DNA of 64,000 bases from Methylocystis sp. (GTDB lineage Bacteria; Pseudomonadota; Alphaproteobacteria; Rhizobiales; Beijerinckiaceae): positions 7,252-71,251 of the forward strand of contig JBPFDX010000094.1 in NCBI GenBank assembly GCA_051061385.1, written 5' to 3'. The notes under the pieces are model-generated. The model was not told the origin of the DNA. It ran no database searches and saw only the letters and a program-made list of their open reading frames with translations. The translations under genes were made by a program, and so were the position numbers. Positions within the stretch are counted from its first letter, which is position 1; each line of letters starts with the position of its first letter. Below are positions 1-64,000 of the stretch, one piece after another.

Positions 1-43
1 ATGAAAATCACGTCATCCGTCATCATTTCGAGCACGGCCGTAA

Positions 44-66
44 GGTCGCCAGTTTTGCTGGCGACC
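44..66. repeat. Palindromic hairpin GGTCGCCAG-TTTTG-CTGGCGACC within a degenerate REP-like stretch downstream of ugd
   Basis: Perfect 9-bp inverted repeat, flanked by GTCATCC-type motifs typical of rhizobial REP elements. Confidence 0.45.
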
Positions 67-137
67 ATCCATGCTTCGATCAGTTCGCGAATGGCGCTTT
101 CGTCGTTTGTCATCCTGCGCGCTCCGCGTCATCCATC

Positions 138-1442
138 TCAAACTCTTCCGACGCTCACATAGGTGAAGCCGCGCTTGCGCACGTCGCCGGGACGATAGAC
201 GTTGCGCAGATCGACGATGATCGGCTGCTTCAAGAGGCTCCTCACCCGATCGAGATCGAGCGCGCGGAAGGCGTCCCATTCAGTGACGATGGCAAGCGCG
301 TCGGCGCCTTCCAGCGCCGAATAGGCGTTGTCGTGGAAGGTGACCTCCGGCATCAGCGGACGCGCCTGCTCCATGCTCTCCGGGTCGTAGGCATGCACCT
401 GCGCGCCGTCGCCGGCCAGCGAGGCGACGATGGCGAGCGACGGCGCGTCGCGCATGTCGTCGGTGTTGGGCTTGAAGGCCAATCCCAGGAGCGCGATCTT
501 CTTGCCGCGCACCGAACCGCCGAGCGCATGGATGACCTTGCGCGCCATCGCGCGCTTGCGGGCGTCATTGACGGCGACGACGGTTTCGACGATGCGCAGC
601 GCAGCGCCTTCGTCCTGTCCCGTCTTGATCAGCGCCAGCGTGTCCTTTGGAAAGCAGGAGCCGCCGTAGCCGGGGCCGGCGTGCAGGAATTTCGCGCCGA
701 TGCGCTTGTCGAGGCCGATGCCGCGCGCGACCTCCTGCACATCCGCGCCGACTTTTTCGCACAGATCGGCGATCTCGTTGATGAAGGTGATCTTCGTCGC
801 GAGGAAGGCGTTCGCCGCATATTTGGTGAGCTCCGACGTGCGGCGCCCGACGAAGACGAGCGGCGGCGCGTTCAGGGACAGCGGCCGGTAGATCTCCTCC
901 ATCACCTCGCGGGCGCGCGCATCTTCGACTCCGATGACGACGCGGTCCGGACGCTTGAAATCCTCGATCGCGGCGCCTTCGCGCAGGAATTCAGGATTGG
1001 AAACCACCGAGAAATCGGCGTCCGGGTTCACTTCGCGAATGATGCGCTCGACCTCGTCGCCCGTGCCGACCGGGACCGTCGATTTGTTGACGACGACGGT
1101 GAATCCTTCGAGCGCAGCGGCGATGGTTTGCGCAGCGGCGTAGACGAAGGACAGGTCCGCATGGCCGTCGCCGCGCCGCGACGGCGTTCCGACCGCGATG
1201 AACACTGCGTCCGCGCCCCTGACCGCCGGTTCGAGCTCGGTGGTGAAAGAGAGGCGGTTCTGTTCGACGTTATTGGCGACGAGTTCGTCGAGGCCAGGCT
1301 CGTAGATCGGAATGACGCCGGCCTTCAGGCGCTCGATCTTGCTCGAGTCGGCGTCGACGCAAACGACGTTATGGCCGAAGTCCGCAAAGCAAGCGCCCGA
1401 AACGAGACCTACATAGCCCGAGCCAATCATTGTGATGTTCAT
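138..1442 (-). CDS. ugd: UDP-glucose 6-dehydrogenase
   Basis: GSGYVG Rossmann motif, SNPEFLREG, GYGGSCFPKD catalytic Cys; ATG at 1442 with GAGG RBS (track start 1445 is TTG). Confidence 0.95.
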   Translation of the reverse strand: MNITMIGSGYVGLVSGACFADFGHNVVCVDADSSKIERLKAGVIPIYEPGLDELVANNVEQNRLSFTTELEPAVRGADAVFIAVGTPSRRGDGHADLSFVYAAAQTIAAALEGFTVVVNKSTVPVGTGDEVERIIREVNPDADFSVVSNPEFLREGAAIEDFKRPDRVVIGVEDARAREVMEEIYRPLSLNAPPLVFVGRRTSELTKYAANAFLATKITFINEIADLCEKVGADVQEVARGIGLDKRIGAKFLHAGPGYGGSCFPKDTLALIKTGQDEGAALRIVETVVAVNDARKRAMARKVIHALGGSVRGKKIALLGLAFKPNTDDMRDAPSLAIVASLAGDGAQVHAYDPESMEQARPLMPEVTFHDNAYSALEGADALAIVTEWDAFRALDLDRVRSLLKQPIIVDLRNVYRPGDVRKRGFTYVSVGRV

Positions 1443-1614
1443 CAATCGCCTCTTTGCTATCGGACGCGCGCCGCGCCGATCATCCCATGCTCAGGAGCGC
1501 TGGGCGGCGATCAGAAGAAAGCGTCTGGCGCTTCGCCCCGCCGCTTCGAACCCCCCAAGGAACGAAATCGCCGCGGCGGCGCGCGAGCCACTTCATTCCC
1601 GACGCAAGAACGAA

Positions 1615-3909
1615 TCAGCCCCCGACGCCAAAGGCGGCGAGCGCCGCCATATTGACGATCTCCGTATCCGTCGCGCCGAGTTGGACGATTTGGATCGGTT
1701 TGTCGAGTCCGACGATCAGCGGCCCGAGCACGGTCGCGCCGCCCAGCTCCTGTAACATTTTTGTCGAAATAGCCGCCGAATGAAACGCCGGCATGACAAG
1801 GACGTTCGCGGTGTCGGTGAGGCGCGAAAACGGATAGGCGCTCATCAGCTCTTTGTTGAGCGCGATATCGGCGCCCATCTCGCCCTCATATTCGAAATCC
1901 ACCCGCCGCTGGTCCAGCACTCTGACTGCTTGATGCACGCGCGCCGTGCGTTCGCCCGGCGGATAGCCGAAGGTCGAGAAGGCCAGCATGGCGACGCGCG
2001 GCTCGAGGCCGATGCGACGCGCCACCCCCGCCGCTTCGATGGCGATCTCGGCCAGCTCTTCGGCGTCCGGCATTTCAGTGATCGCGGTGTCGGCGACGAC
2101 GACGACGCGGCCATTGGCGAGAATGAGCGAGGCGCCGATCACGCGGTGGCCGGGCTTCGCGTCGACGACGCGACGCACGTCCTCGAGCGCATGCGAGAAA
2201 TTGCGCGTCACGCCCGTCACCATCGCGTCGGCGTCCCCCTGCGCCACCATGGCGGCGGCGAAGTGATTGCGATCCTGATTGATCAGCCGCTGGCAGTCGC
2301 GCATCAGAAAACCCTTGCGCTGCAGGCGTTCAAACAGGAATTGCGCATAGACCGCGTTACGGATGGAGAGTTTGGCGTTGTGGATTTCGATCTCCGCCGG
2401 AAGCTCGAGGCCGGCGTTCGCGGCGGCTTCTCTGACGCGATCCTCCCGCCCGACGAGCACGGCGCGTCCGAATCCCTGATGCACGAACGAGAGCGCGGCG
2501 CGGATCACCTGTTCCTCTTCGCCCTCCGCGAAGACGACGCGCTTCGGATCACGGCGCACGCGTTCGTGAATCGTCTGCATCAGGCCGGCGATTGGATCGC
2601 GGCGCGCTGAAAGCTCGGCGCGGTAGCCCTTCATGTCGACGATCGGTCGCCGCGCGACCCCGGTGTCCATCGCCGCCAGCGCCACGGCGGGCGGAATGAT
2701 GGAGATGAGGCGCGGATCGAACGGCGCGGGGATGATATAGTCGCGGCCGAAACGCGGCCGCGCGCCGCGATAGGCGTTGGCGACTTCGTCCGGCACGTCC
2801 TCCCGCGCGAGTTCGGCGAGCGCCTGCGCCGCGGCGATCTTCATCTCCATGTTGATCGTGCGCGCGCGAACGTCGAGCGCGCCGCGAAAGATATAGGGAA
2901 AGCCGAGGACGTTGTTGACCTGGTTGGGATAGTCGGAACGCCCGGTCGCGATGATCACGTCGGAACGAGTGGCGCGCGCTTCTTCAGGCGTGATCTCGGG
3001 ATCGGGATTGGCCATGGCGAAGACGATCGGATCGTCGGCCATGCTGAGAAGCATTTTTGGCGACAGGGCACCCTTGACGGAGAGGCCGTAGAAGATGTCG
3101 GCGCCTTCAAGCGCCTCGGCGAGCGTGCGCGCCTTGGTGTCCACGGCGTGCGCGCCCTTCCACTGATTCATTCCCTCTTGGCGACCGCGGTAGACGACGC
3201 CCTTGGTGTCGCACAGGATGACGTTGCGCGGATCGAATCCGAGCGCCTTCGCCAGATCAAGGCAGGCGATGCCGGCTGCGCCAGCCCCGTTGCAGACGAG
3301 TTTCGCTTCACGGATATCACGACCGGTCAGCAGCAGCGCGTTGAGAATGCCGGCGGAAGAGATGATCGCCGTTCCGTGCTGGTCGTCGTGAAAGACCGGA
3401 ATGTCCATGAGGTCGCGCAGCCGCTCCTCAATGACGAAGCATTCGGGGGCCTTGATGTCTTCGAGATTTATTCCGCCGAATGACGGTCCGAGATAGCGCA
3501 CGGCGTTGACGAATGCGTCGACGTCCTTCGCGTCGATCTCGAGATCGATCGAATCGATGTCGGCGAAGCGCTTGAACAGCGCGGCTTTGCCCTCCATCAC
3601 CGGCTTCGCCGCAAGCGCGCCGAGATCGCCAAGCCCCAGGATCGCCGTGCCATTGGTGATGACGGCGACCATATTGCCGCGCGTCGTATAGTCGAAGGCC
3701 GCAGAAGGGTCTTTTGCGATGGCGAGCACCGGCACGGCGACGCCGGGCGAATAGGCGAGCGAAAGATCGCGCTGAGTCGCCATCGGTTTCGATGCGACGA
3801 CCGCCAGCTTGCCTGGCCGGCCGCGGGAATGAAACAGCAGCGCTTCCTTGTCTGAAATAGCCGCGCGCTGCTCTCCTTCCGCGCGGCTATTCGCCATGTC
3901 GTCGGCCAT
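1615..3909 (-). CDS. maeB: NADP-dependent malic enzyme with C-terminal phosphotransacetylase-like domain
   Basis: [42 protein letters not shown] motifs plus PTA domain; start moved to ATG 3909 (AGGA RBS). Confidence 0.95.
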
Positions 3910-4020
3910 ATCTGTCCTTTTGCAGGCGTCTCCTGCTGCGATGCAACAAAGCCGACAATAACCGGAGCGTGGCCGTGTCCACAAGCGTTTCGCCATGAAG
4001 CCTCCGGCGCAAAGCGTCGC

Positions 4021-4045
4021 GGAACAATGGCGAAGCGTCAGAGTT
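4021..4045 (+). promoter_or_regulatory. Putative EcfG/SigT general-stress promoter GGAAC-N17-GTT
   Basis: GGAAC at 4021-4025 and GTT at 4043-4045, about 70 nt upstream of the small ORF at 4117. Confidence 0.5.
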
Positions 4046-4116
4046 TTAGGGCATGCGCCGCCTTCCAAGCCGCGGCTCAGTTTAGGACTGTTCAAAGCGC
4101 TGGGACGGAGGTTTCA

Positions 4117-4191
4117 ATGAATGGCATCATCTATCTCGTCGGGCTTATCGTCGTCGTCATGGCGATTTTATCCTTTGTTGGCCTCCGTTGA
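4117..4191 (+). CDS. 24-aa single-TM small protein MNGIIYLVGLIVVVMAILSFVGLR (not in ORF track)
   Basis: GGAGG RBS, ATG, fully hydrophobic helix, 12 nt upstream of the next gene. Confidence 0.75.
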   Translation: MNGIIYLVGLIVVVMAILSFVGLR

Positions 4192-4203
4192 GGGAGACGG
4201 CAG

Positions 4204-5133
4204 ATGACCGACTTTGCTGAAAGAGGCGTTGACGTCAGGGCCTCGCGCGGAGAGACAGCATCTCTGGCCGGCGTTCGAGAGGCGTCCGCGCGCTCCACGA
4301 ATACCGATTGGGCGGCGATCCTCGCCGGCGCCGCGGTCGCAGGAGCGATCTCCTTCGTGATGAGCGCGTTCGGCACGGCCATCGGGCTCTCGCTGACGTC
4401 GCCCTATGAAGGGTCGTCTTTGGCCGTGCATCTTATCGCGCTCACCCTGTGGATGTTGTGGATCACGGTTTCGAGCTTCGCGCTCGGCGGCTACGTCACG
4501 GGTCGGCTGCGACGGCGCTCGGCGGACGCTACGCCAGAGGAGGTGGAGGTGCGCGACGGGGTCCATGGTCTGGTGCTTTGGGCCGCGGCGATGGTGGTGT
4601 TCGCGCTGATCACCGGCGTTTCAATTTTCCAGCTCGCGAAGACCGGCGTTTCCGCCGTGTTGTCGGACACGGGGAGAACCGAGGCGTCCACGCTCGCGCC
4701 CGCCGTCAATCCGGCCGAGGAGCGCGTCGACTTTCTGTTGCGGGGAGACGGCGACGTGAGCGCCAGAGGCGTGAACATGCCCATGCCCGCGGAATATCCT
4801 CGCGCAATCGTCAAGCGCATCGTTGAGCGCGGCATGGCGTCAGGCGAAATCTCCGGGGAAGATCGCGCTTATCTCGTCAATGTTCTCGCTTCTCGCACCG
4901 GCCTCGCGCCGCAGGACGCGGAAAGGCGCGTCGACGCAACAGCTGAACGCCTGCGCGAAGATAACGCCAAGGCGAAGGAGACCGCGGAGACGGCGCGCAA
5001 GACAGGCATCGTTCTCGCGTTCCTTTCCGCTGCGACAATGCTCATCGGCGGGGCGGCGGCCTGGGCCGGCGCCACCCTGGGCGGACGACACCGCGATGAA
5101 AACATCGGCGTCGCATCGCTCTCTCGCTTCTAA
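4204..5133 (+). CDS. Multi-pass membrane protein of unknown function
   Basis: GGAG RBS; several hydrophobic segments flanking a soluble helical region. Confidence 0.8.
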   Translation: MTDFAERGVDVRASRGETASLAGVREASARSTNTDWAAILAGAAVAGAISFVMSAFGTAIGLSLTSPYEGSSLAVHLIALTLWMLWITVSSFALGGYVTGRLRRRSADATPEEVEVRDGVHGLVLWAAAMVVFALITGVSIFQLAKTGVSAVLSDTGRTEASTLAPAVNPAEERVDFLLRGDGDVSARGVNMPMPAEYPRAIVKRIVERGMASGEISGEDRAYLVNVLASRTGLAPQDAERRVDATAERLREDNAKAKETAETARKTGIVLAFLSAATMLIGGAAAWAGATLGGRHRDENIGVASLSRF

Positions 5134-5145
5134 CAGGAGGTCAAA

Positions 5146-5220
5146 ATGTTCCGGTCTGTCTTGCTCTGGATGCTCGGCGTGCCAATACCGCTCATCATCC
5201 TGCTGGCGCTGTGGAACTAG
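5146..5220 (+). CDS. 24-aa single-TM small protein MFRSVLLWMLGVPIPLIILLALWN (not in ORF track)
   Basis: AGGAGG RBS right after the upstream stop; followed by a terminator. Confidence 0.75.
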   Translation: MFRSVLLWMLGVPIPLIILLALWN

Positions 5221-5238
5221 GCTAGCGCGCGACAGAAG

Positions 5239-5270
5239 AAGCCCCGGAAGATCGCCTTCCGGGGCTTTGT
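5239..5270. terminator. Intrinsic terminator, probably bidirectional
   Basis: 12-bp stem AAGCCCCGGAAG/CTTCCGGGGCTT with 5-nt loop between convergent genes. Confidence 0.8.
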
Positions 5271-6311
5271 TCATGGCTTGCGAGGAATGTCGAAGACCAG
5301 CGGCGCGCCGTCCTCTCCACCGTCGGAGAGGACGAGAAGACGGTAGCGCTCAGGAGTGAGGTCAAGCAGAGCAATCGCCTCCGGCTTGATGGGTTTGTTC
5401 TTCGCGTCTCGGGGCGCATTATCCAGACTGAGAACCGCGAGTTCGCTTGCCTGCGCGACGCCTTGACGAGGCTGATCAATGCGGAAAATCGAATAGCCCG
5501 ACGCCTTCTCGTCGTCGTCCGGACCCACGAGCGCGAGGAGCGCATCGCCGGCGACTGTCAGATCGCGAATGCCGCGCTTCTCTCCTACGCGAATGCGGGA
5601 AACGCTCGGCGCGGCGTCGCCGCCTTCGAACAGCGCTTTCGCGTCAACGCCGACGATCAACGCTTCGCCGTTTGTCGCGGGGCCGCGGAAGCCAAAATAA
5701 AGTCGTCCGTTCTTGGCCGCGACTCCTTCGATGTTGACGCCTTGTCTGCCTTTTAGATGTTTCGCATCTTTCGGCGGATCGTCGCCGAGACAGGCCTGCG
5801 GACCGGCGTGACCGGCGAATTCCGGCAACCGCTCAAAGATGTTCCAGAGCTGGTTTCTGGATTCGATCGCGCGAGGCAGTCGCTTCGCCTGATCGGCGCC
5901 GAAACGAAGCACAGTCCTGTTTGCGAGATGATCCTCGCAGCTCTTTCGCTTCACGGAGTGGGATCCGACAATATAGAAAAATTCGCCGTCTGCTGCGGCG
6001 CCTTCGGCGTCGAATTCGTCGGCTGCGATCGGCAATGAAAAAGGCGCGCCGGGCGTCAATTGCCCGTCCGTCAACCGCACGAAAGCCGCCTCATGTCCTT
6101 CGTCTGTGACGGCGAGGCAGAATTCCGGCGCGTTCGGCGCACAGACAAAGCCGCTGACGTTCGCCCGCTGCTTTGGCTGGGGAAAGACAGAGGGCGAAAC
6201 GCGCCACGGATTCGGCGATTCAGGCGCGACCCGCTCGGTGGCGAAAGCGGCGAAACAAAGCCCGCCGGCCGTCACAGCAATTGCGACAATGCGATTGATG
6301 ATGGAAATCAT
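5271..6311 (-). CDS. Secreted DUF3616-like protein
   Basis: Signal peptide MISIINRIVAIAVTAGGLCFAAFA; YIVGSHSxKR, NIEGVA and GFRGP motifs; only the 3' end of the 1004-aa track ORF is real. Confidence 0.7.
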   Translation of the reverse strand: MISIINRIVAIAVTAGGLCFAAFATERVAPESPNPWRVSPSVFPQPKQRANVSGFVCAPNAPEFCLAVTDEGHEAAFVRLTDGQLTPGAPFSLPIAADEFDAEGAAADGEFFYIVGSHSVKRKSCEDHLANRTVLRFGADQAKRLPRAIESRNQLWNIFERLPEFAGHAGPQACLGDDPPKDAKHLKGRQGVNIEGVAAKNGRLYFGFRGPATNGEALIVGVDAKALFEGGDAAPSVSRIRVGEKRGIRDLTVAGDALLALVGPDDDEKASGYSIFRIDQPRQGVAQASELAVLSLDNAPRDAKNKPIKPEAIALLDLTPERYRLLVLSDGGEDGAPLVFDIPRKP

Positions 6312-6434
6312 CGAAACCTCCAATAAAAATTTGGCAGAGCAACAGGCGAATCTAACCTCATGCAGGCGCGTCGTCCACATGCAAGAGGCCGCGCCGCGTG
6401 GCGCTCGCGCCGCGGGGCCGTTAAACTGGCGGAG

Positions 6435-9107
6435 ATGAAGCACGCCGCGCCCGCCTCCGCCGAAACGCCCCAGGACAGAGCGCTGACGCGCGCGACCCCG
6501 ATGATCGCGCAATATATCGAGATCAAGGCGGCGAACGCCGATTGCCTGCTCTTCTATCGCATGGGCGATTTTTACGAACTGTTTTTCGAAGACGCGCAGA
6601 CGGCGTCGCGCGCGCTCGGCATCATGCTCACCAAGCGCGGCAAGCATCTTGGCGAAGACATTCCGATGTGCGGCGTGCCGGTGGAGCGCGCCAACGACTA
6701 CCTGCAAAAGCTCATTGCGCTCGGCCATCGCGTCGCCGTCTGCGAGCAGATCGAAGATCCTGCGGAAGCAAAAAAGCGCGGCGCAAAATCTGTCGTGCGA
6801 CGCGACGTCGTGCGGCTCGTCACGCCTGGCACGATCACCGAGGACGCGCTGCTCGATCCGGCGAGGCCCAACGCCTTTCTGGCGATCGCGCGCCTGCGCG
6901 GGGAAGACAGCCGCTGGCGATACGGACTTGCCAGCGTCGATATATCGACAGGCGCCTTCACGGTCTGTGCGTGCGAAGAGACCGTGCTTAACGCCGAGAT
7001 CGCGCGGCTGGAGCCGCGCGAGATCGTCGCTGCTGACGCGCTCTGCAGGGACTCTTCGCTTTCGGCGATCTTCGAAGCGACGGGCGTTCCCGTCGCGCCG
7101 ATCGGCCGCGATATTGGCGACGGCGCCGACGCCGCGCGACGTCTCATGGATTTTTACGCCGTTGCGACTCTCGACGGCTTCGGCGCTCTCAGTGACTGCC
7201 AGCTTGCGGCGGCCGCGACGGCGATTCTCTACGTCGAGCGCACGCAAAAAGGACAGCGCCCGGCGCTTTCGCGTCCGACGAACCTGCGCGAGCTGACGAC
7301 GCTCGATATCGATGCGGCGACGCGCGCCAATCTCGAACTGACGCGGACGCTCTCCGGCGCGCGCGAGGGTTCGCTGTTGTCGGTGGTCGACCTCACGGTG
7401 ACGCCGGCCGGCGCCAGGCTGCTGGCGGAGCGGATTGCGGCCCCCCTGACGGACGCGCGAGCGATCGCGGCGCGGCTCGACGCGATCGCCTTCTTTTTCG
7501 AATGGCCTGATCTGCGGGGGGCGCTGCGCGCAAGGCTTGCGCGCGCGCCGGATCTCTCCCGCGCGCTGTCGCGGCTTTCTCTCGAGCGCGGCGGACCGCG
7601 CGATCTTGCAAGCGTCGGCGTCGCGCTGGAGGCCGCAACGGGTATCGCCGCTCTCTTTGCGCAATGTGATCCGCCATCGGAAATCGCGAATGAGATTCGC
7701 ACGCTGTCTCAGGCGGATGTCGCGCTCGCCGGCGAAATCGCCGCAAGCTTGAAAGACAATCTGCCGCTGGACAAGCGCAATGGCGATTTCATTCGCGAGG
7801 GCCGCGACTCGGAGTTGGACGACGCGCGGCGCCTTCGCGACGCAAGCCGGAAGGTGATCGCCGAGCTGCAGGGCCGCTATGCCGAGCTCACCGAAACAAG
7901 GCTCAAGATCAAACACAATAATTTCCTCGGCTTCTTTCTCGAAGTGTCGCTGGCGCATGGCGAGAAGCTGCTGCGGCCGCCGTTTGACGCGACTTTCACG
8001 CACCGCCAGACCATGGCCGATGCGATGCGCTTTTCGACGCGCGAACTCGTCGAGCTGGAAGCCAAGATCGCTTCCGCCGCCGACCGCGCCGTCGCGCGGG
8101 AATTGGCGATGTTCGACGCGCTGGTCGCCGAGGTTTGCGCGCGCGCCGAAGATTTGCAGCGGCTCGCCGAAGCTTTCGCGCGGCTCGATTTCTATAGCGC
8201 GCTTGCCGAAGTCGCGGAGAAGCGCGGCTGGACGCGCCCGGCGATCGACGCTTCGCTGGACTTCGAGATCATCGGCGGCCGACATCCGGTCGTCGAAGCC
8301 TCGCTACAGTCGCAGGGCAAAGCCTTCGCCGCGAATGACTGCGAGCTCGACGGCGGCCGGATCGCTGTCGTCACCGGGCCGAACATGGCCGGCAAGTCGA
8401 CCTATCTGCGCCAGAACGCGCTCATCGCCCTCCTCGCGCAGGCAGGCTCTTACGTGCCCGCCCAGTCGGCCCGCATCGGCGTCATCGACAGGCTGTTCTC
8501 TCGCGTCGGCGCCTCGGACGATCTCGCCCGCGGACGCTCGACCTTCATGGTCGAGATGGTCGAGACCGCGGCGATCCTGAACTGCGCGACGCCGCGCTCT
8601 CTCGTCATTCTCGACGAGATCGGTCGCGGCACGGCGACATTCGACGGCCTGTCGATCGCCTGGGCGACGATCGAACATCTGCATGAAATCAACCGCTCGC
8701 GCGCGATCTTCGCCACCCATTTCCACGAGTTGACCCAGCTTGCGAAGAGACTGCCGCGCCTCGTCAATTTGACGATGAAGGTGACGGATCACGCGGGCGA
8801 GGTGGTGTTTCTGCATGAGGTGATCAAAGGCGCCGCGGACCGTTCCTATGGCGTGCATGTCGCGCAGCTTGCCGGTTTGCCCGGAAGCGTCGTCGCGCGT
8901 GCGCACGCCATTCTCGCGGAGTTGGAAGCGGCCGATCGTCGCGCCCCTGTCGAGACATTGATCGATGATCTGCCGCTCTTTGCGCGCGTCGCCGACAAGC
9001 CGTCGCCGAAGGATGGCTTGCGCGACGCTCTTAAGGAAATCGATCCGGATCAAATGACGCCGCGTGAAGCGTTGGCGGCGCTCTATGAATTGAAGAAGAA
9101 ACTCTAG
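6435..9107 (+). CDS. mutS: DNA mismatch repair protein MutS
   Basis: [19 protein letters not shown], Walker [26 protein letters not shown]; GGAG RBS before ATG 6435. Confidence 0.97.
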
Positions 9108-9145
9108 CGGCGTCCTTTCTGCTCTGGAGCGACGCTTCGCAAGCC

Positions 9146-9158
9146 GTGACTAAGTCGC
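9146..9158. promoter_or_regulatory. Palindromic motif GTGAC-TAA-GTCGC (copy 1 of 4)
   Basis: Identical to the copy upstream of sqr (22105); intergenic, upstream of ORF 9348. Confidence 0.5.
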
Positions 9159-9347
9159 AGACCTTGTCGCGTTTGGCGCACACAATCCCGTCAATCGAGC
9201 CTCGTTGCGTTCTTGCGTCGACGCCAAGCGACGTCGAACGAAAACGCAAGAATCGGCTGTACGCCGTCGCCGTTTGCGGCATTTGCGAAGCATGTCGGTC
9301 TCTCATCCGGCGGCGCCAACAAACTCCTCTGACATCGGAGAAGGGTC

Positions 9348-9770
9348 ATGATTCTCGTGTTGATTTTCGTCGGCGTCGCCTTGGCGACAGTCGGCGTGCT
9401 TTCACTGCTCGACGTGCAGTTCAGAATAAGCAGAGTGACGGCCGTTGCGGCGTTCCTCGGCGGATTGGCGATGGTCGTCGGCGCCGAAGCGGGTTTGATC
9501 GGCTCCAGCTCGTCCTTCTACAAGGCGCAGCAGATTCAGACATCGGCCTGCGAGTTGGATGGTGAATCGGCATATCCGCAAAATCGTCGCCTGGATCCGG
9601 ATCGCCTGATTCGCAAATACATTACGGGCTGCATGGCGCAGGCGGGTTACGCCTGGACGACCGATCACGAGCACTGCAGGGAAGCGCCGCTCGCGACAAA
9701 TCCGCTATGCTATTTGCCCACGAGCCTGTTCGATCGCGCAGTGACGAAAGTTCAGGTCGCCTTCGAATAA
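9348..9770 (+). CDS. Hypothetical membrane protein: N-terminal TM hairpin plus 4-Cys exported domain
   Basis: AAGGG RBS; two hydrophobic helices, then CELD, GCMA, HCRE, LCYL. Confidence 0.75.
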   Translation: MILVLIFVGVALATVGVLSLLDVQFRISRVTAVAAFLGGLAMVVGAEAGLIGSSSSFYKAQQIQTSACELDGESAYPQNRRLDPDRLIRKYITGCMAQAGYAWTTDHEHCREAPLATNPLCYLPTSLFDRAVTKVQVAFE

Positions 9771-9796
9771 GGCGTGAAGCCGCGTTCTGACGAACG

Positions 9797-10354
9797 CTAG
9801 GCGGCGTAGCGCGCGAAGACGAATTGCGTGTCGCCGTAGCGGCGTTCGTCTTCGCGCAGCAGGGGCGGCGGCAAATCGATTTGCGCCTTCGCGTGCTCTT
9901 CGATGACGACGACGGCGCCCGGCGCAAGCCATCCACCTTCTACAAGCGCGGCAAGCGCGGGCGTCGCGAGATCCTTGCCATAGGGCGGATCGAGAAAGGC
10001 GAGCGAAAATTGTTCGCCGGGCGGCGCGGCGCCGAGCTTCGTCGCGTCCCGGCGGAAGACGCGGGTGACGCCGCCCAGTCCAAGCGCTTCGATATTGGCG
10101 CGCAGCAAGGCGCGGGCCTCAGCGCCGTCATCGACAAAAAGCGCGCGCGCGGCGCCGCGCGACAAGGCTTCTAGCCCGAGCGCGCCGGCCCCGGCGAAGA
10201 GATCGATGACATTGGCGCCCGAAGCCGGATCGCCAAAGCGATGCGCGAGAATGTCGAAGACGGATTCGCGCAGGCGCTCGGAGGTTGGCCGGATCGCCTG
10301 CGAGCGCGGCGCGGAAAGCGACCGACCGCGCAGGGCGCCGCCGACAATGCGCAT
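9797..10354 (-). CDS. rsmD: 16S rRNA (guanine966-N2) methyltransferase
   Basis: MRIVGG, IRPTSERLRESVF, DLFAGAGALGLEALSRGA, DPPY. Confidence 0.95.
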   Translation of the reverse strand: MRIVGGALRGRSLSAPRSQAIRPTSERLRESVFDILAHRFGDPASGANVIDLFAGAGALGLEALSRGAARALFVDDGAEARALLRANIEALGLGGVTRVFRRDATKLGAAPPGEQFSLAFLDPPYGKDLATPALAALVEGGWLAPGAVVVIEEHAKAQIDLPPPLLREDERRYGDTQFVFARYAA

Positions 10355-10357
10355 CGC

Positions 10358-12244
10358 TTATGCGCCGCGCGGCTTGCGCGGTCCCTTCGGCGGGCCCTTT
10401 CGCGGTCCCTTGCGCGGCGCGCCTCGGCCGCCAGCCGGACCTTTGCCTGGTCCACTGCGCGCGCCTTTGTGGGGGCCCTTATGCGTTCCGCCGCCTCGAG
10501 GGGGCCGCGCGTCTCCTGCGGCGCGCGGCCGATCGAATTTGCGCGCCCCGGACGGTCGGTCGCCGGGCCAGAATTCGCGCTCGCCGCGCGGCCTGTCGAA
10601 TTCCCGCGGCCGCTCCTGGCGCGTCGCGACCGCGCCGCGCGTATCGCGTCGCGCCTCGTCGCCGTCGCGGCGCGGCGGGCGCCTCTCGAAACGTGCGTCC
10701 TCACGATCGGGCGTTCGATAATTTTTGCGACTGCTCGCGCGGTCGTCCGGCCGTTGCTCGAATCTTTGCGTGTCGCGTGAACGTTCGTCGCGACTCTGCG
10801 GGCCGCGCGCGCCCGGCGCACGTGGGGCCCTCGCGCCGCTCTGTTCGTCGAAGCGCGGCGGCCGACGCGACCCGGTCGCAGCCCGCTCGCCGCGGGGCCT
10901 CTCGTCGCGAAGGAAACGCTCCCCGCGCGGCCTGCCTTCATCCGAGGGATGCTCGGACCGCGGGCTTCTCCGCGGCGCGCCATCCCCGCGCATCGATTCG
11001 AAGCGCCGAGCATTGCGCGATCGATTCTCCTCCTGCGCCGCCTTGCGTTGAACAGGCGTCACGCGCTCGACCGCGACCGCGCGACCCTTGCGGTCGGCGA
11101 CGGCGCCGCGCGTCACGCGCGCGCGCGGACCGGCGTCGCGACGCTCATCTCGCTCCTTGCGCAGCGTCGAGACATGTTTGCGCGCGCGCTTTTCGATGCG
11201 TTCCCGCATTTCCTGTTGTTCGGCTGGCGCCTTCTCGCGCAGCGGCGTCGCGAAATCCGCGCCGGCCAGTTCGGCGAGCGATTTGCCCAATTGTTCGCGC
11301 AGCGTTTTCAGACGAACTTCCTCGACCGCGCCTTCCGCAAGATCGCCGAGCTGGAACGGCCCGTAGGACACGCGGATCAGCCGCGTCACGTCGAGCCCGA
11401 GATGCGCCATGACGCGCTTGATCTCGCGGTTCTTGCCCTCGGTGAGGCTCATCGCGATCCAGGCGTTGGCGCCTTGCTCGCGCTCGAGTCGCGCTTCGAT
11501 CGGCGCATAATTGACGCCCTCGATCGTCACGCCGTTGCGCAGCGAATCGAGCTGCGCCTGATCGATGTCGCCGTGGGCCCGCACGCGGTAGCGCCGGGTC
11601 CAGCCGGTGGCCGGCAGTTCGAGCGTGCGCGCGAGGCCGCCGTCATTGGTGAGCAGCAGCAGCCCTTCGGTGTTGATGTCGAGCCGGCCGACGCTGACGA
11701 GACGCGGCAGATCGGGGTGGCGCTCCTCGAGAAAAGAGAACACCGTGGGGCGGCCTTCTTCGTCGCGCGCGGTGGTGACATAGCCCGCGGGCTTGTGGAA
11801 GAGAAAGAGCCGCGTGCGCTCGCGCGCCTGCATCGGCGCGCCGTCGATCGTGATCTTGTCGCTTTCCTGCACATTGAACGCGGGACTTGTCAGCACGCGG
11901 CCGTTGACGGCGACGCGGCCTTCCGCGATCCAGTGCTCTGCGTCGCGGCGCGAACAGACTCCCGCGCGCGCCATGACCTTGGCGATCCGCTCGCCCTCGA
12001 AGGCCTTTGCTTGCGGGGCGGGCGCAGGCTCGGCGCCGCGCTTCTTTACGGGTCGCTTGGCGCGCGCGCCTTCGGGGCCGTGCGAACCGGCTTTGTCGAA
12101 GCGCGGCTTGTCGAAGCGCGGCTTTGTTGGCCTTGCGTCTTTGCGCCCGACGGCGTTCGGCGCAGGCGCTTCCTTGGCGCGACGTCGCATGGGCCGGTCG
12201 CCGTCTTTTTGCGCCGGTCTTTCGTTGCGGTTCTTTTCTTTCAT
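10358..12244 (-). CDS. rluB: Ribosomal large-subunit pseudouridine synthase (RluB type) with S4 domain and long Arg-rich tails
   Basis: RIAKVMARAGVCSRR S4 domain, VGRLDINTEGLLL catalytic Asp; start at ATG 12244. Confidence 0.9.
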   Translation of the reverse strand: MKEKNRNERPAQKDGDRPMRRRAKEAPAPNAVGRKDARPTKPRFDKPRFDKAGSHGPEGARAKRPVKKRGAEPAPAPQAKAFEGERIAKVMARAGVCSRRDAEHWIAEGRVAVNGRVLTSPAFNVQESDKITIDGAPMQARERTRLFLFHKPAGYVTTARDEEGRPTVFSFLEERHPDLPRLVSVGRLDINTEGLLLLTNDGGLARTLELPATGWTRRYRVRAHGDIDQAQLDSLRNGVTIEGVNYAPIEARLEREQGANAWIAMSLTEGKNREIKRVMAHLGLDVTRLIRVSYGPFQLGDLAEGAVEEVRLKTLREQLGKSLAELAGADFATPLREKAPAEQQEMRERIEKRARKHVSTLRKERDERRDAGPRARVTRGAVADRKGRAVAVERVTPVQRKAAQEENRSRNARRFESMRGDGAPRRSPRSEHPSDEGRPRGERFLRDERPRGERAATGSRRPPRFDEQSGARAPRAPGARGPQSRDERSRDTQRFEQRPDDRASSRKNYRTPDREDARFERRPPRRDGDEARRDTRGAVATRQERPREFDRPRGEREFWPGDRPSGARKFDRPRAAGDARPPRGGGTHKGPHKGARSGPGKGPAGGRGAPRKGPRKGPPKGPRKPRGA

Positions 12245-12303
12245 GGGTTCTGATAGCAGGCGGGCAGCGCGCTTTGAAGCGCCATTGCGCAAGAGAGACG
12301 GGA

Positions 12304-12750
12304 ATGAACGGCAAGGATCCTTTCAGCGCCGCCTTCGACCAGGCGCGCGCCGCTGCGGCGGCGGGCGAAGTTCCGGTCGGCGCGGCGCTTATGCGCAACG
12401 GCGCCGTCATCGCCGCAGCAGGAAACCGAACGCTGCGCGACCGTGATCCGACCGCGCATGCTGAAATGCTCGTCATCCGCGAAGCCTGCGTCGCGATCGG
12501 CTCGGAGCGTCTCGTCGACTGCGATCTCTATGTGACGCTCGAGCCCTGCGCCATGTGCGCGGCCGCGATCAGCTTCGCGCGCTTCCGGCGGCTCTATTAC
12601 GCCGCGAGCGATCCGAAGGGGGGCGCGGTGGAGCACGGGCCGAGGTTCTTCGCGCAGCCGACCTGCCATCACCGGCCGGAAGTCTATGGCGGCATTCGCG
12701 AGAGCGAGGCCGCGGCGCTGCTGCGCGACTTCTTTCAGGCGCGGCGGTGA
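12304..12750 (+). CDS. tadA: tRNA adenosine deaminase / nucleoside deaminase
   Basis: GEVPVGA, HAEM, TLEPCAMC. Confidence 0.9.
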   Translation: MNGKDPFSAAFDQARAAAAAGEVPVGAALMRNGAVIAAAGNRTLRDRDPTAHAEMLVIREACVAIGSERLVDCDLYVTLEPCAMCAAAISFARFRRLYYAASDPKGGAVEHGPRFFAQPTCHHRPEVYGGIRESEAAALLRDFFQARR

Positions 12751-13595
12751 GCTTCCAGCCGTAGCGCGGCCTGCGCCAGCCCGTGACGCAGCGTATCGCG
12801 ACAGGCGTCTCCGGCGGCGAAGATGCGCGAGGCCTTGAAGAGGTCGAGCGCGAGATATTGATGCACCTCGGGCCGGATCAGGACGTCTGGCGGGCGCTCG
12901 GCGATCATGCGCGAGCTGATCGCGTTCATCATGATCTGGCTCGCGACGATCATCGTCTCGAAAGCGGACGGCGGCCCCTTGCCGGTCTCGACGCCGAAAT
13001 TGCCGGAGACGTCGACGGCGATGACGATGTCGGCAAGCCCCCAGAGGTGATCGTAGGGGAGCGGATTGACCAGGCCGCCATCGACGAAATAGCCGTGATC
13101 GCTCTGGGCGGCGCGCACGACGCCAGGGATCGCCATGGACCCCGCGACGGCCGGACGCAAGGGGCCTGTCGCGAAAACCGCCTCGACGCGTCGGCGAAAA
13201 TCCGTGGCGACGACCTGCAGCGGAATGCTCAATTCTTCGAAACGATCAGGCATGCCGTGGGGCCAAAAGGCCTGAAGAAAGCGTTCGCCGTCGAACAGCA
13301 GCGGATGCGCGACGCGGGAAAGAAGCCGCTTGCGTCCGCGCGCCCGCGCATGCAGCAGCCGGCGCGCGAGTCCGATGCGGTTCTTGAGGATGGCTTGCGT
13401 GTGGGCGCGCAGCTCCGCGCCGGAAAAGCCAGCCGCATAGGCGGCGCCGACGATGGCGCCGATCGAGGCGCCGGCGATGGCGACGGGCCGCACCCCCAGA
13501 TCGTCGAGTGCTTCAAGCACGCAAATATGCGCGAGTCCGCGGGCGCCGCCGCCGCCGAGCGCGAGCGCGACTGTTTTCCCGCGATAGAGGCTCAC
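12735..13595 (-). CDS. Patatin-like phospholipase
   Basis: GGGGARG, GASIG nucleophile, DGG motif; GTG start overlaps the upstream stop. Confidence 0.9.
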   Translation of the reverse strand: MSLYRGKTVALALGGGGARGLAHICVLEALDDLGVRPVAIAGASIGAIVGAAYAAGFSGAELRAHTQAILKNRIGLARRLLHARARGRKRLLSRVAHPLLFDGERFLQAFWPHGMPDRFEELSIPLQVVATDFRRRVEAVFATGPLRPAVAGSMAIPGVVRAAQSDHGYFVDGGLVNPLPYDHLWGLADIVIAVDVSGNFGVETGKGPPSAFETMIVASQIMMNAISSRMIAERPPDVLIRPEVHQYLALDLFKASRIFAAGDACRDTLRHGLAQAALRLEAHRRA

Positions 13596-14476
13596 AGGAA
13601 TTTCTCCAAGGCGGCGAGCGTCTCCGCCGGCGCCTCCTCCATTGGATAAAGTCCGGAGTCGACGCGCGCCTCGGCGATGTCGTCGCCCCATTCGCGCCAG
13701 GCGGCGACGAGGGAAGGGCCATTTGCGGGGAATGTCGCATCGCCCGCGACGATCAGCGTCGGCATCGCGAGTTTCCTGCCTTCGGCTTTGTCGGCGGCAA
13801 GCTGCTCGCGGTCGAAGGTCGCCCCGGCGCGAAAATCCTCGCAGAAAGCGTGGATACGCGCCGGATCGTTGAAGGCCTGACGATAGGCGGCGAGCGCGTC
13901 CGCGCAAAATACGTCCAGCGACTTCGCTTTCGTCGCGTTCATCAGCGCATCGTCGAGAAAGCCGACGGGATCGAGGCCGATCAGCTCTTCCGGCTTGGGC
14001 GCGTCAGCAGCGAGGAAGCGCGCGCGTCCGACGCGCTGCAGATCGCCATCGCCGAAATCATCGTCAACCGGCGCGATATTGATGAGCGCAATCTTGTCGA
14101 GCCGGCCGGGCTGGTCGAGCGCGAGGCGCTGGCCGACGCGCGCGCCCCTGTCGTGCCCGACGAGCGCGAAGCGCGCATGACCGAGCGATTCCATAACCAA
14201 CACGACGTCGGCGGCCATCTCCCGCTTCGTGTAATGCTCGCCCTTTTCGCTCGCGGGGACGGACGACCATCCGTAGCCGCGAAGATCCATTGCGACGACC
14301 GTGAACCGTTTCGCGAGCGTCGACGCGATCTTATGCCAGGCGACATGGGTTTCGCCGAACCCGTGTAACAGGATCACCGGCGAGCCCTCGCCACGGACGC
14401 GGGCGAATATTTTTCCAGCCGGCGCGTCGATCCAATGCGAAGCAAAACCCGGGAACAGATGCGCGTGATCGGACAT
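13592..14476 (-). CDS. Alpha/beta hydrolase of the fluoroacetate/haloacetate dehalogenase family with substituted catalytic residues
   Basis: LLHGF, DLRGYG, GHDRGARV retained; SGLY in place of SGHF. Confidence 0.85.
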   Translation of the reverse strand: MSDHAHLFPGFASHWIDAPAGKIFARVRGEGSPVILLHGFGETHVAWHKIASTLAKRFTVVAMDLRGYGWSSVPASEKGEHYTKREMAADVVLVMESLGHARFALVGHDRGARVGQRLALDQPGRLDKIALINIAPVDDDFGDGDLQRVGRARFLAADAPKPEELIGLDPVGFLDDALMNATKAKSLDVFCADALAAYRQAFNDPARIHAFCEDFRAGATFDREQLAADKAEGRKLAMPTLIVAGDATFPANGPSLVAAWREWGDDIAEARVDSGLYPMEEAPAETLAALEKFL

Positions 14477-14573
14477 TTTTTAAAACCATCTCCTACGGCG
14501 TGCGAGAGCGTTCGCGTGAATGTTATACAGTATCAGCTCCATCGCTCTCGAAATATATATCGCGGACCGTCAA

Positions 14574-14586
14574 GCGACTATGTCAC
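14574..14586. promoter_or_regulatory. Palindromic motif (reverse orientation) GTGAC-ATA-GTCGC (copy 2 of 4)
   Basis: Plus strand reads GCGACTATGTCAC, in the divergent promoter region between the hydrolase and the carbonic anhydrase. Confidence 0.55.
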
Positions 14587-14689
14587 GAAGATCGCGCTGT
14601 TCCTCTGCTTGAAAAGCAAGCTGAAGCGCTTCAATGTTGAGGCAGGTCAAAAAAATTTAGAAGCAACGAACGCAACAAGGGAGAGAGAG

Positions 14690-15274
14690 ATGGCTAGCCA
14701 GATCGTCAACGAAGTTGTCTCCGCAAACAACGCTTACGCCGCCGATTTCGGTAAGAAGAGCGAACTCGCGCTGCCGCCGGCGCGCGGGTTCGCAATCCTG
14801 ACCTGCATGGACGCGCGTCTTGATCCGGCAAAATACGCCGGCCTTTCGGAAGGCGACGCGCATGTGATCCGCAACGCCGGCGGTCGCGCGTCGGACGACG
14901 CGATTCGCTCGCTGGTGATTTCTCACAAGCTGCTCGGCACCAAGGAGTGGTTCGTCATTCACCACACCAATTGCGGCATGGAGCTCTTCTGCGACGAGAT
15001 CATGAGCGACCTGCTGGACGACAGCCTCGCCACGGCGAGTTTCGACGGCAAGAACTGGTCGAACCCGCAACATGGCGGCGGCTGCGCGGCCGGCCACTTC
15101 ATCAAACGGCACACGATCAAGAATCAGGAGGAGAGCGTCGCGCAGGACGTCGCGCGCATCCGTTCGCATCCGCTGGTGCCGAAGAACATCCCGATCTACG
15201 GCTACGTCTATGATGTGAAGACCGGCAAGATCAACGAGGTCTCGGAAGCGACCAAGGTCGGCAAGGCGGCGTAG
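14690..15274 (+). CDS. Beta-class carbonic anhydrase, clade D (COS/CS2-hydrolase-like)
   Basis: TCMDARL, HVIRNAGG and HHTNCG Zn ligands; start ATG 14690 after GGGAG. Confidence 0.9.
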   Translation: MASQIVNEVVSANNAYAADFGKKSELALPPARGFAILTCMDARLDPAKYAGLSEGDAHVIRNAGGRASDDAIRSLVISHKLLGTKEWFVIHHTNCGMELFCDEIMSDLLDDSLATASFDGKNWSNPQHGGGCAAGHFIKRHTIKNQEESVAQDVARIRSHPLVPKNIPIYGYVYDVKTGKINEVSEATKVGKAA

Positions 15275-15319
15275 CGCTTCGCGACGCGAATGCGCGGTTC
15301 GTGATCAGCCGCGTTCAGG

Positions 15320-15344
15320 ATCCCCGACGCGCAGCGTCGGGGAT
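15320..15344. terminator. GC-rich hairpin between convergent genes
   Basis: ATCCCCGACGC-GCA-GCGTCGGGGAT, 11-bp stem. Confidence 0.55.
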
Positions 15345-15377
15345 GAGAGAGGTCTCTAAAACGCTCGGCGTGGCTTG

Positions 15378-15719
15378 TCACTCCACCGCGCCGCCGCGGG
15401 CGCGCCAGCCGCCGGTGCCCGGCGCATAATGGCGAATGTCGTTTCGGCCGACGTTTTGCGCCTGCGCAAGCGCCTTGGCCGATCGCCCGCCCGCCTGGCA
15501 GATCAGAACCACGTCGCCCTTCGGAAGCTTCGTCGGATCGAAGCTCGAGAGCGGCATGTTCTTGGCGCCCGGCACATGGCCGGCGCCATATTCGTGCGGC
15601 TCGCGCACGTCAACGACGGCGCAGGACTTGTCCGCCACGACGCGGCAGAAATCGTCATGCTCGATAGTCGGCGCCGAGCCGCCGCCGGCGAGTTTCGACA
15701 GGAGAGAGCCCAGAGTCAT
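15378..15719 (-). CDS. Single-domain rhodanese (sulfurtransferase)
   Basis: VVDVREPHEY, GHVPGA, active-site loop CQAGGRS, GGW. Confidence 0.9.
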   Translation of the reverse strand: MTLGSLLSKLAGGGSAPTIEHDDFCRVVADKSCAVVDVREPHEYGAGHVPGAKNMPLSSFDPTKLPKGDVVLICQAGGRSAKALAQAQNVGRNDIRHYAPGTGGWRARGGAVE

Positions 15720-15735
15720 TTTCGTTCCTTTCGTC

Positions 15736-16089
15736 TCAGGCTTGCTTTTCGGCGTCGAACTGGGAGAAGGCGGCGAGCGCATGGCTCGCATACATCACCG
15801 ACGGTCCGGCGCCCATGTAGATGCTCATGGCGAGCGTCTCCATCACCTCCTCGCGCGTGGCGCCGCGCTGCGACGCGGCTTTGGCGTGAAAGGCGATGCA
15901 ATCGTCGCAGCGCACTGCGACGCTGACCGCAAGCGCGATCAGTTCCTTTGTCTTGGCGTCGAGCGCGCCTTGCGCGCCCGCCGAGATCGCCATCGCCGAA
16001 AAGGCTTTCATCACCTCGGGCGAGCCGACCCGCAATTCGCGGATGTCGGCGGAAAGCTTCTTGGCGAGGGCCGCCCAGTCTTCGGTCAT
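15736..16089 (-). CDS. Carboxymuconolactone decarboxylase/AhpD-family protein
   Basis: GALDAKTKELIALAV, RCDDCIAFH (CxxC); ATGA overlap with the RND permease stop. Confidence 0.88.
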   Translation of the reverse strand: MTEDWAALAKKLSADIRELRVGSPEVMKAFSAMAISAGAQGALDAKTKELIALAVSVAVRCDDCIAFHAKAASQRGATREEVMETLAMSIYMGAGPSVMYASHALAAFSQFDAEKQA

Positions 16090-19000
16090 GAGGCGCTCCT
16101 TGGCGTTTCGTCGTCGCGCAGAACGACATAGATCGCGGGGATGACGAGCAGGGTGAGCGCCGTCGACGAGGCGAGGCCAAAGACGAGCGAAATGGCGAGA
16201 CCCTGAAAGATCGGATCGGTGAGAATAAAGGCCGCGCCGATGATCGCCGCGGCGGCGGTGAGAAAGATGGGCTTGAAGCGCACCGCGCCCGCCTCGATCA
16301 GCGCGGCGCGCAGCGTCATGCCGCGCGCCCGTAAATGCCGGATGAAGTCGACGAGCAGGATGGAATTGCGCACGACGATTCCGGCGAGCGCGATAAAGCC
16401 GATCATCGATGTCGCGGTGAAGGCGGCGTTGAACAAGATGTGGCCGATGACGATGCCGACGAGCGTCAGCGGCACCGGCGCCAGGATGACCAGCGGCAGT
16501 TTGAACGAGCCGAACTGCGCGACGACGAGAAGGTAGATGCCGAGCAGCGCCACCATGAAGGCTGCGCCCATGTCGCGGAAGGTGACATAGGTCACTTCCC
16601 ACTCGCCGTCCCAGAGCAGCGTCGGCTGCGAATCGTCGAGCGGCTGGCCGTGATATTTGATCGTCGGCGGTCCCGAAGGTCCCCAGTCCATCTTGTCGAT
16701 CGCGTCTTCGACCGCGAGCATGCCATAGATCGGCGCTTCCAAACGGCCGGCGACCTCGGCGCTGACCATTTCGGCGAAGCGGCCATTGTGACGGAAGATC
16801 GGGTAGGAGCCGAGTTCGCGCGTCGCCTTGACGACGTCGCCGAGTTCGACATTGGCGCCCTGGCGCTCGGTGCCGCCGGCGGGCAGCGGCGTTGACAGGA
16901 TTCCTTCGCCGGGCGTCATCGCCGAGCGCGGCAGCGCCACCGTTATGTCGACAGGCTTGGCGCCGCCGCCCTTTTGCGAAAAGCCGATCTTGACGCCGCC
17001 GACCAGGGCGCCGATCGTGTCGTAGACGGCGCGCTCCTCGACGCCGTGATACTCGAGCGCCTCCTGATCGATCTCGAAGCGCAGGCGCTCGGCGCGCTGA
17101 CCGTAGCTGTCGTCGGTGTCGACGACGAAATCGACGGCGTCGAAAGCCTTGCGCACCTTCGCTGCGAGATCGCGCCGCGATTGCGCGTCCGGACCATAGA
17201 CCTCGGCGAGCAGCGTCGACAGCACGGGCGGGCCCGGCGGCACTTCGACGACCTTGATCGCAGTGTGTTCGGGCGCCGGCAGTCCCTCGAGCTTCTTGCG
17301 AATATCGAGCGCAATCGCATGGCTCGCGCGGCTGCGCTCGCCTTTCGGCTGGAGATTGATCGCCAGATCGCCCATCTCGGGCGCGTTGCGCATGTAATAG
17401 TGCCGCACGAGGCCGTTGAAGTTGAAGGGCGCGGCGGCGCCCGCATAGGACTGAATGGAGGTCAGTTCCGGAATGTCCTTGAGGCGTTCCGCCGCCGCCG
17501 TCAGCACCCGGTCCGTTTCTTCGAGCGAAGCGCCGCGCGGCAGATCGACGACGACGGCGATCTCCGACTTGTTGTCGAAGGGCAGCAGTTTCACGCGCAC
17601 GGTCTTCGTTGCGAAGAGCGTCATTGAGAGAAGCGTCGCGAGGCCGACCGCCGTAAGAAACCACTGCGAGCGCTTGCGGCCTTTCAGCAACGGCGTCGCC
17701 ACGCGCACGTAGAAATTGCCCATGGCGCCGCGTTCATGCGCATGATCGACGCCGTCGCCGCGCTCCTGCGCGAAACGCTTGCCGGCGACCTTGAGCAGGA
17801 GCCAAGGCGTAATCGTCATGGCGACGAAGAAGGAGAAGATCATCGCAAGCGAAGCGTTCGCGGGAATGGGGCTCATATAGGGCCCCATCAGACCTGAGAC
17901 GAACATCATTGGCAGCAGGGCGGCGACGATCGTGAGCGTCGCGACGATCGTCGGATTGCCGACTTCCGCCACCGCCTCGACGGCCGTGTCGATCAGGCTG
18001 CGCGAGCCGCGCATATGCCAGTGGCGCACGATGTTCTCGACGACGACGATGGCGTCGTCGACGAGAATGCCGATCGAGAAGATAAGCGCGAAAAGGCTGA
18101 CGCGATTGATCGTATAGCCCATCAGCCAGGAGGCGAAGAGCGTGAGCAGAATCGTCGTCGGGATGATGACGAAGACGACGACGCCCTCGCGCCAGCCGAC
18201 CATCACGACGATGAGCGCCACGATCGAGACGGTCGCCAGCGCGAGATGGAACAGCAGCTCATTGGCCTTCTCGGTCGCCGTCTCGCCATAGTCGCGGGTC
18301 ACCGCGATCTCGATGTCGTCAGGAACGATGCGGCCTTTGACGGCCTCGAGCCGATGCATGATCTCATCGGCGACGACGACGGCGTTAGCGCCCTTGCGCT
18401 TGGCGATCGCGATGCTGACGGCGGGGCGCTTGTCGAGGCCGCCGGCGGCGTTGCGCGTCATGGTCCAGCTGCGCCGGTCGGGCTCGGCGGCGCCGACGCG
18501 CACCTCGGCCACGTCCTTCACATAGACCGGGCGGCCGTCTCTTGTGGTCAGCAGCAGCTGGCCGACGTCGGGGACGCCCTGCAGCGTCTGGCCGGCGACG
18601 ACAGGCACGGCGCGATTGCCCTCGCGGAACGCGCCGACGAGAAAGGAACGGTTGGCGTTGGTCAGCTTGTCGATCAGCTGATTGAGCGTCACGCCATATT
18701 GCGACAGGCGTTCGGGATCGGGCTCGACGCGGATCTGATTAGGGCTGCCGCCGACGATGTAGCTTAAGCCGACGTCATTGACCTTGGTGAGGTCGTGCTG
18801 CAATTCCTCGGCGACCTGATAGAGGCCATTGTCGGTCCAGCGATCGGCGCGCTCGGGCTTCGCCGAAAGCGTCAGCACGACGATCGCGACGTCGTCTATG
18901 CCGCGGCCAACGATCAGCGGCTCGGGAATGCCCTTCGGCAGATCGCTGATGTTGGCGCGCATCTTGTCGTGGATGCGCAGGACGGCGTTGTCCTGCGACG

Positions 19001-19322
19001 TGCCGACGTAAAAGCGCGCCGTGACCACCACATTGTCGTCGCGCGTCTGCGAATAGACGTGCTCGACGCCGTTGACGCCCTTGATGATGTCCTCGAGCGG
19101 GCGCGTGATGAGTTCGATCGCGTCTTCCGCCTTATAGCCATTGGCCGACACCATGATGTCGACCATCGGCACGGAGATCTGCGGCTCCTCCTCGCGCGGC
19201 AGCGAGCGCAGCGCGATCAGTCCGACAAGAATCGAAGCGAGCAGGAGGAGCGGCGTCAGCGGCGAATTGATGAAAGCGCGCGTCAGCGTGCCGGAAATGC
19301 CCGGACGAAATTCATCGCTCAT
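16086..19322 (-). CDS. RND efflux permease (AcrB/AcrD/AcrF family)
   Basis: PREEEPQI, GILVDDAIVVVENI, RNSILLVDF, RFKPIFLT; 1078 aa. Confidence 0.93.
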   Translation of the reverse strand: MSDEFRPGISGTLTRAFINSPLTPLLLLASILVGLIALRSLPREEEPQISVPMVDIMVSANGYKAEDAIELITRPLEDIIKGVNGVEHVYSQTRDDNVVVTARFYVGTSQDNAVLRIHDKMRANISDLPKGIPEPLIVGRGIDDVAIVVLTLSAKPERADRWTDNGLYQVAEELQHDLTKVNDVGLSYIVGGSPNQIRVEPDPERLSQYGVTLNQLIDKLTNANRSFLVGAFREGNRAVPVVAGQTLQGVPDVGQLLLTTRDGRPVYVKDVAEVRVGAAEPDRRSWTMTRNAAGGLDKRPAVSIAIAKRKGANAVVVADEIMHRLEAVKGRIVPDDIEIAVTRDYGETATEKANELLFHLALATVSIVALIVVMVGWREGVVVFVIIPTTILLTLFASWLMGYTINRVSLFALIFSIGILVDDAIVVVENIVRHWHMRGSRSLIDTAVEAVAEVGNPTIVATLTIVAALLPMMFVSGLMGPYMSPIPANASLAMIFSFFVAMTITPWLLLKVAGKRFAQERGDGVDHAHERGAMGNFYVRVATPLLKGRKRSQWFLTAVGLATLLSMTLFATKTVRVKLLPFDNKSEIAVVVDLPRGASLEETDRVLTAAAERLKDIPELTSIQSYAGAAAPFNFNGLVRHYYMRNAPEMGDLAINLQPKGERSRASHAIALDIRKKLEGLPAPEHTAIKVVEVPPGPPVLSTLLAEVYGPDAQSRRDLAAKVRKAFDAVDFVVDTDDSYGQRAERLRFEIDQEALEYHGVEERAVYDTIGALVGGVKIGFSQKGGGAKPVDITVALPRSAMTPGEGILSTPLPAGGTERQGANVELGDVVKATRELGSYPIFRHNGRFAEMVSAEVAGRLEAPIYGMLAVEDAIDKMDWGPSGPPTIKYHGQPLDDSQPTLLWDGEWEVTYVTFRDMGAAFMVALLGIYLLVVAQFGSFKLPLVILAPVPLTLVGIVIGHILFNAAFTATSMIGFIALAGIVVRNSILLVDFIRHLRARGMTLRAALIEAGAVRFKPIFLTAAAAIIGAAFILTDPIFQGLAISLVFGLASSTALTLLVIPAIYVVLRDDETPRSAS

Positions 19323-20308
19323 GGCGTCGACACCACGTCGCCGTCATGGAGACCGGAAAGAATTTCGACGCCGTCGCCATGCGCTTCGCCAGGCTGAACG
19401 ACGATCTCCTCGCCGGAGGCAAGGCGGACGAAATCCACGCCGGCGCGTCGATAGACGGCGGCGCGCGGGATGATGATCGTGTCGCGCTTGCCCGTCGTGA
19501 CGTAAACGCGGGCCCGTTCGCCGACGAAATAGTCGCCGAGCCCTACGACATCGACGTCGGCGATGACGCGGCCGCCCTGAATTTCGGGATAGACGATGCG
19601 CACGCGCCCCTGCTTGCGCTCACCGCCCGCTTCTTCGTGCAGGCCGCGCGCGCCGATCTCGACCTTGTCGCCGGCGCGCATGAACCGCGCGTGGCGCTCC
19701 GGCAGTTGCAGGCGCAGAATGTATTTGTCCTCGGCGATCGTCGCGATGGTTTCGCCGGGCATCACCACGCGGCCGACGGAGACAGGAATGGTGAGGATGC
19801 GTCCTGGCCCCGGCGCGCGCACCGAGCCCTCCGCCGCCTGTTGTTCGATCACGCTGCGATCCGAGCGCAGCGCGGCGAGGTTGCGGTCGGCGACGTCGAG
19901 CGCGGTCTTCGCGTGATCGAACAGCGCCTTCGTATAGACGCCGCGGCGGAAAAGCTCCTGCGCGCGGTCGAAGTCGGACTGCGCCTTGTCGCGCTGGGCC
20001 TGCTGCGAGCGGATGCGCTGGTCGAGCGCCTGCATCTGCAAAAACAGCTTCTGGTCGACGACCGAGGCGATCTCGGCGCCGCCGGCGACGTCGTCGCCCT
20101 CTTTAATCTTGAGCGCGCTCACCGTCCCGCCGATTCGTGCCCTAGCCGTCAGTTGATGCGCAGGCTCCACGGAAGCGACGACGGCCTTGAGGTCCTCGAC
20201 CGGGGCGACCCGGATCGTGACCTCTCCGGCCTTGGCGCCCAAGGAGAAGGCGAGCGCGGCGAGGAGCGCCGTCGTCGGCGAAAAATGGAGGCGGCGCATT
20301 TGTCTCAT
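19319..20308 (-). CDS. RND periplasmic adaptor (membrane fusion protein)
   Basis: Signal peptide, ARIGG lipoyl half-motifs flanking a coiled coil, C-terminal SGLHDGD. Confidence 0.9.
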   Translation of the reverse strand: MRQMRRLHFSPTTALLAALAFSLGAKAGEVTIRVAPVEDLKAVVASVEPAHQLTARARIGGTVSALKIKEGDDVAGGAEIASVVDQKLFLQMQALDQRIRSQQAQRDKAQSDFDRAQELFRRGVYTKALFDHAKTALDVADRNLAALRSDRSVIEQQAAEGSVRAPGPGRILTIPVSVGRVVMPGETIATIAEDKYILRLQLPERHARFMRAGDKVEIGARGLHEEAGGERKQGRVRIVYPEIQGGRVIADVDVVGLGDYFVGERARVYVTTGKRDTIIIPRAAVYRRAGVDFVRLASGEEIVVQPGEAHGDGVEILSGLHDGDVVSTP

Positions 20309-20321
20309 GCAGCCCAGTTAT

Positions 20322-20352
20322 ATGCAGAAAACGTAAATTAGCAATAGCGAAT
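20322..20352. promoter_or_regulatory. Putative SqrR/BigR tandem operator A
   Basis: ATGC-N8-TAAATTA-N8-GAAT, 13 bp upstream of the RND adaptor start. Confidence 0.65.
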
Positions 20353-20413
20353 TTAAGATCAGGAAAGGAAAGGACAGGGCGGCGCGGCGCCGCCCGACTT
20401 TCCTTCAGTGGCG

Positions 20414-20650
20414 TCAGCCCCAGAGATTGCACCAGCCGCGCGCGCTGACGGGCCCGCTCACCACGCCGCAGCCCGATGGCGGGTTGAACCAGGAGCAGTT
20501 GGCGCAGCTTTGCCGGCCGTTCGGCGCGCCGCGATAGTCGGCCGCCGATTTGCTCGACTTCGCTTGCGCCGTCGTCGCAGAAAGTCCAGCGGCGGCCGCG
20601 CCCAACAACAACATCAAGGAGCGGCGCGTCGGCGCGCGAAATTCCACCAT
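20414..20650 (-). CDS. High-potential iron-sulfur protein (HiPIP) with Tat signal
   Basis: TRRSLML twin-Arg motif; CANC-x8-C-x12-C with GWC; GGGAGG RBS. Confidence 0.88.
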   Translation of the reverse strand: MVEFRAPTRRSLMLLLGAAAAGLSATTAQAKSSKSAADYRGAPNGRQSCANCSWFNPPSGCGVVSGPVSARGWCNLWG

Positions 20651-20681
20651 TTCAACCTCCCTTGGCAATTCATCCGTTGCC

Positions 20682-20712
20682 GGACGATTCCATTAAATTA
20701 GATGAACGTAAT
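20682..20712. promoter_or_regulatory. Putative SqrR/BigR operator B (one good half)
   Basis: GGAC-N8-TAAATTA-N8-TAAT upstream of the HiPIP gene. Confidence 0.45.
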
Positions 20713-20774
20713 ATACCGTGTTCGCGCCGGCATGAATGCGACATAACGCTCTTTCACGCCTGCGATACGCTCGC

Positions 20775-20803
20775 TTGACAATTATATTCAATAATCATAA
20801 TTT
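20775..20803 (+). promoter_or_regulatory. Sigma70 promoter of the sqrR operon
   Basis: TTGACA-N17-TAATTT. Confidence 0.6.
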
Positions 20804-20816
20804 AGAAAACATGAAT
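20786..20816. promoter_or_regulatory. Putative SqrR/BigR tandem operator C (autoregulatory)
   Basis: ATTC-N8-TAATTTA-N8-GAAT covering the -10 box and start codon. Confidence 0.7.
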
Positions 20817-21170
20817 GTAAAAGCGATTGAGCTCGCGCCGAAAGCTGCGGAGGCCGAGAGCTTTCTAAAGGCTCTGGCCAACCGTCATCGGCTGATGGTG
20901 CTGTGCCAGCTCCACGCGGGCGAGCTGTCGGTGACAAAGCTGCAGGAGGCGATCGGGCTGAGCCAATCGTCGCTGTCGCAGCATCTCGCGCGGCTGCGCG
21001 AGGACAAGCTCGTCAAGACCCGCCGCGAATCCCAGACGATCTACTATTCCCTGGCCGACGGTAACGTCTCACGAATCATCGGACTGCTTTACGAGATGTT
21101 TTGCGCCGAGGAGTGCGGCAAGCCGGCCAAACCGCGCGCGCGCGCAAAATCAAAGGAACTCACGTCATGA
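20811..21170 (+). CDS. sqrR: ArsR-family persulfide-sensing repressor (SqrR/BigR type)
   Basis: LKALANRHRLMVLC (helix-2 Cys), SQSSLSQHLARLR, LYEMFC (helix-5 Cys). Confidence 0.85.
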   Translation: MNVKAIELAPKAAEAESFLKALANRHRLMVLCQLHAGELSVTKLQEAIGLSQSSLSQHLARLREDKLVKTRRESQTIYYSLADGNVSRIIGLLYEMFCAEECGKPAKPRARAKSKELTS

Positions 21171-21367
21171 GCATTGATCGCATCGTTATGGCCTTCGCAG
21201 GCGCCATGATCCTTTTGAGCCTGCTCCTGGCGCAGTTGTTCAGCCCATGGTGGCTCTTGCTTACGGCTTTCGTCGGCGTCAATCTGCTGCAGGCGGCGTT
21301 TACCGGACTCTGCCCGTTAGCGATGGCGCTGAAACGGTTCGGCGCCAGATCAGGCGCCGCTTTCTAG
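21167..21367 (+). CDS. DUF2892 (YgaP-like) membrane protein
   Basis: FVGVNLLQAAFTGLCP motif; ATGA overlap with sqrR. Confidence 0.88.
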   Translation: MSIDRIVMAFAGAMILLSLLLAQLFSPWWLLLTAFVGVNLLQAAFTGLCPLAMALKRFGARSGAAF

Positions 21368-21443
21368 GATTCATCAGCGTGTGCGCACAGGGCGCAGCGC
21401 GCACTTGGCTGGGCCTTTGATCGTTAGCGACGAAGAGCAGACG

Positions 21444-22112
21444 ATGCCTTTCGATTGGGTCGACGAAACGCCGTCCTTGCGCAGCCTCGACGCCGCGACG
21501 AAGACCCTTCTGCGCGACTCCGCCGTTCGCAAGCAAATCCCGCGCGGCGCCGTGCTGTTTCGGCCGGGCGACCAATGCGCGCAGTTCCCGCTGATCGTCT
21601 CGGGCACTGTGCGCGTGCAGCGGGTGACCGAGTCGGGCAGGGAAATCGTGCTCTATCGAGTCGGCGAGAATGAAACCTGCATTCTGACCACGGCGTCGCT
21701 GCTTTCGGACGACGCCTACGCCGCTGAAGGCGTCGCCGAGACTGACGTGATCGCCTATGTCGTCCCCGCCGATCGTTTCAACGCGCTGATGAATGCTTCC
21801 GAAAGCTTTCGCGCGCTGGTGTTCAACGGCTACAGCAAGCGTCTCGCGACCTTGATGTCGCGCATCGAGGAAATCGTCTGCACGCGCATCAATGTTCGTT
21901 TGGCGGAACGCCTTCTCGCGCTGCGCGACGCCGGCGACAAGATCGCCGCCACGCAGCAGGCGCTCGCCGCGGATCTCGGCACGGCGCGCGAAGTCGTCGG
22001 CCGCACGCTGAAAGCGTTCGAGCGTTCTGGCTGGGTAAAATTGTCGCGCGGCGGCGCCGAGATCGTCAATCCCGCGGCGTTGCGTTCGCTGTGCGCCGCA
22101 CAGCGTGACTAA
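21444..22112 (+). CDS. Crp/Fnr-family transcriptional regulator
   Basis: cNMP-like domain (GREIVLYRV, GETCILT) and HTH (TQQALAADLGTAREVVGRTL). Confidence 0.92.
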   Translation: MPFDWVDETPSLRSLDAATKTLLRDSAVRKQIPRGAVLFRPGDQCAQFPLIVSGTVRVQRVTESGREIVLYRVGENETCILTTASLLSDDAYAAEGVAETDVIAYVVPADRFNALMNASESFRALVFNGYSKRLATLMSRIEEIVCTRINVRLAERLLALRDAGDKIAATQQALAADLGTAREVVGRTLKAFERSGWVKLSRGGAEIVNPAALRSLCAAQRD

Positions 22113-22117
22113 GTCGC
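22105..22117. promoter_or_regulatory. Palindromic motif GTGAC-TAA-GTCGC (copy 3 of 4)
   Basis: Centred on the Crp/Fnr stop codon, 90 nt upstream of sqr. Confidence 0.6.
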
Positions 22118-22207
22118 GGACATGCGCGCGACAAGCGTGCATGTCGTGACAAAATGAGCGCAACCGTCAGCGCAAACTTTGTGCGCGCAAGCGCATGGGA
22201 GGATTGA

Positions 22208-23491
22208 ATGGCTCACATCGTTATCATGGGCGCCGGGATCGGCGGCGTCGCCGCCGCGATCGAAGTTCGCGAGGGACTCTCGAAGCAACATCAGGTCACG
22301 GTCGTCTCTGACCTTGAGAATTTTCAGTTCACGCCGTCCAATCCGTGGCTCGCGGTGCAATGGCGCAAGCCCGAGGAGCTCAAGGTTCCGCTCGCGCCGG
22401 TGTTCAAGAAGAAGAACATCGGCTTCATTCCGGTCGGCGCGAAGCGCGTTATGCCCGAAGAGAACCGCCTCGAGCTCGCGAATGGCGAGAGCGTCGCCTA
22501 CGACTATCTCGTCATCGCCACCGGACCGAAGCTCGCGTTCGAAGAATTGCCCGGACTTGGACCTCACGGCGGGCACACGCATTCGATCTGCACGCTGCAG
22601 CATGCCGAGATCGCGTCGAAGGCCTATGAGGAGTTCTGCAAGAATCCCGGCCCGATCATCATCGGCGCGGCGCCCGGCGTCTCATGCTTTGGTCCGGCGT
22701 ATGAATACGCCATGATTCTTTCCACCGATCTGCGTCGCCGCGGCATCCGCGACAAGGTGCCGATGACCTACATCACGTCCGAGCCCTATATTGGGCATCT
22801 TGGTTTGGGCGGCGTCGGCGACACCAAGGGTATGCTCGAATCGGCGTTCCGCGACCGCGACATCAAATGGATCGTCAACGCCAAGACGACCGCGATCGAA
22901 CCCGGGCTGCTCAAATGCGCCGAGCTCGACGACCAGGGGCAGGTCAAGAAGGAGCACGAAGTGCCCTTCAAATTCGCCATGGTGATGCCCGCCTTCAAAG
23001 GCGTCGATGCGCTGATGGGCGTCGAGGGGCTGGTCAATCCTCGCGGCTTCGTCATCATCGACAAGAATCAGCGCAATCCGAAATATCCGAATGTGTTCGG
23101 CGTCGGCGTCTGCGTCGCGATCCCGCCCGTCGAGGCGACGCCGGTGCCCACCGGCACGCCGAAGACCGGCTATATGATCGAGTCCATGGTGACCGCCACG
23201 GCGCATAACATCGCCGCGCTGATCGCCGGGCGTGAAGCCAAGGAAGAAGGCACGTGGAACGCGGTTTGCTTGGCGGATTTCGGCGACAAGGGCGTCGCCT
23301 TCGTCGCCAAACCGCAGATTCCGCCGCGTAACGTCAATTGGTCAAGCGAAGGGCGTTGGGTGCATCTCGCGAAGATCGCCTATGAGAAATACTTCCTTCG
23401 CAAGGTTCGTAAGGGGCAGAGCGAGCCTGTATATGAGCGGTACATCATGAAGCTGCTCGGCATCGAACGACTGCGCCGCGCTCTGTCATAA
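22208..23491 (+). CDS. sqr: Sulfide:quinone oxidoreductase, type I (SqrA-like)
   Basis: GAGIGG FAD motif, FTPSNPW, SICT, SCFGPAYE, CVAIPP...PKTGYMIESM, AVCLADFG (three conserved Cys). Confidence 0.93.
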   Translation: MAHIVIMGAGIGGVAAAIEVREGLSKQHQVTVVSDLENFQFTPSNPWLAVQWRKPEELKVPLAPVFKKKNIGFIPVGAKRVMPEENRLELANGESVAYDYLVIATGPKLAFEELPGLGPHGGHTHSICTLQHAEIASKAYEEFCKNPGPIIIGAAPGVSCFGPAYEYAMILSTDLRRRGIRDKVPMTYITSEPYIGHLGLGGVGDTKGMLESAFRDRDIKWIVNAKTTAIEPGLLKCAELDDQGQVKKEHEVPFKFAMVMPAFKGVDALMGVEGLVNPRGFVIIDKNQRNPKYPNVFGVGVCVAIPPVEATPVPTGTPKTGYMIESMVTATAHNIAALIAGREAKEEGTWNAVCLADFGDKGVAFVAKPQIPPRNVNWSSEGRWVHLAKIAYEKYFLRKVRKGQSEPVYERYIMKLLGIERLRRALS

Positions 23492-23528
23492 CAGGGCCCC
23501 GCCGCCATGCAATGCTGGAGGAGAGTCG

Positions 23529-23687
23529 ATGCGGACTAGGCCGTTAAGGCGCGAGATCCTCCTCGCGCTGGCGTTTAAATTGCTGGCGCTCATCGCGCTC
23601 TACGTCCTGTTTTTCGGCCCCGCGCATCGTATCAAGGTGACGCCGGCGCAGATGGCGGAAGCGCTTTCCGCCGCCGCGCCGCGCTGA
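23529..23687 (+). CDS. cydP: Cytochrome bd small subunit CydP-like, 52 aa (not in ORF track)
   Basis: MRTRPLRREILLALAFKLLALIALYVLFFGP; GGAGGAG RBS; directly precedes cydA. Confidence 0.75.
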   Translation: MRTRPLRREILLALAFKLLALIALYVLFFGPAHRIKVTPAQMAEALSAAAPR

Positions 23688-23720
23688 CGCCCGTCAGCTG
23701 ACTTCTGTCAGGAGCCCAAT

Positions 23721-25295
23721 ATGTTCGAACTCGACGTCGTCACCCTCTCGCGCCTGCAATTTGCGCTGACGGCGCTGTATCACTTCCTCTTCGTGCCGCT
23801 GACGCTGGGTCTCGCGCTGCTGCTCGCGATCATGGAAAGCGTCTATGTGATGACGGGTCGAACCGTCTGGCGCGATGCGACGCAGTTCTGGGGCACGCTG
23901 TTTGGCATCAACTTCGCCATGGGCGTCGCCACCGGCGTCACGATGGAGTTCCAGTTCGGCACCAACTGGGCCTATTACTCGCATTACGTCGGCGACATCT
24001 TCGGCGCGCCGCTCGCCATCGAGGGCCTGATGGCCTTCTTCCTCGAGGCGACCTTCGTCGGCCTGTTCTTCTTTGGCTGGAAACGACTGAGCAAGGTGCA
24101 GCATCTCGCTGTCACCTGGCTCGTCGCGCTCGGCGCCAATTTCTCGGCGCTGTGGATTCTCGTCGCGAACGCCTGGATGCAGAATCCGGTCGGCGCGGCG
24201 TTCAATCCACAGACGATGCGCATGGAGCTGACGTCCTTCACCGAGGTGCTGTTCAATCCCGTGGCGCAATCGAAATTCGTGCACACGGTGAGCGCCGGCT
24301 ATGTCACGGGCGCGATGTTCGTCATGTCGATTGGCGCCTATTTCCTTTTGAACCGCCGCCACGTCGACATCGCCCGCCGCTCGCTGACGGTGGCGGCGAG
24401 CTTCGGGCTCGCCTCAGCGCTTTCGGTCGTCGTGCTCGGCGATGAGAGCGGCTATACGGCGGGCGAGAACCAGAAGATGAAGATCGCCGCGATCGAGGCC
24501 ATGTGGGAGACGGAGCCGCCGCCCGCGTCTTTCACGCTCTTTGGTTTCCCCGATCTCAAGAGCGAAACGACGAAAGACGAGATCAGAATACCGTGGATCC
24601 TGGGGCTGATCGCCACACGCTCGCTCGATAAGCCCGTCGAAGGCGTGAAGGCGCTCGTCCAACGTTCCGAGGAGCGTATCCGCAACGGCATGGCCGGCTA
24701 TCAGTGGCTCGCGAAGGAAGGCGGCCATCCGAACGCCGTCGTTCCGCCGGAACTCGAGGCGTCGATGCGCGACGTCGGCCATTCGCTGCTCGTCAAGCGC
24801 ATCCGGCCGGACATCGAGAACGCCACCGACGCGCAGATCCACGAAGCGGCGATGTCGACGATCCCCGACGTGCCGGTGTTGTTCTGGTCGTTCCGAATCA
24901 TGGTGGCGCTGGGCTTCTATTTCATCGCGCTCTTCGCCATCGCGTTTTATCTGTCGAGCCGGCGACGCTGCGGCAGGCCCTGGTTCCTGCGCATGGTCAT
25001 GTATAGCCTGCCCTTGCCCTGGGTCGCCGCCGAACTCGGTTGGATCGTCGCTGAATACGGCCGGCAGCCGTGGATCATCGACGGAACGATGCCGACATTC
25101 CTCGGCGTCTCGAACATCCCTGCATCGAATGTCGCGGCGAGCCTCGCGGCCTTCGTGCTGTTCTACAGCGCGCTCGCCATTATCGATGTCGCGCTCATCG
25201 TCAAATATGTGCGCATCGGACCGCGTTCGGAGGCTGAGCCCCAGACCACCGGCGCGCCGGTGCTCCCCGCGCCTGCGCCGGCGCAAACGCGATAG
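23721..25295 (+). CDS. cydA: Cytochrome bd ubiquinol oxidase subunit I
   Basis: ALYHFLFVP heme His, FQFGTNW, QKMKIAAIEAMW Q-loop, EYGRQPW. Confidence 0.97.
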   Translation: MFELDVVTLSRLQFALTALYHFLFVPLTLGLALLLAIMESVYVMTGRTVWRDATQFWGTLFGINFAMGVATGVTMEFQFGTNWAYYSHYVGDIFGAPLAIEGLMAFFLEATFVGLFFFGWKRLSKVQHLAVTWLVALGANFSALWILVANAWMQNPVGAAFNPQTMRMELTSFTEVLFNPVAQSKFVHTVSAGYVTGAMFVMSIGAYFLLNRRHVDIARRSLTVAASFGLASALSVVVLGDESGYTAGENQKMKIAAIEAMWETEPPPASFTLFGFPDLKSETTKDEIRIPWILGLIATRSLDKPVEGVKALVQRSEERIRNGMAGYQWLAKEGGHPNAVVPPELEASMRDVGHSLLVKRIRPDIENATDAQIHEAAMSTIPDVPVLFWSFRIMVALGFYFIALFAIAFYLSSRRRCGRPWFLRMVMYSLPLPWVAAELGWIVAEYGRQPWIIDGTMPTFLGVSNIPASNVAASLAAFVLFYSALAIIDVALIVKYVRIGPRSEAEPQTTGAPVLPAPAPAQTR

Positions 25296-25309
25296 GAAAG
25301 GCGACAGCG

Positions 25310-26449
25310 ATGTTCGACTATATGACGCTTCGCCTCATCTGGTGGGCGCTGCTGGGCGTTCTGCTCGTAGGCTTCGCCGTCCTCGACGGTTTCGACATCG
25401 GCGTCGCCATGCTGCATCCCTTCGTCGCCCGCAACGACACGCAGCGGCGCGTGACGCTCAATACGATCGGCCCCGTGTGGGAAGGCAATCAGGTCTGGTT
25501 CATCCTCGGCGGCGGCGCCGCCTTCGCGGCCTGGCCGCCGCTTTACGCGGTGTCCTTCTCCGGCTTCTACCTCGCGATGCTGCTGGTGCTGATCGGCCTC
25601 ATTTTGCGGCCGGTGGCGATCACCTTCCGCGACAAAAGACCGGAGAGCGGCTGGCGCGAGACCTGGGACTGGCTCTTCTTCGCTTCGGGCGCCGTGCCCG
25701 CGCTGATCTTCGGCGTCGCCTTCGGCAATCTTCTGCAGGGCGTTCCCTTTCATTTCGATCAGCAGCTGCGCGCCACTTATGAGGGCGGCCTCCTCGGCCT
25801 GCTCAACCCCTTCGCCTTGCTCTGCGGCCTCGTCAGCGTGACGATGCTCGCGATGCAGGGCGCCGCCTGGCTGAGCGTGAAGAGCGAGGGCGAGGTCGCC
25901 GTCCGAGCCCGGCGATATGGCGCCGTCGCGGCGATCCTGCTGGTTCTGCTCATCTCCGGCGCCGGAATTTGGACGATGCTCGGGGTGGAGGGATTCCGGA
26001 TAGACGGCGTCATCGAACATGCCGGCCCGTCCAATCCGCTCGCCAAGACGGTGACGCGAGAAACTGGCGCCTGGTTCGATAATTACCGGGCCTACCCCTG
26101 GATGATCGCGGCCCCGGCCGCCGCCTACATCGGCGCTCTGATCGCGGCGCTGGCCCTCGCGCTTTCGGCGAGAAGGATCGCGCTTCTCGCCAGCAGCCTT
26201 TCGGTTGCGGGGGTTGCGACCATGGCGGGCTTCAGCATGTTCCCGTTCCTGCTGCCGTCGTCGACTCACCCGAGCCAGAGCCTGACGGTCTGGGACGCTT
26301 CGTCGAGCAAAGCGACGCTCTCGCTGATGCTCGTCGCGGTGATCGTCTTTCTGCCGATCGTTCTTACCTACACGAGCTGGGTCTACTACGTGCTGCGCGG
26401 CGCCGTCAGCGAGGCGGCGATCCGTCGCGGCGACGACTATTATTATTGA
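25310..26449 (+). CDS. cydB: Cytochrome bd ubiquinol oxidase subunit II
   Basis: LDGFDIG, IGPVWEGNQVW, SLTVWDASSS. Confidence 0.97.
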   Translation: MFDYMTLRLIWWALLGVLLVGFAVLDGFDIGVAMLHPFVARNDTQRRVTLNTIGPVWEGNQVWFILGGGAAFAAWPPLYAVSFSGFYLAMLLVLIGLILRPVAITFRDKRPESGWRETWDWLFFASGAVPALIFGVAFGNLLQGVPFHFDQQLRATYEGGLLGLLNPFALLCGLVSVTMLAMQGAAWLSVKSEGEVAVRARRYGAVAAILLVLLISGAGIWTMLGVEGFRIDGVIEHAGPSNPLAKTVTRETGAWFDNYRAYPWMIAAPAAAYIGALIAALALALSARRIALLASSLSVAGVATMAGFSMFPFLLPSSTHPSQSLTVWDASSSKATLSLMLVAVIVFLPIVLTYTSWVYYVLRGAVSEAAIRRGDDYYY

Positions 26450-26466
26450 GCGGGAGAACACGAAGC

Positions 26467-26574
26467 ATGTGGTATTTTTCCTGGATATTGGGTCTGGGGC
26501 TCGCCTGCGCCTTCGCCATTCTCAACGCCATGTGGCTTGAGCTAGATGACGACGACGAGCGGCGGAAGAAATAG
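26467..26574 (+). CDS. cydX: Cytochrome bd small subunit CydX, 35 aa (not in ORF track)
   Basis: MWYFSWILGLGLACAFAILNAMWLE. Confidence 0.92.
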   Translation: MWYFSWILGLGLACAFAILNAMWLELDDDDERRKK

Positions 26575-26588
26575 GCGGCTCCCGGAGC

Positions 26589-26601
26589 GAGACATAGTCG
26601 C
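26589..26601. promoter_or_regulatory. Palindromic motif GAGAC-ATA-GTCGC (copy 4 of 4)
   Basis: Intergenic, 61 nt upstream of the second DUF2892 gene. Confidence 0.5.
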
Positions 26602-26662
26602 TGAGCGATATTGCGCGACGCGATAGGCTCGCATCGTAACCCGTCGCGGGAAGGAGACAGTC

Positions 26663-26848
26663 ATGGAAGCCAATATTGGAAGGACCGATCGCATCATCCG
26701 GATCGTCGTCGGTCTCTTGTTGCTCAGTCTCGTTTTCATCGGGCCGCAGACCTTATGGGGGCTCGTCGGCCTTATCCCGCTGACGACGGCGTTCGTGAAC
26801 TTCTGCCCCGCCTATAAGCTGCTCGGCATGGATACGCTCGGCAAATAG
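26663..26848 (+). CDS. DUF2892 (YgaP-like) membrane protein
   Basis: NIGRTDRIIRIVVG...FCPAYKLLG; GGAG RBS. Confidence 0.88.
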   Translation: MEANIGRTDRIIRIVVGLLLLSLVFIGPQTLWGLVGLIPLTTAFVNFCPAYKLLGMDTLGK

Positions 26849-26936
26849 TCGGCGCGCGCGGGAATACGCAAAGACGGTCGACGCTTGGGGGCGCCGACCG
26901 CTGTAAGACGCTGAGCGGCGAAGCGTTCCACGTTAA

Positions 26937-28553
26937 ATGCACGAAACGGCGATCACCTTTCACGCCCGCGGCATGCATTGTCACGGCTGCGAACATGTCA
27001 TCGAAGCGGCGATCAAGAAGCTCGCCGGCGTGCGCAGCGTCTCGGCGAGCTATCCGACGGAAACGGTCGTCGTCGACTATGACGCTGACGCCACGAATTT
27101 CCGCGCGATCCGCGAAAGGGTCGAGCAGAACGGCTACCGCGTCGTTCTAACCGAGGAGGCGAAGCGCCGCCGTTCGCCGCTCGTGCGACTGGCGATCATC
27201 GTCGCGGCGCTCGCCGGGCTCGCCGGTTTGATTCTCTTCGATACGCGCTGGATCAGCGCCGAGGGCGAACCCGACATCGCCCAGCATATGAGTCTCGGCC
27301 TTCTGTTCCTGCTGGGGCTCCTGACAGGCTTCCACTGCGTCGGCATGTGCGGCGCTTTCGTCGTGAGCTATGCGGCGGCCGATGCGCGCGCCGGACGCTC
27401 GTCCTTCGTGTCGCACCTCGCCTATGGCGCCGGAAAGACGCTGTCCTACACGGCGATCGGCGCAGCCTTCGGCTGGCTCGGCGCTTTCATCGCCTTCACG
27501 CCGATGCTGCGCGGCGTCGCCGGAGTCGCCGCAGGCGCGTTCCTCATCATCTTCGGCCTCAACATGCTTGGGCTCTTCGCGCCGCTGCGCCGCTTCCGGC
27601 TCGGCCTGCCGGGGCCGCTGCAGAACTGGGTCAATCGCGAGGCCGGCGGCGCGCGCCATCGGCCGTTCGTGATCGGCCTTCTCAACGGGCTGATGATCGC
27701 CTGCGGTCCGTTGCAGGCGATGTATGTGATGGCGGCGGGGACAGGCAGCCCCATCGAAGGCGCGAAGACGCTCTTCGTCTTCGGCCTTGGAACCTTGCCG
27801 GTGATGCTCGCCTTCGGCGCGCTGACGACGGTGCTTTCGGGCGCCGTCACCCATCGATTGCTGACGGCCTCTGGCGTGATCGTCGTCGCGCTCGGCGCGG
27901 TGATGATCAATCGTGGTCTCATTCTCACGGGTTCAGGCGCCGATCTCGCGTCGGTGATGACCAGCTGGCGGCATTCGGCGCCCGTTGAACTTGCGCAGAC
28001 GTCGCAGGATGCGACTGTCGCGCCGCAAACGCAAACAATCGAGATGGAAGCCAATGGGCTGGGATTCACGCCGAGCCGCTTCACGCTTCTGCGCGGCGTG
28101 CCGGTCAAATGGGTGATCAACGCCACGGAAGTGACGACCTGCAACAATCGAATCGTCGTTCCATCGATGAACCTCGAATTCGACGTCAAACCGGGGCGGC
28201 AGACGATCGAGTTCACGCCCGAGAAAACCGGCGTCATTCCGTGGAGCTGCTGGATGGGCATGTTGCGCGGCGAGTTTGTCGTCGTAGACGCGAAGTCCGG
28301 GCAGGCCTCGCAGCCTGCACAGCCAGCCGCGCCCGCTTCGGACGTTCAGGCCACGCCTGGGGCGACGCCGAGCGCCCCGCCAGCCGCAAAGACCTACACG
28401 GCGCGCCGCGGCGACACGCTGCGTTCGATCGCGAAGCGACTCTATGGCGACGAAAAGCGCTGGCGCGACATTGCCGCCGCCAACCCTGCGCTGAATCCCA
28501 AGAAGCTGCGGCAAGGACAAATCATCAATTTGCCAGTCATCGCGCAGCCGTGA
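26937..28553 (+). CDS. Fusion protein: HMA domain + DsbD_2/TauE-like membrane domain + cupredoxin + LysM
   Basis: GMHCHGC; GFHCVGMCG and ACGPLQAMY; TCNNRI...WSCWMGM; YTARRGDTLRSIAKRLYG...ANP...LRQGQIINLP. Confidence 0.85.
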   Translation: MHETAITFHARGMHCHGCEHVIEAAIKKLAGVRSVSASYPTETVVVDYDADATNFRAIRERVEQNGYRVVLTEEAKRRRSPLVRLAIIVAALAGLAGLILFDTRWISAEGEPDIAQHMSLGLLFLLGLLTGFHCVGMCGAFVVSYAAADARAGRSSFVSHLAYGAGKTLSYTAIGAAFGWLGAFIAFTPMLRGVAGVAAGAFLIIFGLNMLGLFAPLRRFRLGLPGPLQNWVNREAGGARHRPFVIGLLNGLMIACGPLQAMYVMAAGTGSPIEGAKTLFVFGLGTLPVMLAFGALTTVLSGAVTHRLLTASGVIVVALGAVMINRGLILTGSGADLASVMTSWRHSAPVELAQTSQDATVAPQTQTIEMEANGLGFTPSRFTLLRGVPVKWVINATEVTTCNNRIVVPSMNLEFDVKPGRQTIEFTPEKTGVIPWSCWMGMLRGEFVVVDAKSGQASQPAQPAAPASDVQATPGATPSAPPAAKTYTARRGDTLRSIAKRLYGDEKRWRDIAAANPALNPKKLRQGQIINLPVIAQP

Positions 28554-28617
28554 CGATTCGTCTCGTTCGCGACGCCACGTTGCGCGCTACGCTAGTCTTG
28601 GAACAGAGGGGGAGGCC

Positions 28618-29166
28618 ATGATCAAAAAATTCCTGTTCGCCGCGGCTTGCGGGCTGTCGCTATTCGCCGGCGCCGCCGCCTTCGCCGAGGACGATGACGA
28701 TGATCAGGGCGAGCACATGATGCACGAGCAGCATATGAAGATGTCGCCGAAGATGGGCGACACGCGCCAGGAGGTCGATGTTCCATCGCCGATGCGCACG
28801 CAAATGCTCTCTCACATGCGCGGCCACGCCGAGGCGATCGCCGAGATCCTCGCCGCGCTCGGCAAGGGCGACGGCGCGGCGGCGGCCAAAGTCGCCGACG
28901 CGCGCCTCGGCATGGCGTCTTCGGGCGCAGCGGCGTGCAAGCCGAACGCCAAGAGCGGCGAACTCGGCGATATGCCGGCGATGATGGCGCGACACATGCC
29001 CGACGAGATGCGCGCGCTCGGTCTGACGATGCACGAACAGGCGAGCAAATTCGCCCAGGAGGCGGCCAAGATCGGGCCCGGCGGCGACATGCGTCCCGCG
29101 CTTGCCGAATTGTCGCAAGTCGTGCAAGCCTGCAACGCCTGTCACGCCGCCTATCGCCTCGATTAG
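28618..29166 (+). CDS. Periplasmic class II (c'-type) cytochrome c with acidic and His/Met-rich N-terminus
   Basis: Signal peptide; C-terminal CNACH; helical body. Confidence 0.8.
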   Translation: MIKKFLFAAACGLSLFAGAAAFAEDDDDDQGEHMMHEQHMKMSPKMGDTRQEVDVPSPMRTQMLSHMRGHAEAIAEILAALGKGDGAAAAKVADARLGMASSGAAACKPNAKSGELGDMPAMMARHMPDEMRALGLTMHEQASKFAQEAAKIGPGGDMRPALAELSQVVQACNACHAAYRLD

Positions 29167-29257
29167 CGCTCGCGTGCGGCGCTCTAAATTATGTGAACGA
29201 TCACGTCATCTGGATTTGGGCGATTCGCCCAAATCCAGCGTGATCTAGGAGCCGACC

Positions 29258-30043
29258 GTGCGCATCGCGACCTGGAACGTCAATTCCGTAAGGCAGCGTC
29301 TCGCGCCGCTTCTCGCCTTTCTGCGGGACGCTGCGCCTGACGCGCTCTGCCTGCAGGAAACCAAGTGCGAGGATCACGCTTTCCCGCGGCTTGAGATCGA
29401 AGACGCGGGATATAACGTCGCCGTCCACGGGCAGAAGGGGTTCAACGGCGTCGCGATCCTGTCGGAGTCGCCGCTGCAGGACGTCGTCCTCGGCCTGCCA
29501 GGCTTCGACGGCGAGGCGCAGTCGCGCTACATCGAGGCGGTTCTCGCCGACGGCGCCGGCGGCGTGATGCGCGTCGCGTCCATCTATGCGCCAAACGGCA
29601 ATCCGCCGGATACGCAGAAATACTCTTACAAACTCGCCTTCATGGAGGCGCTGACGCGACATGCCGACGCGCTGCTGCGTCTCGAAGAGCCGACGGTTCT
29701 CGCCGGCGACTACAACGTCATTCCCGATGCGCGCGACGTCTATGAAGCCTCGGCGTGGCTTGGCGACGCATTATTTTTGCCGCAGACTCGCGCGGCCTAT
29801 CAGCGCCTGATCAATCTCGGCTACGCCGATGCGCTGCGGGCGACGTCGGACGAAGGCGGGCTCTACACGTTCTGGGATTATCAGGCCGGCGCCTGGCAGA
29901 AGAACAAGGGCCTTCGCATCGACCACCTTCTGCTCTCGCCGCGCGCAGCGGATCGGCTGGCGCGCGTGGAGATCGTCAAGTCGATGCGCGCCGGCGACAA
30001 GCCCTCCGATCACGTCGCGATCTACGCCGATTTCGCTGCGTGA
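29258..30043 (+). CDS. xth: Exodeoxyribonuclease III
   Basis: IATWNVNS, LQETK, GDYN, RIDHLL, SDH; GTG start. Confidence 0.95.
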   Translation: MRIATWNVNSVRQRLAPLLAFLRDAAPDALCLQETKCEDHAFPRLEIEDAGYNVAVHGQKGFNGVAILSESPLQDVVLGLPGFDGEAQSRYIEAVLADGAGGVMRVASIYAPNGNPPDTQKYSYKLAFMEALTRHADALLRLEEPTVLAGDYNVIPDARDVYEASAWLGDALFLPQTRAAYQRLINLGYADALRATSDEGGLYTFWDYQAGAWQKNKGLRIDHLLLSPRAADRLARVEIVKSMRAGDKPSDHVAIYADFAA

Positions 30044-30837
30044 TCGAAAAGCCCAAGCGCGCCGCCGCTGCGCCAGAGCACATAGAGCGCCACCGCGAAG
30101 ACCACCGTGGCGAAGACGGCGCTCAGCGCGCCGCGCATTTTCGACAGTCGCCGCGCCACCGCGGCGCCGATCAGCCCGCCGAACGCGCCGCCGATCACCA
30201 GCGTTCCGGCAAGCTCCCATTCGACGAGGTCTGAATAGGCGTAGTTCGCCGCCGTCGTGACCGCAAAGGCGGCGACGGCGACGAGCGACGAGCCGATGGC
30301 GTTCAGGATCGGCATGTCGGAAGCGAACATCAGCCCGGGCACGATCAGGAAGCCGCCGCCGATCCCGAAGAAGCCGGAAAGCGCGCCCGCCGTCACGCCG
30401 GCGCCCGCGAGCCGCGGAAAATTCTCGCGGTTGAGTCTTACCGAGGGATATCCCAAGGAGCCCCGACGGCGCAGCATGAGATAGGACACGACGATCATCA
30501 GCAGCGCGAAGAGCGCGAGCAGCTTCTCGCCATTGATGATCTTGCCGAGCGTCGATCCTGCGAAGGCGCCGCCGATGCCGAAAAGCGCGAAAACGGAAGC
30601 GCAGCGCCATTTGATAGTGCGCGCGCGCGCATGATTGGCGAGACTCATCAGCGCATTGACCGCGACCGCCGCCGCGCTCGAGCCGATCGCGACATGCGGA
30701 TTCGGCACGCCAACGAAATAGACGAGAAGCGGCACGGCAAGCACCGAGCCGCCGCCGCCGACCAGGCCGAGCGTAAAGCCGACGAGGGCGCCGGAGATCA
30801 GGCCGAGCACGGCGTCGAGGGGAAGAGCCGTCAGCAT
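30022..30837 (-). CDS. TauE/SafE sulfite exporter
   Basis: GLVGGGGSVLAVP, GFFGIGGGFLIVP repeats. Confidence 0.9.
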   Translation of the reverse strand: MLTALPLDAVLGLISGALVGFTLGLVGGGGSVLAVPLLVYFVGVPNPHVAIGSSAAAVAVNALMSLANHARARTIKWRCASVFALFGIGGAFAGSTLGKIINGEKLLALFALLMIVVSYLMLRRRGSLGYPSVRLNRENFPRLAGAGVTAGALSGFFGIGGGFLIVPGLMFASDMPILNAIGSSLVAVAAFAVTTAANYAYSDLVEWELAGTLVIGGAFGGLIGAAVARRLSKMRGALSAVFATVVFAVALYVLWRSGGALGLFDHAAKSA

Positions 30838-30867
30838 GTCAGCATGTCGCTCCTTCGCGCGTGTAAT

Positions 30868-30898
30868 ATTAGCACTTGCTTATTTAGCTATAGCGCAT
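30868..30898. promoter_or_regulatory. Putative SqrR/BigR tandem operator D
   Basis: ATTA-N8-TTATTTA-N8-GCAT in the divergent tauE/pdo promoter region. Confidence 0.65.
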
Positions 30899-30977
30899 AT
30901 ATCTGACGGCGCAAGCACGAAAGGCGAAAGCACGAAGGAAGAGAAGCGCTTGAGCGCTGCACTTGAAGGAGAGATCG

Positions 30978-31865
30978 ATGTCGCAGGCGCCGTCAGTGAG
31001 GGCCTTCTTCGACGAGCCCACCAATACGATCACCTATATTGTCAGCGATCCCGCCACTAAGCGTGCGGCGATCGTCGACCCCGTGCTCGACTATGACCCG
31101 GCGAGCGGCGTCGCAGATTCGCATTCCGTCGACGCCATCCTCGCCGAGGCGGCGCGGGAGGGTTTGACAATCGACTGGGTGCTTGAGACCCACGCGCACG
31201 CCGACCACCTTTCCGCCGCCCAGATCGTCAAGGCGGCGACGGGGGCGAAGATCGGCATCGGCGAACACATCGACAAGGTCCAGAAGCTCTTCAAGCCGGT
31301 GTTCGGCGCTGACGACCTGAAGGCCGACGGCGGCTGCTTCGACCACCTCTTCAAGGACGGCGAGCGGTTCAAGATCGGCGAGATCGAGGCCGAAACGATC
31401 TACACGCCCGGCCACACGCCGGCCGACGTCGCCTACAGGATCGGCGATGCGGTGTTTGTCGGCGACACGCTGTTCATGCCTGACTATGGGACGGCGCGCG
31501 CGGATTTCCCGGGCGGCGACGCGCATGCGCTCTATCGGTCGATCCGGCGAATTCTCTCGCTGCCGCCGCAGACGCGGCTCTTCATGTGCCACGACTACAA
31601 GGCGCCGGGACGCGACGCCTACGCCTGGGAGACGACGGTCGCGGAGCAGCGCGCCAAGAACGTGCAGATCAGAGACGGCGTCAGCGAAGAGGAATTCGTG
31701 GCCCAGCGCCAGAAGCGGGACAAGGGGCTCGCCGCCCCGCGTCTGCTGCTGCCGTCGATTCAAGTGAACATTCGCGCCGGCAAGTTTCCGCCGCCGCAGG
31801 AGGGCGGCGCGCGCTTCCTCCGCATCCCGGTGAAGTTCACGGGCGCCGCGGCGCGCGCCGGCTGA
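30978..31865 (+). CDS. Persulfide dioxygenase (MBL fold, Blh/SdoA type)
   Basis: DPVLDYD, ETHAHADHLS, TPGHTPA, GDTLFMPDYGTARADFPGG, CHDY, LLLPSIQVN. Confidence 0.92.
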   Translation: MSQAPSVRAFFDEPTNTITYIVSDPATKRAAIVDPVLDYDPASGVADSHSVDAILAEAAREGLTIDWVLETHAHADHLSAAQIVKAATGAKIGIGEHIDKVQKLFKPVFGADDLKADGGCFDHLFKDGERFKIGEIEAETIYTPGHTPADVAYRIGDAVFVGDTLFMPDYGTARADFPGGDAHALYRSIRRILSLPPQTRLFMCHDYKAPGRDAYAWETTVAEQRAKNVQIRDGVSEEEFVAQRQKRDKGLAAPRLLLPSIQVNIRAGKFPPPQEGGARFLRIPVKFTGAAARAG

Positions 31866-31878
31866 CGCTCGAAATCGC

Positions 31879-32766
31879 TTAGTTGCGTTCGCGCAGATAG
31901 CCTTCGAGCATGGCGCCGGCGGCTCTGCGGTCGGCCTCGCTCGCGGAGCTCAGCGCTTCGGCGTGCAGATCGGCGATCCATTGATCGCGCGCCGCGCCGC
32001 CCGCCCCGTCGCGCGCCAGCGTCAGATACATCAGGCCGCGGGCGCGTTCCGGTTCGCCGCTCGCTTCGCCGGTGAACATCATCCGGCCGAGCATCGCCTG
32101 CGCCTGCGGATGGCCCTTGCGCGCCGCAAGCTCCAGCCAGTTCACGCCCTGGCGGACGTTCTTCTTCACGCCGGCGCCTTCGAGATACATGCGCGCCAGA
32201 TTGTATTGAGCGTCGGCGTTGCGGAAATAGGTCGCGGCGTAGCGGAACAGATCGAAGGCGCGATCGAGATCGGGCCGGATCTTTGCGCTTGGAACGCCGT
32301 CGCGCAGATAGATCCCCACCGCCACGAAGGCGCTCGCCGCCATCGACCGTTCGCGCGGATCCGGCTCGTCGTCGGCGTAATGGTCGACAATCTCCGAGAA
32401 ATATTCATACGCCTTGGCGTCGTCGCGCGCGACGCCGTCGCCTTCGGCATACATCCGGCCGAGCTTCCACTTCGCGAGCGGCTCGCCGCCTTCGGCGGCG
32501 TAGCGCAGTGCGGCGACTGACGTGGCGGGGTCGCCCGCGTGGTAGCTTTCGAGCCCGGCGCGCAAAGCGGCGCGCGGATCCTTGAACATCGGCAGCGGTT
32601 GCGTATCGGCGCGCGCCGATGTTCGCGGCGCGTCCAGCGCCGGCGCCGGCGCGACAAAGGCCGTCACGAGCATGCCCAGGCTCGTCGCGAAAAGGCAGAC
32701 CGGCAACGTCGCGCGCCTATTGCCCCTAACGGCGGGAGCCAAGCCCATCTGAACGCCTGCGACCAT
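31879..32766 (-). CDS. exoR: Sel1-repeat periplasmic protein, ExoR-like
   Basis: Sel1 repeats (WKLGRMYAEGDGV, AQYNLARMYLEG) resembling rhizobial ExoR; near xth; start uncertain. Confidence 0.7.
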   Translation of the reverse strand: MVAGVQMGLAPAVRGNRRATLPVCLFATSLGMLVTAFVAPAPALDAPRTSARADTQPLPMFKDPRAALRAGLESYHAGDPATSVAALRYAAEGGEPLAKWKLGRMYAEGDGVARDDAKAYEYFSEIVDHYADDEPDPRERSMAASAFVAVGIYLRDGVPSAKIRPDLDRAFDLFRYAATYFRNADAQYNLARMYLEGAGVKKNVRQGVNWLELAARKGHPQAQAMLGRMMFTGEASGEPERARGLMYLTLARDGAGGAARDQWIADLHAEALSSASEADRRAAGAMLEGYLRERN

Positions 32767-33149
32767 AATATTCCGACTTTCCTCACCTAGAAGACGCCCG
32801 ACGTCTTTAAGGCCATACGCCAGCCGTCACCGCCGATCAGCGAGAGGGAAAGAAGGAACCTGCGGCCGAAAGCGAAATCTTCCGGCGCATGTCTCCGCAT
32901 CTCGAATGAGCTTGTGACACGATCACCTTAGCGTAGGCTTTGTGTCTGAAAAGGGGCTTGGCAGGCGACAATAGTGGGCAAGATGCTAATCTGTTGAACT
33001 GTTGCAATTAGAACACAGAGCTGTTGCAGAAATGCCGCAACCACGCTTGGCGCCGGCTCAAAATCTCGCGCAAACGACCTGATATCCAGCGGCCCGCGCT
33101 TGTGCTTTCATGCGGGCGAATCGACGACCAGCGCTTGAAGGAAAACTAC

Positions 33150-33527
33150 ATGCAGTTTCGCCGCTTGATGCTCGCAACGTCCCTCGTCGGCGCGAGCACC
33201 GTATTCACAACCGCCGCCCTGGCGGCCGGCGACGCTCAGCGCGGGGCGATCATTGCGAAGCGTTGGTGCGCGTCCTGCCACGTGGTGACGTCGGACCAGG
33301 CCAGCGCCTCCGCCGACGTGCCGTCTTTCTTCGACATCGCCGGGCGGCGGACGGACAGGAAGAAGCTTGGCCATTTCCTGATGGATCCGCATCCGCCGAT
33401 GCCCGACATGCACCTCTCGCGCAAGGAGATCGACGACATCGTCTCCTATATCCGCAGCCTCGATCCGCGCCCGCAGCCCCCGCCGGAGCCCGACGGAAAG
33501 GACAAGGAGCTGCCGAAGAACGGGTAA
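33150..33527 (+). CDS. Monoheme class I cytochrome c
   Basis: Signal peptide, CASCH, HPPMP distal Met. Confidence 0.88.
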   Translation: MQFRRLMLATSLVGASTVFTTAALAAGDAQRGAIIAKRWCASCHVVTSDQASASADVPSFFDIAGRRTDRKKLGHFLMDPHPPMPDMHLSRKEIDDIVSYIRSLDPRPQPPPEPDGKDKELPKNG

Positions 33528-33572
33528 GCCAGTCCCGCTTTACGCCGCAGGGCGTCCGCGCTAGAGCGGGCA

Positions 33573-34205
33573 ATGGCCTACATCGTCAAGGAAGCCTTCA
33601 AAACGCTGCAGGGCGAGGGCGTTAACGCGGGTCGCGCCGCGGTGTTCTGCCGCTTCGCCGGGTGCAATCTGTGGAGTGGGCGCGAAGAGGATCGCGCCGC
33701 CGCGCAGTGCCAGTTTTGCGACACGGACTTCGTCGGCTTCGAGGGCGAAGGCGGCGGCAAGTTCTCGGACGCGACGGCGCTTGCCGGACATCTGGCGCGG
33801 CTCTGGGGGGAGGCCCCTGAGCGGCGCTTCGCCGTGCTGACCGGCGGCGAGCCGATGCTGCAGATCGATGAGGCGCTGATCGCGGCGCTTCACGCGCAGG
33901 GGTTCGAGATCGCCATCGAGACCAAGGGCACACTGCCGGTCCCCTCCGGGATCGACTGGATCTGCGTGTCGCCCAAGGGCGGCGCGCCGCTCGTCCAGAC
34001 CCGCGGCGCGGAATTGAAGCTGGTCTTCCCGCAGCAGGGGGTCGACCCCGCCGCCTATGAGGGCCTCGACTTTCAGCATTTTCTGCTGCAGCCCATGGAC
34101 GGCCCGGATGTTTCGCGCAATACGGAGGCCGCGGTCAGCTACTGCCTGGCGCATCCGCGCTGGCGTCTGTCCCTGCAGACCCACAAGGCGATCGGGGTGA
34201 AGTAA
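33573..34205 (+). CDS. queE: 7-carboxy-7-deazaguanine synthase (Cx14CxxC radical SAM)
   Basis: TLQGEG, FCRFAGCNLW...CQFCDTDF, TGGEP, SLQTHK. Confidence 0.95.
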   Translation: MAYIVKEAFKTLQGEGVNAGRAAVFCRFAGCNLWSGREEDRAAAQCQFCDTDFVGFEGEGGGKFSDATALAGHLARLWGEAPERRFAVLTGGEPMLQIDEALIAALHAQGFEIAIETKGTLPVPSGIDWICVSPKGGAPLVQTRGAELKLVFPQQGVDPAAYEGLDFQHFLLQPMDGPDVSRNTEAAVSYCLAHPRWRLSLQTHKAIGVK

Positions 34206-34208
34206 GAC

Positions 34209-34583
34209 GTGTCGACGTTCGAGGTCTTTCGCGAATTCTATTTCGAGGCGGCGCACGCCCTTTATGACCCGGAGGCTCCAGAGGGCGGCAAATACCGCAA
34301 TCTGCACGGGCATTCCTTTCGCGTGCGCGTCACCCTGCGTGGCGAGCGCCGCGTCGAAGAGCAGTGGGTGATCGACCTCGGCAAGCTTGGCCGCAGGCTC
34401 GCCGAGCTGCGCGAAACTCTCGACCACTCTTTTCTCAATGATCTCGAAGGGCTGGGAAAGCCGACGCTCGAAAATCTGTGCGCCTATATCTGGCGCGACC
34501 TCTCGCCGACGCTGCCCGGCCTCGCCGAAGTTGGGGTCTTTCGCGACAGCTGTTTCGAGGGCTGCGTCTACCGCGGCGACTGA
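34209..34583 (+). CDS. queD: 6-carboxytetrahydropterin synthase
   Basis: FEAAH, LHGHSF, LDHSFLN, PTLEN; GTG start. Confidence 0.9.
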   Translation: MSTFEVFREFYFEAAHALYDPEAPEGGKYRNLHGHSFRVRVTLRGERRVEEQWVIDLGKLGRRLAELRETLDHSFLNDLEGLGKPTLENLCAYIWRDLSPTLPGLAEVGVFRDSCFEGCVYRGD

Positions 34584-34760
34584 CCGCCATTCTCCAGCGC
34601 GTTTGCGGGGTTTGCGGCCGGTCTGCGGCGCAAAGCCGCTATTGCGCAAGGGCGGCGCGGTCTCTACGGTTGAGCGCTCATTTTGTGCAGAACGCCCACC
34701 AGCGCGGCGACGTCAACGGCCCGTAGGGAGAAGAGTGGGGAGCGAGGGCACCCTGAGGAC

Positions 34761-36722
34761 ATGGCGAACAACAAAGTCATTACCGCCGACGAGGCGATTG
34801 CGCTCATTCGCGACAATGACGTCGTAACCACCACGGGCTTCGTCCAGAGCTGTATCCCCGAAGCCTTGCACGCCGCCTTGGAAAAGCGCTTCGTCGAGAC
34901 TCAGCATCCGCGCGACCTCACGCTGATCATGACCGCGGGCGCCGGCGACTCCAAGGGCCTCGGCACCGGGCGTTTCCATCACGAAGGATTGTTGCGCCGG
35001 GTCATCGCGGCGAACTTCGGCCGCATGCCGAAGGTCGCCCAGGCCGCGCAGGAAAATAAAATCTGCGGCTACAATCTCCCGCAGGGCGTCATCTCGCAGC
35101 TCTATCGCGCCTGCGCCTCGGGCCAGCCGGGGCTCTTCTCCAAAGTCGGCCTCTACACCTATGTCGATCCGCGCTTTGGCGGCGGCAAGGTGAATGACCG
35201 CACCAAGGAGGACATGGTCAAATACCACAACATCATGGGCGAGGAGTGGCTCTTCTACATCGCCACGAAGATCGACGTCGCCTTCATCCGCGGCACCTCG
35301 GCCGACCCCTCCGGCAATATTTCAATGGAGCGCGAGGCGCTCGTGCTCGACAACCTCGCTCAGGCGATGGCCGCGCATAACAATGGCGGGCTCGTCATCG
35401 CGCAGGTCGAGCGCATCGTCGAGCAGGGGTCGATCAAGCCGAAGGACGTGCATGTGCCGGGCATTCTCGTCTCGGCCGTCGTCGTCGCCGATCCGCCGGA
35501 AATGCACCGGATGAATTACGGCGTGATCCATAATCCCGCGCTTGCGGGCGAGATCCGCGTGCCGGTCGAGAAGTTCGCCAAGATGCCGCTCGACGAGCGC
35601 AAGGTCATCGCCCGTCGCGCCAGCTTCGAGCTGCCGCCGAACGGCGTCGTCAATCTCGGCGTCGGCGCGCCGGAAGGCATCGCCGCGGTCGCCAATGAAG
35701 AAAAGATGACGCCCTACATCACGCTGACGACGGAAGCCGGCGCGATCGGCGGCGTGCTGGCGTCCGGTTCGAGCTTCGGCGCGGCGACCAACGCCGACGC
35801 AATCATCCAGCAGAACCAGCAGTTCGACTTCTATGACGGCGGCGGTCTCGACATGACCTGTCTCGGCATGGCCGAATGCGATCTGCAGGGCAACGTCAAC
35901 ACGTCGAAATTCGGCGGACGGCTCAACGGCTGCGGCGGCTTCATCAATATCAGCCAGAATGCGCGGCTCGTCGTTTACGCCGGCACTTTCACCAATGGCG
36001 GGCTGCGCGTCGAGATCGCCGACGGGAAGGTGAATATCCTGCAGGAAGGCCGGAACAAGAAGTTCCTGAACGCCGTCGAGCAGATCACCTTCTCGGGCAA
36101 ATTCGCGCTAAAGCGCAAGCAGCCAGTCTATTACGTGACCGAGCGCTGCGTGTTCAAACTCGCCGACAAGGGGCTCGAACTGATCGAGGTCGCGCCTGGC
36201 GTCGATATCGACCGGGACATCCTGGCGCATATGGAATTCAAGCCGATCGTCGATCATCCCGAATTGATGGATAAGCGCATCTTCATCGACGAACCGATGG
36301 GGCTGCTCGCGGATCTCATCAACCTCAACATGTCGGATCGCGTCACCTATGACGCCGACCGCAACATCCTGTTCGTCAATCTCGAAGGCTGGCACGCGCG
36401 CACGAAGAAGGACATCGACGATCTGCGCAAGACGCTGATCGAGGCGTCGGAAAAGGTCGGCAAGCGCGTCAACTCCGTCGTCAATCACGACGGCTGGAAG
36501 ATCAATGAGGCGCTCTACGACGATTACGCCGAAATGATCGACTATATGAGCCAGCACTACTATCTGACGACGACGCGCTATGCGACGAGCGCTTTCGCGC
36601 GGCTGAAGATGAAGGAGGCGCTCTCCAAGCGCGGTCTGCAGCCGCATGTGTTCGAGCGGCGCGAGGCGGCGGAGACCTTCCTCGAGGTCGTCAGCAAGGA
36701 AGAGGAGAAGGCGCCGGCGTAA
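34761..36722 (+). CDS. Acyl-CoA:acetate/propionate CoA-transferase (YdiF/Pct type) with extra C-terminal domain
   Basis: Fused alpha/beta CoA-transferase, VNLGVG, TTEAG catalytic Glu, VYYVTERCVF; ~120-aa extension. Confidence 0.88.
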   Translation: MANNKVITADEAIALIRDNDVVTTTGFVQSCIPEALHAALEKRFVETQHPRDLTLIMTAGAGDSKGLGTGRFHHEGLLRRVIAANFGRMPKVAQAAQENKICGYNLPQGVISQLYRACASGQPGLFSKVGLYTYVDPRFGGGKVNDRTKEDMVKYHNIMGEEWLFYIATKIDVAFIRGTSADPSGNISMEREALVLDNLAQAMAAHNNGGLVIAQVERIVEQGSIKPKDVHVPGILVSAVVVADPPEMHRMNYGVIHNPALAGEIRVPVEKFAKMPLDERKVIARRASFELPPNGVVNLGVGAPEGIAAVANEEKMTPYITLTTEAGAIGGVLASGSSFGAATNADAIIQQNQQFDFYDGGGLDMTCLGMAECDLQGNVNTSKFGGRLNGCGGFINISQNARLVVYAGTFTNGGLRVEIADGKVNILQEGRNKKFLNAVEQITFSGKFALKRKQPVYYVTERCVFKLADKGLELIEVAPGVDIDRDILAHMEFKPIVDHPELMDKRIFIDEPMGLLADLINLNMSDRVTYDADRNILFVNLEGWHARTKKDIDDLRKTLIEASEKVGKRVNSVVNHDGWKINEALYDDYAEMIDYMSQHYYLTTTRYATSAFARLKMKEALSKRGLQPHVFERREAAETFLEVVSKEEEKAPA

Positions 36723-36787
36723 GCCAGGCGGCGACTCGGATCCGGCGCTGCCGCACAGCGCCGGTCGTCCTTCAATCGGCTCGCAAT

Positions 36788-36830
36788 AAAACAGGCCCCG
36801 TGGCGCGGAAGCTCACGGGGCCTTTTGCTT
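36788..36830. terminator. Bidirectional intrinsic terminator
   Basis: AAAAC-AGGCCCCGTG...CACGGGGCCT-TTTG: 10-bp stem with T-runs on both strands. Confidence 0.85.
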
Positions 36831-37145
36831 CTCAGGTCGAAGCAAGCCTGGATTGTCCAGTCTGGGGTCGGGCGTCCGATGCTTGGCCTTTGCGTTCGGC
36901 CGCCCGGAAGGATGTCAAATGTCTTCAGAAGATGGACGGACCAAGCAGCTGTTCTTGACCGCCCAGTGACCGGAACGAAACGCCGGTCAAATGGAATGAC
37001 CCGGTGGCGTCATGCTCCTCTCGCAACTTAGTTGCCCGGTTCGGCCCACAACAGGGGTTTTGCAGGCCTTCCATAATCGCCTTCGCATCGAGGTCCCGCC
37101 CGAGCGAGCCTGCCGACCATGCTGCCAGATCGACAAGTGCGATGT
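36789..37145 (-). ncRNA. Candidate large structured ncRNA of unrecognised class
   Basis: Nested long-range helices closing 37121 onto 36833, many internal hairpins, upstream TTGACC-N17-CATCCT and downstream terminator; no credible ORF. Confidence 0.55.
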
Positions 37146-37152
37146 ATCGAAA

Positions 37153-37181
37153 AGGATGAACCCGGTTTCGGATTCGGTCAA
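37153..37181 (-). promoter_or_regulatory. Putative sigma70 promoter for the ncRNA candidate
   Basis: Minus strand TTGACC (37181-37176), 17 nt, CATCCT (37158-37153). Confidence 0.4.
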
Positions 37182-37230
37182 GAGCGTTCCGCTCTCAAAA
37201 AAGCGGCAAGCACGGTTGCGCACAGAGCAT

Positions 37231-37255
37231 TTGACGTATATAGATATCTTTATAT
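37231..37255 (+). promoter_or_regulatory. sahR promoter -35 (TTGACG) and SahR operator GTATATAG-ATAT-CTTTATAT
   Basis: 20-bp AT-rich near-palindrome (37236-37255) matching the recalled alphaproteobacterial SahR box, just upstream of sahR-metF-metH. Confidence 0.75.
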
Positions 37256-37277
37256 CTCACGGAGCAACCATAAGGCC

Positions 37278-38279
37278 GTGGCCAAATTGTCCCTCGAACC
37301 GACGCTCGCGGCCCTGAACGCCGCCGGAGAGGAGACGCGCCTGCGGCTCCTGGCGCTGCTCGCCCAATCGGAACTGACGGTGAGCGAGGTCGTGGCGATC
37401 CTGGGCCAGTCTCAGCCGCGTGTTTCACGGCATCTCAAACTCCTCTTCGAGGCGGGCCTCGTCGAGCGCCGCCGGGAGGGGGCCTGGGCCTTCTTTCGCC
37501 TGTCGCCCGCGGGGCCCGCCGGCGCGCTCGCGCGGGCGATCGTCGGCTGGCTCGAGGCTGACGACGCGCTGCTCGCCGGCGACCGCGCGCGGCTCGCGCA
37601 GGTGCGCCAGGCGCGCGCCGAGAACGCCGCCCGCTACTTCGCCGCCCATGCCGAGGAGTGGGATCACATCCGCGCGCTGCACGTCCCCGAGGAGCGCGTC
37701 GAAGACGCCATGCGCGAAGTCGTCGGCGACAAGCCGGTGCGCAGCCTGCTCGATCTTGGCGCCGGCGCCGGCCGTATGCTGGAGCTGTTCGCGCCTCTGG
37801 CTGAACGCGCCGTCGGCGTCGATCTGTCCTCCGCCATGCTCGGCGTCGCGCGCGGCCGTCTCGAAGAGACCGGCTTCGACAATGTGCAGCTGCGCCAGGG
37901 CGACATCTATGCCCTGCCGATCGAGCGCAACTCGATCGACCTCGCGATCATGCATCAGGTTCTGCACTTTCTCGACGATCCGGGACGCGCCCTGCGCGAG
38001 GCGGCCCGTGTGCTCGCGCCCGGCGGGCGGCTCCTCGTCGTCGACTTCGCGCCCCATCATGAAGAGGCGCTGCGCGACACGCATGCGCATCGCCGCCTCG
38101 GCTTCTCGGATGCTGAGGTCACCGGGCTGCTGACGCAGGCGGGGCTCGAAGTCGTCCAGCGCCGCGAACTCGCGCCTGACGCCAACGAAGGCGCCAAGCT
38201 CACCGTGTCCTTATGGCTTGCGCGCGATCCTCGCGTCATCGCCGATCCCATTCCCGCAACATCATATGAGACAGCCTGA
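37278..38279 (+). CDS. sahR: ArsR-HTH + SAM-methyltransferase-fold methionine-cycle regulator
   Basis: RLRLLALL...SQPRVSRHLKLL HTH, LDLGAGAG SAM motif; heads metF-metH; GTG start. Confidence 0.88.
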   Translation: MAKLSLEPTLAALNAAGEETRLRLLALLAQSELTVSEVVAILGQSQPRVSRHLKLLFEAGLVERRREGAWAFFRLSPAGPAGALARAIVGWLEADDALLAGDRARLAQVRQARAENAARYFAAHAEEWDHIRALHVPEERVEDAMREVVGDKPVRSLLDLGAGAGRMLELFAPLAERAVGVDLSSAMLGVARGRLEETGFDNVQLRQGDIYALPIERNSIDLAIMHQVLHFLDDPGRALREAARVLAPGGRLLVVDFAPHHEEALRDTHAHRRLGFSDAEVTGLLTQAGLEVVQRRELAPDANEGAKLTVSLWLARDPRVIADPIPATSYETA

Positions 38280-39178
38280 TGTTTAACGCTCTTCATCCCA
38301 CAGCTTCGCAGAATCAGTTTGCGATCTCCTATGAATTCTTCCCGCCCAAGACGCCGGAGATGGAGACGCAGCTCTGGCAGTCGATCAAACGGCTTGCGGC
38401 GCTTAAGCCGCATTTCGTCTCGGTCACCTATGGCGCGGGCGGCACCACCCGGGAGCGCACCCATTCGATCGTGGCGCGGATCGTGCGCGAGACGGACATG
38501 AAGCCCGCCGCGCATCTCACCTGCGTCTCCTCGCCGCGCGAGGAGATCGACTCCATTCTGCGCGACTATTGGGAGGCTGGCGTCCGCCATATTGTCGCGC
38601 TGCGCGGCGACCCGCCGACGGGCGTCGGCACGAGATTCGAGCCGCATCCCAAGGGCTACGCCACCTCGACGGATCTCGTGAGCGGCATTCGCCGGATCGG
38701 CGATTTCGAGATTTCGGTCTCGACCTATCCCGAAGGCCATCCCGAAAGCGCATCCATCGAACAGGACCTCGACGCGCTGCAGGCGAAGGTCGACGCCGGC
38801 GCGACGCGGGCGATCACCCAATTCTTCTTCGACAATGACATCTACTTCAGGTTCCTCGACAAGGCGCGAGGCCGGGGAATGACGATTCCGATTGTGCCCG
38901 GCATCATGCCGATCCGCAATTTCAAGCAGGTCGCGGGCTTCGCGCAAAAGGCGGGGGCGAGCGTGCCGCGCTGGCTCGCCGAGCGCTTCGACGGACTGGA
39001 CGAAGATCCCGAGACCCGCGCGCTCATCGCCGCGACGACCGCCGTGGAACAGGTGATGAGCCTGGCGCGCGCCGGCGTCAGTGAATTCCACTTCTACACC
39101 AACAATCGCGCCGATCTCGTCTTCGCCATTTGCCATCTGCTCGGCGTTCGTCCCCTGCGTGAAAAGGCCCTTGCATGA
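38279..39178 (+). CDS. metF: Methylenetetrahydrofolate reductase
   Basis: [37 protein letters not shown]. Confidence 0.96.
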
Positions 39179-42100
39179 CCTTTGCAACATCTCACGGCCC
39201 CAACATTTTGAAGGCTCTTGAAGAGGCGGCTTCGCGTCGCATCCTCATTCTCGACGGCGCCATGGGCACCATGATCCAGCGCCACAAGTTCGAGGAGGCG
39301 GATTTCCGCGGCGCGCGTTTCAAGGATCACGCCAAGGACCTGCGCGGCAACAACGACCTGCTGATCCTGACGCAGCCCGAAGCGATCAAGGCGATCCATG
39401 TCGCCTATCTCGAAGCCGGCGCCGACATCATCGAGACGAACACTTTTTCGTCGACGACGATCGCGCAAGCCGACTACGGGCTCGAGCATCTCGCTTTCGA
39501 ACTCAATCGCGAAGGCGCACGGCTGGCGCGCGCGGCGGCCGACGAAGTCGCGGCGAAGACCGGCGTGCGCAGATTCGTCGCGGGCTCGATGGGACCGACC
39601 AATCGCACCGCCTCGATCTCGCCCGACGTGTCGAATCCAGGTTTCCGCGCCGTCACCTTCGACGAGCTGCGCGCGGCCTATAAGGAAGCCGCGCTCGGCC
39701 TGATCGAAGGCGGCGCCGACATTCTGCTTGTTGAAACCATTTTCGACACGCTGAACGCCAAGGCGGCGCTTTACGCGCTCGAAGACGCCTTCGATGAGGT
39801 CGGGACCCGCTTCCCGATCATGATTTCCGGCACCATCACCGATCTTTCCGGCAGGACGCTCTCCGGTCAGACGGCCGTCGCCTTCTGGAATTCGCTCGCC
39901 CACGCGAAGCCTTTCTCGATCGGCTTCAACTGCGCGCTCGGCGCGCGGGAGATGCGTCAACACATCGCCGACATCGGCCGCGTCGCCGACACGCGCGTGT
40001 GCGCCTTCCCCAACGCCGGCCTGCCAAACGAATTCGGGCTCTATGACGAAAGCCCGGAATATATGGCCGAGCTCGTCGGCGAATTCGCGACCGCGGGCCT
40101 CGTCAATGTTCTCGGCGGCTGCTGCGGCACGACGCCCGATCATATCGCCGCGATCGCGGGCGCCGTGAAGGGCGTCGCGCCGCGTGCGATTCCGACGATC
40201 GAGCCGATGCTGCGTCTTTCCGGACTGGAGCCCTTCACGTTGACGAAGGATATACCCTTCGTCAACGTCGGCGAGCGCACCAACGTCACCGGTTCGGCGA
40301 AGTTTCGCAAGCTCATCACAAACGGCGATTACGCCGCGGCGCTCGACGTCGCGCGCGATCAGGTGGCGAACGGCGCGCAGGTGATCGACGTCAATATGGA
40401 CGAAGGCCTGCTCGATTCCGAGCGCGCCATGGTGGAGTTCCTTAATCTCGTCGCCGCCGAACCCGATATCGCGCGCGCGCCGATCATGGTCGACAGCTCC
40501 AAATTCGACGTGATCGAAGCGGGGCTCAAATGCCTGCAGGGCAAGGGCGTCGTTAATTCAATTTCTCTCAAGGAAGGCGAGGAGAAGTTCATCGCCGACG
40601 CCCGCAAGGTGCGCCGCTACGGCGCGGCCGTCGTGGTCATGGCCTTCGACGAAAAAGGCCAGGCCGACACTTTCGCCCGCAAGACGGAAATATGCGCCCG
40701 CGCCTATAAAATCCTGACCGAGATCGTCGGCTTCCCGCCGCAGGACATCATCTTCGATCCCAATATTTTTGCCGTCGCGACCGGCATCGAGGAACATGAG
40801 AATTACGGGGTCGATTTCATCGAGGCCGCGCGGGTCATCAAGCGCGATCTGCCGCATGTGCATGTGTCCGGCGGCGTCTCGAACCTTTCCTTCTCGTTCC
40901 GCGGCAACGAGCCGGTGCGCGAGGCGATGCATTCGGTGTTCCTCTATCACGCCATTCAGGCCGGGATGGACATGGGCATCGTCAACGCCGGACAGCTCGC
41001 GGTCTATGCCGAGATCAATCCCGAGCTGCGCGAGCTTTGCGAAGACGTGGTCTTGAACCGCCGCAAGGACGCCACGGAGCGGCTCGTCGAACTTGCGGAA
41101 AAGTTCAAGGGCGCCGCCGGCAAGACTCAGGAGAAGGACGCCGCCTGGCGTGAGAACACTGTCGAGAAGCGTCTCGAATATGCGCTTGTGAACGGCGTCA
41201 CCGACTATGTCGAAGCGGATGTGGAAGAAGCGCGCCAGCGCTCCACGCGCCCGCTCGACGTGATCGAAGGGCCGCTGATGGCCGGCATGAATGTCGTCGG
41301 CGATCTTTTCGGCTCGGGCAAGATGTTCCTGCCGCAGGTCGTCAAATCGGCGCGCGTGATGAAACAGGCCGTGGCCTATCTCATGCCGTTCATGGAGGCC
41401 GACAAGAGCGAACGCTCCACCGCCGGCAAGATCCTGCTGGCGACCGTGAAGGGCGACGTGCATGACATCGGCAAGAACATCGTCGGCGTCGTCCTCGGCT
41501 GCAATAATTTCGAGGTGATCGATCTCGGCGTGATGACGCCCGCGGCGAAGATTCTCGAAACCGCGAAGAAGGAGAAGGTCGATCTCATCGGGCTTTCGGG
41601 CCTCATCACCCCCTCGCTCGACGAGATGTGCTTCGTCGCCTCGGAACTCGAGCGCGAAGGCCTCGACACGCCGCTCCTCATCGGCGGCGCAACGACGAGC
41701 CGCGTGCACACCGCGGTGAAGATCAGTCCGAACTATCGGCGCGGCCAGGCGGTCTATGTCACCGACGCGAGCCGCGCGGTCGGCGTCGCGCAGGCGCTCG
41801 TCTCCGAAAAGACCCGCCCCGATTATGTCGCGCAGACCCGCGCCGAATATGAACGGGTCGCCGAAGCCCATGCGCGCGCGCAGGCCGACAAGCTGCGGGT
41901 GCCGCTGGCGCAGGCGCGCGCCAACGGCTTCAAGATCGACTGGGCGAGCTATGATCCCGTGCGTCCCTCCTTCGCCGGCGCGCGCGCCTTTGCGAGCTAC
42001 GACGTCGGAGAACTCGTTCCCTACATCGACTGGACGCCCTTCTTCCAGACCTGGGAATTCAGGGGGCGCTATCCGTCGCTGCTCGACGATCCCGAGCGCG

Positions 42101-42897
42101 GCGAAGCGGCGCGCACGCTTTATGAAGACGCCCGCGCGATGCTGAAGCGCATCGTCGAAGAGCGCTGGTTCACGCCGAAGGCCGTTATCGGCTTCTGGCC
42201 GGCGAATTCGATTGGCGACGACATCGCGCTTTACAGCGGCGAGTCGCGCAACGAGCGGATCGCGACCCTGCATACGCTGCGTCAGCAACTGCCGAAGCGC
42301 GACGGCAAGGCCAATCTCGCGCTCGCAGACTTCGTCGCGCCCGCGGAGAGCGGCATAGCCGATTACATCGGCGCCTTCGTCGTCACCGCCGGCGCGGAGG
42401 AAGAAAAGATCGCCGCGCGCTACGCCCGCGCCAATGACGACTATGGTTCGATCATGGTCAAGGCGCTCGCGGATCGCATCGCCGAGGCCTTCGCCGAGCG
42501 CATGCATGAACGCGCGCGCAAGGAATTCTGGGGCTATGCGCGTGAAGAGAATTTCACGCCGGAAGGGCTGGTCGGCGAGCCCTACGCCGGCATTCGCCCG
42601 GCGCCGGGCTATCCGGCGCAGCCCGATCACACCGAAAAGGCGACGATCTTCGAGCTGCTCAACGCCGAAAAGCGCACCGGCGTGAAGCTCACCGAAAGTT
42701 TCGCCATGACCCCGGCCGCTTCCGTCAGCGGACTGTATCTCGCGCATCCGAGCGCGCACTATTTCGGCGTCGCCAAGATCGAGCGCGATCAGATCGAGGA
42801 TTACGCGCGCCGCAAGGGCATCGACGCGCGCGACGCGGAACGCTGGCTCGCGCCGATCCTGAACTACGAGCCCGTCGCCGCGGAAGCGGCGGAGTGA
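39175..42897 (+). CDS. metH: Cobalamin-dependent methionine synthase
   Basis: LDGAMGT, GGCCGT, VGERTN, DVHDIG B12 motif, RPAPGYP. Confidence 0.98.
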
Positions 42898-43325
42898 CGC
42901 GAGAGGACGAAGATCCTTACGACCTCGACCGCTTCGTCGCGGCGCAGGCGCCGATCTATGCGCAGGCGGCCGCGGAGCTCGCCGCCGGGCGCAAGCGCAG
43001 CCACTGGATGTGGTTCGTCTTTCCGCAGATCGAAGGACTGGGCGCGAGCGCCATGGCGCAGCGCTACGCCATCGGCTCGCTTGCGGAGGCGCGCGCCTAT
43101 CTCGCGCATCCTCTCTTGGGCGCGCGGCTCAGGGAATGCGTCGGTCTTGTCAACAATGTCCAAGGCCGCAGCGCACATGAGATTTTCGGCTCTCCCGACG
43201 ATCTGAAGTTTCATTCGTCGATGACTCTCTTTGAGGCGGCTGCGCCCGAAGAGCCGCTGTTCGCCGAGGCGCTGCGCAAATATTTTGCCGGCCGCCGCGA
43301 TCCCTTGACCCTCGCAAAATTATAA
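42894..43325 (+). CDS. DUF1810 family protein
   Basis: [34 protein letters not shown]; GTGA overlap with metH. Confidence 0.88.
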
Positions 43326-43372
43326 GTTTCGTTGAGGCGCCGCGCGGAGAGGCGGCGTAATTCGGGGACCTT

Positions 43373-45466
43373 ATGTCGATCACAAACATTGACGGCAACC
43401 ATCGAACGCTGAGGCTGCTTCCCTGGGCGCTCGTGTTCGCCCTCGTGCTGTTCTCGCTCTACACGCTCGCGGTTTCGCGCGGCGAGCCGGTCAACGCGAT
43501 GTGGCTAGTGACCGCGGCGATCGGAACCTACGCCATCGGTTATCGCTTCTATTCGCGCTTCATCGCCGACCGGGTTCTGGGGCTCGACGCGCGCCGTCGC
43601 ACGCCGGCGCTTCGTCGCAACGACGGGCTCGACTATGTGCCGACCGACAAGTGGGTGCTGTTCGGCCATCATTTCGCGGCCATCGCCGGCGCGGGACCGC
43701 TGGTCGGCCCCGTGCTCGCGGCGCAGATGGGCTATCTGCCGGGGACATTGTGGCTGTTGACCGGCGTCATCTTCGCCGGCGCCGTGCAGGATTTTCTCGT
43801 CCTGTTCATTTCGACGCGGCGTGACGGGCGTTCGCTCGGCGATCTGATCAAGACCGAGATGGGGCGCGTGCCCGGCGTCATCGCCATGGTCGGCATTCTC
43901 ACGATCATGATCATTCTGCTGGCGGTGCTGGCGCTCGTCGTCGTCAAGGCGCTCGCCGACAGCCCCTGGGGCGCGTTCACGGTGTTCGCGACGCTGCCGA
44001 TCGCCGTCTTCATGGGCGTCTATGGCCGCTACCTGCGGCCCGGACGCATTGGCGAAATGTCGGCGATCGGCTTCGTTCTGCTGCTCGCAAGCATCGCTTT
44101 TGGGCGCACCGTGTCGGAGAGCGCGCTGCTGGCGCCGCTTTTCTCCTTCAAGGGCGAGACGCTCGCCTTCATGCTCATCGGATACGGCTTCGTCGCTTCG
44201 GTTCTGCCGGTGTGGCTGTTGCTTGCGCCGCGCGACTATCTATCGACCTTCCTCAAGATCGGGACGATCCTGTCGCTCGCGCTCGGCATTTTCATCGTCT
44301 GGCCCGATCTCCAGATGCCGGCGATCAGCCGTTTCATCGACGGCACGGGTCCGGTCTTCGCCGGCAGCGTCTTTCCGTTCCTGTTCATCACCATCGCCTG
44401 TGGCGCGGTGTCGGGCTTCCATGCGCTGGTTTCTTCCGGCACGACGCCGAAGATGATCGCCGACGAGACGCAGACGCGCTTCATCGGCTATGGCGCGATG
44501 CTGATGGAATCCTTCGTCGCCGTCATGGCGCTCATCGCCGCGAGCGTATTGGAGCCGGGCGTCTATTTCGCCATGAACAGCGCCCCCGCGCTGATCGGCG
44601 CGACGCCCGACGCCGCCGCCGCGGCGATCTCCTCATGGGGCTTTCCGGTCGCGCCGGAGACGCTCACGGGCGTCGCGGCCGAAGTTGGCGAGAAGACGAT
44701 TCTCTCGCGCACGGGCGGCGCGCCGACGCTCGCGGTCGGCATGGCGCATATTCTCTCCTCCGCCGTCGGCGGCTCGGCCATGCGCTCCTTCTGGTATCAC
44801 TTCGCCATTCTGTTCGAGGCGCTCTTCATCCTCACCACGATCGACGCGGGCACGCGCGTCGCACGCTTCATGATCCAGGATCTCTTCGGCGCCTTTTTCC
44901 CCGCCTTCGGCAACACGCGCGCCTGGGCGCCGAACCTCGCCGCGACAGCCATCGCGGTGAGCGGCTGGGGCTATTTCCTCTATCAGGGCGTCATCGATCC
45001 GCTCGGCGGCATCAATACGCTATGGCCCCTCTTCGGCATCGCCAATCAGATGCTCGCCGCGATCGCGCTGACGCTCTGCGTCGTCGTGCTCTATCGCATG
45101 AAGCGCGAGCGTTACGCCTTCGTCGCCATCGCGCCGACGGCGTGGCTCTATATCTGCACGCTGACGGCGGCGTTTGAGAAGATCTTTCACGAGGACCCGC
45201 GCATCGGCTTCCTCGCGCATGCGCGAAAATTCGCGGCCGCCGCCGCGAAGGATCAACTGCTCGCGCCGGCGAAGACGCTCGCCGAAATGCAGCGCGTCAT
45301 CTTCAACGACTATGTCGACGCGACGCTTTGCGCGATCTACGTCACGCTGGTTTTGGCGATGCTCGGCTTCGCCATCCGCGCCATTCGCGCCGCGCGCGCC
45401 GCCGAGCATGTCACCACGCGGGAGACCGAAGATGAATTGCACGATCTGCAGCCTGCCCGGGCTTGA
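43373..45466 (+). CDS. cstA: Carbon starvation protein CstA (peptide/pyruvate transporter family)
   Basis: GHHFAAIAGAGPLVGP, LAPRDYLS, ACGAVSGFH, IDAGTR. Confidence 0.95.
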   Translation: MSITNIDGNHRTLRLLPWALVFALVLFSLYTLAVSRGEPVNAMWLVTAAIGTYAIGYRFYSRFIADRVLGLDARRRTPALRRNDGLDYVPTDKWVLFGHHFAAIAGAGPLVGPVLAAQMGYLPGTLWLLTGVIFAGAVQDFLVLFISTRRDGRSLGDLIKTEMGRVPGVIAMVGILTIMIILLAVLALVVVKALADSPWGAFTVFATLPIAVFMGVYGRYLRPGRIGEMSAIGFVLLLASIAFGRTVSESALLAPLFSFKGETLAFMLIGYGFVASVLPVWLLLAPRDYLSTFLKIGTILSLALGIFIVWPDLQMPAISRFIDGTGPVFAGSVFPFLFITIACGAVSGFHALVSSGTTPKMIADETQTRFIGYGAMLMESFVAVMALIAASVLEPGVYFAMNSAPALIGATPDAAAAAISSWGFPVAPETLTGVAAEVGEKTILSRTGGAPTLAVGMAHILSSAVGGSAMRSFWYHFAILFEALFILTTIDAGTRVARFMIQDLFGAFFPAFGNTRAWAPNLAATAIAVSGWGYFLYQGVIDPLGGINTLWPLFGIANQMLAAIALTLCVVVLYRMKRERYAFVAIAPTAWLYICTLTAAFEKIFHEDPRIGFLAHARKFAAAAAKDQLLAPAKTLAEMQRVIFNDYVDATLCAIYVTLVLAMLGFAIRAIRAARAAEHVTTRETEDELHDLQPARA

Positions 45467-45659
45467 TCTCAATCGTCTCGCGCAGAAGCTCCGCGACGGC
45501 GCGAAGCTGATGGTCGGCCAGGGCGATTACGACGCCTATGTCGCGCATGTGCGCGCGCGGCACGACGGCGCGCCGGTCATGACGCGCGACGAGTTTTTCC
45601 GGGCGCGCGAGAATGCGCGGTTCGGCGCCGGCGGCGCGCGCGCCTTTCGCTGCTGCTGA
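45432..45659 (+). CDS. YbdD/YjiX (DUF466) family protein
   Basis: MVGQGDYDAYVAH, MTRDEFFR, C-terminal RCC; overlaps the cstA end. Confidence 0.88.
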   Translation: MNCTICSLPGLDLNRLAQKLRDGAKLMVGQGDYDAYVAHVRARHDGAPVMTRDEFFRARENARFGAGGARAFRCC

Positions 45660-45696
45660 TCGCCTCGCGCCATGACGGCTGTCGCCGGCTGCGGTA

Positions 45697-46548
45697 ATGT
45701 CGTTCATGGCTTCGCCTCCGACGACCCAAGAACGCGCCGCGCTTCTTGCGCTTCTCGACTGGTATGTCGAGAGCGGCGTCGATCTCGCGCTCGGCGAGGC
45801 GCCGCACGACCGCTACGCGGACAGCGCGCGCGCGACTGTTGAATCGCTTCCGCAGTTGACGGAGGCTGCGACGATTCAGGCGTCGCCGCAGCCGCCGGCC
45901 GCAGAGCGCCCGCGCCGCGCCGCGGCGCCGATCGTCGCGCCGGATGAAGCCATTCGCGCCGCGGAAGAGGCGGCGGCCGGCGCGCGCGATCTCGACGACC
46001 TCGCCGTGCGTCTCGGCGATTTTCCGCCCGCACCCTTTCGCGACATGGCGCAGCATTTTCTTTTCGGCGCCGGCGCCGCCGGCGCGCGACTCATCGCCTT
46101 CGACGCCGCGCCTGGCGTGACCGAGGAAACAAGCGGCGAAGCGTTCAGCGGACTTTCGGCGAAGCTCCTCGACAATATGCTCGCAGCGATCGGCCTCGAT
46201 CGCAAAAACGCTGCGCTGGCTTACGTCTCGCCTTGGCGGCCTCCCGGCGATCGCGCGCTGACGCCGCATGAGGCGGCGATCTTCGCGCCTTTCGCGCGTC
46301 GCCGCGTGGAGCTGACGCGGCCGGATATCCTGCTGCTTTTCGGCGAAGCGCCGGCGCGCGTGATGCTCGCGACGAATGAGCCTGTCGGAAAGCTGCGCGG
46401 CAAAATTCATGAGGCGTGCTGCGGCGCGCATGTTACGCGCGCCCTTGTTTTTTCGAGTCTGGAAGCGATGCTGAAAAGTTCGGCGCTGAAGCCAGCCGCT
46501 TGGCGGGATCTGCGACGGGCGGCGGAGGCGTTGCAAGAGCATTGCTAG
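45697..46548 (+). CDS. Uracil-DNA glycosylase family 4-like protein with degenerate catalytic motifs
   Basis: LLDNMLAAIGL, PWRPPG, AWRDL scaffold retained. Confidence 0.8.
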   Translation: MSFMASPPTTQERAALLALLDWYVESGVDLALGEAPHDRYADSARATVESLPQLTEAATIQASPQPPAAERPRRAAAPIVAPDEAIRAAEEAAAGARDLDDLAVRLGDFPPAPFRDMAQHFLFGAGAAGARLIAFDAAPGVTEETSGEAFSGLSAKLLDNMLAAIGLDRKNAALAYVSPWRPPGDRALTPHEAAIFAPFARRRVELTRPDILLLFGEAPARVMLATNEPVGKLRGKIHEACCGAHVTRALVFSSLEAMLKSSALKPAAWRDLRRAAEALQEHC

Positions 46549-46552
46549 TAGC

Positions 46553-46700
46553 GCCCCTCCCTGTCCCTCCCCCGCTTCGCGGGAGAGGGTACCCTAACGA
46601 TCCGCATTGCGCGAACAGGATCGCGCAGCCTTTTGCGAAACCGGGATGAAGGCGCGGCCTGCTCCCTCTCCCGCGAAGCGGGGGAGGGTTGGGGAGGGGG

Positions 46701-46701
<1 letters not shown>
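46553..46701. repeat. REP/RIME-like palindromic element
   Basis: Perfect 25-bp inverted repeats (46565-46589 and 46664-46688), each itself a hairpin, between convergent genes. Confidence 0.85.
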
Positions 46702-47999
<1,298 letters not shown>

Positions 48000-48083
48000 G
48001 GGTCGCTTCGGCGGTCGTTACGGACGCCGATAGGTCGCCCGTAACGGCCGCGAGGTCAAGCGCCGCTCGCCCCAAGGGTTGGG

Positions 48084-48485
48084 CTACGCGTGCGGCGTCA
48101 TCCAGGCGACCATGGCGCCGCCCGGCTCCTGCAGCACCGCCATGCGGCCGACGCCGGGGATGTCGAAGGCGTCCTTGCAGATCGTCGCGCCGGCGGCCTT
48201 GGCCTTCTTTAACCGCGCGTCGACGTCATCGACGCCGATGTAGGTCAGCCAGTGTTCCGCAACGCCCTCGAACTCCGGGCCTTTCATCTCGAACAGGCCG
48301 CCGACCCGCGCGCCTTCGGAGCTGATGAGCCAGTACGTGAAGCCTTGCATCGGCATGCCCTCGAAACTCCAGCCGAGGGATTGGCTGTAAAAGTTTTTCG
48401 CCCGCTCGACGTCGCGGACATTGAGCTCGTTCCAGCAAACCGCGCCATGCTTCGGCGGGGCGCCACAATCATCGGCGTTGGACAT
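48084..48485 (-). CDS. VOC/glyoxalase family protein
   Basis: CWNELNVRDVERAKNFY, WLTYIGVDDVD, DIPGVGRMAVLQEPGGA. Confidence 0.88.
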   Translation of the reverse strand: MSNADDCGAPPKHGAVCWNELNVRDVERAKNFYSQSLGWSFEGMPMQGFTYWLISSEGARVGGLFEMKGPEFEGVAEHWLTYIGVDDVDARLKKAKAAGATICKDAFDIPGVGRMAVLQEPGGAMVAWMTPHA

Positions 48486-48529
48486 CGCCTCCTCCTCTCA
48501 GCTCAACAGTATTTGGTTGAATCAACGTT

Positions 48530-49396
48530 TTACGACGCAGGCGGCTGTTTCGGCAGCAGTCGGAGCCGGCGCGCGGTCAGCCAGTCGATGAGCCGCGCCG
48601 GCAACAGGCTGCGCAGCGTGTAATCGGTGAGGCGATTCCTGACGACGGGAATGCGGACGGGCGGCCGCGGCGCGGTCACCGCCTGCAGCGCCGCCCTTGC
48701 GACCACCTCGGGCCCGGGCGCTTGGCGGCCCTCTTCGACAAGCCAATTCAGCATTCTCCGGCCCGGATCGGCATAAACCGTGCCTGCGAACATGCCGAGA
48801 TCGGTCTCCTCGGCCTTGTCCCAGATCGGCGTTGCGATCATTCCCGGCTCGATCAGGACGACGTCGACGCCATAGACCATCAGCTCGCGGCGCAGCGCGT
48901 CCGACATGCCCTCCAACCCGAATTTCGAGGCGTTGTAGGCGCCAAGGAAGGGCGCCGCGAAACGGCCCGCGACCGAACTCATGTTGACGATGCGGCCGGG
49001 CGGGCCTCGCCGCTCTTCGCCCGCGCCGAGCAGTGGCGCAAAGGCCTGAACGACCCGAAGCTGGCCGATAAGATTGATCTCGAGCTGGCGCCGGAAGTCG
49101 TCGATCGGCAGATGCAGCAGCGGGCCTGGGACGGCGACGCCGGCGTTGTTGACGAGGCCCGCGAGCGTTTGGCCGTCGAGACGCGCCTCGACCTCCCGCG
49201 CCGCGGCCAGGATGGCCTCGCCGTCGGTCACGTCGAAGAGGAGCGGCGCGACGGCGGCGCCGTAGCGCGCGACAAGCTCGGCGGCGTCGGACTCCTTGCG
49301 GACCGACGGGAAAACCAGAAAGCCCTTTTCCACCAAAAGGTCGACGCAGGCCGCGCCAATGCCGGTCGAAGCGCCGGTGACGACGACGGCCCTCAT
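48530..49396 (-). CDS. SDR-family oxidoreductase
   Basis: TGASTGIG, NNAG, YNASK. Confidence 0.92.
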   Translation of the reverse strand: MRAVVVTGASTGIGAACVDLLVEKGFLVFPSVRKESDAAELVARYGAAVAPLLFDVTDGEAILAAAREVEARLDGQTLAGLVNNAGVAVPGPLLHLPIDDFRRQLEINLIGQLRVVQAFAPLLGAGEERRGPPGRIVNMSSVAGRFAAPFLGAYNASKFGLEGMSDALRRELMVYGVDVVLIEPGMIATPIWDKAEETDLGMFAGTVYADPGRRMLNWLVEEGRQAPGPEVVARAALQAVTAPRPPVRIPVVRNRLTDYTLRSLLPARLIDWLTARRLRLLPKQPPAS

Positions 49397-50763
49397 ACGC
49401 GTTCTCCCAGCGCCGCGACAAGCTGGGCGAGCGCCACGCGCGTCTCGCCGTCGGCGCGGCCGTCGACCTTCGCGCGTCGGAAGTGGCGCTGAAACGCCTC
49501 GACCGCCAGGACCGTCTGCGCGTCATAGACGCCGGTCGCATCGACGCGATAGCCGTAGGCGGCGAGATCGCGCTGGAGGGAGGCGACCTTGGCGCCTTCG
49601 TCGCCGAGGGAGACCGTCGTCGCGCCGATGCCCGGGTTTTCCTCCGCGACCCGCCCGACGCCCCGCTGGGCGAGCTCGTCCCAGGGGAAGAATTCGCCGG
49701 GATCGCGCTTGCGGCCGGGCGCGATGTCGGAATGGGCCAGCACGCGTTCCGGCGGTATGGCGCGGCGCCGGGAGATGTCCCTGGCGAGCGCCGCCGTCGC
49801 CTCGATCTGCGCCGCCGGATAGGGCCGCGGGTCGTCGTGGCCAGGGTGAACGATTTCGACGCCGATCGAGGCGGAGTTCATGTCGGTTTCGCCCGCCCAG
49901 AAGCTCTTCCCGGCGTGCCATGCGCGGCGCGACTCCGGCACGAGCTGCAGCACGCGTCCGTCCTCCTCGACGAAATAATGCGCCGAAACCTCAGAGCGCG
50001 GATTGCAGAGCAGGGCGAGCGCCGATTCCGATGTTGGCATGCCCGTGTAATGCAGCACGAGAGACGAGATCGGCCGCAGGCGTTCGCCGTGATTGGGCGA
50101 GGGGCAGACCCTCGCCCCGGCGTAGTCCGGCTCGAAGAAACCCTGGCCGTTGCGCCAGGGCTGCGTCGCGGAAAGCCATTCCCGCGTGCGCGCCTCGGGC
50201 TCCGAGCTGCGCAAAATGTCGGTGACGACGCAGGCGCTGTCGGCGCCGGCGGCGAGCGCGGCGATCGCGCGCTCGGGCGTCAGCCCGCCGATCGCGACAA
50301 GCGGCGTCTCGCCGATCCGCGCCTTCCAGTCGCCGATCCGGGCGAGCCCCTGCGGCGCAAAAGCCATCTGTTTCAGCAGCGTCGGATAGATCGGCCCGAG
50401 CGCGACATAGTCGGCCGCAAGAGAGAGCGCCCGGTCGAATTCGGCCTGGTCGTGCGTCGAAACGCCGATCCTGACGCCGGCGCGGCGCAGCGCTGGAACA
50501 TCGGCCGAATCGAGATCGCCCTGACCGAGATGCACGAAGTCGCAGCCTTCTTCGATCGCGAGCCGCCAGTAGTCGTTGACGACGAGTTGCGCGCCATATC
50601 GCGCGCAGATATCCCGCGCGCTCGCGATCTGCGCGCGCACGTCAGTTTCGGCGCGATCCTTCACCCGCAGCTGCACGAGTTTGACGCCCTGCGGCAGCAG
50701 GCGGGACAGCCAGTCAGCGTCGTCGACGATGAGATAGAAGGGATCGAGCTTCAGCGCCGCCAT
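49393..50763 (-). CDS. thiE: Thiamine-phosphate synthase fused to Zn N-acetylmuramoyl-L-alanine amidase (Amidase_2) and PG-binding domain
   Basis: ThiE motifs QLRVK, VNDY, HLGQ, PTLLK, AIGG; then SPNHGER, LHYT, SAHY, AWHAG, GVEI, HSDIAPGRKRDPG, AFQRHFR. Confidence 0.9.
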   Translation of the reverse strand: MAALKLDPFYLIVDDADWLSRLLPQGVKLVQLRVKDRAETDVRAQIASARDICARYGAQLVVNDYWRLAIEEGCDFVHLGQGDLDSADVPALRRAGVRIGVSTHDQAEFDRALSLAADYVALGPIYPTLLKQMAFAPQGLARIGDWKARIGETPLVAIGGLTPERAIAALAAGADSACVVTDILRSSEPEARTREWLSATQPWRNGQGFFEPDYAGARVCPSPNHGERLRPISSLVLHYTGMPTSESALALLCNPRSEVSAHYFVEEDGRVLQLVPESRRAWHAGKSFWAGETDMNSASIGVEIVHPGHDDPRPYPAAQIEATAALARDISRRRAIPPERVLAHSDIAPGRKRDPGEFFPWDELAQRGVGRVAEENPGIGATTVSLGDEGAKVASLQRDLAAYGYRVDATGVYDAQTVLAVEAFQRHFRRAKVDGRADGETRVALAQLVAALGERV

Positions 50764-50767
50764 CGGC

Positions 50768-51556
50768 TCAGGCCAGCCTGTCGAAGGGCCGGCCGATCAC
50801 CGGCGTCGATGGCTCCGCCATGTCGCGCGGCGTCATCGGCTGGGCTCTGTACCCCGCGCGGCCCGCTTCGATCGCGAGGGCGAAGGCGCGCGCCATCAGC
50901 ACCGGGTCGCCGGCGCGCGAGACGGCGGTGTTGAGCAGCACAGCGTCGTAGCCCATCTCCATCACCAGCGCGGCGTGGGACGGCGCGCCGAGCCCGGCGT
51001 CGACGATGAGCGGCGTGTCGGGAAAATGCGCGCGCAGCGCTCTCAAGGCGAAGGCGTCGTTGACGCCGCGACCGGAGCCGATCGGCGCGGCCCAAGGCAT
51101 CAGCACGCGGCAGCCGGCGTCGAGCAGCTTCTCCGCCACCACGAGATCGTCCGTCGTATAGGGAAAGACTTTGAAACCGTCGTCCGCCAGCGCGCGGGCC
51201 GCTTCGACGAGCCCGAAAACGTCGGGCTGCAGCGTGTCCTCCTCGCCGATCACCTCGAGCTTGATCCAGTCGGTCGCGAAAACTTCGCGCGCCATCTGGG
51301 CGGTGGCGATCGCTTCCTTCGCCGTGCGGCAGCCGGCCGTGTTCGGCAGCACGCGCACGCCGATGTCGCGGATCAGGCTCCAGAAGCTCTCGCCCCCGCG
51401 CGCGCCGCCGGCTTCGCGGCGCAGCGATACGGTGACGATCTCGCAGCCTGACGCGCGAATCGCCTCGGCGAGAATGGCCGGCGACGGATAGCGCGCGGTG
51501 CCGAGCAGCAGCCGCGACGACAGCGCGACGTCGTAAAGCGTCACCCGATCATTCAT
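50768..51556 (-). CDS. thiG: Thiazole synthase
   Basis: [41 protein letters not shown]. Confidence 0.96.
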
Positions 51557-51568
51557 TCGCCAACTCGC

Positions 51569-51766
51569 TCACCCGCCCTGCCGCGGCGTCACGATCTCGA
51601 CCGCGTCGCCCTCGCGCAGCGGCGTCTCGGCGCGATCCTTGGCGCGCACGAACTCCTGGTTCAGAGCGGTGCCGACCGTCTTTTCGTCATATCCCAGTTC
51701 GAGCAGCAGCGTTTGCAACGTCGTCGCGCGGACATCCTGCGGGCGGCCGTTGATTTGAATCATCAT
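51569..51766 (-). CDS. thiS: Thiamine sulfur-carrier protein
   Basis: 65 aa ubiquitin-like fold ending PRQGG. Confidence 0.93.
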   Translation of the reverse strand: MMIQINGRPQDVRATTLQTLLLELGYDEKTVGTALNQEFVRAKDRAETPLREGDAVEIVTPRQGG

Positions 51767-52745
51767 CCATCACCTCTGGGAAATATGCGTCGCTCACGAC
51801 GACCTCCGCCGCGCGGCGCGCCAGCGCCGGCGCAAGCAGGAACCCGTGGCGGTAGAAGCCATTGATATAGAGTGTGCGACCGCGCTTCAAAAGGCGCGGC
51901 AGATTGTCCGCGAAGGCGGGTCGCAGGTCCGAGCCCATCTCGACGATCTCGGCTTCCGCGAAAGCCGGGTGGATCGCGAAGGCCGAATTGACGAGTTCGA
52001 CGACCGAGCGCGCTGTGACCCGCGCGCGCTCCTCATTCTCGATCATCGTCGCGCCGATCATGAACAGCCCGTCGCCGCGAGGCACGACATAAACCGGTCG
52101 TCGCGGATGCAGCATGCGCACCGGGCGCGCCAGGGAAATCTCCTCGCTGCGCAGGATCAGCATTTCGCCCTTCACGCCGCGCAAGCCGGGAAGCGCGTCG
52201 CGCGCCGCGAAGCCGCGGCAGTCGATGGTCCAGTCGGGGATCGTCGCCAGCGCCGCGGCGTCCTGCTGAAAATGCAGCGTCACATTCGGCGCCTTCGCGA
52301 GACGCTGCGTCAGCGCGGCAAGCGCCGCGCGTGGATCGAGATGCGCTTCTTGCGGGAAAAAAAGCGCCGCGTCGAAGCGCCCCGCCAGATCCGGCTCAAG
52401 CGCCGCGATTGCGTTGCCATCCAGCGCCTCGAAATGGCGCGTGCGCCGCGCGAAGTCGGCGAGTTCGGCGCGCTCGCGGGCGGGCGCGACGACGAGGCTG
52501 CCGGCGACCGTGGCGACGCTGAGCTCGCGCGACCAGAAGTCGAGCGCCTCTTCGCCGAGAGTCGCGACCAGCGGCTCGGCGCTTTCCAGTTCGCACCAGG
52601 GCGCGATCATGCCGCCGGCGAAGCGCGAGCAGCCGAGGCCGGCGGCCGGCTCGCGTTCGACGATCTCGACGTCGACGCCCTTTCGCGCGAGGGCGTCGGC
52701 CGCGCAAAGGCCGGCGACGCCGGCGCCGATTACGCGCGCCAGCAC
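51687..52745 (-). CDS. thiO: Glycine oxidase
   Basis: GAGVAG, AGGMIAP, RGVKGE, GATM, RPAFADNLP, NGFYRHG. Confidence 0.92.
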   Translation of the reverse strand: MLARVIGAGVAGLCAADALARKGVDVEIVEREPAAGLGCSRFAGGMIAPWCELESAEPLVATLGEEALDFWSRELSVATVAGSLVVAPARERAELADFARRTRHFEALDGNAIAALEPDLAGRFDAALFFPQEAHLDPRAALAALTQRLAKAPNVTLHFQQDAAALATIPDWTIDCRGFAARDALPGLRGVKGEMLILRSEEISLARPVRMLHPRRPVYVVPRGDGLFMIGATMIENEERARVTARSVVELVNSAFAIHPAFAEAEIVEMGSDLRPAFADNLPRLLKRGRTLYINGFYRHGFLLAPALARRAAEVVVSDAYFPEVMDDDSNQRPPAGCPRDDVANAAARTGI

Positions 52746-52775
52746 GAACGGCGCCTTTCTGCGATATGCGCTGAC

Positions 52776-52906
52776 ACCATCCCTCCGCCAGTCTCAACTG
52801 GATCAGGTTCGAAGGGTCGCCGCGCCCGCGCCTCGCGGCGCTTTCTGCGGCCTCTCAGCCCCTTGGCGGCGCATAGCGGCGCGCCTCCGGCAGGGCTCCC
52901 CCGGCC
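52776..52906 (-). promoter_or_regulatory. TPP riboswitch
   Basis: GGGGAGCCC...GGCTGAGA...GACCCTTCGAACCTGATCCAGTTGAGACTGGCGGAGGGA upstream of thiO. Confidence 0.95.
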
Positions 52907-53058
52907 CGCCTAGGCTCGCGCGAAAGAACGGCGCCAGTCAAGCGCGGCGCAGGGTTTTCCGCGCGCAAGGGAGCGCCGGGACTTGCCAGACATCAAGCGA
53001 TGGCTCAGTTTGCCATCAGAACAGTGCGCGAAAAGCGCGGTTTCCAGGGAGAGAAATC

Positions 53059-53616
53059 ATGGCCTTCATTCGCCGTGCGGCGAGCGTCCGCACGTTGCTC
53101 ATCGGCTCCGTTTTCGCCGCCGCGCTCGGCTGCGCAGGCTGGACGGCGCCAGCCGAGGCCGCGCCGCTCGGCCAATATTTCCCCATTCCGAATTCCTTGA
53201 CCCTCAGCGGCGTGGCGCGCGACTCGCTCATCAAAATTCAGACGAAATGGCTGCAGAACGGCCTCGACAATCTCAAGAAGGCGCGCGCCGAGGCGGAAAC
53301 GGCCGGCTCCGAGGAAAACGTAAAGAAGTTCGATGCGATGATCGCGGAGACTCAGGAAGAGCTGGCGCTATCGGAAAACAATGATTCGTCGCACGAGATT
53401 CAGCGCGAGCGCAAACGCAAGTTGATGCTCAACCTCAATCAATGGATCAACGAACTCAATCGCCTCGCCACCGAGCAGATGAAGATCGCGATCTTGAAGG
53501 ACGGCGCCGAGGCGATGGCGGCTCAAAACCGCAACTACCAACTGTCGGAACAGGCGGACAATCTCGAAAAGGCCAAGCGCGATCCGAGCATCGAGGACTG
53601 GGGCGAGACGAAGTAA
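53059..53616 (+). CDS. Secreted all-helical hypothetical protein
   Basis: Signal peptide ending AEA-A; GGGAG RBS; coiled-coil-like body; only the 3' end of the 400-aa track ORF. Confidence 0.8.
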   Translation: MAFIRRAASVRTLLIGSVFAAALGCAGWTAPAEAAPLGQYFPIPNSLTLSGVARDSLIKIQTKWLQNGLDNLKKARAEAETAGSEENVKKFDAMIAETQEELALSENNDSSHEIQRERKRKLMLNLNQWINELNRLATEQMKIAILKDGAEAMAAQNRNYQLSEQADNLEKAKRDPSIEDWGETK

Positions 53617-53631
53617 GACCGCGTTGACGGT

Positions 53632-54015
53632 CTAGAAAATCCCGTCCGGCGACGCGGCGGGCTGGGACAGCTCGCCGTTGAGCTTCACGATCCGGCGCGT
53701 GGCGTCCGCGAGCGCCTGGGCCGCGCGCGCCGACAGCGAGTCGTTCGCCTTGCGTGCGGCTTCGAGTTCGGCGCGCAGCGCAGCGATCTCGGCGTCCTTC
53801 GATATCGCTTTTGCGCGGGCCTCCTTCGCTTCGTCGGCGATGGTGAGCGCCGCCATGACGATGATGCGCTGCTCGCCGATCTCGCCGAAGCTCTCGCGCA
53901 TCGACTGAATCTTGCTTTCGACGAACTGGGCGAGCTCTTCGATGCGCTGCTCCTCGCCGTCGTCGCAAGACATGCGATAGGTGCGGCCGGCGATGGAGAC
54001 GACGACGGCGGCCAT
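53632..54015 (-). CDS. zapA: Cell division protein ZapA
   Basis: VSIAGRTYRMSCDDGEE, VMAALTIADE. Confidence 0.9.
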   Translation of the reverse strand: MAAVVVSIAGRTYRMSCDDGEEQRIEELAQFVESKIQSMRESFGEIGEQRIIVMAALTIADEAKEARAKAISKDAEIAALRAELEAARKANDSLSARAAQALADATRRIVKLNGELSQPAASPDGIF

Positions 54016-54016
54016 G

Positions 54017-54340
54017 TCAGTCCTCTTGAGTAGGGGCGACGCCCGCCGCGCCGAGGGCGGCGGCGACGCCTTCGCTCGCCGTTTCGAGGCGACGCAGCAC
54101 CTCGTCGCGGCTCTTTTCCAGCGCGTTCTGCCGCGTGAGCGCTGCATCCAGATCGAGCGCGAGGCGCGATCGGTCGTCCTGCATGATGGCGAGTTCTTCT
54201 TCGAGCTCGGCGCTGGAGACTTCGTCTTCGAGCTTTGCGGCGACGGTTCGCTCCAGCTGCGCGAGCGCTGTCTGCAGCTCGGCTACCGAGGCCTCCAGCC
54301 TCTTGGCGTTTTCGTCGTCGCGCTTATCTGAATGGTTCAT
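54017..54340 (-). CDS. DUF4164 coiled-coil protein
   Basis: EEELAIMQDDRSRLA; typical position upstream of zapA. Confidence 0.75.
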   Translation of the reverse strand: MNHSDKRDDENAKRLEASVAELQTALAQLERTVAAKLEDEVSSAELEEELAIMQDDRSRLALDLDAALTRQNALEKSRDEVLRRLETASEGVAAALGAAGVAPTQED

Positions 54341-54463
54341 CGCCGGTCGCGGGAGTTGCATGGCTTTCGGGCGCGGCGAACGCGCCGGGCGATTCGCTTG
54401 CCAGCCTGTTCCTAGCATGAATCGCGCAAATCCAAACCGCGCCAAATCGCGCGGCGGCCCGCG

Positions 54464-54491
54464 TTGACAGGGGGGCGCGAGGTGCTATCAC
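54464..54491 (+). promoter_or_regulatory. Sigma70 promoter of gap-pgk
   Basis: TTGACA-N16-TATCAC with extended TG. Confidence 0.5.
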
Positions 54492-54563
54492 ACGCTCGCA
54501 GCTAGGGCCGCAGGCTTGACGGGCGGGGGCCGACAATTCCGGCGCCGCAAGGAGATTTTCCAA

Positions 54564-55571
54564 ATGAGCGTGAGAGTGGCGATCAATGGGTTCGGGCGCA
54601 TCGGCCGGAACATCCTGCGCTATATCATCGAGACCGGACGCACGGACCTCGAAGTCGTCGCTATCAACGATCTGGGCCCTGTCGAGACCAATGCGCATCT
54701 TCTTCGCTATGATTCCGTGCATGGCCGCTTCCCGCATGAGGTGAAAGTCGCCGGCGACACGATCGACGTCGGCCGCGGGCCGATCAAAGTGACCGCCATC
54801 AAGAATCCGGCGGAGCTTCCTTACAAGGACCTCAATATCGACGTTGCGCTGGAATGCACCGGCCTTTTCACCGCGCGCGACAAGGCGAAGCTGCTGCTCG
54901 ATGCGGGCGCGAAGCGCGTGCTCGTCTCGGCGCCCGCGGACGGCGCCGACATTACGGTCGTCTACGGCGTCAATCACGACAAGATCACGAAGGACCATCT
55001 CGTCATCTCCAACGCGTCCTGCACGACGAACTGCCTCGCGCCGGTCGCCAAGGTGCTGCATGAAGCGATTGGCATCGAGAAGGGGATCATGACGACGATC
55101 CACTCCTATACGGGCGATCAGCCGACACTCGACACGATGCACAAGGATCTCTATCGCGCCCGCGCGGCGGCGCTGTCGATGATCCCGACGTCGACGGGCG
55201 CGGCGAAAGCCGTCGGACTCGTGCTGCCGGAGCTCAACGGCAAACTCGACGGCTACGCCATCCGCGTGCCGACTCCAAATGTCTCGGCCGTGGATCTGAA
55301 ATTCGTGGCCAAGCGCCCAACGACGAAGGACGAGGTGCACGCCGCGATCAAGGCGGCGGCCGACGGTCCGCTCAAGGGCGTGCTCGGCTATACGAACGAG
55401 AAGCTCGTTTCGATCGACTTCAACCACAACCCGCTGTCTTCCTGCTTCCATCTCGACCAGACCAAGGTCCTTGACGGCAATCTCGTGTCGATCCTGTCCT
55501 GGTACGACAATGAGTGGGGATTCTCCGGCCGCATGAGTGATGTGGCGAGCGTGATCGGAAAGCTCCTCTAA
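54564..55571 (+). CDS. gap: Glyceraldehyde-3-phosphate dehydrogenase
   Basis: [25 protein letters not shown]. Confidence 0.98.
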
Positions 55572-55644
55572 GCTCACCGCAATCATTGTGACGCGGGCCT
55601 CACGGTCCGCGTCTCTTTTTCAAGCTGTGATTGGAACGTCTGCT

Positions 55645-56850
55645 ATGACCGCCTTCCGCACACTCGACGACGCCGACGTCAGGGGCAAGCGCGTGCTGTT
55701 GCGCGTCGATCTCAACGTGCCGATGGAGGAAGGCCGCGTCACCGACGCGACGCGCATCGAGCGCGCGCTTCCGACGATCAATGAGATCGCGGAAAAAGGC
55801 GGCAGGATCATTCTGCTGTCGCATTTCGGGCGGCCGAAGGGACAGCGCGTCGACGAGGACTCGCTGCGCCATGTCGTCCCGGCCCTTGAACATTATCTCA
55901 AACGCAAGATCGCCTTCGCTGAAGATTGCGTTGGAGAGGACGCCGCGCGCATCGTCGGCGCGCTCAAGGACGGCGACGTCGCGCTGCTCGAGAACACGCG
56001 CTTTCATAAAGGCGAAGAAAAGAACGCCGAGGAATTCGCGCAGGCGCTCGCGAAGAATGGCGACATCTTCGTCAGCGACGCCTTTTCGGCGGCGCATCGC
56101 GCCCACGCCTCCACGGAGGGCATAACGCACAAACTGCCGGCCTTCGCCGGGCGCGCCATGCAGGCGGAGCTCGAAGCGCTGCAATCGGCGCTCGCCAGCC
56201 CGCAGCGGCCTGTAATGGCGATCGTTGGCGGCGCGAAAGTCTCGACGAAGCTCGAACTCCTGGGCAATCTCGTCGAGAAGGTCGATTACCTCGTCATTGG
56301 CGGCGGCATGGCGAACACCTTCCTCGCCGCGCAAGGCAAGGCCGTCGGCAAGTCGCTGTGCGAACATGATCTCGCCGGGGCCGCGCGCGACATACTCGCC
56401 AAGGCCGAGAAGGTGGGCTGCAAGATCGTTCTGCCGATCGACGCCACGGTGGCGCAGAAGTTCGAGGCGCACGCGCCCTCGCACATCGTCTCGGTCGATC
56501 ACGTCGGCGAAAACGACATGATCCTGGACGTGGGCCCGAAGTCGATCGCCCATGTCGAGTCGCTGCTCGCCAAGTGCAAGACGCTCGTTTGGAACGGTCC
56601 GTTCGGCGCGTTCGAACTGCCGCCCTTCGATGAGGGCACGAACGCCGTTGCGCAGACGGCGGCGCGGCTCACCGTTGAAGGCAAGCTGCTCTCGATCGCC
56701 GGCGGCGGCGACACGGTCGCGGCGCTCAATCAGGCGCATGCCGCGCAGGAATTTTCCTATGTGTCGACGGCCGGCGGCGCTTTCCTTGAATGGCTCGAGG
56801 GCAAGACGCTGCCTGGCGTCGCGGCGCTCACGCAATCTGCGCAACGCTGA
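55645..56850 (+). CDS. pgk: Phosphoglycerate kinase
   Basis: [39 protein letters not shown]. Confidence 0.98.
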
Positions 56851-56920
56851 GCCGGTCGCCGCGAAGAGAGGCCGCGGACGCGGACGCGCCAATAGGCGAA
56901 CGTCCGCGTCTCAGGGCGAG

Positions 56921-57406
56921 CTAGAGACGGGCGAGCGTCGCTTCGGCCGTGGACACCGTCGCCTCGCCTGAATTGTCCTCGACATTGATCCATTTGACGA
57001 CGCCGTCGTCGATCAGCGCCGAGTAGCGCTTGCCGCGCACGCCCAGTCCGGGCTCGGTGAGATCGAGTTCGAGCCCGAGCGCCTTGGCGAAGGTCGCCGA
57101 GCCGTCCGCGAGCGCGTCGATCTTGCCGCCGCCGCCAGACTCCTTGAGCCATGCGTCCAGCGCGAAGATGTCGTTGACCGCCGTGACCGCCACGGCGTCG
57201 ACGCCCTTCGATTTGATTTCATCCGCCTTGGCGATGAAGCCCGGCAGATGTTTCTTATGGCAGGTCGGCGTATAAGCTCCGGGAACGCTGAAGAGCGCCA
57301 CCCGGCGTCCGGCGAAATAGTCCTTTGTGTTAACCGACTCGGGCCCATTCTTGCCCATCACGGTCAGCTTTACGTCGGGAAGTCGGTCTCCAGCTTTAAT
57401 GGTCAT
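56921..57406 (-). CDS. Peroxiredoxin (Prx5/redoxin type)
   Basis: PGAYTPTC peroxidatic Cys, KRYSAL. Confidence 0.93.
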   Translation of the reverse strand: MTIKAGDRLPDVKLTVMGKNGPESVNTKDYFAGRRVALFSVPGAYTPTCHKKHLPGFIAKADEIKSKGVDAVAVTAVNDIFALDAWLKESGGGGKIDALADGSATFAKALGLELDLTEPGLGVRGKRYSALIDDGVVKWINVEDNSGEATVSTAEATLARL

Positions 57407-57571
57407 GCCAATCTCGCTCTCGATGAAGGTAAGGCTCAGTCTAGATAGCGCGCTTTTCGCGGCCGTGTCGCGTTGACCGACGTGTTTGCAACCGCACTTG
57501 TGAGGCTCGCGACCGCGAGTCAACATGACGCGAGCGGCTGGCGCAGACAATCGTCTTTGGAGGAGGGGCCA

Positions 57572-58099
57572 ATGTCGGATTCTCGAAATGATGGAAGCGG
57601 CGAGACGCCGCCCGCCGCGTGGGTATGGAGCCAGTATCGCGGCGTTAACCCGGATTCGCCTGGGCGCCGGCCGCCTCTCCTCACGAAGAAAAGCGTGCAG
57701 ACGCCGCCGCCCCGGCCCGCAGCCGATCCGCCACCGCCGCGGCGCGCCGGTGGAGGCGGCGGCGGCGGGGGCATCGCATTCCTGGTCGCGCTCGCGATCC
57801 TGACGCTGGCGGCCGCGTCATGGTGGCTCGCCGCCTCGCGCTCGCCGCCGCCCGCGCCGGACGCGCAGCCGGTCGAAGAGAGCGGTGCGCCGGGCGCGCC
57901 GCCGTCAGAACCTGAACCAACGGCGCCGCCGCCCCAATCAGACGCCGCGCCGCCGCCGCCGCAGGAAGCCGCCCCGCCCGCGCCGCCGCCAGCTGCGCCG
58001 GTCGCGACGCCCCCGTCCGATCAGCGCGCGACGCCCACCAGCAGGGCCACGGAGCCCCGCTCGACGCGGAAGAAGCAGAAGAAGCCGCGTCGCCAATAG
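57572..58099 (+). CDS. Proline-rich single-pass membrane protein
   Basis: GGAGGAGG RBS; TM helix IAFLVALAILTLAAASWWLA; Pro-rich tail. Confidence 0.7.
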   Translation: MSDSRNDGSGETPPAAWVWSQYRGVNPDSPGRRPPLLTKKSVQTPPPRPAADPPPPRRAGGGGGGGGIAFLVALAILTLAAASWWLAASRSPPPAPDAQPVEESGAPGAPPSEPEPTAPPPQSDAAPPPPQEAAPPAPPPAAPVATPPSDQRATPTSRATEPRSTRKKQKKPRRQ

Positions 58100-58106
58100 G
58101 CGCCGG

Positions 58107-58541
58107 TCAGGTGCGCCAGGGATGCTCAGGCAGGTCGCAGACCCCGAGCGTCTCGACGCCCGCCTGCGCGACCGCATGATCATTTTCCACTGAGGAGCCG
58201 CTGACCCCTATGGCGCCGATCATGACGCCGTCAGCGTCGACGATGGGGAGTCCGCCGGGGAAAGTGATGAGCCCGTCGTTCGAATGCTCGATGCCGTAGA
58301 GCGGGCCGCCGGGCTGCGAGAGCTTGCCGATCTGGCCGGTCGGCATGCCGAAGAAGACGGCGGTCTTCGCCTTTTTCATCGCGATGTCGATGCTGCCGAC
58401 CCAGGCGTCGTCCATCCGTTCGAAGGCTTTGAGAACGCCGCCGGAGTCGACGACGGCGATGCACATCTGGGTTTTCAGCTCGATCGCCTTCCGGCGCGCG
58501 GCGGCGATCGCTTTGTCCGCCTGGTCAATCGAAACATGCAT
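58107..58541 (-). CDS. Heme-binding GlcG/HbpS-family protein
   Basis: [30 protein letters not shown]. Confidence 0.9.
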
Positions 58542-58630
58542 TCGCCGATCTCCCCTTTTTTGAAAACAGCCGTATCGGCCTCCGCACGAAGCTAGAGCGC
58601 TAGCCCGCGGCGGGGATGCCGACGTGACGA

Positions 58631-59359
58631 TTAATTCGGAGCTGACTCCAGCGCGCGCGAGATCAGCGCCTTGGCCTCGGGACTGTCCCAGGCGGCGGGA
58701 CCGTTCATCAGCCCGATCTGGCACCCGTCAGGGCCGATCAGCAGCGTGGTCGGCAGGCCCAGGGCTTTGCCCGCCTGCTTCATCTCGAAGAAAATATTGG
58801 CCTTCGGATCGCCGTAAAAGGTCAGCGACTTGACGCCGGTCTCAGCGAGAAAAGCCTTCGGCCGTTCGAGGCGTGACGTGTCGACGTTCACCGCGACCAC
58901 TTGGAAGTTCTGACCGGCGAAGGCTTCCTGCAGCCGGTCGAGCGCCGGCATCTCGGCGCGGCAGGGCACGCACCAGGTGGCCCAGATGTTGAGGAGCGCC
59001 GTCTTGCCTTTGAACGAGCCGAGCGACACCGGCGCGCCGTCGGGCCCCTCGAAGGCGTAATCGGTCAGCGGCTGCGGCTTTGTGGCGATGGTCATCGCCG
59101 CGACTTCGCCCTTCGCAAGATCTTTCACATTGGCCGCGATCCTGGCCGATGTCGCGCAGGCGGCGCTGACGTCGGGCGCCGGAGCCGCGCTCTGATCGGC
59201 CGTTCCGGCGGGCGCGCCTTCCTTGATGGCGCTTGCAGGCGGTTTCTTGCCGCCCATGCTGCCGATCACGTATAGAAGCGCCACGCCCGCCGCCATGGTT
59301 ATCAAGGCCGCCTTCGCGACAAACAGGAACGATCGCTTCGGCGGCGGCGGTTTCGGCAT
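58631..59359 (-). CDS. tlpA: TlpA-type thiol:disulfide interchange protein
   Basis: [21 protein letters not shown]; N-terminal TM anchor; divergent from argH. Confidence 0.9.
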
Positions 59360-59383
59360 GAGGCGCAGGCTCCGGGGCTAAAA

Positions 59384-60769
59384 ATGACGAGCAAGATATG
59401 GGGCGGACGCTTCCAAAGCGCAACCGATGCGGTTCTGGAGGCGATCAACGTCTCAATCGACTTCGACAAGCGCCTCGGACTGCAGGACGTCCGCGGCTCG
59501 CTGGCGCATGTCGCGATGCTGGGCGAAACGGGAATCGTTTCGCGCGACGACGCGGCGAAGATCGCCGATGGACTGGAGCGGGTCAAAGCGGAAATCGAGA
59601 GCGAGCGCTTCGAATTTTCCCGCGCGCTCGAAGACATTCACATGAACGTCGAGTCGCGCCTTGCCGAACTCATCGGTCCGGCTGCCGGCCGTTTGCACAC
59701 CGCGCGCTCCCGTAACGACCAGGTCGCCACGGATTTCCGCCTTTACATCCGCGATCAGATTGACACGCTCGACCTCGAGCTCGCCGATCTGCAGCTGGCG
59801 CTTGCGACGCGCGCGCTGGAGGAGGCGGCGAGCGTTATGCCGGGCTTCACGCATCTGCAGTCGGCGCAGCCGGTGACGCTCGGCCATCATCTCCTCGCCT
59901 ATGTCGAAATGATCGCGCGCGACCGCGGGCGGCTGCACGACGCGCGCGCGCGCCTTAACGAATGTCCGCTCGGCGCCGCGGCGCTCGCCGGAACGAGCTT
60001 TCCGATCGATCGGGCGAAGACGGCGCAAGCGCTCGGCTTCGATAGACCGACCGCGAATTCGCTCGACAGCGTCTCGGATCGCGACTTCGTCCTGGAGACG
60101 CTGAGCGCGGCGGCGATCTGCGCCACGCATCTGTCGCGCTTCGCCGAAGAGATCGTGCTTTGGACCACGCCGCAATTCGGCTTCATCGCGCTCTCCGACA
60201 AATTCACCACCGGCTCGTCGATCATGCCGCAGAAGCGCAATCCCGACGCCGCCGAACTCGCGCGCGGCAAATCCGGCCGCGTCATCGGCGCGCTCGTCGC
60301 GCTGCTCGTCGTCATGAAGGGACTGCCGCTCGCCTATTCGAAGGACATGCAGGAAGACAAGGAAGGCGCCTTCGACGCGCTCGACACGCTGTCGATCTGC
60401 ATCGCCGCCGTCGCCGGCATGGTGCGCGACATGCGCGTCGATCGCGCGCGGATGAGGGCCGCCGCCGGCGCCGGCTACGCCACCGCGACCGATCTCGCCG
60501 ACTGGCTTGTGCGCGCGCTGTCGCTGCCGTTCCGCGAGGCGCACCATGTCACAGGGCGCATCGTCGCGCTCGCCGAAGCGCGCGGCGCAGGCCTCGAGGA
60601 TCTGTCGCTCGAAGAGATGCAGAGCGTCGAGCCGCGCATCAGCGCCGAGGTGTTCGAAGTGCTGGGGGTGGAGAATTCTGTGCAGAGCCGCAGGAGCTAC
60701 GGCGGCACGGCGCCGGACAATGTGCGCGCGGCCGCGCAAGCCTGGCTCGACAGGTTGAAGGACAAATGA
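59384..60769 (+). CDS. argH: Argininosuccinate lyase
   Basis: [33 protein letters not shown]. Confidence 0.98.
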
Positions 60770-61377
60770 ACGACATTTCTGCGCGACTCTACCTCGCGAC
60801 CCCGCTGCTTGCCGATGCGGCGGCCTTTGCGCCTGCGCTCGACGAGGCGCTCGGGGCCGGCGACGTCGCGAGCCTGCTCATTCGTTTCGCGGATGGCGAC
60901 GAACGCGGCCAGGAAGCGATCGTGCGCGCACTGGCGCCCGCCGCGCAAGAAAAAGGCGTCGCGGTGCTCGTCGCGGCGGCGCCCAATGTCGCGCTTCGGG
61001 CCGGGGCCGACGGGGCGCATGTCGCCGGCTCCGGCGAAGCGCTCGCCGACGCCATCAAGAAATTGTCGCCGCGCTATATCGTCGGCGCCGGCGATCTCGA
61101 CACGCGTGACGACGCCATGCGCGCTGGCGAGCTAAGCGCCGACTATGTGATGTTTTCGGATCTTGACCACGAAGCGCTCGTTGAGCGCGTCGCCTGGTGG
61201 GCGGAGCTTTTCAACACGCCCTGCGTCGCCCGCGCCGCGACGCTCGACGATGTGGCGACGCTCGCCGAAGCGGGCGCCGACTTCGTTCTGCTCGACGATG
61301 CGGTCTGGAGCGACGCGCGCGGACCTGCGGCCGCCGTGGCGGATGCGCAGAAGCGGCTTAAGGGAGGGCAGGAATGA
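60766..61377 (+). CDS. ThiE/TenI-like TIM-barrel paralogue
   Basis: [30 protein letters not shown]; lacks the canonical ND and HLGQ motifs. Confidence 0.75.
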
Positions 61378-62402
61378 TCGGCGGGCGATCGAGTGAAAGG
61401 CTTCCTCATCCTGAGGAGACCACGGAGGGGTCGTCTCGAAGGACGAGGAAGCCGCTCATTATTTTTGCTCAATTCGCCCTCGTCCTTCGAGGCTCGCTTC
61501 GCTCGCGCCTCAGGATGAGGGCGAAGACTGAACGCTTCCTCGCGACGCTCGCCATCATCGCCATTCTGGCGCCTGCCGCGCTCGCCGCCAATGCGCCGGC
61601 GCCCGATCTCGCCTTTGGCGCCTATCAGCGCGGCGACTATTCCGCCGCGATGAAGGAGGCGAGGAAGCGCATCGCCGCCAATCCCAAGGACGCGGCGGCG
61701 CTGACCCTGGTCGGCCAGCTTTATCTCGAAGGCGCCGGCGTGGGGCGCGATCTCTCCGCCGCGATGGAGTGGTTCAAGAAAGGCGCGGACGCCGGCGACA
61801 CGGAAGCGGCCTATCTCTACGGCGCCGCGGCGCTCAACGGCGCCGGCGCGCCGAAGAACCGCGTAACCGCCCGCGCCTATCTCGAAAAGGCGGCGGCGCA
61901 GGATCATCCCGCCGCTCTTCATCTCCTCGGCGAGCTTGCGCTAGAAAACGAGGGCGCGCCATCGGACTTCGGCAAAGCGGCGGACTATTTCCGCCGCGCG
62001 GGGGCGAAGGGCGACGCGGACTCGCTCTACGCGCTGGGCGTGCTCTTCAAGACTGGTCGAGGCGTTCCCAAGGACGAGCGCGAAGCCGCGGAGTGGTTCA
62101 AGCGCGCCGCCGAACTCGACTTCGCGCCGGCGATGGTCGAATACGCGGTTCTCCAGTTCAATGGCGTGGGGGTGACGCGCGATCCCGCCGCCGCCGTGCA
62201 ATGGTTTCGAAAGGCGGCGGCGAAGGGCAACGCCGTGGCGCAGAACCGTCTTGCGCATATTCTCGCCCAAGGGCTCGGTGTCGACGCCAATCCCACCGAG
62301 GCGCGGGAGTGGCGCGACAAGTCGCGGGAAGCGGGGCTGAACGATCCCTCGCTCGACTATCTCGGCGCATCCGAGTCGCCGAAGCCAGCCGCGGGCAAAT
62401 GA
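61374..62402 (+). CDS. Sel1-repeat secreted protein (start 61374 or 61515)
   Basis: Multiple Sel1 repeats (GQLYLEGAGV, LGVLFKTGRGV); signal peptide after M at 61515. Confidence 0.88.
   Translation: MIGGRSSERLPHPEETTEGSSRRTRKPLIIFAQFALVLRGSLRSRLRMRAKTERFLATLAIIAILAPAALAANAPAPDLAFGAYQRGDYSAAMKEARKRIAANPKDAAALTLVGQLYLEGAGVGRDLSAAMEWFKKGADAGDTEAAYLYGAAALNGAGAPKNRVTARAYLEKAAAQDHPAALHLLGELALENEGAPSDFGKAADYFRRAGAKGDADSLYALGVLFKTGRGVPKDEREAAEWFKRAAELDFAPAMVEYAVLQFNGVGVTRDPAAAVQWFRKAAAKGNAVAQNRLAHILAQGLGVDANPTEAREWRDKSREAGLNDPSLDYLGASESPKPAAGK
61404..61520. repeat. REP-like palindromic element (CCTCATCCTGAGG...TCGAAGGACGAGG / CCTCGTCCTTCGA...CCTCAGGATGAGG)
   Basis: Two pairs of 13-bp inverted repeats arranged as one long hairpin. 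Confidence 0.85.
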
Positions 62403-63298
62403 CCGGCGGCGCGAGCGCCGCGACGCGGCGGACAGCCGCATTCCTTCGCCGCTTCGTCAAGCCGCGAGTCCTGTCGCTGACGGCGCCGCTGCGCCGCCTC
62501 CAGTCGCTCGTCGAAGCGATCTCTCCCGAACGCCGCGCGCCTTTCGCGCCGCAGATTTCCGGCGACTGGCTGCCTTGCGCGGGGGCCTCAGCCGTCGCGA
62601 CTTTGTTCTATCTTCACGGCGGCGCCTTTCTCATCGGTTCGCCGCGGCTCTTTCGCTACGCCGCGCGAGAGTTCGCCCGCGCGGGATTCGACGTGTTCAC
62701 GCCGGCCTATCGGCTCGCGCCCGAACATGTCTTTCCCGCCGCGCTGGAGGACGTCCTGCGCGCCTATCGGAGCCTCATAGAGGCGCGGCCGGGGTCCGTC
62801 GTCATCGTCGGCGATTCCGCTGGCGGCGGCCTTGCGGTGTCGCTGATGCTGCGCATACGCGACGAAGGCTTGCGGCCGCCGGTCGCCGCGGCGCTGTCCT
62901 CGCCATGGGTCGATCTCGCCGCGACCGGCGCCTCGGCGCGCGAGAACGAAGAGCGCGACCCCCTATTTACGCGCAAGGACATTCTGCTCGGCGCCCGCGC
63001 GGCGCTCGGCCGGCAGAGCGCCAGAAATCCGCTCGCGTCGCCGATCTACGCGGACCTTTCCGGCCTGCCGCCGATGCTCGTTCACGTCGGCGCGGACGAG
63101 GCGCTGAGGGACGATTCGACGCGGCTCGTGGCGCGTGCGCGAGCGGCGGGGGTCGACGCGCGGCTCGAGACCTGGCCCTGCGTCCCTCACGCGTGGCAGC
63201 TGATGAGTTTTCTTCCCGAGGCGCGCCAGTCGCGAATGAAGGCGATCGAATTCCTGAAGGCGCGCGTCGCTCAGGCGGCTTCCAGCGCCGCCGGATGA
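62399..63298 (+). CDS. HSL-family alpha/beta esterase
   Basis: HGGAF, YRLAPEH, GDSAGG, SPWVD, D and HAW catalytic residues. Confidence 0.9.
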   Translation: MTGGASAATRRTAAFLRRFVKPRVLSLTAPLRRLQSLVEAISPERRAPFAPQISGDWLPCAGASAVATLFYLHGGAFLIGSPRLFRYAAREFARAGFDVFTPAYRLAPEHVFPAALEDVLRAYRSLIEARPGSVVIVGDSAGGGLAVSLMLRIRDEGLRPPVAAALSSPWVDLAATGASARENEERDPLFTRKDILLGARAALGRQSARNPLASPIYADLSGLPPMLVHVGADEALRDDSTRLVARARAAGVDARLETWPCVPHAWQLMSFLPEARQSRMKAIEFLKARVAQAASSAAG

Positions 63299-64000
63299 TC
63301 AGCGTCTTGCGCCCCACGGACCACGCGGCGGCCAGAGCGGCGTGCGTCCGTTCTTCGGCAGGAAGGACGCGTCAGCCGCGCGGGGGGCGTCGATCGCGAC
63401 GGGTTCTTCTCCAGCAAGCGACGCGACGGCAACGTCGCGGCCTCCGGCGAATTTGACGAGAGCCGCGACGCGCGCGTCGACGCTCGGATGGGTCGCGAGC
63501 CAGCCGGACGCGGGGTGGACCGCCGGCGACTCAATGAAGAAATATTGCATGCGCGATGGCATGGTGGGGATCGTCGCGCGCGCTTCGATCTTGCGCAAGG
63601 CGGAGATCATCGCGTCGGGGTTCTTGGTCAATTCGACGCTGCCGGCGTCGGCCAAAAATTCGCGCGAGCGCGACAGCGCGAAGCGGATCAGCACCGAGGC
63701 GCCCCAGCTCAGCGCGATGATGAAGAGCGCGATCAGAATGGCGAGCGCCGCGCCGCCATTGCCTCTCCGGCCGTCGTCCCGCTCAGGACGATGCGGCGAG
63801 AAGCCGAAAGGGAAATCCCAGCGGCGGATCGTCAGATCAGCGACGAAGGCGAAGATGCCGGCGAAGATCACGGCGATCACCAGCAATTGAACGTCGCGGT
63901 TGCGGATGTGAGTCAGTTCATGCGCGAGCACGGCCTCAAGCTCGGCGTCGGTCAGATATCGCGTCAGACCGCGGGTCACCGCGATCTTGTATTGTCCTTC
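63299..64000 (-). CDS. htpX: M48-family Zn metalloprotease HtpX (5' end outside window)
   Basis: VLAHELTH, SRSREFLAD, ALRKI, LATHPS. Confidence 0.9.
   Translation of the reverse strand, partial: EGQYKIAVTRGLTRYLTDAELEAVLAHELTHIRNRDVQLLVIAVIFAGIFAFVADLTIRRWDFPFGFSPHRPERDDGRRGNGGAALAILIALFIIALSWGASVLIRFALSRSREFLADAGSVELTKNPDAMISALRKIEARATIPTMPSRMQYFFIESPAVHPASGWLATHPSVDARVAALVKFAGGRDVAVASLAGEEPVAIDAPRAADASFLPKNGRTPLWPPRGPWGARR

What the first reader, a model, noticed from the sequence alone, without database searches (positions are those of the whole stretch)
20322..30898. Four copies of a 31-bp tandem operator (ATKM-N8-TAAWTTA-N8-KMAT) mark the SqrR regulon
Seen: A 20322 ATGC-N8-TAAATTA-N8-GAAT; B 20682 GGAC-N8-TAAATTA-N8-TAAT (one half); C 20786 ATTC-N8-TAATTTA-N8-GAAT, over the -10 box and ATG of sqrR; D 30868 ATTA-N8-TTATTTA-N8-GCAT, between tauE and pdo. 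Each is two 16-bp sites overlapping by one base (15-bp period). Known (recalled): Rhodobacter SqrR binds ATTC-N8-GAAT. The fixed tandem geometry suggests cooperative binding of two dimers. It ties the distant tauE/pdo pair, the RND operon and HiPIP to the same sensor. No such site precedes sqr itself, which has the other motif instead.
Basis: partly seen in the sequence, partly recalled or inferred. Interest (0 to 1): 0.7.

Follow-up and report, generated by a model that had tools for sequence, protein, structure and literature searches.

The report
Double operator of a sulfide-sensing repressor
Three promoters of a sulfide-detoxification gene cluster in a methane-oxidising Methylocystis carry the same conserved 31-37 bp DNA element, made of two overlapping binding sites for the cluster's persulfide-sensing repressor. 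This double layout has not been described for natural operators of this sensor family.

Summary
Sites A (20322-20352), C (20786-20816) and D (30868-30898) are full 31-bp elements. B is a single site, 20694-20715. In the whole 3.49-Mb genome the 31-bp pattern, with up to 1 mismatch, occurs only at A, C and D.

All the sites are conserved across Methylocystis without any indel: C in 31 loci, A in 29, D in 13 of 13. The conserved parts are three blocks (TATATKC, TAAWTTAG, GAATWTA). The two 8-bp spacers between them vary.

The adjacent regulator is a SqrR/BigR-type ArsR protein with both sensing cysteines. Its DNA-reading helix is closer to HlyU's than to Rhodobacter SqrR's. The site halves fit ATTM-N8-KAAT and the NolR form (A/T)TTAG-N9-AT; none is an exact ATTC-N8-GAAT.

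Genomes that lack this regulator have a different palindrome before pdo.

The same 15-bp-period double site lies next to SqrR-like genes in at least three or four other families of Hyphomicrobiales. The classic operators are single dyads: Rhodobacter rcc1451 and sqr, and the S. meliloti blh promoter read here.

Published work reports one dimer per natural SqrR operator. Multi-dimer binding has been reported only for SELEX-made operators. Two dimers per element, and any cooperativity, remain inferred.

Verdict: a real operator set and a new variant of a known kind, of moderate interest.

The parts
20319..20355 (.). Site A: double operator TATATGC-N8-TAAATTA-N8-GAATTTA. It lies 11 bp upstream of the first ATG of the MFP/RND operon and overlaps a minus-strand TTGCTA-16-TATAAC promoter-like pair.
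   Evidence: Exact pattern in 29 Methylocystis loci without indels. The two 22-mer halves have 1 and 0 mismatches.
20694..20715 (.). Site B: single 22-bp site TAAATTA-N8-TAATATA, 44 bp upstream of the HiPIP ATG. On the minus strand it begins with a -10-like TATATT.
   Evidence: It is one of only three exact 22-mer matches in the genome.
20783..20819 (.). Site C: double operator TATATTC-N8-TAATTTA-N8-GAATGTA. It runs from the spacer after the -35 (TTGACA, 20775-20780), over the -10-like TAATTT, into codons 1-3 of sqrR. The sqrR mRNA is probably leaderless.
   Evidence: It is invariant in 31 loci and also present in the 68-74% identity clade. Codon 3 is the rare GTA or ATA.
30865..30901 (.). Site D: double operator AATATTA-N8-TTATTTA-N8-GCATATA in the divergent tauE/pdo promoter region. 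It can also be read as a direct repeat of (A/T)TTAG-N9-AT.
   Evidence: 13 of 13 genomes; ATTAG, TTGCTTATTTAG and ATAT invariant; a near-identical strain has no change inside D and 5 changes in its flanks.
20811..21170 (+). sqrR-like gene: a 119-aa ArsR-family repressor. Cys32 and Cys98 align with RcSqrR C41 and C107.
   Evidence: Pfam HTH_5. Best solved relatives are RcSqrR 6O8K/13CT (E 4e-24), HlyU, NolR and BigR.
21167..21367 (+). YgaP-like DUF2892 membrane protein, overlapping the sqrR stop codon. A Crp/Fnr-type regulator gene follows at 21381-22112.
20414..20650 (-). HiPIP-like gene with a twin-arginine signal, followed by an intrinsic terminator at 20377-20395.
   Evidence: Pfam HIPIP, borderline at E 1.9e-4. 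Terminator.
16086..20308 (-). MFP (19319-20308) and RND permease (16086-19322), downstream of site A.
30022..30837 (-). TauE/SafE-family exporter, left of site D.
30978..31865 (+). Metallo-beta-lactamase-fold persulfide dioxygenase (pdo/blh-like), right of site D.
22208..23491 (+). SQR-like flavoprotein. In this genome it has no SqrR-type site upstream, only the GTGAC-TAA-GTCGC palindrome at 22106-22118.
   Evidence: The M. parvus clade has TAATTTA-N8-GAATATA in the same place.

Best explanation
A, B, C and D are operators of the SqrR/BigR-type persulfide-sensing repressor encoded at 20811-21170.

The unit site is a 16-bp dyad, ATTM-N8-KAAT, or 22 bp with its flanks (TAWWTTM-N8-KAAWWTA). B is one unit. 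A, C and D are two units set exactly 15 bp apart, so the two inner half-sites overlap in a shared TAAWTTA heptamer.

Inferred mechanism:
1. The reduced repressor binds the sites. At A, C and D two dimers bind side by side and cover about 37 bp, including the -35, -10 and start-site elements.
2. This blocks RNA polymerase at the RND operon, at sqrR's own (probably leaderless) operon, and at the divergent tauE and pdo promoters.
3. By B-DNA arithmetic, a 15-bp offset puts the second dimer about 154 degrees round the helix from the first. The inner subunits would be close enough to touch, which would allow cooperative, switch-like repression.
4. Persulfide bridges Cys32 and Cys98. The protein leaves the DNA and the genes are expressed.

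sqr-cydAB has no such site here. It probably responds indirectly, through the Crp/Fnr-type regulator that appears to be co-transcribed with sqrR.

Shown: the sites, their geometry, their conservation, their position on promoters, their co-occurrence with the regulator, and the family and cysteines of the regulator.

Inferred: binding itself, two dimers per element, cooperativity, the persulfide response, and the cascade to sqr.
For: - Genome-wide, the 31-mer with up to 1 mismatch occurs only at A, C and D. The three exact 22-mer matches in the genome are A-right, B and C-left; A-left and C-right have 1 mismatch and the two D halves have 2.
- Three blocks are conserved and the two N8 spacers vary, with no indel, in 29 (A), 31 (C) and 13 (D) Methylocystis loci. 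This includes species whose regulator is only 68-74% identical.
- The element sits in a different register to the -35 and -10 at each promoter. In C its centre is the -10. In A the centre directly follows the -35. In D it adjoins the pdo -35. A shared promoter layout therefore cannot explain it.
- ATATTC is invariant inside the sqrR promoter spacer. Codon 3 of sqrR is always GTA (2.6% of Val codons) or ATA (4.6% of Ile codons), which keeps the GAAT-RTA flank.
- The regulator has an ArsR wHTH. Its best solved relative is RcSqrR, and both sensing cysteines align.
- Four Methylocystis genomes without this regulator whose pdo upstream region was read (G007-G010) carry a different palindrome there.
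- The same 15-bp-period double site lies within about 100 bp of SqrR-like genes, and/or beside PDO or MFP genes, in other families: Microvirga, Methylobacterium, and coded families f10, f20, f27 and f35.
- Literature: the SqrR core is ATTC-N8-GAAT and a 22-bp duplex is the minimum for tight binding. The NolR consensus is (A/T)TTAG-N9-A(T/A). SqrR can bind multi-dimer operators cooperatively when these are selected in vitro.
Against: - There is no binding, footprint or expression data for this protein.
- Natural RcSqrR operators bind a single dimer, so two dimers per element has no precedent in this subfamily.
- Parts of the conserved blocks coincide with likely -35 and -10 hexamers, which would be conserved anyway.
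- A-left (ATGC) and both halves of D are weaker matches.
- Single sites with a TAAWTTA end exist: B, the M. parvus sqr site, and the Methylocella and Methylocapsa sqrR promoters. The heptamer alone therefore does not prove a second site.
- Two recognition helices only 3 bp apart may clash. My geometry estimate is rough.
- The RNA contigs gave no start-site information.
Confidence: 0.7

Rival explanations
1. Only one 16/22-bp unit in each element is a working operator, binding one dimer as in Rhodobacter. The other half is conserved because it holds promoter elements (-35, -10, UP-like AT tracts), or it serves as an alternative register that is never occupied at the same time.
For: Natural RcSqrR operators bind 1:1. 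Single sites exist here (B) and at the Methylocella and Methylocapsa sqrR promoters. A-left and the D halves are weaker matches. TAGCAA and TTATAT in A, and TAATTT in C, coincide with plausible promoter hexamers.
Against: ATATTC in the sqrR promoter spacer is invariant and is not a promoter element. The exact 15-bp offset is kept in more than 70 orthologous sites without one indel. It recurs next to SqrR-like genes in unrelated promoters of other families, with both halves at 0-1 mismatch, for example L104 (0, 0) and L102 (0, 1).
Confidence: 0.2
2. The matches are generic AT-rich promoter DNA in a GC-rich genome, or targets of an AT-tract-binding silencer such as MucR/Ros. They are not sites of a specific repressor.
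For: All the sites are AT-rich islands at promoters. The pattern was defined after the fact. The reversed-pattern control also hits many AT-rich genomes.
Against: The pattern is unique to this cluster in 3.49 Mb. Conservation is position-specific, with variable spacers. The register to the -35 and -10 differs between sites. The pattern co-occurs with the regulator gene. 7 of 28 foreign pattern hits lie beside SqrR-like and/or PDO or MFP genes. The halves match the published SqrR and NolR site forms.
Confidence: 0.04
3. Another regulator reads the elements, for example the Crp/Fnr-type protein encoded after ygaP, or a second ArsR paralogue.
For: A Crp/Fnr gene lies in the same apparent operon. 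Some Methylocystis genomes hold 2-3 SqrR-like paralogues.
Against: This genome has one SqrR-like gene at E<=1e-20. A different palindrome, GTGAC-N3-GTCGC, marks sqr and is the better candidate for the Crp/Fnr protein. A site lying on the regulator's own start codon is typical ArsR-family autoregulation. The loci in other families have SqrR-like genes but no Crp/Fnr gene was noted there.
Confidence: 0.04

Closest known systems
Rhodobacter capsulatus SqrR and its 'sqr box' (rcc1451: ATTC-N8-GAAT; sqr/rcc0785: ATTC-N8-ATAT)
   Same: ArsR-family persulfide sensor with the same cysteine pair. A 16-bp dyad with the same 8-bp spacer, and 22 bp needed for tight binding. The site directly follows a TTGACA -35, as the left half of site C does. 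Sulfide-oxidation genes are the targets.
   Different: The published natural operators are single dyads that bind one dimer. Here three of the four are two dyads overlapping by one base. The recognition helix differs at two of the four reported base-contacting positions (R60 to S, K84 to Q). The inner half-sites read TTAG/TTTA instead of ATTC.
BigR and the BigR box of Xylella, Agrobacterium and Sinorhizobium (blh-bigR operon)
   Same: Same subfamily and the same kind of targets (persulfide dioxygenase, TauE/TSUP and YeeE-type membrane proteins). An AT-rich palindrome lies over the promoter.
   Different: The S. meliloti blh promoter read here has one dyad, ATAC-N8-GTAT, with no partner 15 bp away. 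I could not read the original BigR-box paper, so the Xylella and Agrobacterium sequences were not checked.
NolR (Sinorhizobium) and HlyU (Vibrio), non-metal ArsR regulators
   Same: The recognition helix LSQSxLSQHLA is nearly identical to that of HlyU. All four right-hand halves fit the NolR consensus (A/T)TTAG-N9-A(T/A).
   Different: The targets of NolR and HlyU are nodulation and toxin genes. No double overlapping site has been reported for them, to my knowledge (recalled, not checked).
SELEX-evolved multivalent SqrR operators (bioRxiv 10.64898/2026.05.02.721436)
   Same: Operators that recruit several SqrR dimers, one of them with strong positive cooperativity and tighter repression. AT-rich additions surround an ATTC-N8 core.
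   Different: Those operators are artificial, take three dimers, and are described as unlike the natural operators. The elements here are natural, would take two dimers, and have a defined 15-bp register.
Multi-dimer operators of other repressors: SmtB/CzrA 12-2-12 (ArsR family), QacR IR1, DtxR/IdeR (recalled knowledge)
   Same: Two dimers on one extended palindrome, partly on opposite faces of the DNA.
   Different: Different site forms and spacings. None shares a single central heptamer between two 16-bp dyads.

Membership tests
SqrR/BigR-type persulfide-sensing ArsR repressors (the regulator) | ArsR-type winged helix-turn-helix, about 100-120 aa | tested here: met
   Pfam HTH_5 E 7.8e-10, HTH_20 E 7.7e-9, 119 aa.
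SqrR/BigR-type persulfide-sensing ArsR repressors (the regulator) | The two sensing cysteines (RcSqrR C41 in alpha2 and C107 near the C-terminus) | tested here: met
   Cys32 (LMVLCQL) and Cys98 (YEMFCA) align with LMIMCYL and YEQFCS of 6O8K/13CT.
SqrR/BigR-type persulfide-sensing ArsR repressors (the regulator) | Genomic link to sulfide or persulfide metabolism genes (sqr, pdo/blh, tauE, ygaP/DUF2892, yeeE) | tested here: met
   ygaP-like, SQR, TauE and PDO genes lie in the cluster. Related loci show the same linkage.
SqrR/BigR-type persulfide-sensing ArsR repressors (the regulator) | DNA release on tetrasulfide or persulfide bridging of the cysteines | not testable with these tools
   Needs purified protein.
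sqr-box operators (the DNA sites) | Core ATTC-N8-GAAT | tested here: inconclusive
   No exact copy occurs in the cluster. All seven halves fit the looser ATTM-N8-KAAT with 0-2 changes. The spacing is identical and the outer half-sites of C are exact ATTC and GAAT. The published sqr (rcc0785) operator is itself imperfect: ATTC-N8-ATAT.
sqr-box operators (the DNA sites) | Overlap with the core promoter of regulated genes, including the regulator's own | tested here: met
   C covers the -10-like box and the ATG of sqrR. A, B and D lie 11-80 bp from the start codons. The promoter hexamers are read by eye; the consensus scanner did not call them.
Two-dimer (cooperative) operators | Two complete sites at a fixed, conserved spacing | tested here: met
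   The 15-bp offset has no indel in 29 + 31 + 13 orthologous sites. It recurs in other families.
Two-dimer (cooperative) operators | Stoichiometry of two dimers per element and positive cooperativity | not testable with these tools
   Needs EMSA, ITC or mass photometry. Only a rough helical-phase estimate was made (inference).

The most novel reading that the evidence does not exclude
Many Hyphomicrobiales SqrR/BigR-type sensors use a natural, so far undescribed operator design. Two 16-bp dyads are fused through one shared TAAWTTA heptamer with a 15-bp register. This would load two dimers on nearly opposite faces of the DNA and make repression cooperative and the persulfide response switch-like. 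It would be the natural counterpart of the multivalent operators so far obtained only by in vitro selection. Single and double versions would be used at different promoters of one regulon to set different thresholds.
Probability: 0.4. Interest if true: 0.55.

Novelty: new variant of a known kind. Interest (0 to 1): 0.45.

Why it matters
Persulfide sensors of the SqrR/BigR family are model allosteric repressors and are being built into sulfide biosensors. Current work treats their natural operators as single dyads that take one dimer, and had to evolve multi-dimer operators in vitro to get tight, low-leak repression.

A conserved natural double operator, found in several families, would give ready-made cooperative operators to test. 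It would also show how one sensor can set different thresholds within a regulon: double sites at the pump, at its own gene and at tauE/pdo, and a single site at HiPIP.

The sites also define the direct regulon in Methylocystis. It contains an RND pump of unknown substrate and a HiPIP. It excludes sqr-cydAB, which seems to be wired through a second regulator.

Tried and rejected
- Exact ATTC-N8-GAAT. There is none in the cluster, and the 34 sites genome-wide are not linked to sulfur genes.
- Other regulon members. The other 22-mer hits with up to 2 mismatches lie in coding DNA or at unrelated loci. The one other 15-bp pair, at C15:1733/1748, lies beside a small minus-strand ORF that I read by eye as a toxin-antitoxin gene, and it matches the 31-mer poorly.
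- Transcription start sites from public RNA runs. Only assembled contigs were available and they were uninformative. One run covers the region evenly and may contain DNA.
- The consensus promoter scanner did not call the sqrR, RND, tauE or pdo promoters. It found one minus-strand match inside site C. The hexamers I cite are read by eye.
- The original BigR-box paper, the BigR structure paper and the 2017 SqrR paper are not held. I used the S. meliloti blh promoter as a stand-in.
- Methylocella and Methylocapsa sqrR promoters have only the right-hand site, so the double site at sqrR is not ancestral to the whole family.
Full report
**What is in the sequence.**

- A, 20322-20352: ATGC-N8-TAAATTA-N8-GAAT.
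- B, 20682-20712: GGAC-N8-TAAATTA-N8-TAAT.
- C, 20786-20816: ATTC-N8-TAATTTA-N8-GAAT.
- D, 30868-30898: ATTA-N8-TTATTTA-N8-GCAT.

**Gene map** (Pfam).

| Gene | Coordinates | Strand |
|---|---|---|
| RND permease | 16086-19322 | - |
| MFP | 19319-20308 | - |
| Terminator | 20377-20395 | |
| HiPIP-like gene | 20414-20650 | - |
| ArsR-family regulator | 20811-21170 | + |
| YgaP-like DUF2892 | 21167-21367 | + |
| Crp/Fnr-type regulator | 21381-22112 | + |
| SQR | 22208-23491 | + |
| cydAB | 23721-26449 | + |
| TauE | 30022-30837 | - |
| PDO | 30978-31865 | + |

A lies 11 bp before the MFP ORF. B lies 44 bp before the HiPIP ATG. C runs from just after a TTGACA (20775-20780), over TAATTT, into the first codons of the regulator. 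D lies between the divergent tauE and pdo genes.

**More than chance?** In the window, the degenerate 31-mer with up to 2 mismatches gives 7 strand matches against 0.35 +/- 0.70 in shuffles. In the whole 3.49-Mb, 63% GC genome it occurs, with up to 1 mismatch, only at A, C and D. The pattern was written from the sites, so I rely more on other tests.

Published work says SqrR needs 3 bp on each side of the 16-bp core. I therefore wrote the single unit as a 22-mer, TAWWTTM-N8-KAAWWTA. The only three exact matches in the genome are A-right, B and C-left. A-left and C-right are two of the six matches with 1 mismatch. The two halves of D have 2 mismatches each. I inspected four of the other hits (three of the four other 1-mismatch hits and the only other 15-bp pair). 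They lie in coding DNA or at unrelated loci, so I found no further credible regulon member.

**Conservation.** The genus is Methylocystis (record titles).

- Site C is present in every sqrR locus examined, 31 loci, with no indel. Its consensus is CTTGACA-N3-TATATTC-N8-TAATTTAG-N6-ATGAAT-R-TAAA. The blocks are invariant or nearly so and the N8 stretches vary.
- Site C is also present, as a double site, in Methylocystis species whose regulator is only 68-74% identical (L014-L019).
- Site A is exact in 29 loci: TTATATKC-N8-TAAATTAGCAA-N4-GAATTTA.
- Site D is present in 13 of 13 genomes that have the orthologous pdo. ATTAG, TTGCTTATTTAG and ATAT are invariant.
- A contig from a near-identical strain in a public run has no change inside D and five changes in its flanks.
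- B is conserved only as TAAATTMG-N6-nTAATATA. Its left half drifts freely, so B is a single unit.

**Promoter or operator?** Some conserved blocks coincide with likely promoter hexamers, which I read by eye; the consensus scanner does not call them. Four observations speak against a promoter-only reading.

1. The element sits in a different register at each promoter. In C the central heptamer is the -10. In A (minus strand) it directly follows the -35-like TTGCTA. In D it adjoins the pdo -35-like TTGCTT.
2. ATATTC lies inside the sqrR promoter spacer, where sigma-70 promoters are not normally conserved, yet it is invariant.
3. The right end of C reaches into the gene. Codon 3 of sqrR is GTA or ATA in all genomes. 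These make up 2.6% of Val and 4.6% of Ile codons in this genome. That points to selection on the DNA (GAAT-RTA), not on the protein.
4. Methylocystis genomes with no match to this regulator have no such element before pdo. In the four whose upstream region I read, a different regulator-like gene and a different palindrome, ACTTTCATAAATTATGAAAGT or variants of it, sit there.

**Who binds?** The adjacent 119-aa protein has an ArsR wHTH. Its best solved relatives are R. capsulatus SqrR (6O8K, and the DNA complex 13CT; E 4e-24), then HlyU, NolR and BigR. Cys32 and Cys98 align with the sensing pair C41 and C107. A site lying on a regulator's own start codon is typical ArsR-family autoregulation.

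Its recognition helix, LSQSSLSQHLARLR, is closer to HlyU's than to SqrR's. Of the four base-contacting residues reported for SqrR (R60, Q61, Q66, K84), two differ here (S51 and Q75).

This fits the sites. No half is an exact ATTC-N8-GAAT. The outer half-sites are ATTC or ATKC. The inner half-sites read TTAG or TTTA. All four right-hand halves fit the NolR consensus (A/T)TTAG-N9-A(T/A). The spacing is the same as in the SqrR box. One published natural SqrR operator is itself imperfect (ATTC-N8-ATAT).

**The double geometry.** In A, C and D two 16-bp dyads overlap by one base, a 15-bp period. The two 22-bp units therefore share the central heptamer TAAWTTA. Among more than 70 orthologous copies there is no length change.

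The design is not confined to Methylocystis.

- Microvirga sp. VF16: TATATTA-N8-TAAATTA-N8-TAAATAA, 27 bp before the ATG of the ArsR gene that heads an arsR-yeeE-DUF6691-tauE-MBL-rhodanese operon.
- Methylobacterium oryzae: a weaker pair (3 mismatches in each half) before yeeE.
- Another Hyphomicrobiales family: before a yeeE-pdo operon (L060).

I then scanned 401 genomes of the order for the 37-mer with up to 2 mismatches. AT-rich genomes match by chance, and the reversed-pattern control matches them too. By my count of the table, about 65 genomes match forward only and about 32 match the control only. Of the 28 foreign loci returned, 7 lie within about 100 bp of a SqrR-like gene and/or beside PDO or MFP genes (tblastn). 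In five of these both halves are good: L102 has 0 and 1 mismatches, L104 has 0 and 0, L105 has 1 and 1, L106 has 2 and 1, and L107 has 2 and 0. In the other two (L099, L100) the second half has 3 mismatches.

Single sites occur elsewhere.

- The Methylocella and Methylocapsa sqrR promoters have only the right-hand unit.
- The M. parvus clade has a single TAATTTA-N8-GAATATA directly before sqr.
- The S. meliloti blh-bigR promoter has one dyad, ATAC-N8-GTAT.
- The two Rhodobacter operators used in binding studies are single dyads.

**What the literature says about stoichiometry.** A 2026 preprint with the SqrR-DNA crystal structure reports a 22-bp minimal operator and 1:1 dimer-to-DNA binding. 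A companion preprint obtained, by SELEX, operators that recruit three SqrR dimers, one of them with strong positive cooperativity and far less leak. It stresses that this differs from the natural rcc1451 operator. For Hyphomicrobium SoxR, a relative, two shifted bands were taken as two sites in one intergenic region.

I found no description of a natural overlapping double site in this subfamily. However, the original BigR-box, BigR-structure and 2017 SqrR papers were not available to me.

**Most likely mechanism.** The reduced repressor binds each unit as a dimer. At A, C and D two dimers bind 15 bp apart. By simple B-DNA arithmetic (34.3 degrees per bp) this is about 154 degrees round the helix. 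The inner subunits would sit on half-sites about 3 bp apart and roughly 100 degrees from each other, close enough for contacts but probably not clashing. This is my estimate, not a model.

Together the two dimers would cover the -35 to +1 region and shut off the RND operon, the sqrR-ygaP(-crp) operon, and both tauE and pdo. One dimer at B would cover the -10-like TATATT of HiPIP. Persulfide would bridge Cys32 and Cys98 and release the protein.

sqr-cydAB has no such site in this genome. It carries instead the GTGAC-TAA-GTCGC palindrome noted by another reader. The Crp/Fnr gene follows ygaP after a 13-nt gap. A cascade from SqrR to Crp/Fnr to sqr-cyd is therefore plausible, but it is inferred.

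Binding, stoichiometry, cooperativity and the persulfide response are all untested.

**Verdict.** The operator and regulon reading is well supported by comparative evidence. The two-dimer cooperative reading is a reasonable inference.

The regulator and the unit site are of a known kind. What appears to be new is the fused double operator and its spread over several families, and it is directly testable. Interest is moderate.

Noticed in passing
window 30830-30845: An 8-bp tandem duplication (minus strand ATGCTGAC ATGCTGAC) lies at the tauE start. The ATG with the well-spaced AAGGAG ribosome site now opens a 4-codon out-of-frame mini-ORF (ATG CTG ACA TGC TGA). The in-frame tauE ATG (30837) sits 12 nt from the ribosome site. 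In the alignment of 13 Methylocystis genomes only this one carries the extra 8 bp. A contig of a near-identical strain in a public run has it too.
   Followed up: partly
window 20735-20755: A second conserved box, GAATGCGACATAACGCTCTT, lies in the HiPIP-sqrR intergenic region in all HiPIP-bearing Methylocystis loci. It is centred about 42 bp upstream of the start predicted from the -10-like TATATT at site B, the position of a class II activator site. It may be a target of the Crp/Fnr-type regulator.
   Followed up: no
window 20775-20813: TTGACA, 17 bp, TAATTT, then 7 bp and the ATG, with no ribosome-binding site. The sqrR mRNA is probably leaderless, and this layout is conserved across the genus.
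   Followed up: partly
L084, L085, L087, L088 at about 4266-4300 (M. parvus, Methylocystis sp. JAN1 and relatives): In this clade sqr carries both the GTGAC-TAA-GTCGC palindrome and, directly after it, a single SqrR-type site TAATTTA-N8-GAATATA. The window's genome has only the palindrome.
   Followed up: partly
L045-L047, L049 (Methylocystis genomes without this SqrR): Here pdo follows a small gene starting MEDxNLAAAA..., preceded by a different inverted repeat (for example ACTTTCATAAATTATGAAAGT). This looks like another, unidentified sulfur-responsive regulator-operator pair.
   Followed up: no
L060 3372-3480: Next to the double site, an ArsR-like reading frame (…ALIADP*RLFIL…) has an in-frame TAG in the conserved helix. 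It is a possible pseudogene or a sequencing error.
   Followed up: no
window 20416-20676 and 19995-20293: Metatranscriptome contigs end near the predicted 5' ends of the HiPIP and MFP transcripts. This is low-depth assembled data and only suggestive.
   Followed up: no

What the first reader, a model, noticed from the sequence alone, without database searches (positions are those of the whole stretch)
22105..26574. sqr directly followed by cydP-cydA-cydB-cydX: a minimal H2S:O2 respiratory operon
Seen: only 37 nt separate the sqr stop from cydP, with no terminator-like hairpin visible; cydP and cydX are unlisted small ORFs. Known: SQR reduces quinone, and cytochrome bd is a sulfide-resistant quinol oxidase. 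Inference: co-transcription yields a two-enzyme chain that removes sulfide, and conserves some energy, when heme-copper oxidases are inhibited.
Basis: partly seen in the sequence, partly recalled or inferred. Interest (0 to 1): 0.7.

Follow-up and report, generated by a model that had tools for sequence, protein, structure and literature searches.

The report
Sulfide reductase fused to bd-oxidase operon
In this methane-oxidising Methylocystis the gene for the enzyme that takes electrons from toxic hydrogen sulfide sits directly in front of the genes for a sulfide-tolerant oxygen-reducing enzyme, an arrangement kept in dozens of related genomes, which hard-wires a coupling that was already proposed from physiology in other bacteria.

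Summary
A type I sulfide:quinone reductase gene (22208-23491) is followed after 37 nt, with no terminator, by cydP, cydA, cydB and cydX (23529-26574). All five identities pass family or structure-based tests.

The window is from Methylocystis. In a survey of 78 genomes of the genus, all 43 that carry this SQR type have sqr directly upstream of cydPABX. Eight more have a second SQR type 2-4 kb upstream on the same strand. The same sqr-cydP-cydA-cydB order arose separately in some Zetaproteobacteria, according to a CydA tree. It is absent next to 65 of the nearest non-Methylocystis SQR genes and in 18 other genomes of the family.

The unit lies in a persulfide-response island: an SqrR-like repressor, a Crp-family regulator, YgaP-like proteins, TauE and a persulfide dioxygenase. 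A conserved 13-bp palindrome brackets it on both sides.

RNA data are compatible with co-transcription but do not prove it. Whether sulfide or low oxygen is the inducer is open.

The functional idea, SQR feeding a sulfide-resistant bd oxidase through the quinone pool, is already in the literature. The operon-level fusion was not found described. This is a new variant of a known kind, of moderate interest.

The parts
20775..20810 (+). Promoter-like TTGACA-17-TAATTT with an AT-rich CTAAATTAG-type box in front of the SqrR-like gene. Similar boxes lie at 20316-20360, 20687-20718, 29185-29200 and 30860-30905.
   Evidence: Sequence read. Assignment as the SqrR operator is inference.
20811..21170 (+). 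SqrR/BigR-type ArsR-family persulfide-sensing repressor. The ORF is listed from 20736; the probable start is 20811.
   Evidence: Best solved relative is Rhodobacter capsulatus SqrR 6O8K (E 4e-24), with both sensing cysteines aligned (LMVLC, EMFC). NF040642 BigR scores 92 bits, below its cut-off of 155.
21164..21367 (+). YgaP-like transmembrane protein
   Evidence: PF11127, 48.2 bits
21381..22112 (+). Crp/Fnr-family regulator without an FNR cysteine cluster. The probable start is 21444.
   Evidence: PF00027 plus PF13545. Nearest structure is the uncharacterised 3DV8. A homologue lies directly before cydP in a second Methylocystis clade and upstream of sqr in a Zetaproteobacterium.
22105..22117 (.). 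13-bp palindrome GTGACTAAGTCGC overlapping the crp stop codon, 91 nt before the sqr start
   Evidence: Four sites in the window against 0.44 expected; 0 of 100 shuffles reach four. Invariant in 14 aligned loci. Present at this place in 17 of 17 sqr-linked Methylocystis loci.
22113..22150 (+). Strong stem-loop between crp and sqr, not followed by a U-run
   Evidence: Fold of 22100-22215: -50.1 kcal/mol, z -2.5, 1 of 200 shuffles as stable
22208..23491 (+). Type I sulfide:quinone oxidoreductase (SQR)
23492..23528 (+). 37-nt spacer with a GGAGGAG ribosome-binding site and no terminator
   Evidence: The spacer varies in length across loci and has no conserved element.
23529..23687 (+). CydP, putative small subunit of bd oxidase
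   Evidence: NF045611, 56.9 bits against a cut-off of 29.6
23721..25295 (+). CydA, cytochrome bd-I type subunit I with a long Q-loop
   Evidence: PF01654. In the alignment to 6RKO, His19, Glu99, His186, Met393 and Glu445 are conserved.
25310..26449 (+). CydB, subunit II
   Evidence: TIGR00203, 448 bits
26446..26574 (+). CydX small subunit. The probable true start is 26467.
   Evidence: TIGR02106, 70.2 bits; match begins at residue 8
26589..26601 (.). Second copy of the palindrome (GAGACATAGTCGC), 15 nt after cydX and 62 nt before the next gene
   Evidence: Found at this place in 14 of the 17 loci.
26663..26848 (+). Second YgaP-like transmembrane protein; first gene of the next unit
   Evidence: PF11127, 79.6 bits
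26937..28553 (+). HMA-DsbD_2-cupredoxin-LysM fusion protein
30022..30837 (-). TauE-like sulfite/anion exporter
   Evidence: Identified here from its sequence only: it was not scanned against Pfam, and its sole NCBIfam hit is a weak MamO match (24.4 bits). Conserved next to the cluster. PF01925 TauE is annotated at the corresponding place in the Zetaproteobacterial island.
30963..31865 (+). Persulfide dioxygenase, matching the dioxygenase half of Blh
   Evidence: NF040641 positions 136-421, E 1.5e-116

Best explanation
sqr-cydP-cydA-cydB-cydX is one expression unit inside a persulfide-response island of Methylocystis.

Proposed mechanism:
1. SQR oxidises H2S to sulfane sulfur and reduces ubiquinone.
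2. The bd-I type oxidase encoded immediately downstream re-oxidises the quinol with O2. It is not poisoned by sulfide as heme-copper oxidases are.
3. Sulfide removal can therefore continue, and a modest proton-motive force (about 1 H+ per electron, by charge separation without pumping) is kept while the six heme-copper oxidases, and probably the copper methane monooxygenase, are inhibited.
4. The sulfane sulfur is passed to the neighbouring persulfide dioxygenase, rhodanese and TauE/RND export genes.

Expression probably starts from a promoter tied to the 13-bp palindrome at 22105, plus read-through from the SqrR-controlled sqrR-ygaP-crp unit. The palindrome is a likely site for the adjacent Crp-family regulator.

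Shown: gene identities, catalytic residues, spacing, conservation and independent recurrence. Inferred: co-transcription, the inducing signal, sulfide resistance of this particular bd oxidase, and energy conservation.
For: Identities and catalytic residues.

Spacing: same strand, gaps of 37, 33, 14 and -4 nt, no terminator.

Conservation in the genus: all 43 Methylocystis genomes with this SQR type have cydA about 210-470 nt downstream on the same strand. Eight further genomes with a second SQR type have it 2.2-3.6 kb upstream of cydA on the same strand. Fifteen named Methylocystis loci keep the whole order sqrR-ygaP-crp-sqr-cydPABX-ygaP-HMA.

Independent recurrence: sqr-cydP-cydA-cydB occurs in Mariprofundaceae-like genomes. 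Their CydA falls in its own clade, away from the Methylocystis linked clade (100/100 support).

The palindrome lies before sqr and after cydX but never between sqr and cydP in 17 loci. A Methylocystis genome without sqr has a one-mismatch copy 78 nt before cydP.

The SqrR-like repressor has both sensing cysteines.

A second, unlinked cydAB and six COX1 genes are in the same genome.

RNA:
- In a true RNA run of a related strain, sqr (about 7) and cyd (about 3-15) share a low level, while both flanking units are about 105-113.
- In pure-culture RNA runs of a close relative, contigs start at the sqrR 5' end and run unbroken through crp, sqr and cydP into cydA. The promoter gap upstream is uncovered.

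Literature: bd oxidases are sulfide-insensitive and sulfide-induced in E. coli, M. tuberculosis and A. baumannii, and an SQR-CydAB link through the quinone pool has been predicted (PMC7315123). bd has been proposed as the sulfide-insensitive oxidase of Methylocystis bryophila (PMC12319191).
Against: There is no direct proof of a single transcript. No contig crosses the sqr-cydP junction in the true metatranscriptomes. The junction-spanning contig in run X1 comes from a run that behaves like DNA. The pure-culture assemblies hold contigs of 30-80 kb, so contiguity there discriminates poorly.

No SqrR-type AT-rich box lies directly before sqr in this clade. The conserved partner of cydPABX is the Crp-family regulator, whose signal is unknown, so induction could follow oxygen or redox state rather than sulfide.

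cydPABX exists without sqr in one Methylocystis genome. M. bryophila-like genomes keep sqr and cyd apart. The linkage is therefore dispensable.

A promoter inside the 3' end of sqr cannot be excluded.
Confidence: 0.7

Rival explanations
1. The ancestral unit is crp-palindrome-cydPABX, a low-oxygen or redox-controlled high-affinity oxidase, as with Anr-controlled cydPABX in Burkholderia. On this view sqr merely landed between the regulator and the oxidase. cydPABX responds to microoxia, possibly from its own promoter, and any benefit for sulfide oxidation is secondary.
For: - In the second Methylocystis clade, crp is directly followed by cydPABX, with sqr and a tolC-like gene further upstream.
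- A genome without sqr keeps cydPABX with a palindrome-like site 78 nt upstream.
- cydPABX of B. cenocepacia is a fitness factor under oxygen depletion, alongside a Crp-Fnr regulator (PMC9104464).
- No SqrR-type box lies before sqr in this clade.
Against: - Even in the second clade, crp-cydPABX stays inside the sqrR-ygaP-sqr cluster on the same strand.
- The sqr-cydP-cydAB order arose again in Zetaproteobacteria, within a sulfide island.
- The regulator has no FNR cysteine cluster (sequence).
- Sulfide and low oxygen co-occur in nature, so the two readings overlap.
Confidence: 0.2
2. The linked bd oxidase does not serve respiration from sulfide. It acts mainly as a protective oxygen or peroxide scavenger, or a redox valve, for the sulfur enzymes of the island. 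Energy conservation from sulfide would then be negligible.
For: bd oxidases are known to protect against oxidative and nitrosative stress (cited in PMC12810054). The island carries many thiol and metal handling genes.
Against: Any quinol oxidised by a bd oxidase generates membrane potential; this is established bioenergetics of the family. SQR is the only quinone reductase in the island, and it sits directly in front of the oxidase genes.
Confidence: 0.07
3. The adjacency is a neutral accident of gene order, inherited by descent within one genus, with no functional link.
For: Within Methylocystis the 43 linked genomes are one inherited event. 65 of the nearest non-Methylocystis SQR loci and 18 other genomes of the family show no linkage.
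Against: - The order arose independently in Zetaproteobacteria.
- A further sqr-ygaP-X-cioAB arrangement occurs in another alphaproteobacterial family.
- The spacer is tight and terminator-free.
- The biochemical link through quinone is direct.
Confidence: 0.03

Closest known systems
Sulfide-induced cytochrome bd (cydAB/cydABX) of E. coli, M. tuberculosis and Acinetobacter baumannii, working with SQR through the quinone pool (PMC7315123; Forte 2016 and Korshunov 2016 as cited there and in PMC10205796)
   Same: The same two enzymes and the same proposed electron path: H2S to SQR to quinone to bd oxidase to O2. The bd oxidase is refractory to sulfide.
   Different: In those organisms sqr (where present) and cydAB are separate loci, linked only by regulation. 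Here sqr is the first gene of the cyd operon, in an island with its own regulators.
cydPABX operon of Burkholderia cenocepacia H111 (PMC9104464, PMC11742914)
   Same: The same four-gene oxidase operon, including the small CydP gene before cydA. A Crp/Fnr-family regulator is involved.
   Different: There is no sqr, and the role described is survival without oxygen. CydP was said to be confined to Burkholderiales. Here it passes the family cut-off in an alphaproteobacterium and in a Zetaproteobacterial locus.
SqrR/BigR/CstR/FisR-controlled sulfide detoxification clusters (sqr, pdo/blh, tauE), e.g. Rhodobacter capsulatus SqrR-sqr and the Xylella/Agrobacterium BigR operon
   Same: An ArsR-type persulfide sensor with the two cysteines, plus SQR, a Blh-type dioxygenase, TauE and YgaP-like proteins.
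   Different: As I recall them, those clusters carry no terminal oxidase. This one adds cydPABX and a second, Crp-family regulator.
SQR plus sulfide-insensitive ba3 oxidase in Methylacidiphilum fumariolicum SolV, and the SQR-ba3 supercomplex of Aquifex aeolicus (PMC10205796)
   Same: A methanotroph, or a sulfide oxidiser, pairs SQR with a dedicated sulfide-tolerant terminal oxidase.
   Different: That oxidase is a heme-copper ba3 type and the genes are not in one operon. No physical complex is shown here.
Acidithiobacillus ferrooxidans sulfur-grown respiratory chain (PMC2754497)
   Same: The closest solved SQR (3SZ0). sqr, cydAB and cyoABCD are co-upregulated on sulfur.
   Different: sqr (AFE_1792) and cydAB (AFE_0955-0954) are far apart in that genome.

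Membership tests
Type I sulfide:quinone oxidoreductase | Full-length similarity to solved type I SQRs, with an N-terminal FAD-binding GxGxxG motif | tested here: met
   3SZ0 E 2.6e-160 over residues 2-424; Aquifex 3HYV E 8e-120; motif IMGAGIGG present
Type I sulfide:quinone oxidoreductase | Three conserved cysteines (Cys128, Cys160, Cys356 in A. ferrooxidans numbering) | tested here: met
   HSICT, VSCFGPAYE and NAVCLAD align with the 3SZ0 cysteines
Type I sulfide:quinone oxidoreductase | Sulfide-dependent quinone reduction | not testable with these tools
   Needs an enzyme assay
Cytochrome bd-I type quinol oxidase (CydABX) | CydA with the heme ligands His19, His186 and Met393, plus Glu99/Glu445 and a long Q-loop | tested here: met
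   Alignment to E. coli 6RKO over 4-503, all five residues conserved, same length class
Cytochrome bd-I type quinol oxidase (CydABX) | CydB and CydX encoded directly downstream | tested here: met
   TIGR00203, 448 bits; TIGR02106, 70.2 bits
Cytochrome bd-I type quinol oxidase (CydABX) | Resistance of O2 reduction to sulfide | not testable with these tools
   Known for E. coli bd-I and bd-II (cited in PMC10205796, PMC12319191). Inferred here.
CydP (NF045611) | Small membrane protein encoded just before cydA that scores above the family cut-off | tested here: met
   56.9 bits against 29.6. Relatives: 44.9 bits in the sqr-less Methylocystis genome; 38.3 and 28.4 bits in two Zetaproteobacterial loci.
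Single operon sqr-cydPABX | One transcript covering sqr through cydX | tested here: inconclusive
   No terminator. Contigs of pure-culture RNA runs cross the junction, but those assemblies are contiguous nearly everywhere. No crossing contig in the true metatranscriptomes.
SqrR/BigR persulfide-sensing repressors | ArsR fold with the two sensing cysteines (Cys41 and Cys107 of SqrR) | tested here: met
   6O8K E 4e-24; both cysteines aligned
SqrR/BigR persulfide-sensing repressors | Equivalog-level match to BigR (NF040642) | tested here: not met
   92 bits against a cut-off of 155. It is a relative, not a BigR equivalog.
FNR-type oxygen sensors | N-terminal cysteine cluster for a [4Fe-4S] centre | tested here: not met
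   No such cluster in the Crp-family protein (sequence). NF008365 Fnr scores only 17 bits.

The most novel reading that the evidence does not exclude
The Crp-family regulator encoded just upstream senses sulfide, persulfide or over-reduction of the quinone pool. Through the 13-bp palindrome it switches on a dedicated sulfide-respiring branch (sqr-cydPABX plus the flanking units). This would let Methylocystis draw growth-supporting energy from H2S when methane oxidation is blocked. CydP might act as the piece that docks SQR to the oxidase, as in the Aquifex SQR-oxidase supercomplex.
Probability: 0.15. Interest if true: 0.65.

Novelty: new variant of a known kind. Interest (0 to 1): 0.42.

Why it matters
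Aerobic methanotrophs live where methane and sulfide rise together, and sulfide strongly inhibits methane oxidation. A recent study of Methylocystis bryophila could only guess that its bd oxidase is the sulfide-insensitive oxidase.

The arrangement here gives genomic backing for that guess. In most Methylocystis species the oxidase genes are physically tied to sqr, inside a persulfide-sensing island. It also names a concrete, testable pair: the linked against the unlinked cydAB copy, in strains that are already cultured.

Two further points follow. The small subunit CydP is not confined to Burkholderiales. And a candidate regulator-operator pair for the unit is now defined. The biochemical concept itself is not new.

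Tried and rejected
- Run X1, labelled metatranscriptomic, has a perfect 1322-nt contig across sqr-cydP-cydA. I rejected it as RNA evidence. Its depth is flat (about 9-11) over a small RNA that reaches about 60,000 in the true RNA run X3, and it holds a 101-kb contig.
- True metatranscriptomes X2 and X4-X7 gave only scattered short contigs, none across the junction.
- The published SqrR operator ATTC-N8-GAAT (recalled from memory) is not enriched in the window: 13 hits with one mismatch against 22 expected.
- I first guessed that the coded family 'f37' was Gallionellaceae. DNA comparison with named loci gave no close match. Names on the nearest proteins point to Zetaproteobacteria/Mariprofundaceae.
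- Two named Mariprofundales genomes, M. micogutta and a MAG, have the sulfide island without cyd.
- Literature searches for an sqr-cyd operon found papers that list both genes, but none that describes them as adjacent.
- M. bryophila supplementary expression data show its SQR next to TolC and its bd oxidase elsewhere, so they do not bear on this arrangement.
Full report
**What is there.** The ORF list and sequence show five genes on the + strand:

| Gene | Coordinates | Gap to next gene |
|---|---|---|
| sqr | 22208-23491 | 37 nt |
| cydP | 23529-23687 | 33 nt |
| cydA | 23721-25295 | 14 nt |
| cydB | 25310-26449 | 4-nt overlap |
| cydX | 26446-26574 | – |

The 37-nt sqr-cydP gap carries a GGAGGAG ribosome-binding site. 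It has no terminator-like site, and its fold is no more stable than shuffles (z +0.52).

**Identities.** All five hold up.
- SQR aligns end to end with the A. ferrooxidans type I SQR structure (3SZ0, E 2.6e-160). The FAD motif and the three catalytic cysteines are conserved.
- CydA aligns over residues 4-503 with E. coli bd-I CydA (6RKO, E 1e-201). His19, Glu99, His186, Met393 and Glu445 are conserved, and the Q-loop is long.
- CydB (TIGR00203, 448 bits), CydX (TIGR02106, 70.2 bits) and CydP (NF045611, 56.9 bits against a cut-off of 29.6) all pass curated cut-offs.
- The CydX match starts at residue 8, so the real start is probably the ATG at 26467.

**Setting.** The window is from Methylocystis; the nearest SQR (97% identical) is in M. 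silviterrae FS. Upstream, on the same strand, lie three genes:
- An ArsR-family regulator. Its best solved relative is the persulfide sensor SqrR of Rhodobacter capsulatus (6O8K, E 4e-24), and both sensing cysteines are aligned.
- A YgaP-like membrane protein.
- A Crp/Fnr-family regulator with no FNR cysteine cluster and no characterised close relative.

Downstream lie a second YgaP-like protein, an HMA-DsbD_2-cupredoxin-LysM fusion and an unassigned 182-aa protein. Then come a TauE-like exporter and a Blh-type persulfide dioxygenase.

The genome has a single SQR, a second unlinked cydAB without cydP (CydA 67% identical), and six heme-copper oxidase subunit I genes.

**How conserved is the adjacency?**
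- In 78 Methylocystis genomes, 59 have an SQR.
- All 43 whose SQR is at least 82% identical to this one have cydA about 210-470 nt downstream on the same strand. That is the room cydP takes.
- Fifteen named loci keep the whole order sqrR-ygaP-crp-sqr-cydPABX-ygaP-HMA.
- A second Methylocystis SQR type (61-69% identical) occurs in 16 genomes. In eight of them it lies 2.2-3.6 kb upstream of cydA on the same strand. Two I inspected read sqrR-ygaP-ygaP-sqr-tolC-crp-cydP-cydA-cydB-cydX. The other eight are unlinked or unresolved, including an M. bryophila-like genome.
- One Methylocystis genome without sqr keeps cydPABX alone.

Outside the genus:
- None of 65 of the nearest non-Methylocystis SQR loci has cyd within 7 kb.
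- None of 18 other SQR-bearing genomes of the family has it linked.
- Among 80 SQR-bearing genomes across the phylum, three have sqr followed within 300 nt by cydA, and one within 2.4 kb. All four are in one coded family. Protein names identify that family as Zetaproteobacteria/Mariprofundaceae.
- Those loci also carry a CydP-like ORF between sqr and cydA (38.3 and 28.4 bits), together with YgaP, TauE and, in one case, a Crp homologue.
- Another alphaproteobacterial genome has sqr-ygaP-X-cioAB on one strand.

**Independent origin.** In a CydA tree:
- The Methylocystis linked copies form a tight clade (100/100) that includes the sqr-less genome.
- That clade sits inside an alphaproteobacterial group, next to this genome's own second copy.
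- The Zetaproteobacterial linked copies sit inside a clade made only of that family.

The linkage therefore arose at least twice. That is the strongest comparative argument for functional coupling.

**Regulatory anatomy.**
- A 13-bp palindrome, GWGAC-WWA-GTCGC, occurs four times in the window: 9146, 14574, 22105 and 26589. The expectation is 0.44, and no shuffle in 100 reaches four.
- The copy at 22105 overlaps the crp stop codon, 91 nt before sqr. It is invariant in 14 aligned loci.
- In 17 Methylocystis loci a copy lies before sqr. In 14 of them a second copy lies about 19 nt after cydX. None lies between sqr and cydP.
- The sqr-less genome has a one-mismatch copy 78 nt before cydP. In the second clade a near-copy overlaps the crp stop before cydP.
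- The conserved core is therefore crp-palindrome-cydPABX. In this window's clade sqr lies between the palindrome and cydP.
- AT-rich CTAAATTAG-type boxes mark the sqrR promoter (TTGACA-17-TAATTT at 20775-20810) and three or four other intergenic regions of the island. They do not mark the sqr upstream region in this clade. A more divergent Methylocystis clade does have such a box directly before sqr.
- A strong stem-loop (22113-22150, z -2.5) lies between crp and sqr.
- Assigning the palindrome to the Crp-family protein and the boxes to SqrR is inference.

**RNA.**
- Run X3 is real RNA: a small RNA at 36.7-37.3 kb has depth about 60,000 against about 5 nearby. Run X1 is flat there and behaves like DNA, so its contig across sqr-cydP-cydA was discarded.
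- In X3, which holds a related strain, contig depths are about 113 for ygaP-crp, about 7 for sqr, about 3-15 for cyd, and about 105 for ygaP2-HMA and the 182-aa gene. One contig crosses from crp into sqr.
- So sqr and cyd share a level about tenfold below both flanks, and the steps fall near the two palindromes. No contig crosses the sqr-cydP gap, which differs between strains.
- Pure-culture runs of a close relative were laid on its own locus (L120; sqr at 2884-4164, cydA at 4399-5970). There, contigs start at the sqrR 5' end (1484, 1573 or 1682) and run unbroken to 4611 or 4862. At that point the assembly forks, probably at sequence shared with the second cydA copy.
- In two of those runs the divergent promoter region upstream is uncovered.
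- This is compatible with transcripts crossing the junction. But the assemblies contain contigs of 30-80 kb, so the test is weak.

**Mechanism.**
- SQR reduces quinone with electrons from H2S, and a bd oxidase re-oxidises quinol with O2. These are established properties of the two families.
- bd oxidases of E. coli are insensitive to sulfide. cydAB is induced by sulfide in E. coli, M. tuberculosis and A. baumannii, where a link of SQR and CydAB through the quinone pool has been drawn explicitly (PMC7315123).
- In A. ferrooxidans, sqr, cydAB and cyoABCD rise together on sulfur (PMC2754497).
- In M. bryophila, H2 oxidation partly resists sulfide, and bd was proposed as the insensitive oxidase (PMC12319191).
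- In M. fumariolicum, SQR works with a ba3 oxidase (PMC10205796).
- The likely role here is to keep sulfide removal and a basal proton-motive force going when heme-copper oxidases are blocked.
- That this bd is sulfide-resistant, that the unit is induced by sulfide rather than low oxygen, and that useful energy is conserved are all inferences.

**Novelty.** My searches found no paper describing sqr and cyd as adjacent. The concept is known; the operon-level fusion and its recurrence appear to be new detail. CydP was said to be restricted to Burkholderiales (PMC9104464), but it is present here and in Zetaproteobacteria. I rate this a new variant of a known kind, of moderate interest.

Noticed in passing
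window 9146-9158, 14574-14586, 22105-22117, 26589-26601: A 13-bp palindrome GWGAC-WWA-GTCGC occurs four times within 17.5 kb (expected 0.44). Genome-wide, copies with the TAA/ATA centre occur only in this island. It is a candidate operator of the adjacent Crp-family regulator.
   Followed up: yes
window 20316-20360, 20687-20718, 20775-20810, 29185-29200, 30860-30905: AT-rich CTAAATTAG-type boxes lie in intergenic regions of the island, one inside the sqrR promoter. A divergent Methylocystis clade has such a box directly before sqr (alignment A1).
   Followed up: partly
window 22113-22150: A strong stem-loop lies between crp and sqr (z -2.5), with no U-run after it. It is kept, with some changes, in the near clade and absent in the divergent clade. 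It could be an attenuator or a processing site.
   Followed up: no
window 23529-23687; L084 4294-4425; L083 4712-4867; L088 6004-6153: CydP, described as confined to Burkholiales-order bacteria (Burkholderiales) in PMC9104464, passes or nearly passes its family cut-off in Methylocystis and in Zetaproteobacterial loci.
   Followed up: partly
L115 and L117 (second Methylocystis clade): An alternative cluster order, sqrR-ygaP-ygaP-sqr-tolC-crp-cydPABX, with an SQR only about 64% identical to the window's. The genus therefore holds two SQR lineages, both tied to cydPABX.
   Followed up: partly
L088 (Methylocystis genome without sqr): cydPABX stands alone after a glutathione S-transferase gene, with a one-mismatch palindrome 78 nt upstream. 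Its CydA nests inside the sqr-linked clade, which suggests loss or relocation.
   Followed up: partly
L113 (Mariprofundus micogutta) and L114 (Mariprofundales MAG): Zetaproteobacterial sulfide islands have the same building blocks as the Methylocystis one (RND pump, YgaP, TauE, rhodaneses, CMD/AhpD, SQR) but lack cyd. This looks like a widely shared island with variable add-ons.
   Followed up: no
window 20414-20668 (- strand): A small Tat-signal protein with a HiPIP/Iro-like cysteine pattern (NF041615, 39.7 bits, below its cut-off) is transcribed divergently from sqrR.
   Followed up: no
window 28618-29166: A 182-aa secreted His/Met-rich protein has no family match. It is conserved in the cluster and is well expressed in RNA run X3 (depth about 107).
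   Followed up: no
window 36738-37271: Very abundant RNA in run X3 (depth about 60,000 against about 5 nearby). I used it to tell RNA runs from DNA-like runs.
   Followed up: partly
run X1: A public run labelled metatranscriptomic behaves like DNA on this genome: flat depth and a 101-kb contig.
   Followed up: yes

What the first reader, a model, noticed from the sequence alone, without database searches (positions are those of the whole stretch)
26937..28553. Four-domain HMA-DsbD_2-cupredoxin-LysM fusion
Seen: N-terminal HMA (GMHCHGC), a membrane domain with HCVGMCG and ACGP Cys motifs, a CupA-like cupredoxin (C...CWMGM), an Ala/Pro linker and a C-terminal LysM. HMA + DsbD_2 + cupredoxin is a known but poorly characterised architecture; I do not recognise the added LysM. 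Inference: a trans-membrane Cu(I)/thiol relay whose periplasmic end is tethered to peptidoglycan. This matters where sulfide precipitates copper, and especially in a copper-dependent methanotroph.
Basis: partly seen in the sequence, partly recalled or inferred. Interest (0 to 1): 0.65.

Follow-up and report, generated by a model that had tools for sequence, protein, structure and literature searches.

The report
Wall-anchored copper relay in methanotroph sulfide island
This Methylocystis gene encodes a membrane protein with copper-binding cysteine sites inside the cell, within the membrane and in the periplasm, plus a cell-wall-binding tail found only in a few methane-oxidising genera; it sits in the sulfide-detoxification gene cluster and probably keeps copper traffic going when sulfide is present, but nothing of this family has been tested in the laboratory.

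Summary
ORF 26937-28553 (+) encodes 538 aa. Pfam finds all four domains above their curated cut-offs: HMA, DsbD_2, Cupredoxin_1 and LysM.

- **Model:** the LysM folds as beta-alpha-alpha-beta with pLDDT about 90. The cupredoxin's best solved match is S. pneumoniae CupA, and all four CupA Cu(I) ligands are conserved.
- **Topology:** seven TM helices and the positive-inside rule put HMA in the cytoplasm and cupredoxin plus LysM in the periplasm.
- **Core family:** HMA-DsbD_2-cupredoxin is a very large family (DPANN archaea, Clostridia, CPR, spirochaetes, gamma-methanotrophs). I found no study of it. A P1B copper ATPase lies within three genes in 44 of 77 loci.
- **LysM form:** gained once. It occurs in Methylocystis (43 of 52 good genomes) and Methylocapsa only.
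- **This copy:** it belongs to a derived clade inserted in the sqr-cydAB-pdo-tauE sulfide island. There it forms a ygaP-like/target/Met-rich cytochrome c' trio behind the island's Crp/Fnr palindrome. Basal copies lie near Csp1 and an orphan pmoC.

Best reading (about 0.55): an ATP-independent Cu(I) thiolate relay across the inner membrane, tethered to peptidoglycan and expressed with sulfide defence. Direction, metal and wall binding are all untested. It is a new variant of a known but uncharacterised kind.

The parts
26589..26601 (.). 13-bp palindrome GAGACATAGTCGC, the same motif that precedes sqr; candidate operator of the neighbouring Crp/Fnr regulator, 62 bp before the ygaP-like start
   Evidence: 4 matches in the window against 0.44 expected; a copy lies 60-75 bp upstream of the ygaP-like gene in 7 of 12 orthologous loci. 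My reading of the sequence: a TAGGCT -10-like hexamer at 26624-26629 puts the palindrome centre about 41 bp before a likely transcription start (inference).
26663..26848 (+). 61-aa YgaP-like two-helix membrane protein (DUF2892) with an FCP cysteine motif; first gene of the conserved trio
   Evidence: PF11127, 79.6 bits; directly upstream of the target in 10 of the 12 island loci (3.4 kb away in L057, absent in L045).
26937..28553 (+). The 538-aa HMA-DsbD_2-cupredoxin-LysM protein (whole gene)
26955..27137 (+). Cytoplasmic CopZ-like HMA domain (residues 7-67), metal site M13-H14-C15-x-G17-C18
   Evidence: 65.5 bits. CopZ, MerP and MerTP models match this stretch. M13, H14, C15, G17 and C18 are invariant. 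There is no signal peptide, and KRRR precedes TM0.
27180..27239 (+). Extra transmembrane helix TM0 (residues 82-101) that puts HMA and the C-terminal domains on opposite faces
   Evidence: helix 81-106; loop charges are 10 K+R inside against 2 outside.
27303..27899 (+). Six-helix DsbD_2 (CcdA/DsbD-related) core (residues 123-321). TM1 carries H133-C134-x-x-M137-C138. TM4 is broken at A255-C256-G257-P258 and is followed by M262 and M265
   Evidence: 147.7 bits. C134 and C256 invariant, H133, M137, C138, G257, P258, L259 and Q260 invariant or nearly so across 116 and 36 distant relatives; hhalign to the genome's own CcdA gives probability 83.6% and E 8e-6, with C256 aligned to the CcdA TM4 cysteine; model pLDDT 85.5.
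28002..28283 (+). Periplasmic CupA-type cupredoxin (residues 356-449) with ligands C402, C438, M440, M442 and no His ligands
   Evidence: 28.6 bits; 4F2E and 4F2F are the top hits. C402 aligns with the first CupA cysteine (...spC...) and C438-x-M440-x-M442 with CupA's C-G-M-N-M. C402, C438 and M440 invariant and M442 nearly invariant in 116 relatives.
28296..28391 (+). Ala/Pro/Gln-rich, low-confidence linker (residues about 454-485), variable in length and sequence between species
   Evidence: pLDDT 30-33; gapped, unconserved columns.
28395..28535 (+). C-terminal LysM domain (residues 487-533)
   Evidence: 23.0 bits against a cut-off of 20.9; beta-alpha-alpha-beta fold, pLDDT 89-93; solved LysM domains match. 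G492, D493, I512, N516 and G527 are invariant.
28618..29166 (+). 182-aa secreted cytochrome c'-like four-helix protein with a C-terminal CNACH. It is 10-13% Met and has a His/Met-rich N-terminus. Third gene of the trio
   Evidence: PF01322, 29.6 bits; conserved Met/His motifs; adjacent to the target in most island genomes.

Best explanation
**What the protein looks like (shown by sequence, models and comparison)**
- It is an inner-membrane protein with three soft-metal sites in a row.
- The first is a cytoplasmic CopZ-like HMA site (MHCHGC).
- The second is an intramembrane site: H133, C134, M137 and C138 on TM1, facing C256 at the break of TM4. The scaffold is CcdA/DsbD-related.
- The third is a periplasmic CupA-type site (C402, C438, M440, M442).
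- After the cupredoxin comes a flexible Ala/Pro linker and a LysM domain.

**How it probably works (inferred)**
- Cu(I) is handed by ligand exchange from one site to the next across the membrane, without ATP. The membrane domain would alternate access much as CcdA does for its cysteine pair.
- I favour movement from cytoplasm to periplasm, about 60:40 over import. The reasons are that most relatives sit in CopA/CsoR/CopZ export operons, and basal Methylocystis copies lie by the periplasmic copper store Csp1 and an orphan pmoC.
- The LysM would tie the outer end to peptidoglycan. That would hold the Cu(I)-loaded cupredoxin at the wall-lined peripheral membrane.

**This genome**
- The gene forms an operon-like trio with a YgaP-like membrane protein and a Met-rich cytochrome c'-like protein.
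- The trio sits behind the Crp/Fnr palindrome that also precedes sqr-cydAB.
- It is therefore probably switched on together with sulfide oxidation.
- The likely purpose is to keep copper protein-bound and moving while sulfide would otherwise sequester it or poison copper enzymes such as pMMO.
For: **Domains and motifs:**

**Conservation of every Cys, His and Met ligand:** across 26 close, 36 mixed and 116 distant relatives.

**Topology:**
- Seven helices in two models.
- Ten K+R on the proposed cytoplasmic loops against two outside.
- No signal peptide before the HMA.
- A LysM at the C-terminus fits an outside location.

**CupA likeness:**
- Foldseek top hits are 4F2E and 4F2F.
- phmmer gives E 1.2e-8 with all four ligands aligned.
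- CupA's binuclear Cu(I) site, with a bis-thiolate S1 and a Met-rich S2, is described in PMC7558416.

**Copper context of the family:**
- A P1B ATPase (E1-E2_ATPase plus three HMA) lies within three genes in 44 of 77 loci from archaea, Bacillota, spirochaetes and CPR.
- CsoR, FtrD-like proteins and two-component systems also recur.
- The arrangement is CopZ-target-CopA in Methylohalobius and target-CopA in Nitrosospira.

**Methanotroph and copper link:**
- The nearest outgroups of the LysM clade are gamma-methanotroph proteins.
- Csp1 (E 2.8e-43 to 5FJD) lies 2-6 kb from basal Methylocystis copies in 4 of 7 loci.
- An orphan pmoC lies directly upstream in one locus.

**Sulfide link:**
- The block Crp/Fnr-sqr-cydAB-ygaP-target-cyt c'-xth-tauE-pdo is kept in 10 of 20 sampled loci, and two more keep it in rearranged or partial form. 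These are all of the sampled copies at 64% identity or more, and most keep the trio when the block is rearranged.
- The palindrome occurs 4 times against 0.44 expected in the window. It is conserved before the ygaP-like gene in 7 of 12 loci.
- H2S binding to copper and inhibiting pMMO is discussed in PMC10205796.

**CcdA relationship:** hhalign probability 83.6%, with the TM4 cysteines aligned.
Against: - No experiment exists on any member of the family. Metal identity, binding, transport and direction are all inferred.
- A passive carrier needs a driving force. None is identified.
- The TM-domain model has no significant match to any solved structure (best Foldseek E 0.5). An elevator-type mechanism is therefore analogy only.
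- This genome's copy is not next to any copper gene. Its CopA, Csp1 and pmoC genes lie on other contigs.
- No enzyme of the sulfide island uses copper.
- The palindrome before the trio is missing at one mismatch or fewer in 5 of 12 orthologous loci.
- LysM domains do not always bind peptidoglycan. The closest solved LysM by sequence is that of E. coli Kbp, deposited as a potassium-binding protein.
Confidence: 0.55

Rival explanations
1. It is a thiol-disulfide (electron) conduit, not a metal conduit. The DsbD_2 core would work as in CcdA, DsbD or ScsB, carrying reducing equivalents to the periplasm. There it would keep the cupredoxin's two cysteines reduced so that they can bind or reduce copper (a periplasmic cupric reductase or chaperone). 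Alternatively it would reduce the CxxCH of the adjacent cytochrome c'-like apoprotein for haem attachment.
For: - The membrane domain is homologous to the genome's own CcdA. The TM4 cysteine aligns with the redox cysteine.
- NCBIfam DsbD matches residues 153-328.
- Some relatives also hit PF02683.
- A c-type cytochrome gene follows directly.
- CupA reduces Cu(II) through its S1 cysteines in vitro (PMC7558416).
- Periplasmic Cys pairs need a reductant.
Against: - The cytoplasmic domain is an HMA, not a thioredoxin-like partner.
- TM1 carries H-C-x-x-M-C-G, which are soft-metal ligands, in place of the P-C-x-x-P seen in the genome's own CcdA (LSPCVLP).
- Across the family the constant neighbour is a copper ATPase, not a cytochrome or cytochrome-maturation genes.
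- The cytochrome c' association is confined to the island clade, and that cytochrome has paralogues elsewhere without the target.
Confidence: 0.2
2. It is a sulfur-species transporter, as its database names suggest ('sulfite exporter TauE/SafE family'). It would carry sulfite, or sulfane sulfur as persulfide or polysulfide, on its cysteines as part of the sulfide-oxidation pathway.
For: - It lies inside a conserved sulfide-oxidation island and behind the island's operator.
- Its upstream partner is a YgaP-like (DUF2892) protein, a type often found with sulfur genes.
- Public sources give it TauE/SafE names.
- Cysteine relays do carry sulfane sulfur in other systems (general knowledge).
Against: - Pfam TauE (PF01925) does not match the protein at E<=0.01. 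A true TauE (166.8 bits) is encoded separately at 30022-30837.
- The family's ancestral and dominant context is CopA/CsoR/CopZ.
- The island location is derived within the LysM clade.
- The HMA and CupA-type sites include Met and His ligands, which serve metals and not sulfur transfer.
Confidence: 0.1
3. It is an importer or relay for copper in the inward direction, or for another thiophilic metal (Hg, Ag, Au, Cd), built like the Mer system. A periplasmic binding domain (here the cupredoxin, MerP in Mer) would pass the metal to membrane cysteines (MerT) and on to a cytoplasmic HMA (NmerA-like).
For: - The order periplasmic binder, membrane Cys pair, cytoplasmic HMA mirrors MerP-MerT-NmerA (established knowledge of the mer system).
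- NCBIfam MerTP, MerP and MerA models match the HMA.
- Methanotrophs have a high copper demand, and sulfide makes copper scarce (PMC10205796).
- The wider TM family includes the ArsG-type soft-metalloid permease model, as a weak match.
Against: - Most relatives sit in copper-export operons with CopA and CsoR. This fits export or export assistance better than uptake.
- No mer or ars genes are near any copy examined.
- The matches to Mer and Ars models are far below their cut-offs and, for the Mer models, confined to the HMA domain.
Confidence: 0.15

Closest known systems
CupA, and the cupredoxin-type N-terminal metal-binding domain of CopA, of Streptococcus pneumoniae (PDB 4F2E/2MRY, 4F2F)
   Same: Same fold: Foldseek TM-score 0.84 on the target with 28% identity, phmmer E 1.2e-8. 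Same four ligands, C...C-x-M-x-M, with no His. CupA is also held at the membrane and also occurs in copper operons.
   Different: CupA is a small protein on one N-terminal helix. Its domain faces the cytoplasm and feeds CopA (PMC7558416). Here the domain is fused after seven helices, is predicted to face the periplasm, and carries a LysM tail.
The uncharacterised HMA-DsbD_2-cupredoxin family (annotated 'sulfite exporter TauE/SafE family protein', 'urease accessory protein UreH domain-containing protein' or 'heavy metal transporter')
   Same: The target is a member. It has the same three domains in the same order, and every Cys, His and Met motif is conserved.
   Different: Other members end in Cys-rich tails (GGCGCGG, SCCG) or in a second or third cupredoxin, and usually sit by a P1B ATPase. 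This clade ends in an Ala/Pro linker plus LysM. It is limited to Methylocystis and Methylocapsa, and here it sits in a sulfide island.
CcdA / DsbD / ScsB membrane thiol-disulfide transporters
   Same: Homologous six-helix core. One cysteine lies in TM1 and one at a Gly-Pro break in TM4. hhalign to the genome's own CcdA gives probability 83.6% and E 8e-6.
   Different: TM1 has H-C-x-x-M-C-G instead of P-C-x-x-P. There is an extra N-terminal helix. The fused partner domains are metal-binding and not thioredoxin-like. No solved structure matches the model by Foldseek.
The mercury relay MerP-MerT-NmerA
   Same: A chain of thiolate sites: outside, in the membrane, then on a cytoplasmic HMA domain. 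It moves a soft metal by ligand exchange without ATP (established knowledge).
   Different: The membrane protein is unrelated. The outer binder is a cupredoxin and not an HMA. All parts are fused in one chain. The direction here is unknown and the context is copper or sulfide, not mer.
LysM of E. coli Kbp (YgaU) and other single LysM tails
   Same: Closest solved LysM by sequence (E 1.2e-5). It shares the Y-x-V-x-x-GDTL...YG...N...GQ...LP pattern. The same genome has another inner-membrane protein ending in an Ala/Pro linker plus a 48%-identical LysM.
   Different: The Kbp entry is deposited as a potassium-binding protein. Here the LysM is predicted periplasmic, at the end of a polytopic membrane protein.

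Membership tests
HMA / CopZ-like metal-binding domain (PF00403) | Profile match above the curated cut-off, with the M-x-C-x-x-C loop | tested here: met
   65.5 bits against 24.8. M13-H14-C15-H16-G17-C18 is conserved. The model shows a beta-alpha-beta-beta-alpha-beta fold.
DsbD_2 (PF13386) | Profile match above the curated cut-off over the six-helix core | tested here: met
   147.7 bits against 24.9, covering profile positions 2-198 of 199.
CcdA/DsbD thiol-disulfide transporters | One redox cysteine in TM1 and one in TM4 of a 3+3 helix core | tested here: met
   C134 and C138 lie in TM1. C256 in TM4 aligns with the CcdA TM4 cysteine. These cysteines are invariant or nearly so in 116 relatives.
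CcdA/DsbD thiol-disulfide transporters | Pro-flanked cysteine motif (P-C-x-x-P) in TM1, and a whole-protein match to the DsbD_TM model | tested here: not met
   TM1 reads F-H-C-V-G-M-C-G, whereas the genome's own CcdA reads S-P-C-V-L-P. PF02683 did not match this protein. The genome search with PF02683 found two other genes and not this one.
CcdA/DsbD thiol-disulfide transporters | Transfers electrons from cytoplasmic thioredoxin to periplasmic thiol oxidoreductases | not testable with these tools
   Needs redox-state assays.
CupA-type Cu(I) cupredoxin (PF13473 Cupredoxin_1) | Cupredoxin fold with the ligand set Cys...Cys-x-Met-x-Met and no His ligands | tested here: met
   28.6 bits against 27. 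4F2E is the top Foldseek hit. The ligands align and are invariant or nearly so.
CupA-type Cu(I) cupredoxin | Single N-terminal anchor helix, with the domain in the cytoplasm delivering Cu(I) to CopA | tested here: not met
   The domain follows seven helices and is predicted periplasmic. No CopA is adjacent in this genome.
CupA-type Cu(I) cupredoxin | Binds Cu(I) in a binuclear S1/S2 site | not testable with these tools
   Needs metal-binding assays or a structure.
LysM (PF01476) | Profile match above the curated cut-off and a beta-alpha-alpha-beta fold | tested here: met
   23.0 bits against 20.9. The model shows E486-488, H495-503, H506-515 and E529-531 at pLDDT about 90. Solved LysM domains match.
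LysM (PF01476) | Binds peptidoglycan or another GlcNAc polymer | not testable with these tools
   Needs a sacculus pull-down.
TauE/SafE sulfite exporter (PF01925), the name given by public sources | Match to the TauE profile | tested here: not met
   No PF01925 hit at E<=0.01 for this protein. The neighbouring gene at 30022-30837 scores 166.8 bits.
ArsG aromatic-arsenical efflux permease (NF040495) | Score above the NCBIfam cut-off | tested here: not met
   23 bits against a cut-off of 200. This is distant superfamily likeness only.
MerT/MerTP mercury transporters | Match to the MerT membrane part | tested here: not met
   The MerTP model matches only the HMA (model positions 122-185), at 50 bits against a cut-off of 180.

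The most novel reading that the evidence does not exclude
The CcdA/DsbD fold has been re-used as an ATP-independent Cu(I) conduit. In alphaproteobacterial methanotrophs this conduit gained a peptidoglycan anchor. The anchor would confine it to the wall-lined peripheral membrane and keep it out of the intracytoplasmic pMMO membranes. One Methylocystis lineage then wired it into a sulfide-responsive Crp/Fnr regulon, together with a Met-rich cytochrome c'-like partner. Copper for pMMO and Csp1 would then be passed hand to hand and never exposed to sulfide. This would be a dedicated 'copper under sulfide' supply line.
Probability: 0.2. Interest if true: 0.8.

Novelty: new variant of a known kind. 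Interest (0 to 1): 0.55.

Why it matters
How Cu(I) crosses the inner membrane other than through P1B ATPases is an open question in copper biology. So is how methanotrophs load periplasmic copper proteins such as pMMO and Csp1.

This family is very large, is mislabelled as a sulfite exporter, and is untested in the literature I could search. It offers a self-contained candidate, with ligand sites on both faces and inside the membrane.

The Methylocystis form adds three testable points:
- **A cell-wall anchor.**
- **Co-regulation with sulfide detoxification.** This bears on how methane oxidation survives at oxic-sulfidic interfaces in wetlands and sediments.
- **Genetic tractability.** Methylocystis can be cultured and manipulated, unlike the DPANN and CPR organisms that hold most relatives.

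If the protein only buffers or chaperones copper, it is an ordinary accessory protein with an unusual tail.

Tried and rejected
- **Fold search of the membrane domain alone.** The model had pLDDT 85.5. Foldseek against the PDB gave nothing significant (best E 0.5, unrelated transporters). No structural template supports any mechanism.
- **phmmer of the membrane part against PDB sequences.** Only chance hits.
- **Literature.** Six searches with combinations of DsbD_2, UreH, TauE, HMA, cupredoxin, CupA, DsbD, LysM, methanotroph and Methylocystis found no paper on this architecture. A Hyphomicrobium paper that held several of the terms proved irrelevant.
- **Sequencing runs.** Co-transcription of the trio and any sulfide response could not be checked.
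- **Pfam on the 116-sequence alignment.** I replaced it with phmmer domain mapping in Python.
- **Class-wide genome search.** It found no full-length relative in 400 Alphaproteobacteria. Only three candidates per genome were scored, so absence there is a weak statement.
- **LysM in gamma-methanotroph relatives.** tblastn matches ran to residue about 515, but their C-termini are not LysM. Rejected.
- **Cytochrome c'-like partner as a strict companion.** It has paralogues in unrelated contexts and in genomes without the target. Rejected.
- **Copper genes beside this genome's copy.** CopA, Csp1 and pmoC lie on other contigs. Rejected.
Full report
**1. The observation**

The window holds one uninterrupted ORF at 26937-28553 (+) of 538 codons. 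Pfam finds four domains, each above its curated cut-off:
- HMA, residues 7-67, 65.5 bits.
- DsbD_2, residues 123-321, 147.7 bits.
- Cupredoxin_1, residues 356-449, 28.6 bits against 27.
- LysM, residues 487-533, 23.0 bits against 20.9.

The protein has seven cysteines and every one lies in one of these motifs.

The two marginal calls were tested independently. An AlphaFold2 model built on 26 homologues gives the cupredoxin pLDDT 80-93 and the LysM pLDDT 89-93, with the canonical beta-alpha-alpha-beta order. Foldseek against the PDB ranks the Cu(I) chaperone CupA of S. pneumoniae (4F2E, TM-score 0.84 on the target) and the cupredoxin-type metal-binding domain of its CopA (4F2F) first. phmmer finds CupA at E 1.2e-8 and solved LysM domains at 1e-5 to 1e-3. 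In that alignment C402 pairs with the first CupA cysteine, and C438-W-M440-G-M442 pairs with CupA's C-G-M-N-M. These are the S1 and S2 ligands described in PMC7558416.

**2. Topology**

Both models show seven membrane helices: an extra TM0 (82-101) followed by the six of DsbD_2. The loops on the proposed cytoplasmic side carry ten Lys+Arg and those on the other side two. KRRR directly follows the HMA, which has no signal peptide. So the HMA is cytoplasmic and the cupredoxin and LysM are periplasmic. In CupA the cupredoxin faces the other way. TM4 is broken at A-C256-G-P in the model. H133, C134, M137 and C138 sit in TM1.

**3. Who has it**

The organism is a Methylocystis (names). Its genome has one full copy.
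- In the genus, 43 of 52 good-quality species genomes have a full-length homologue that reaches the LysM.
- In a 121-genome sample of the family, only Methylocystis and one other genus do. That genus's copy groups tightly with Methylocapsa aurea.
- In 400 other Alphaproteobacteria there was no full-length hit. That search scored few candidates per genome.

The three-domain core without LysM is very widespread. The search found 4098 clusters at 50% identity with E<=1e-10 and 815 with E<=1e-30. Among the best 150 representatives:
- 78 are HMA-TM-cupredoxin.
- About 29 carry two or three cupredoxins.
- Only two carry LysM, and both are Methylocystis-like.

Named genomes with the core include DPANN archaea, Clostridia and other Bacillota, Treponema, Patescibacteria, gamma-methanotrophs (without HMA) and Nitrosospira (HMA-TM only). 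LysM appears only in Methylocystis and Methylocapsa. Non-LysM members typically end in Cys-rich tails such as GGCGCGG or SCCG.

C134, C256, C402, C438 and M440 are invariant across 116 distant relatives. C15, C18, H133, M137, C138, G257, P258, L259, Q260, N403, W439, G441 and M442 are nearly so.

**4. What the family does, judged from its neighbours**

I clustered the three genes on either side of 77 non-Methylocystis loci.
- In 44 loci a P1B-type ATPase (E1-E2_ATPase with three HMA domains) is present, mostly next door on the same strand.
- Recurrent others are a CsoR-type repressor, an FtrD-like Cys protein, and histidine kinase/response regulator pairs.
- Methylohalobius has CopZ-target-CopA and Nitrosospira has target-CopA.

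This is a copper-operon family. Public names such as 'sulfite exporter TauE/SafE' are not supported. The TauE profile does not match this protein, and a true TauE is encoded separately at 30022-30837. Earlier notes of this scan on the three-domain core in other genomes reached the same reading. I count them as agreement, not as evidence.

**5. The membrane domain**

It is related to CcdA/DsbD. A profile of the family aligns with this genome's own CcdA at 83.6% probability (E 8e-6), with C256 on the CcdA TM4 cysteine. NCBIfam DsbD also matches residues 153-328. TM1, however, reads H-C-x-x-M-C-G rather than P-C-x-x-P. The PF02683 model does not pick this gene. No solved structure resembles the model. 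The added His, Met and second Cys are soft-metal ligands. This is why I prefer metal passage to electron passage, but the point is inferred.

**6. History of the LysM form and its contexts**

A maximum-likelihood tree puts all LysM-bearing proteins in one clade (100/100). Gamma-methanotroph proteins are the nearest outgroups, followed by DPANN archaea. LysM was therefore gained once.

Within the clade the copies that lie in the sulfide island form a derived group (100/99). The basal Methylocystis copies (57-63% identical to the target) lie elsewhere.
- In four of seven such loci a Csp1 copper-storage gene (E 2.8e-43 to 5FJD) is 2-6 kb away.
- In one locus an orphan pmoC is the immediate upstream gene.

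The same genome has another inner-membrane protein ending in an acidic/Ala/Pro linker and a 48%-identical LysM. It is a plausible source of the module.

**7. This copy's surroundings**

All sampled copies at 64% identity or more lie in, or within 5 kb of, the block Crp/Fnr - sqr - cydAB - ygaP-like - target - cytochrome c'-like - xth - tauE - pdo - Sel1. Most of them keep the ygaP-like/target/cytochrome trio together even where the sqr-cyd part is inverted.

The 13-bp palindrome that precedes sqr occurs four times in the window against 0.44 expected. One copy is at 26589-26601, 62 bp before the ygaP-like start. A copy sits 60-75 bp before that gene in 7 of 12 orthologous loci and in none of the non-island loci. 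From the sequence, a TAGGCT hexamer lies where a -10 box would put the palindrome centre near -41. That spacing is typical of Crp/Fnr-activated promoters (inference). No convincing terminator separates the three genes.

The third gene encodes a secreted cytochrome c'-like protein with C-terminal CNACH. It is 10-13% methionine and has a conserved DHHDHMQMM-type N-terminus. This composition is typical of periplasmic Cu(I) binders. It has paralogues elsewhere, so it is not an obligate partner.

**8. Interpretation**

- **Shown:** the architecture, the ligand conservation, the predicted topology, the copper-operon context of the family, the single origin and narrow range of the LysM form, and the conserved placement of this sub-clade in a sulfide island behind a shared palindrome.
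- **Inferred:** Cu(I) is the substrate. It is passed HMA to TM site to cupredoxin (export favoured about 60:40). The LysM binds peptidoglycan. The trio is induced with sulfide oxidation to keep copper protein-bound when sulfide would sequester it or poison pMMO and haem-copper oxidases (PMC10205796).
- **Rivals:** a CcdA-like reductant conduit serving the outer cysteines or the neighbouring cytochrome, a sulfur-species carrier, and an inward Mer-like relay for copper or another soft metal.

**9. Verdict**

The core family is known to databases, and to this scan, but no study of it was found. The LysM form is a lineage-specific variant of it. It is interesting mainly because it occurs in culturable methanotrophs, in a regulated sulfide context, where the family's function could at last be tested.

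Noticed in passing
window 28618-29166 (+): The cytochrome c'-like neighbour is 10-13% Met and about 5% His. It has a conserved DHHDHMQMMSKM-type N-terminus, one extra conserved Cys and a C-terminal CNACH. It looks like a haem protein that also binds copper. Paralogues at 53-59% identity sit near gyrB and recQ in other Methylocystis genomes.
   Followed up: partly
L048 10935-11687 (-) and 12533-12967 (+); also L047, L049, L050: Basal (non-island) LysM-form copies in Methylocystis lie 2-6 kb from a Tat-signal Csp1 copper-storage gene (E 2.8e-43 to PDB 5FJD). In L048 the copy lies directly downstream of an orphan pmoC (PF04896, 253 bits).
   Followed up: partly
L002 1483-2442 (-) (own genome, contig C10): A 319-aa polytopic inner-membrane protein of unknown function ends in an acidic/Ala/Pro linker and a LysM 48% identical to the target's tail. 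The same C-terminal module is thus used twice in this genome.
   Followed up: no
P0028, P0030 (metagenome relatives, about 690 aa): Some LysM-form relatives carry two tandem, nearly identical CupA-type cupredoxins before the LysM.
   Followed up: no
L060-L138 (C-termini of family members): Most non-LysM members end in short Cys-rich tails: GGCGCGG in DPANN and CPR, SCCG or CCQ in Bacillota and spirochaetes. This looks like a further outward metal site that the LysM replaced in methanotrophs.
   Followed up: no
window 26468-26575 (+): A small ORF (MWYFSWILGLGLACAFAILNAMWLELDDDDERRKK) lies between cydB and the palindrome. It looks like the CydX small subunit.
   Followed up: no
G123:C5:1450-3114, G182:C12:467138-468793, G140:C5:85462-86985: In a few Methylocystis genomes the homologue is hit as two adjacent pieces, split around residue 360-410. 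These could be frameshifts, pseudogenes or assembly errors.
   Followed up: no
L072, L073, L076 (Methylococcaceae): Gamma-methanotroph relatives lack the HMA, end in a short unconserved non-LysM tail (possibly helical), and sit divergently from an 800-820-aa P-type ATPase with an unusual N-terminal domain.
   Followed up: no
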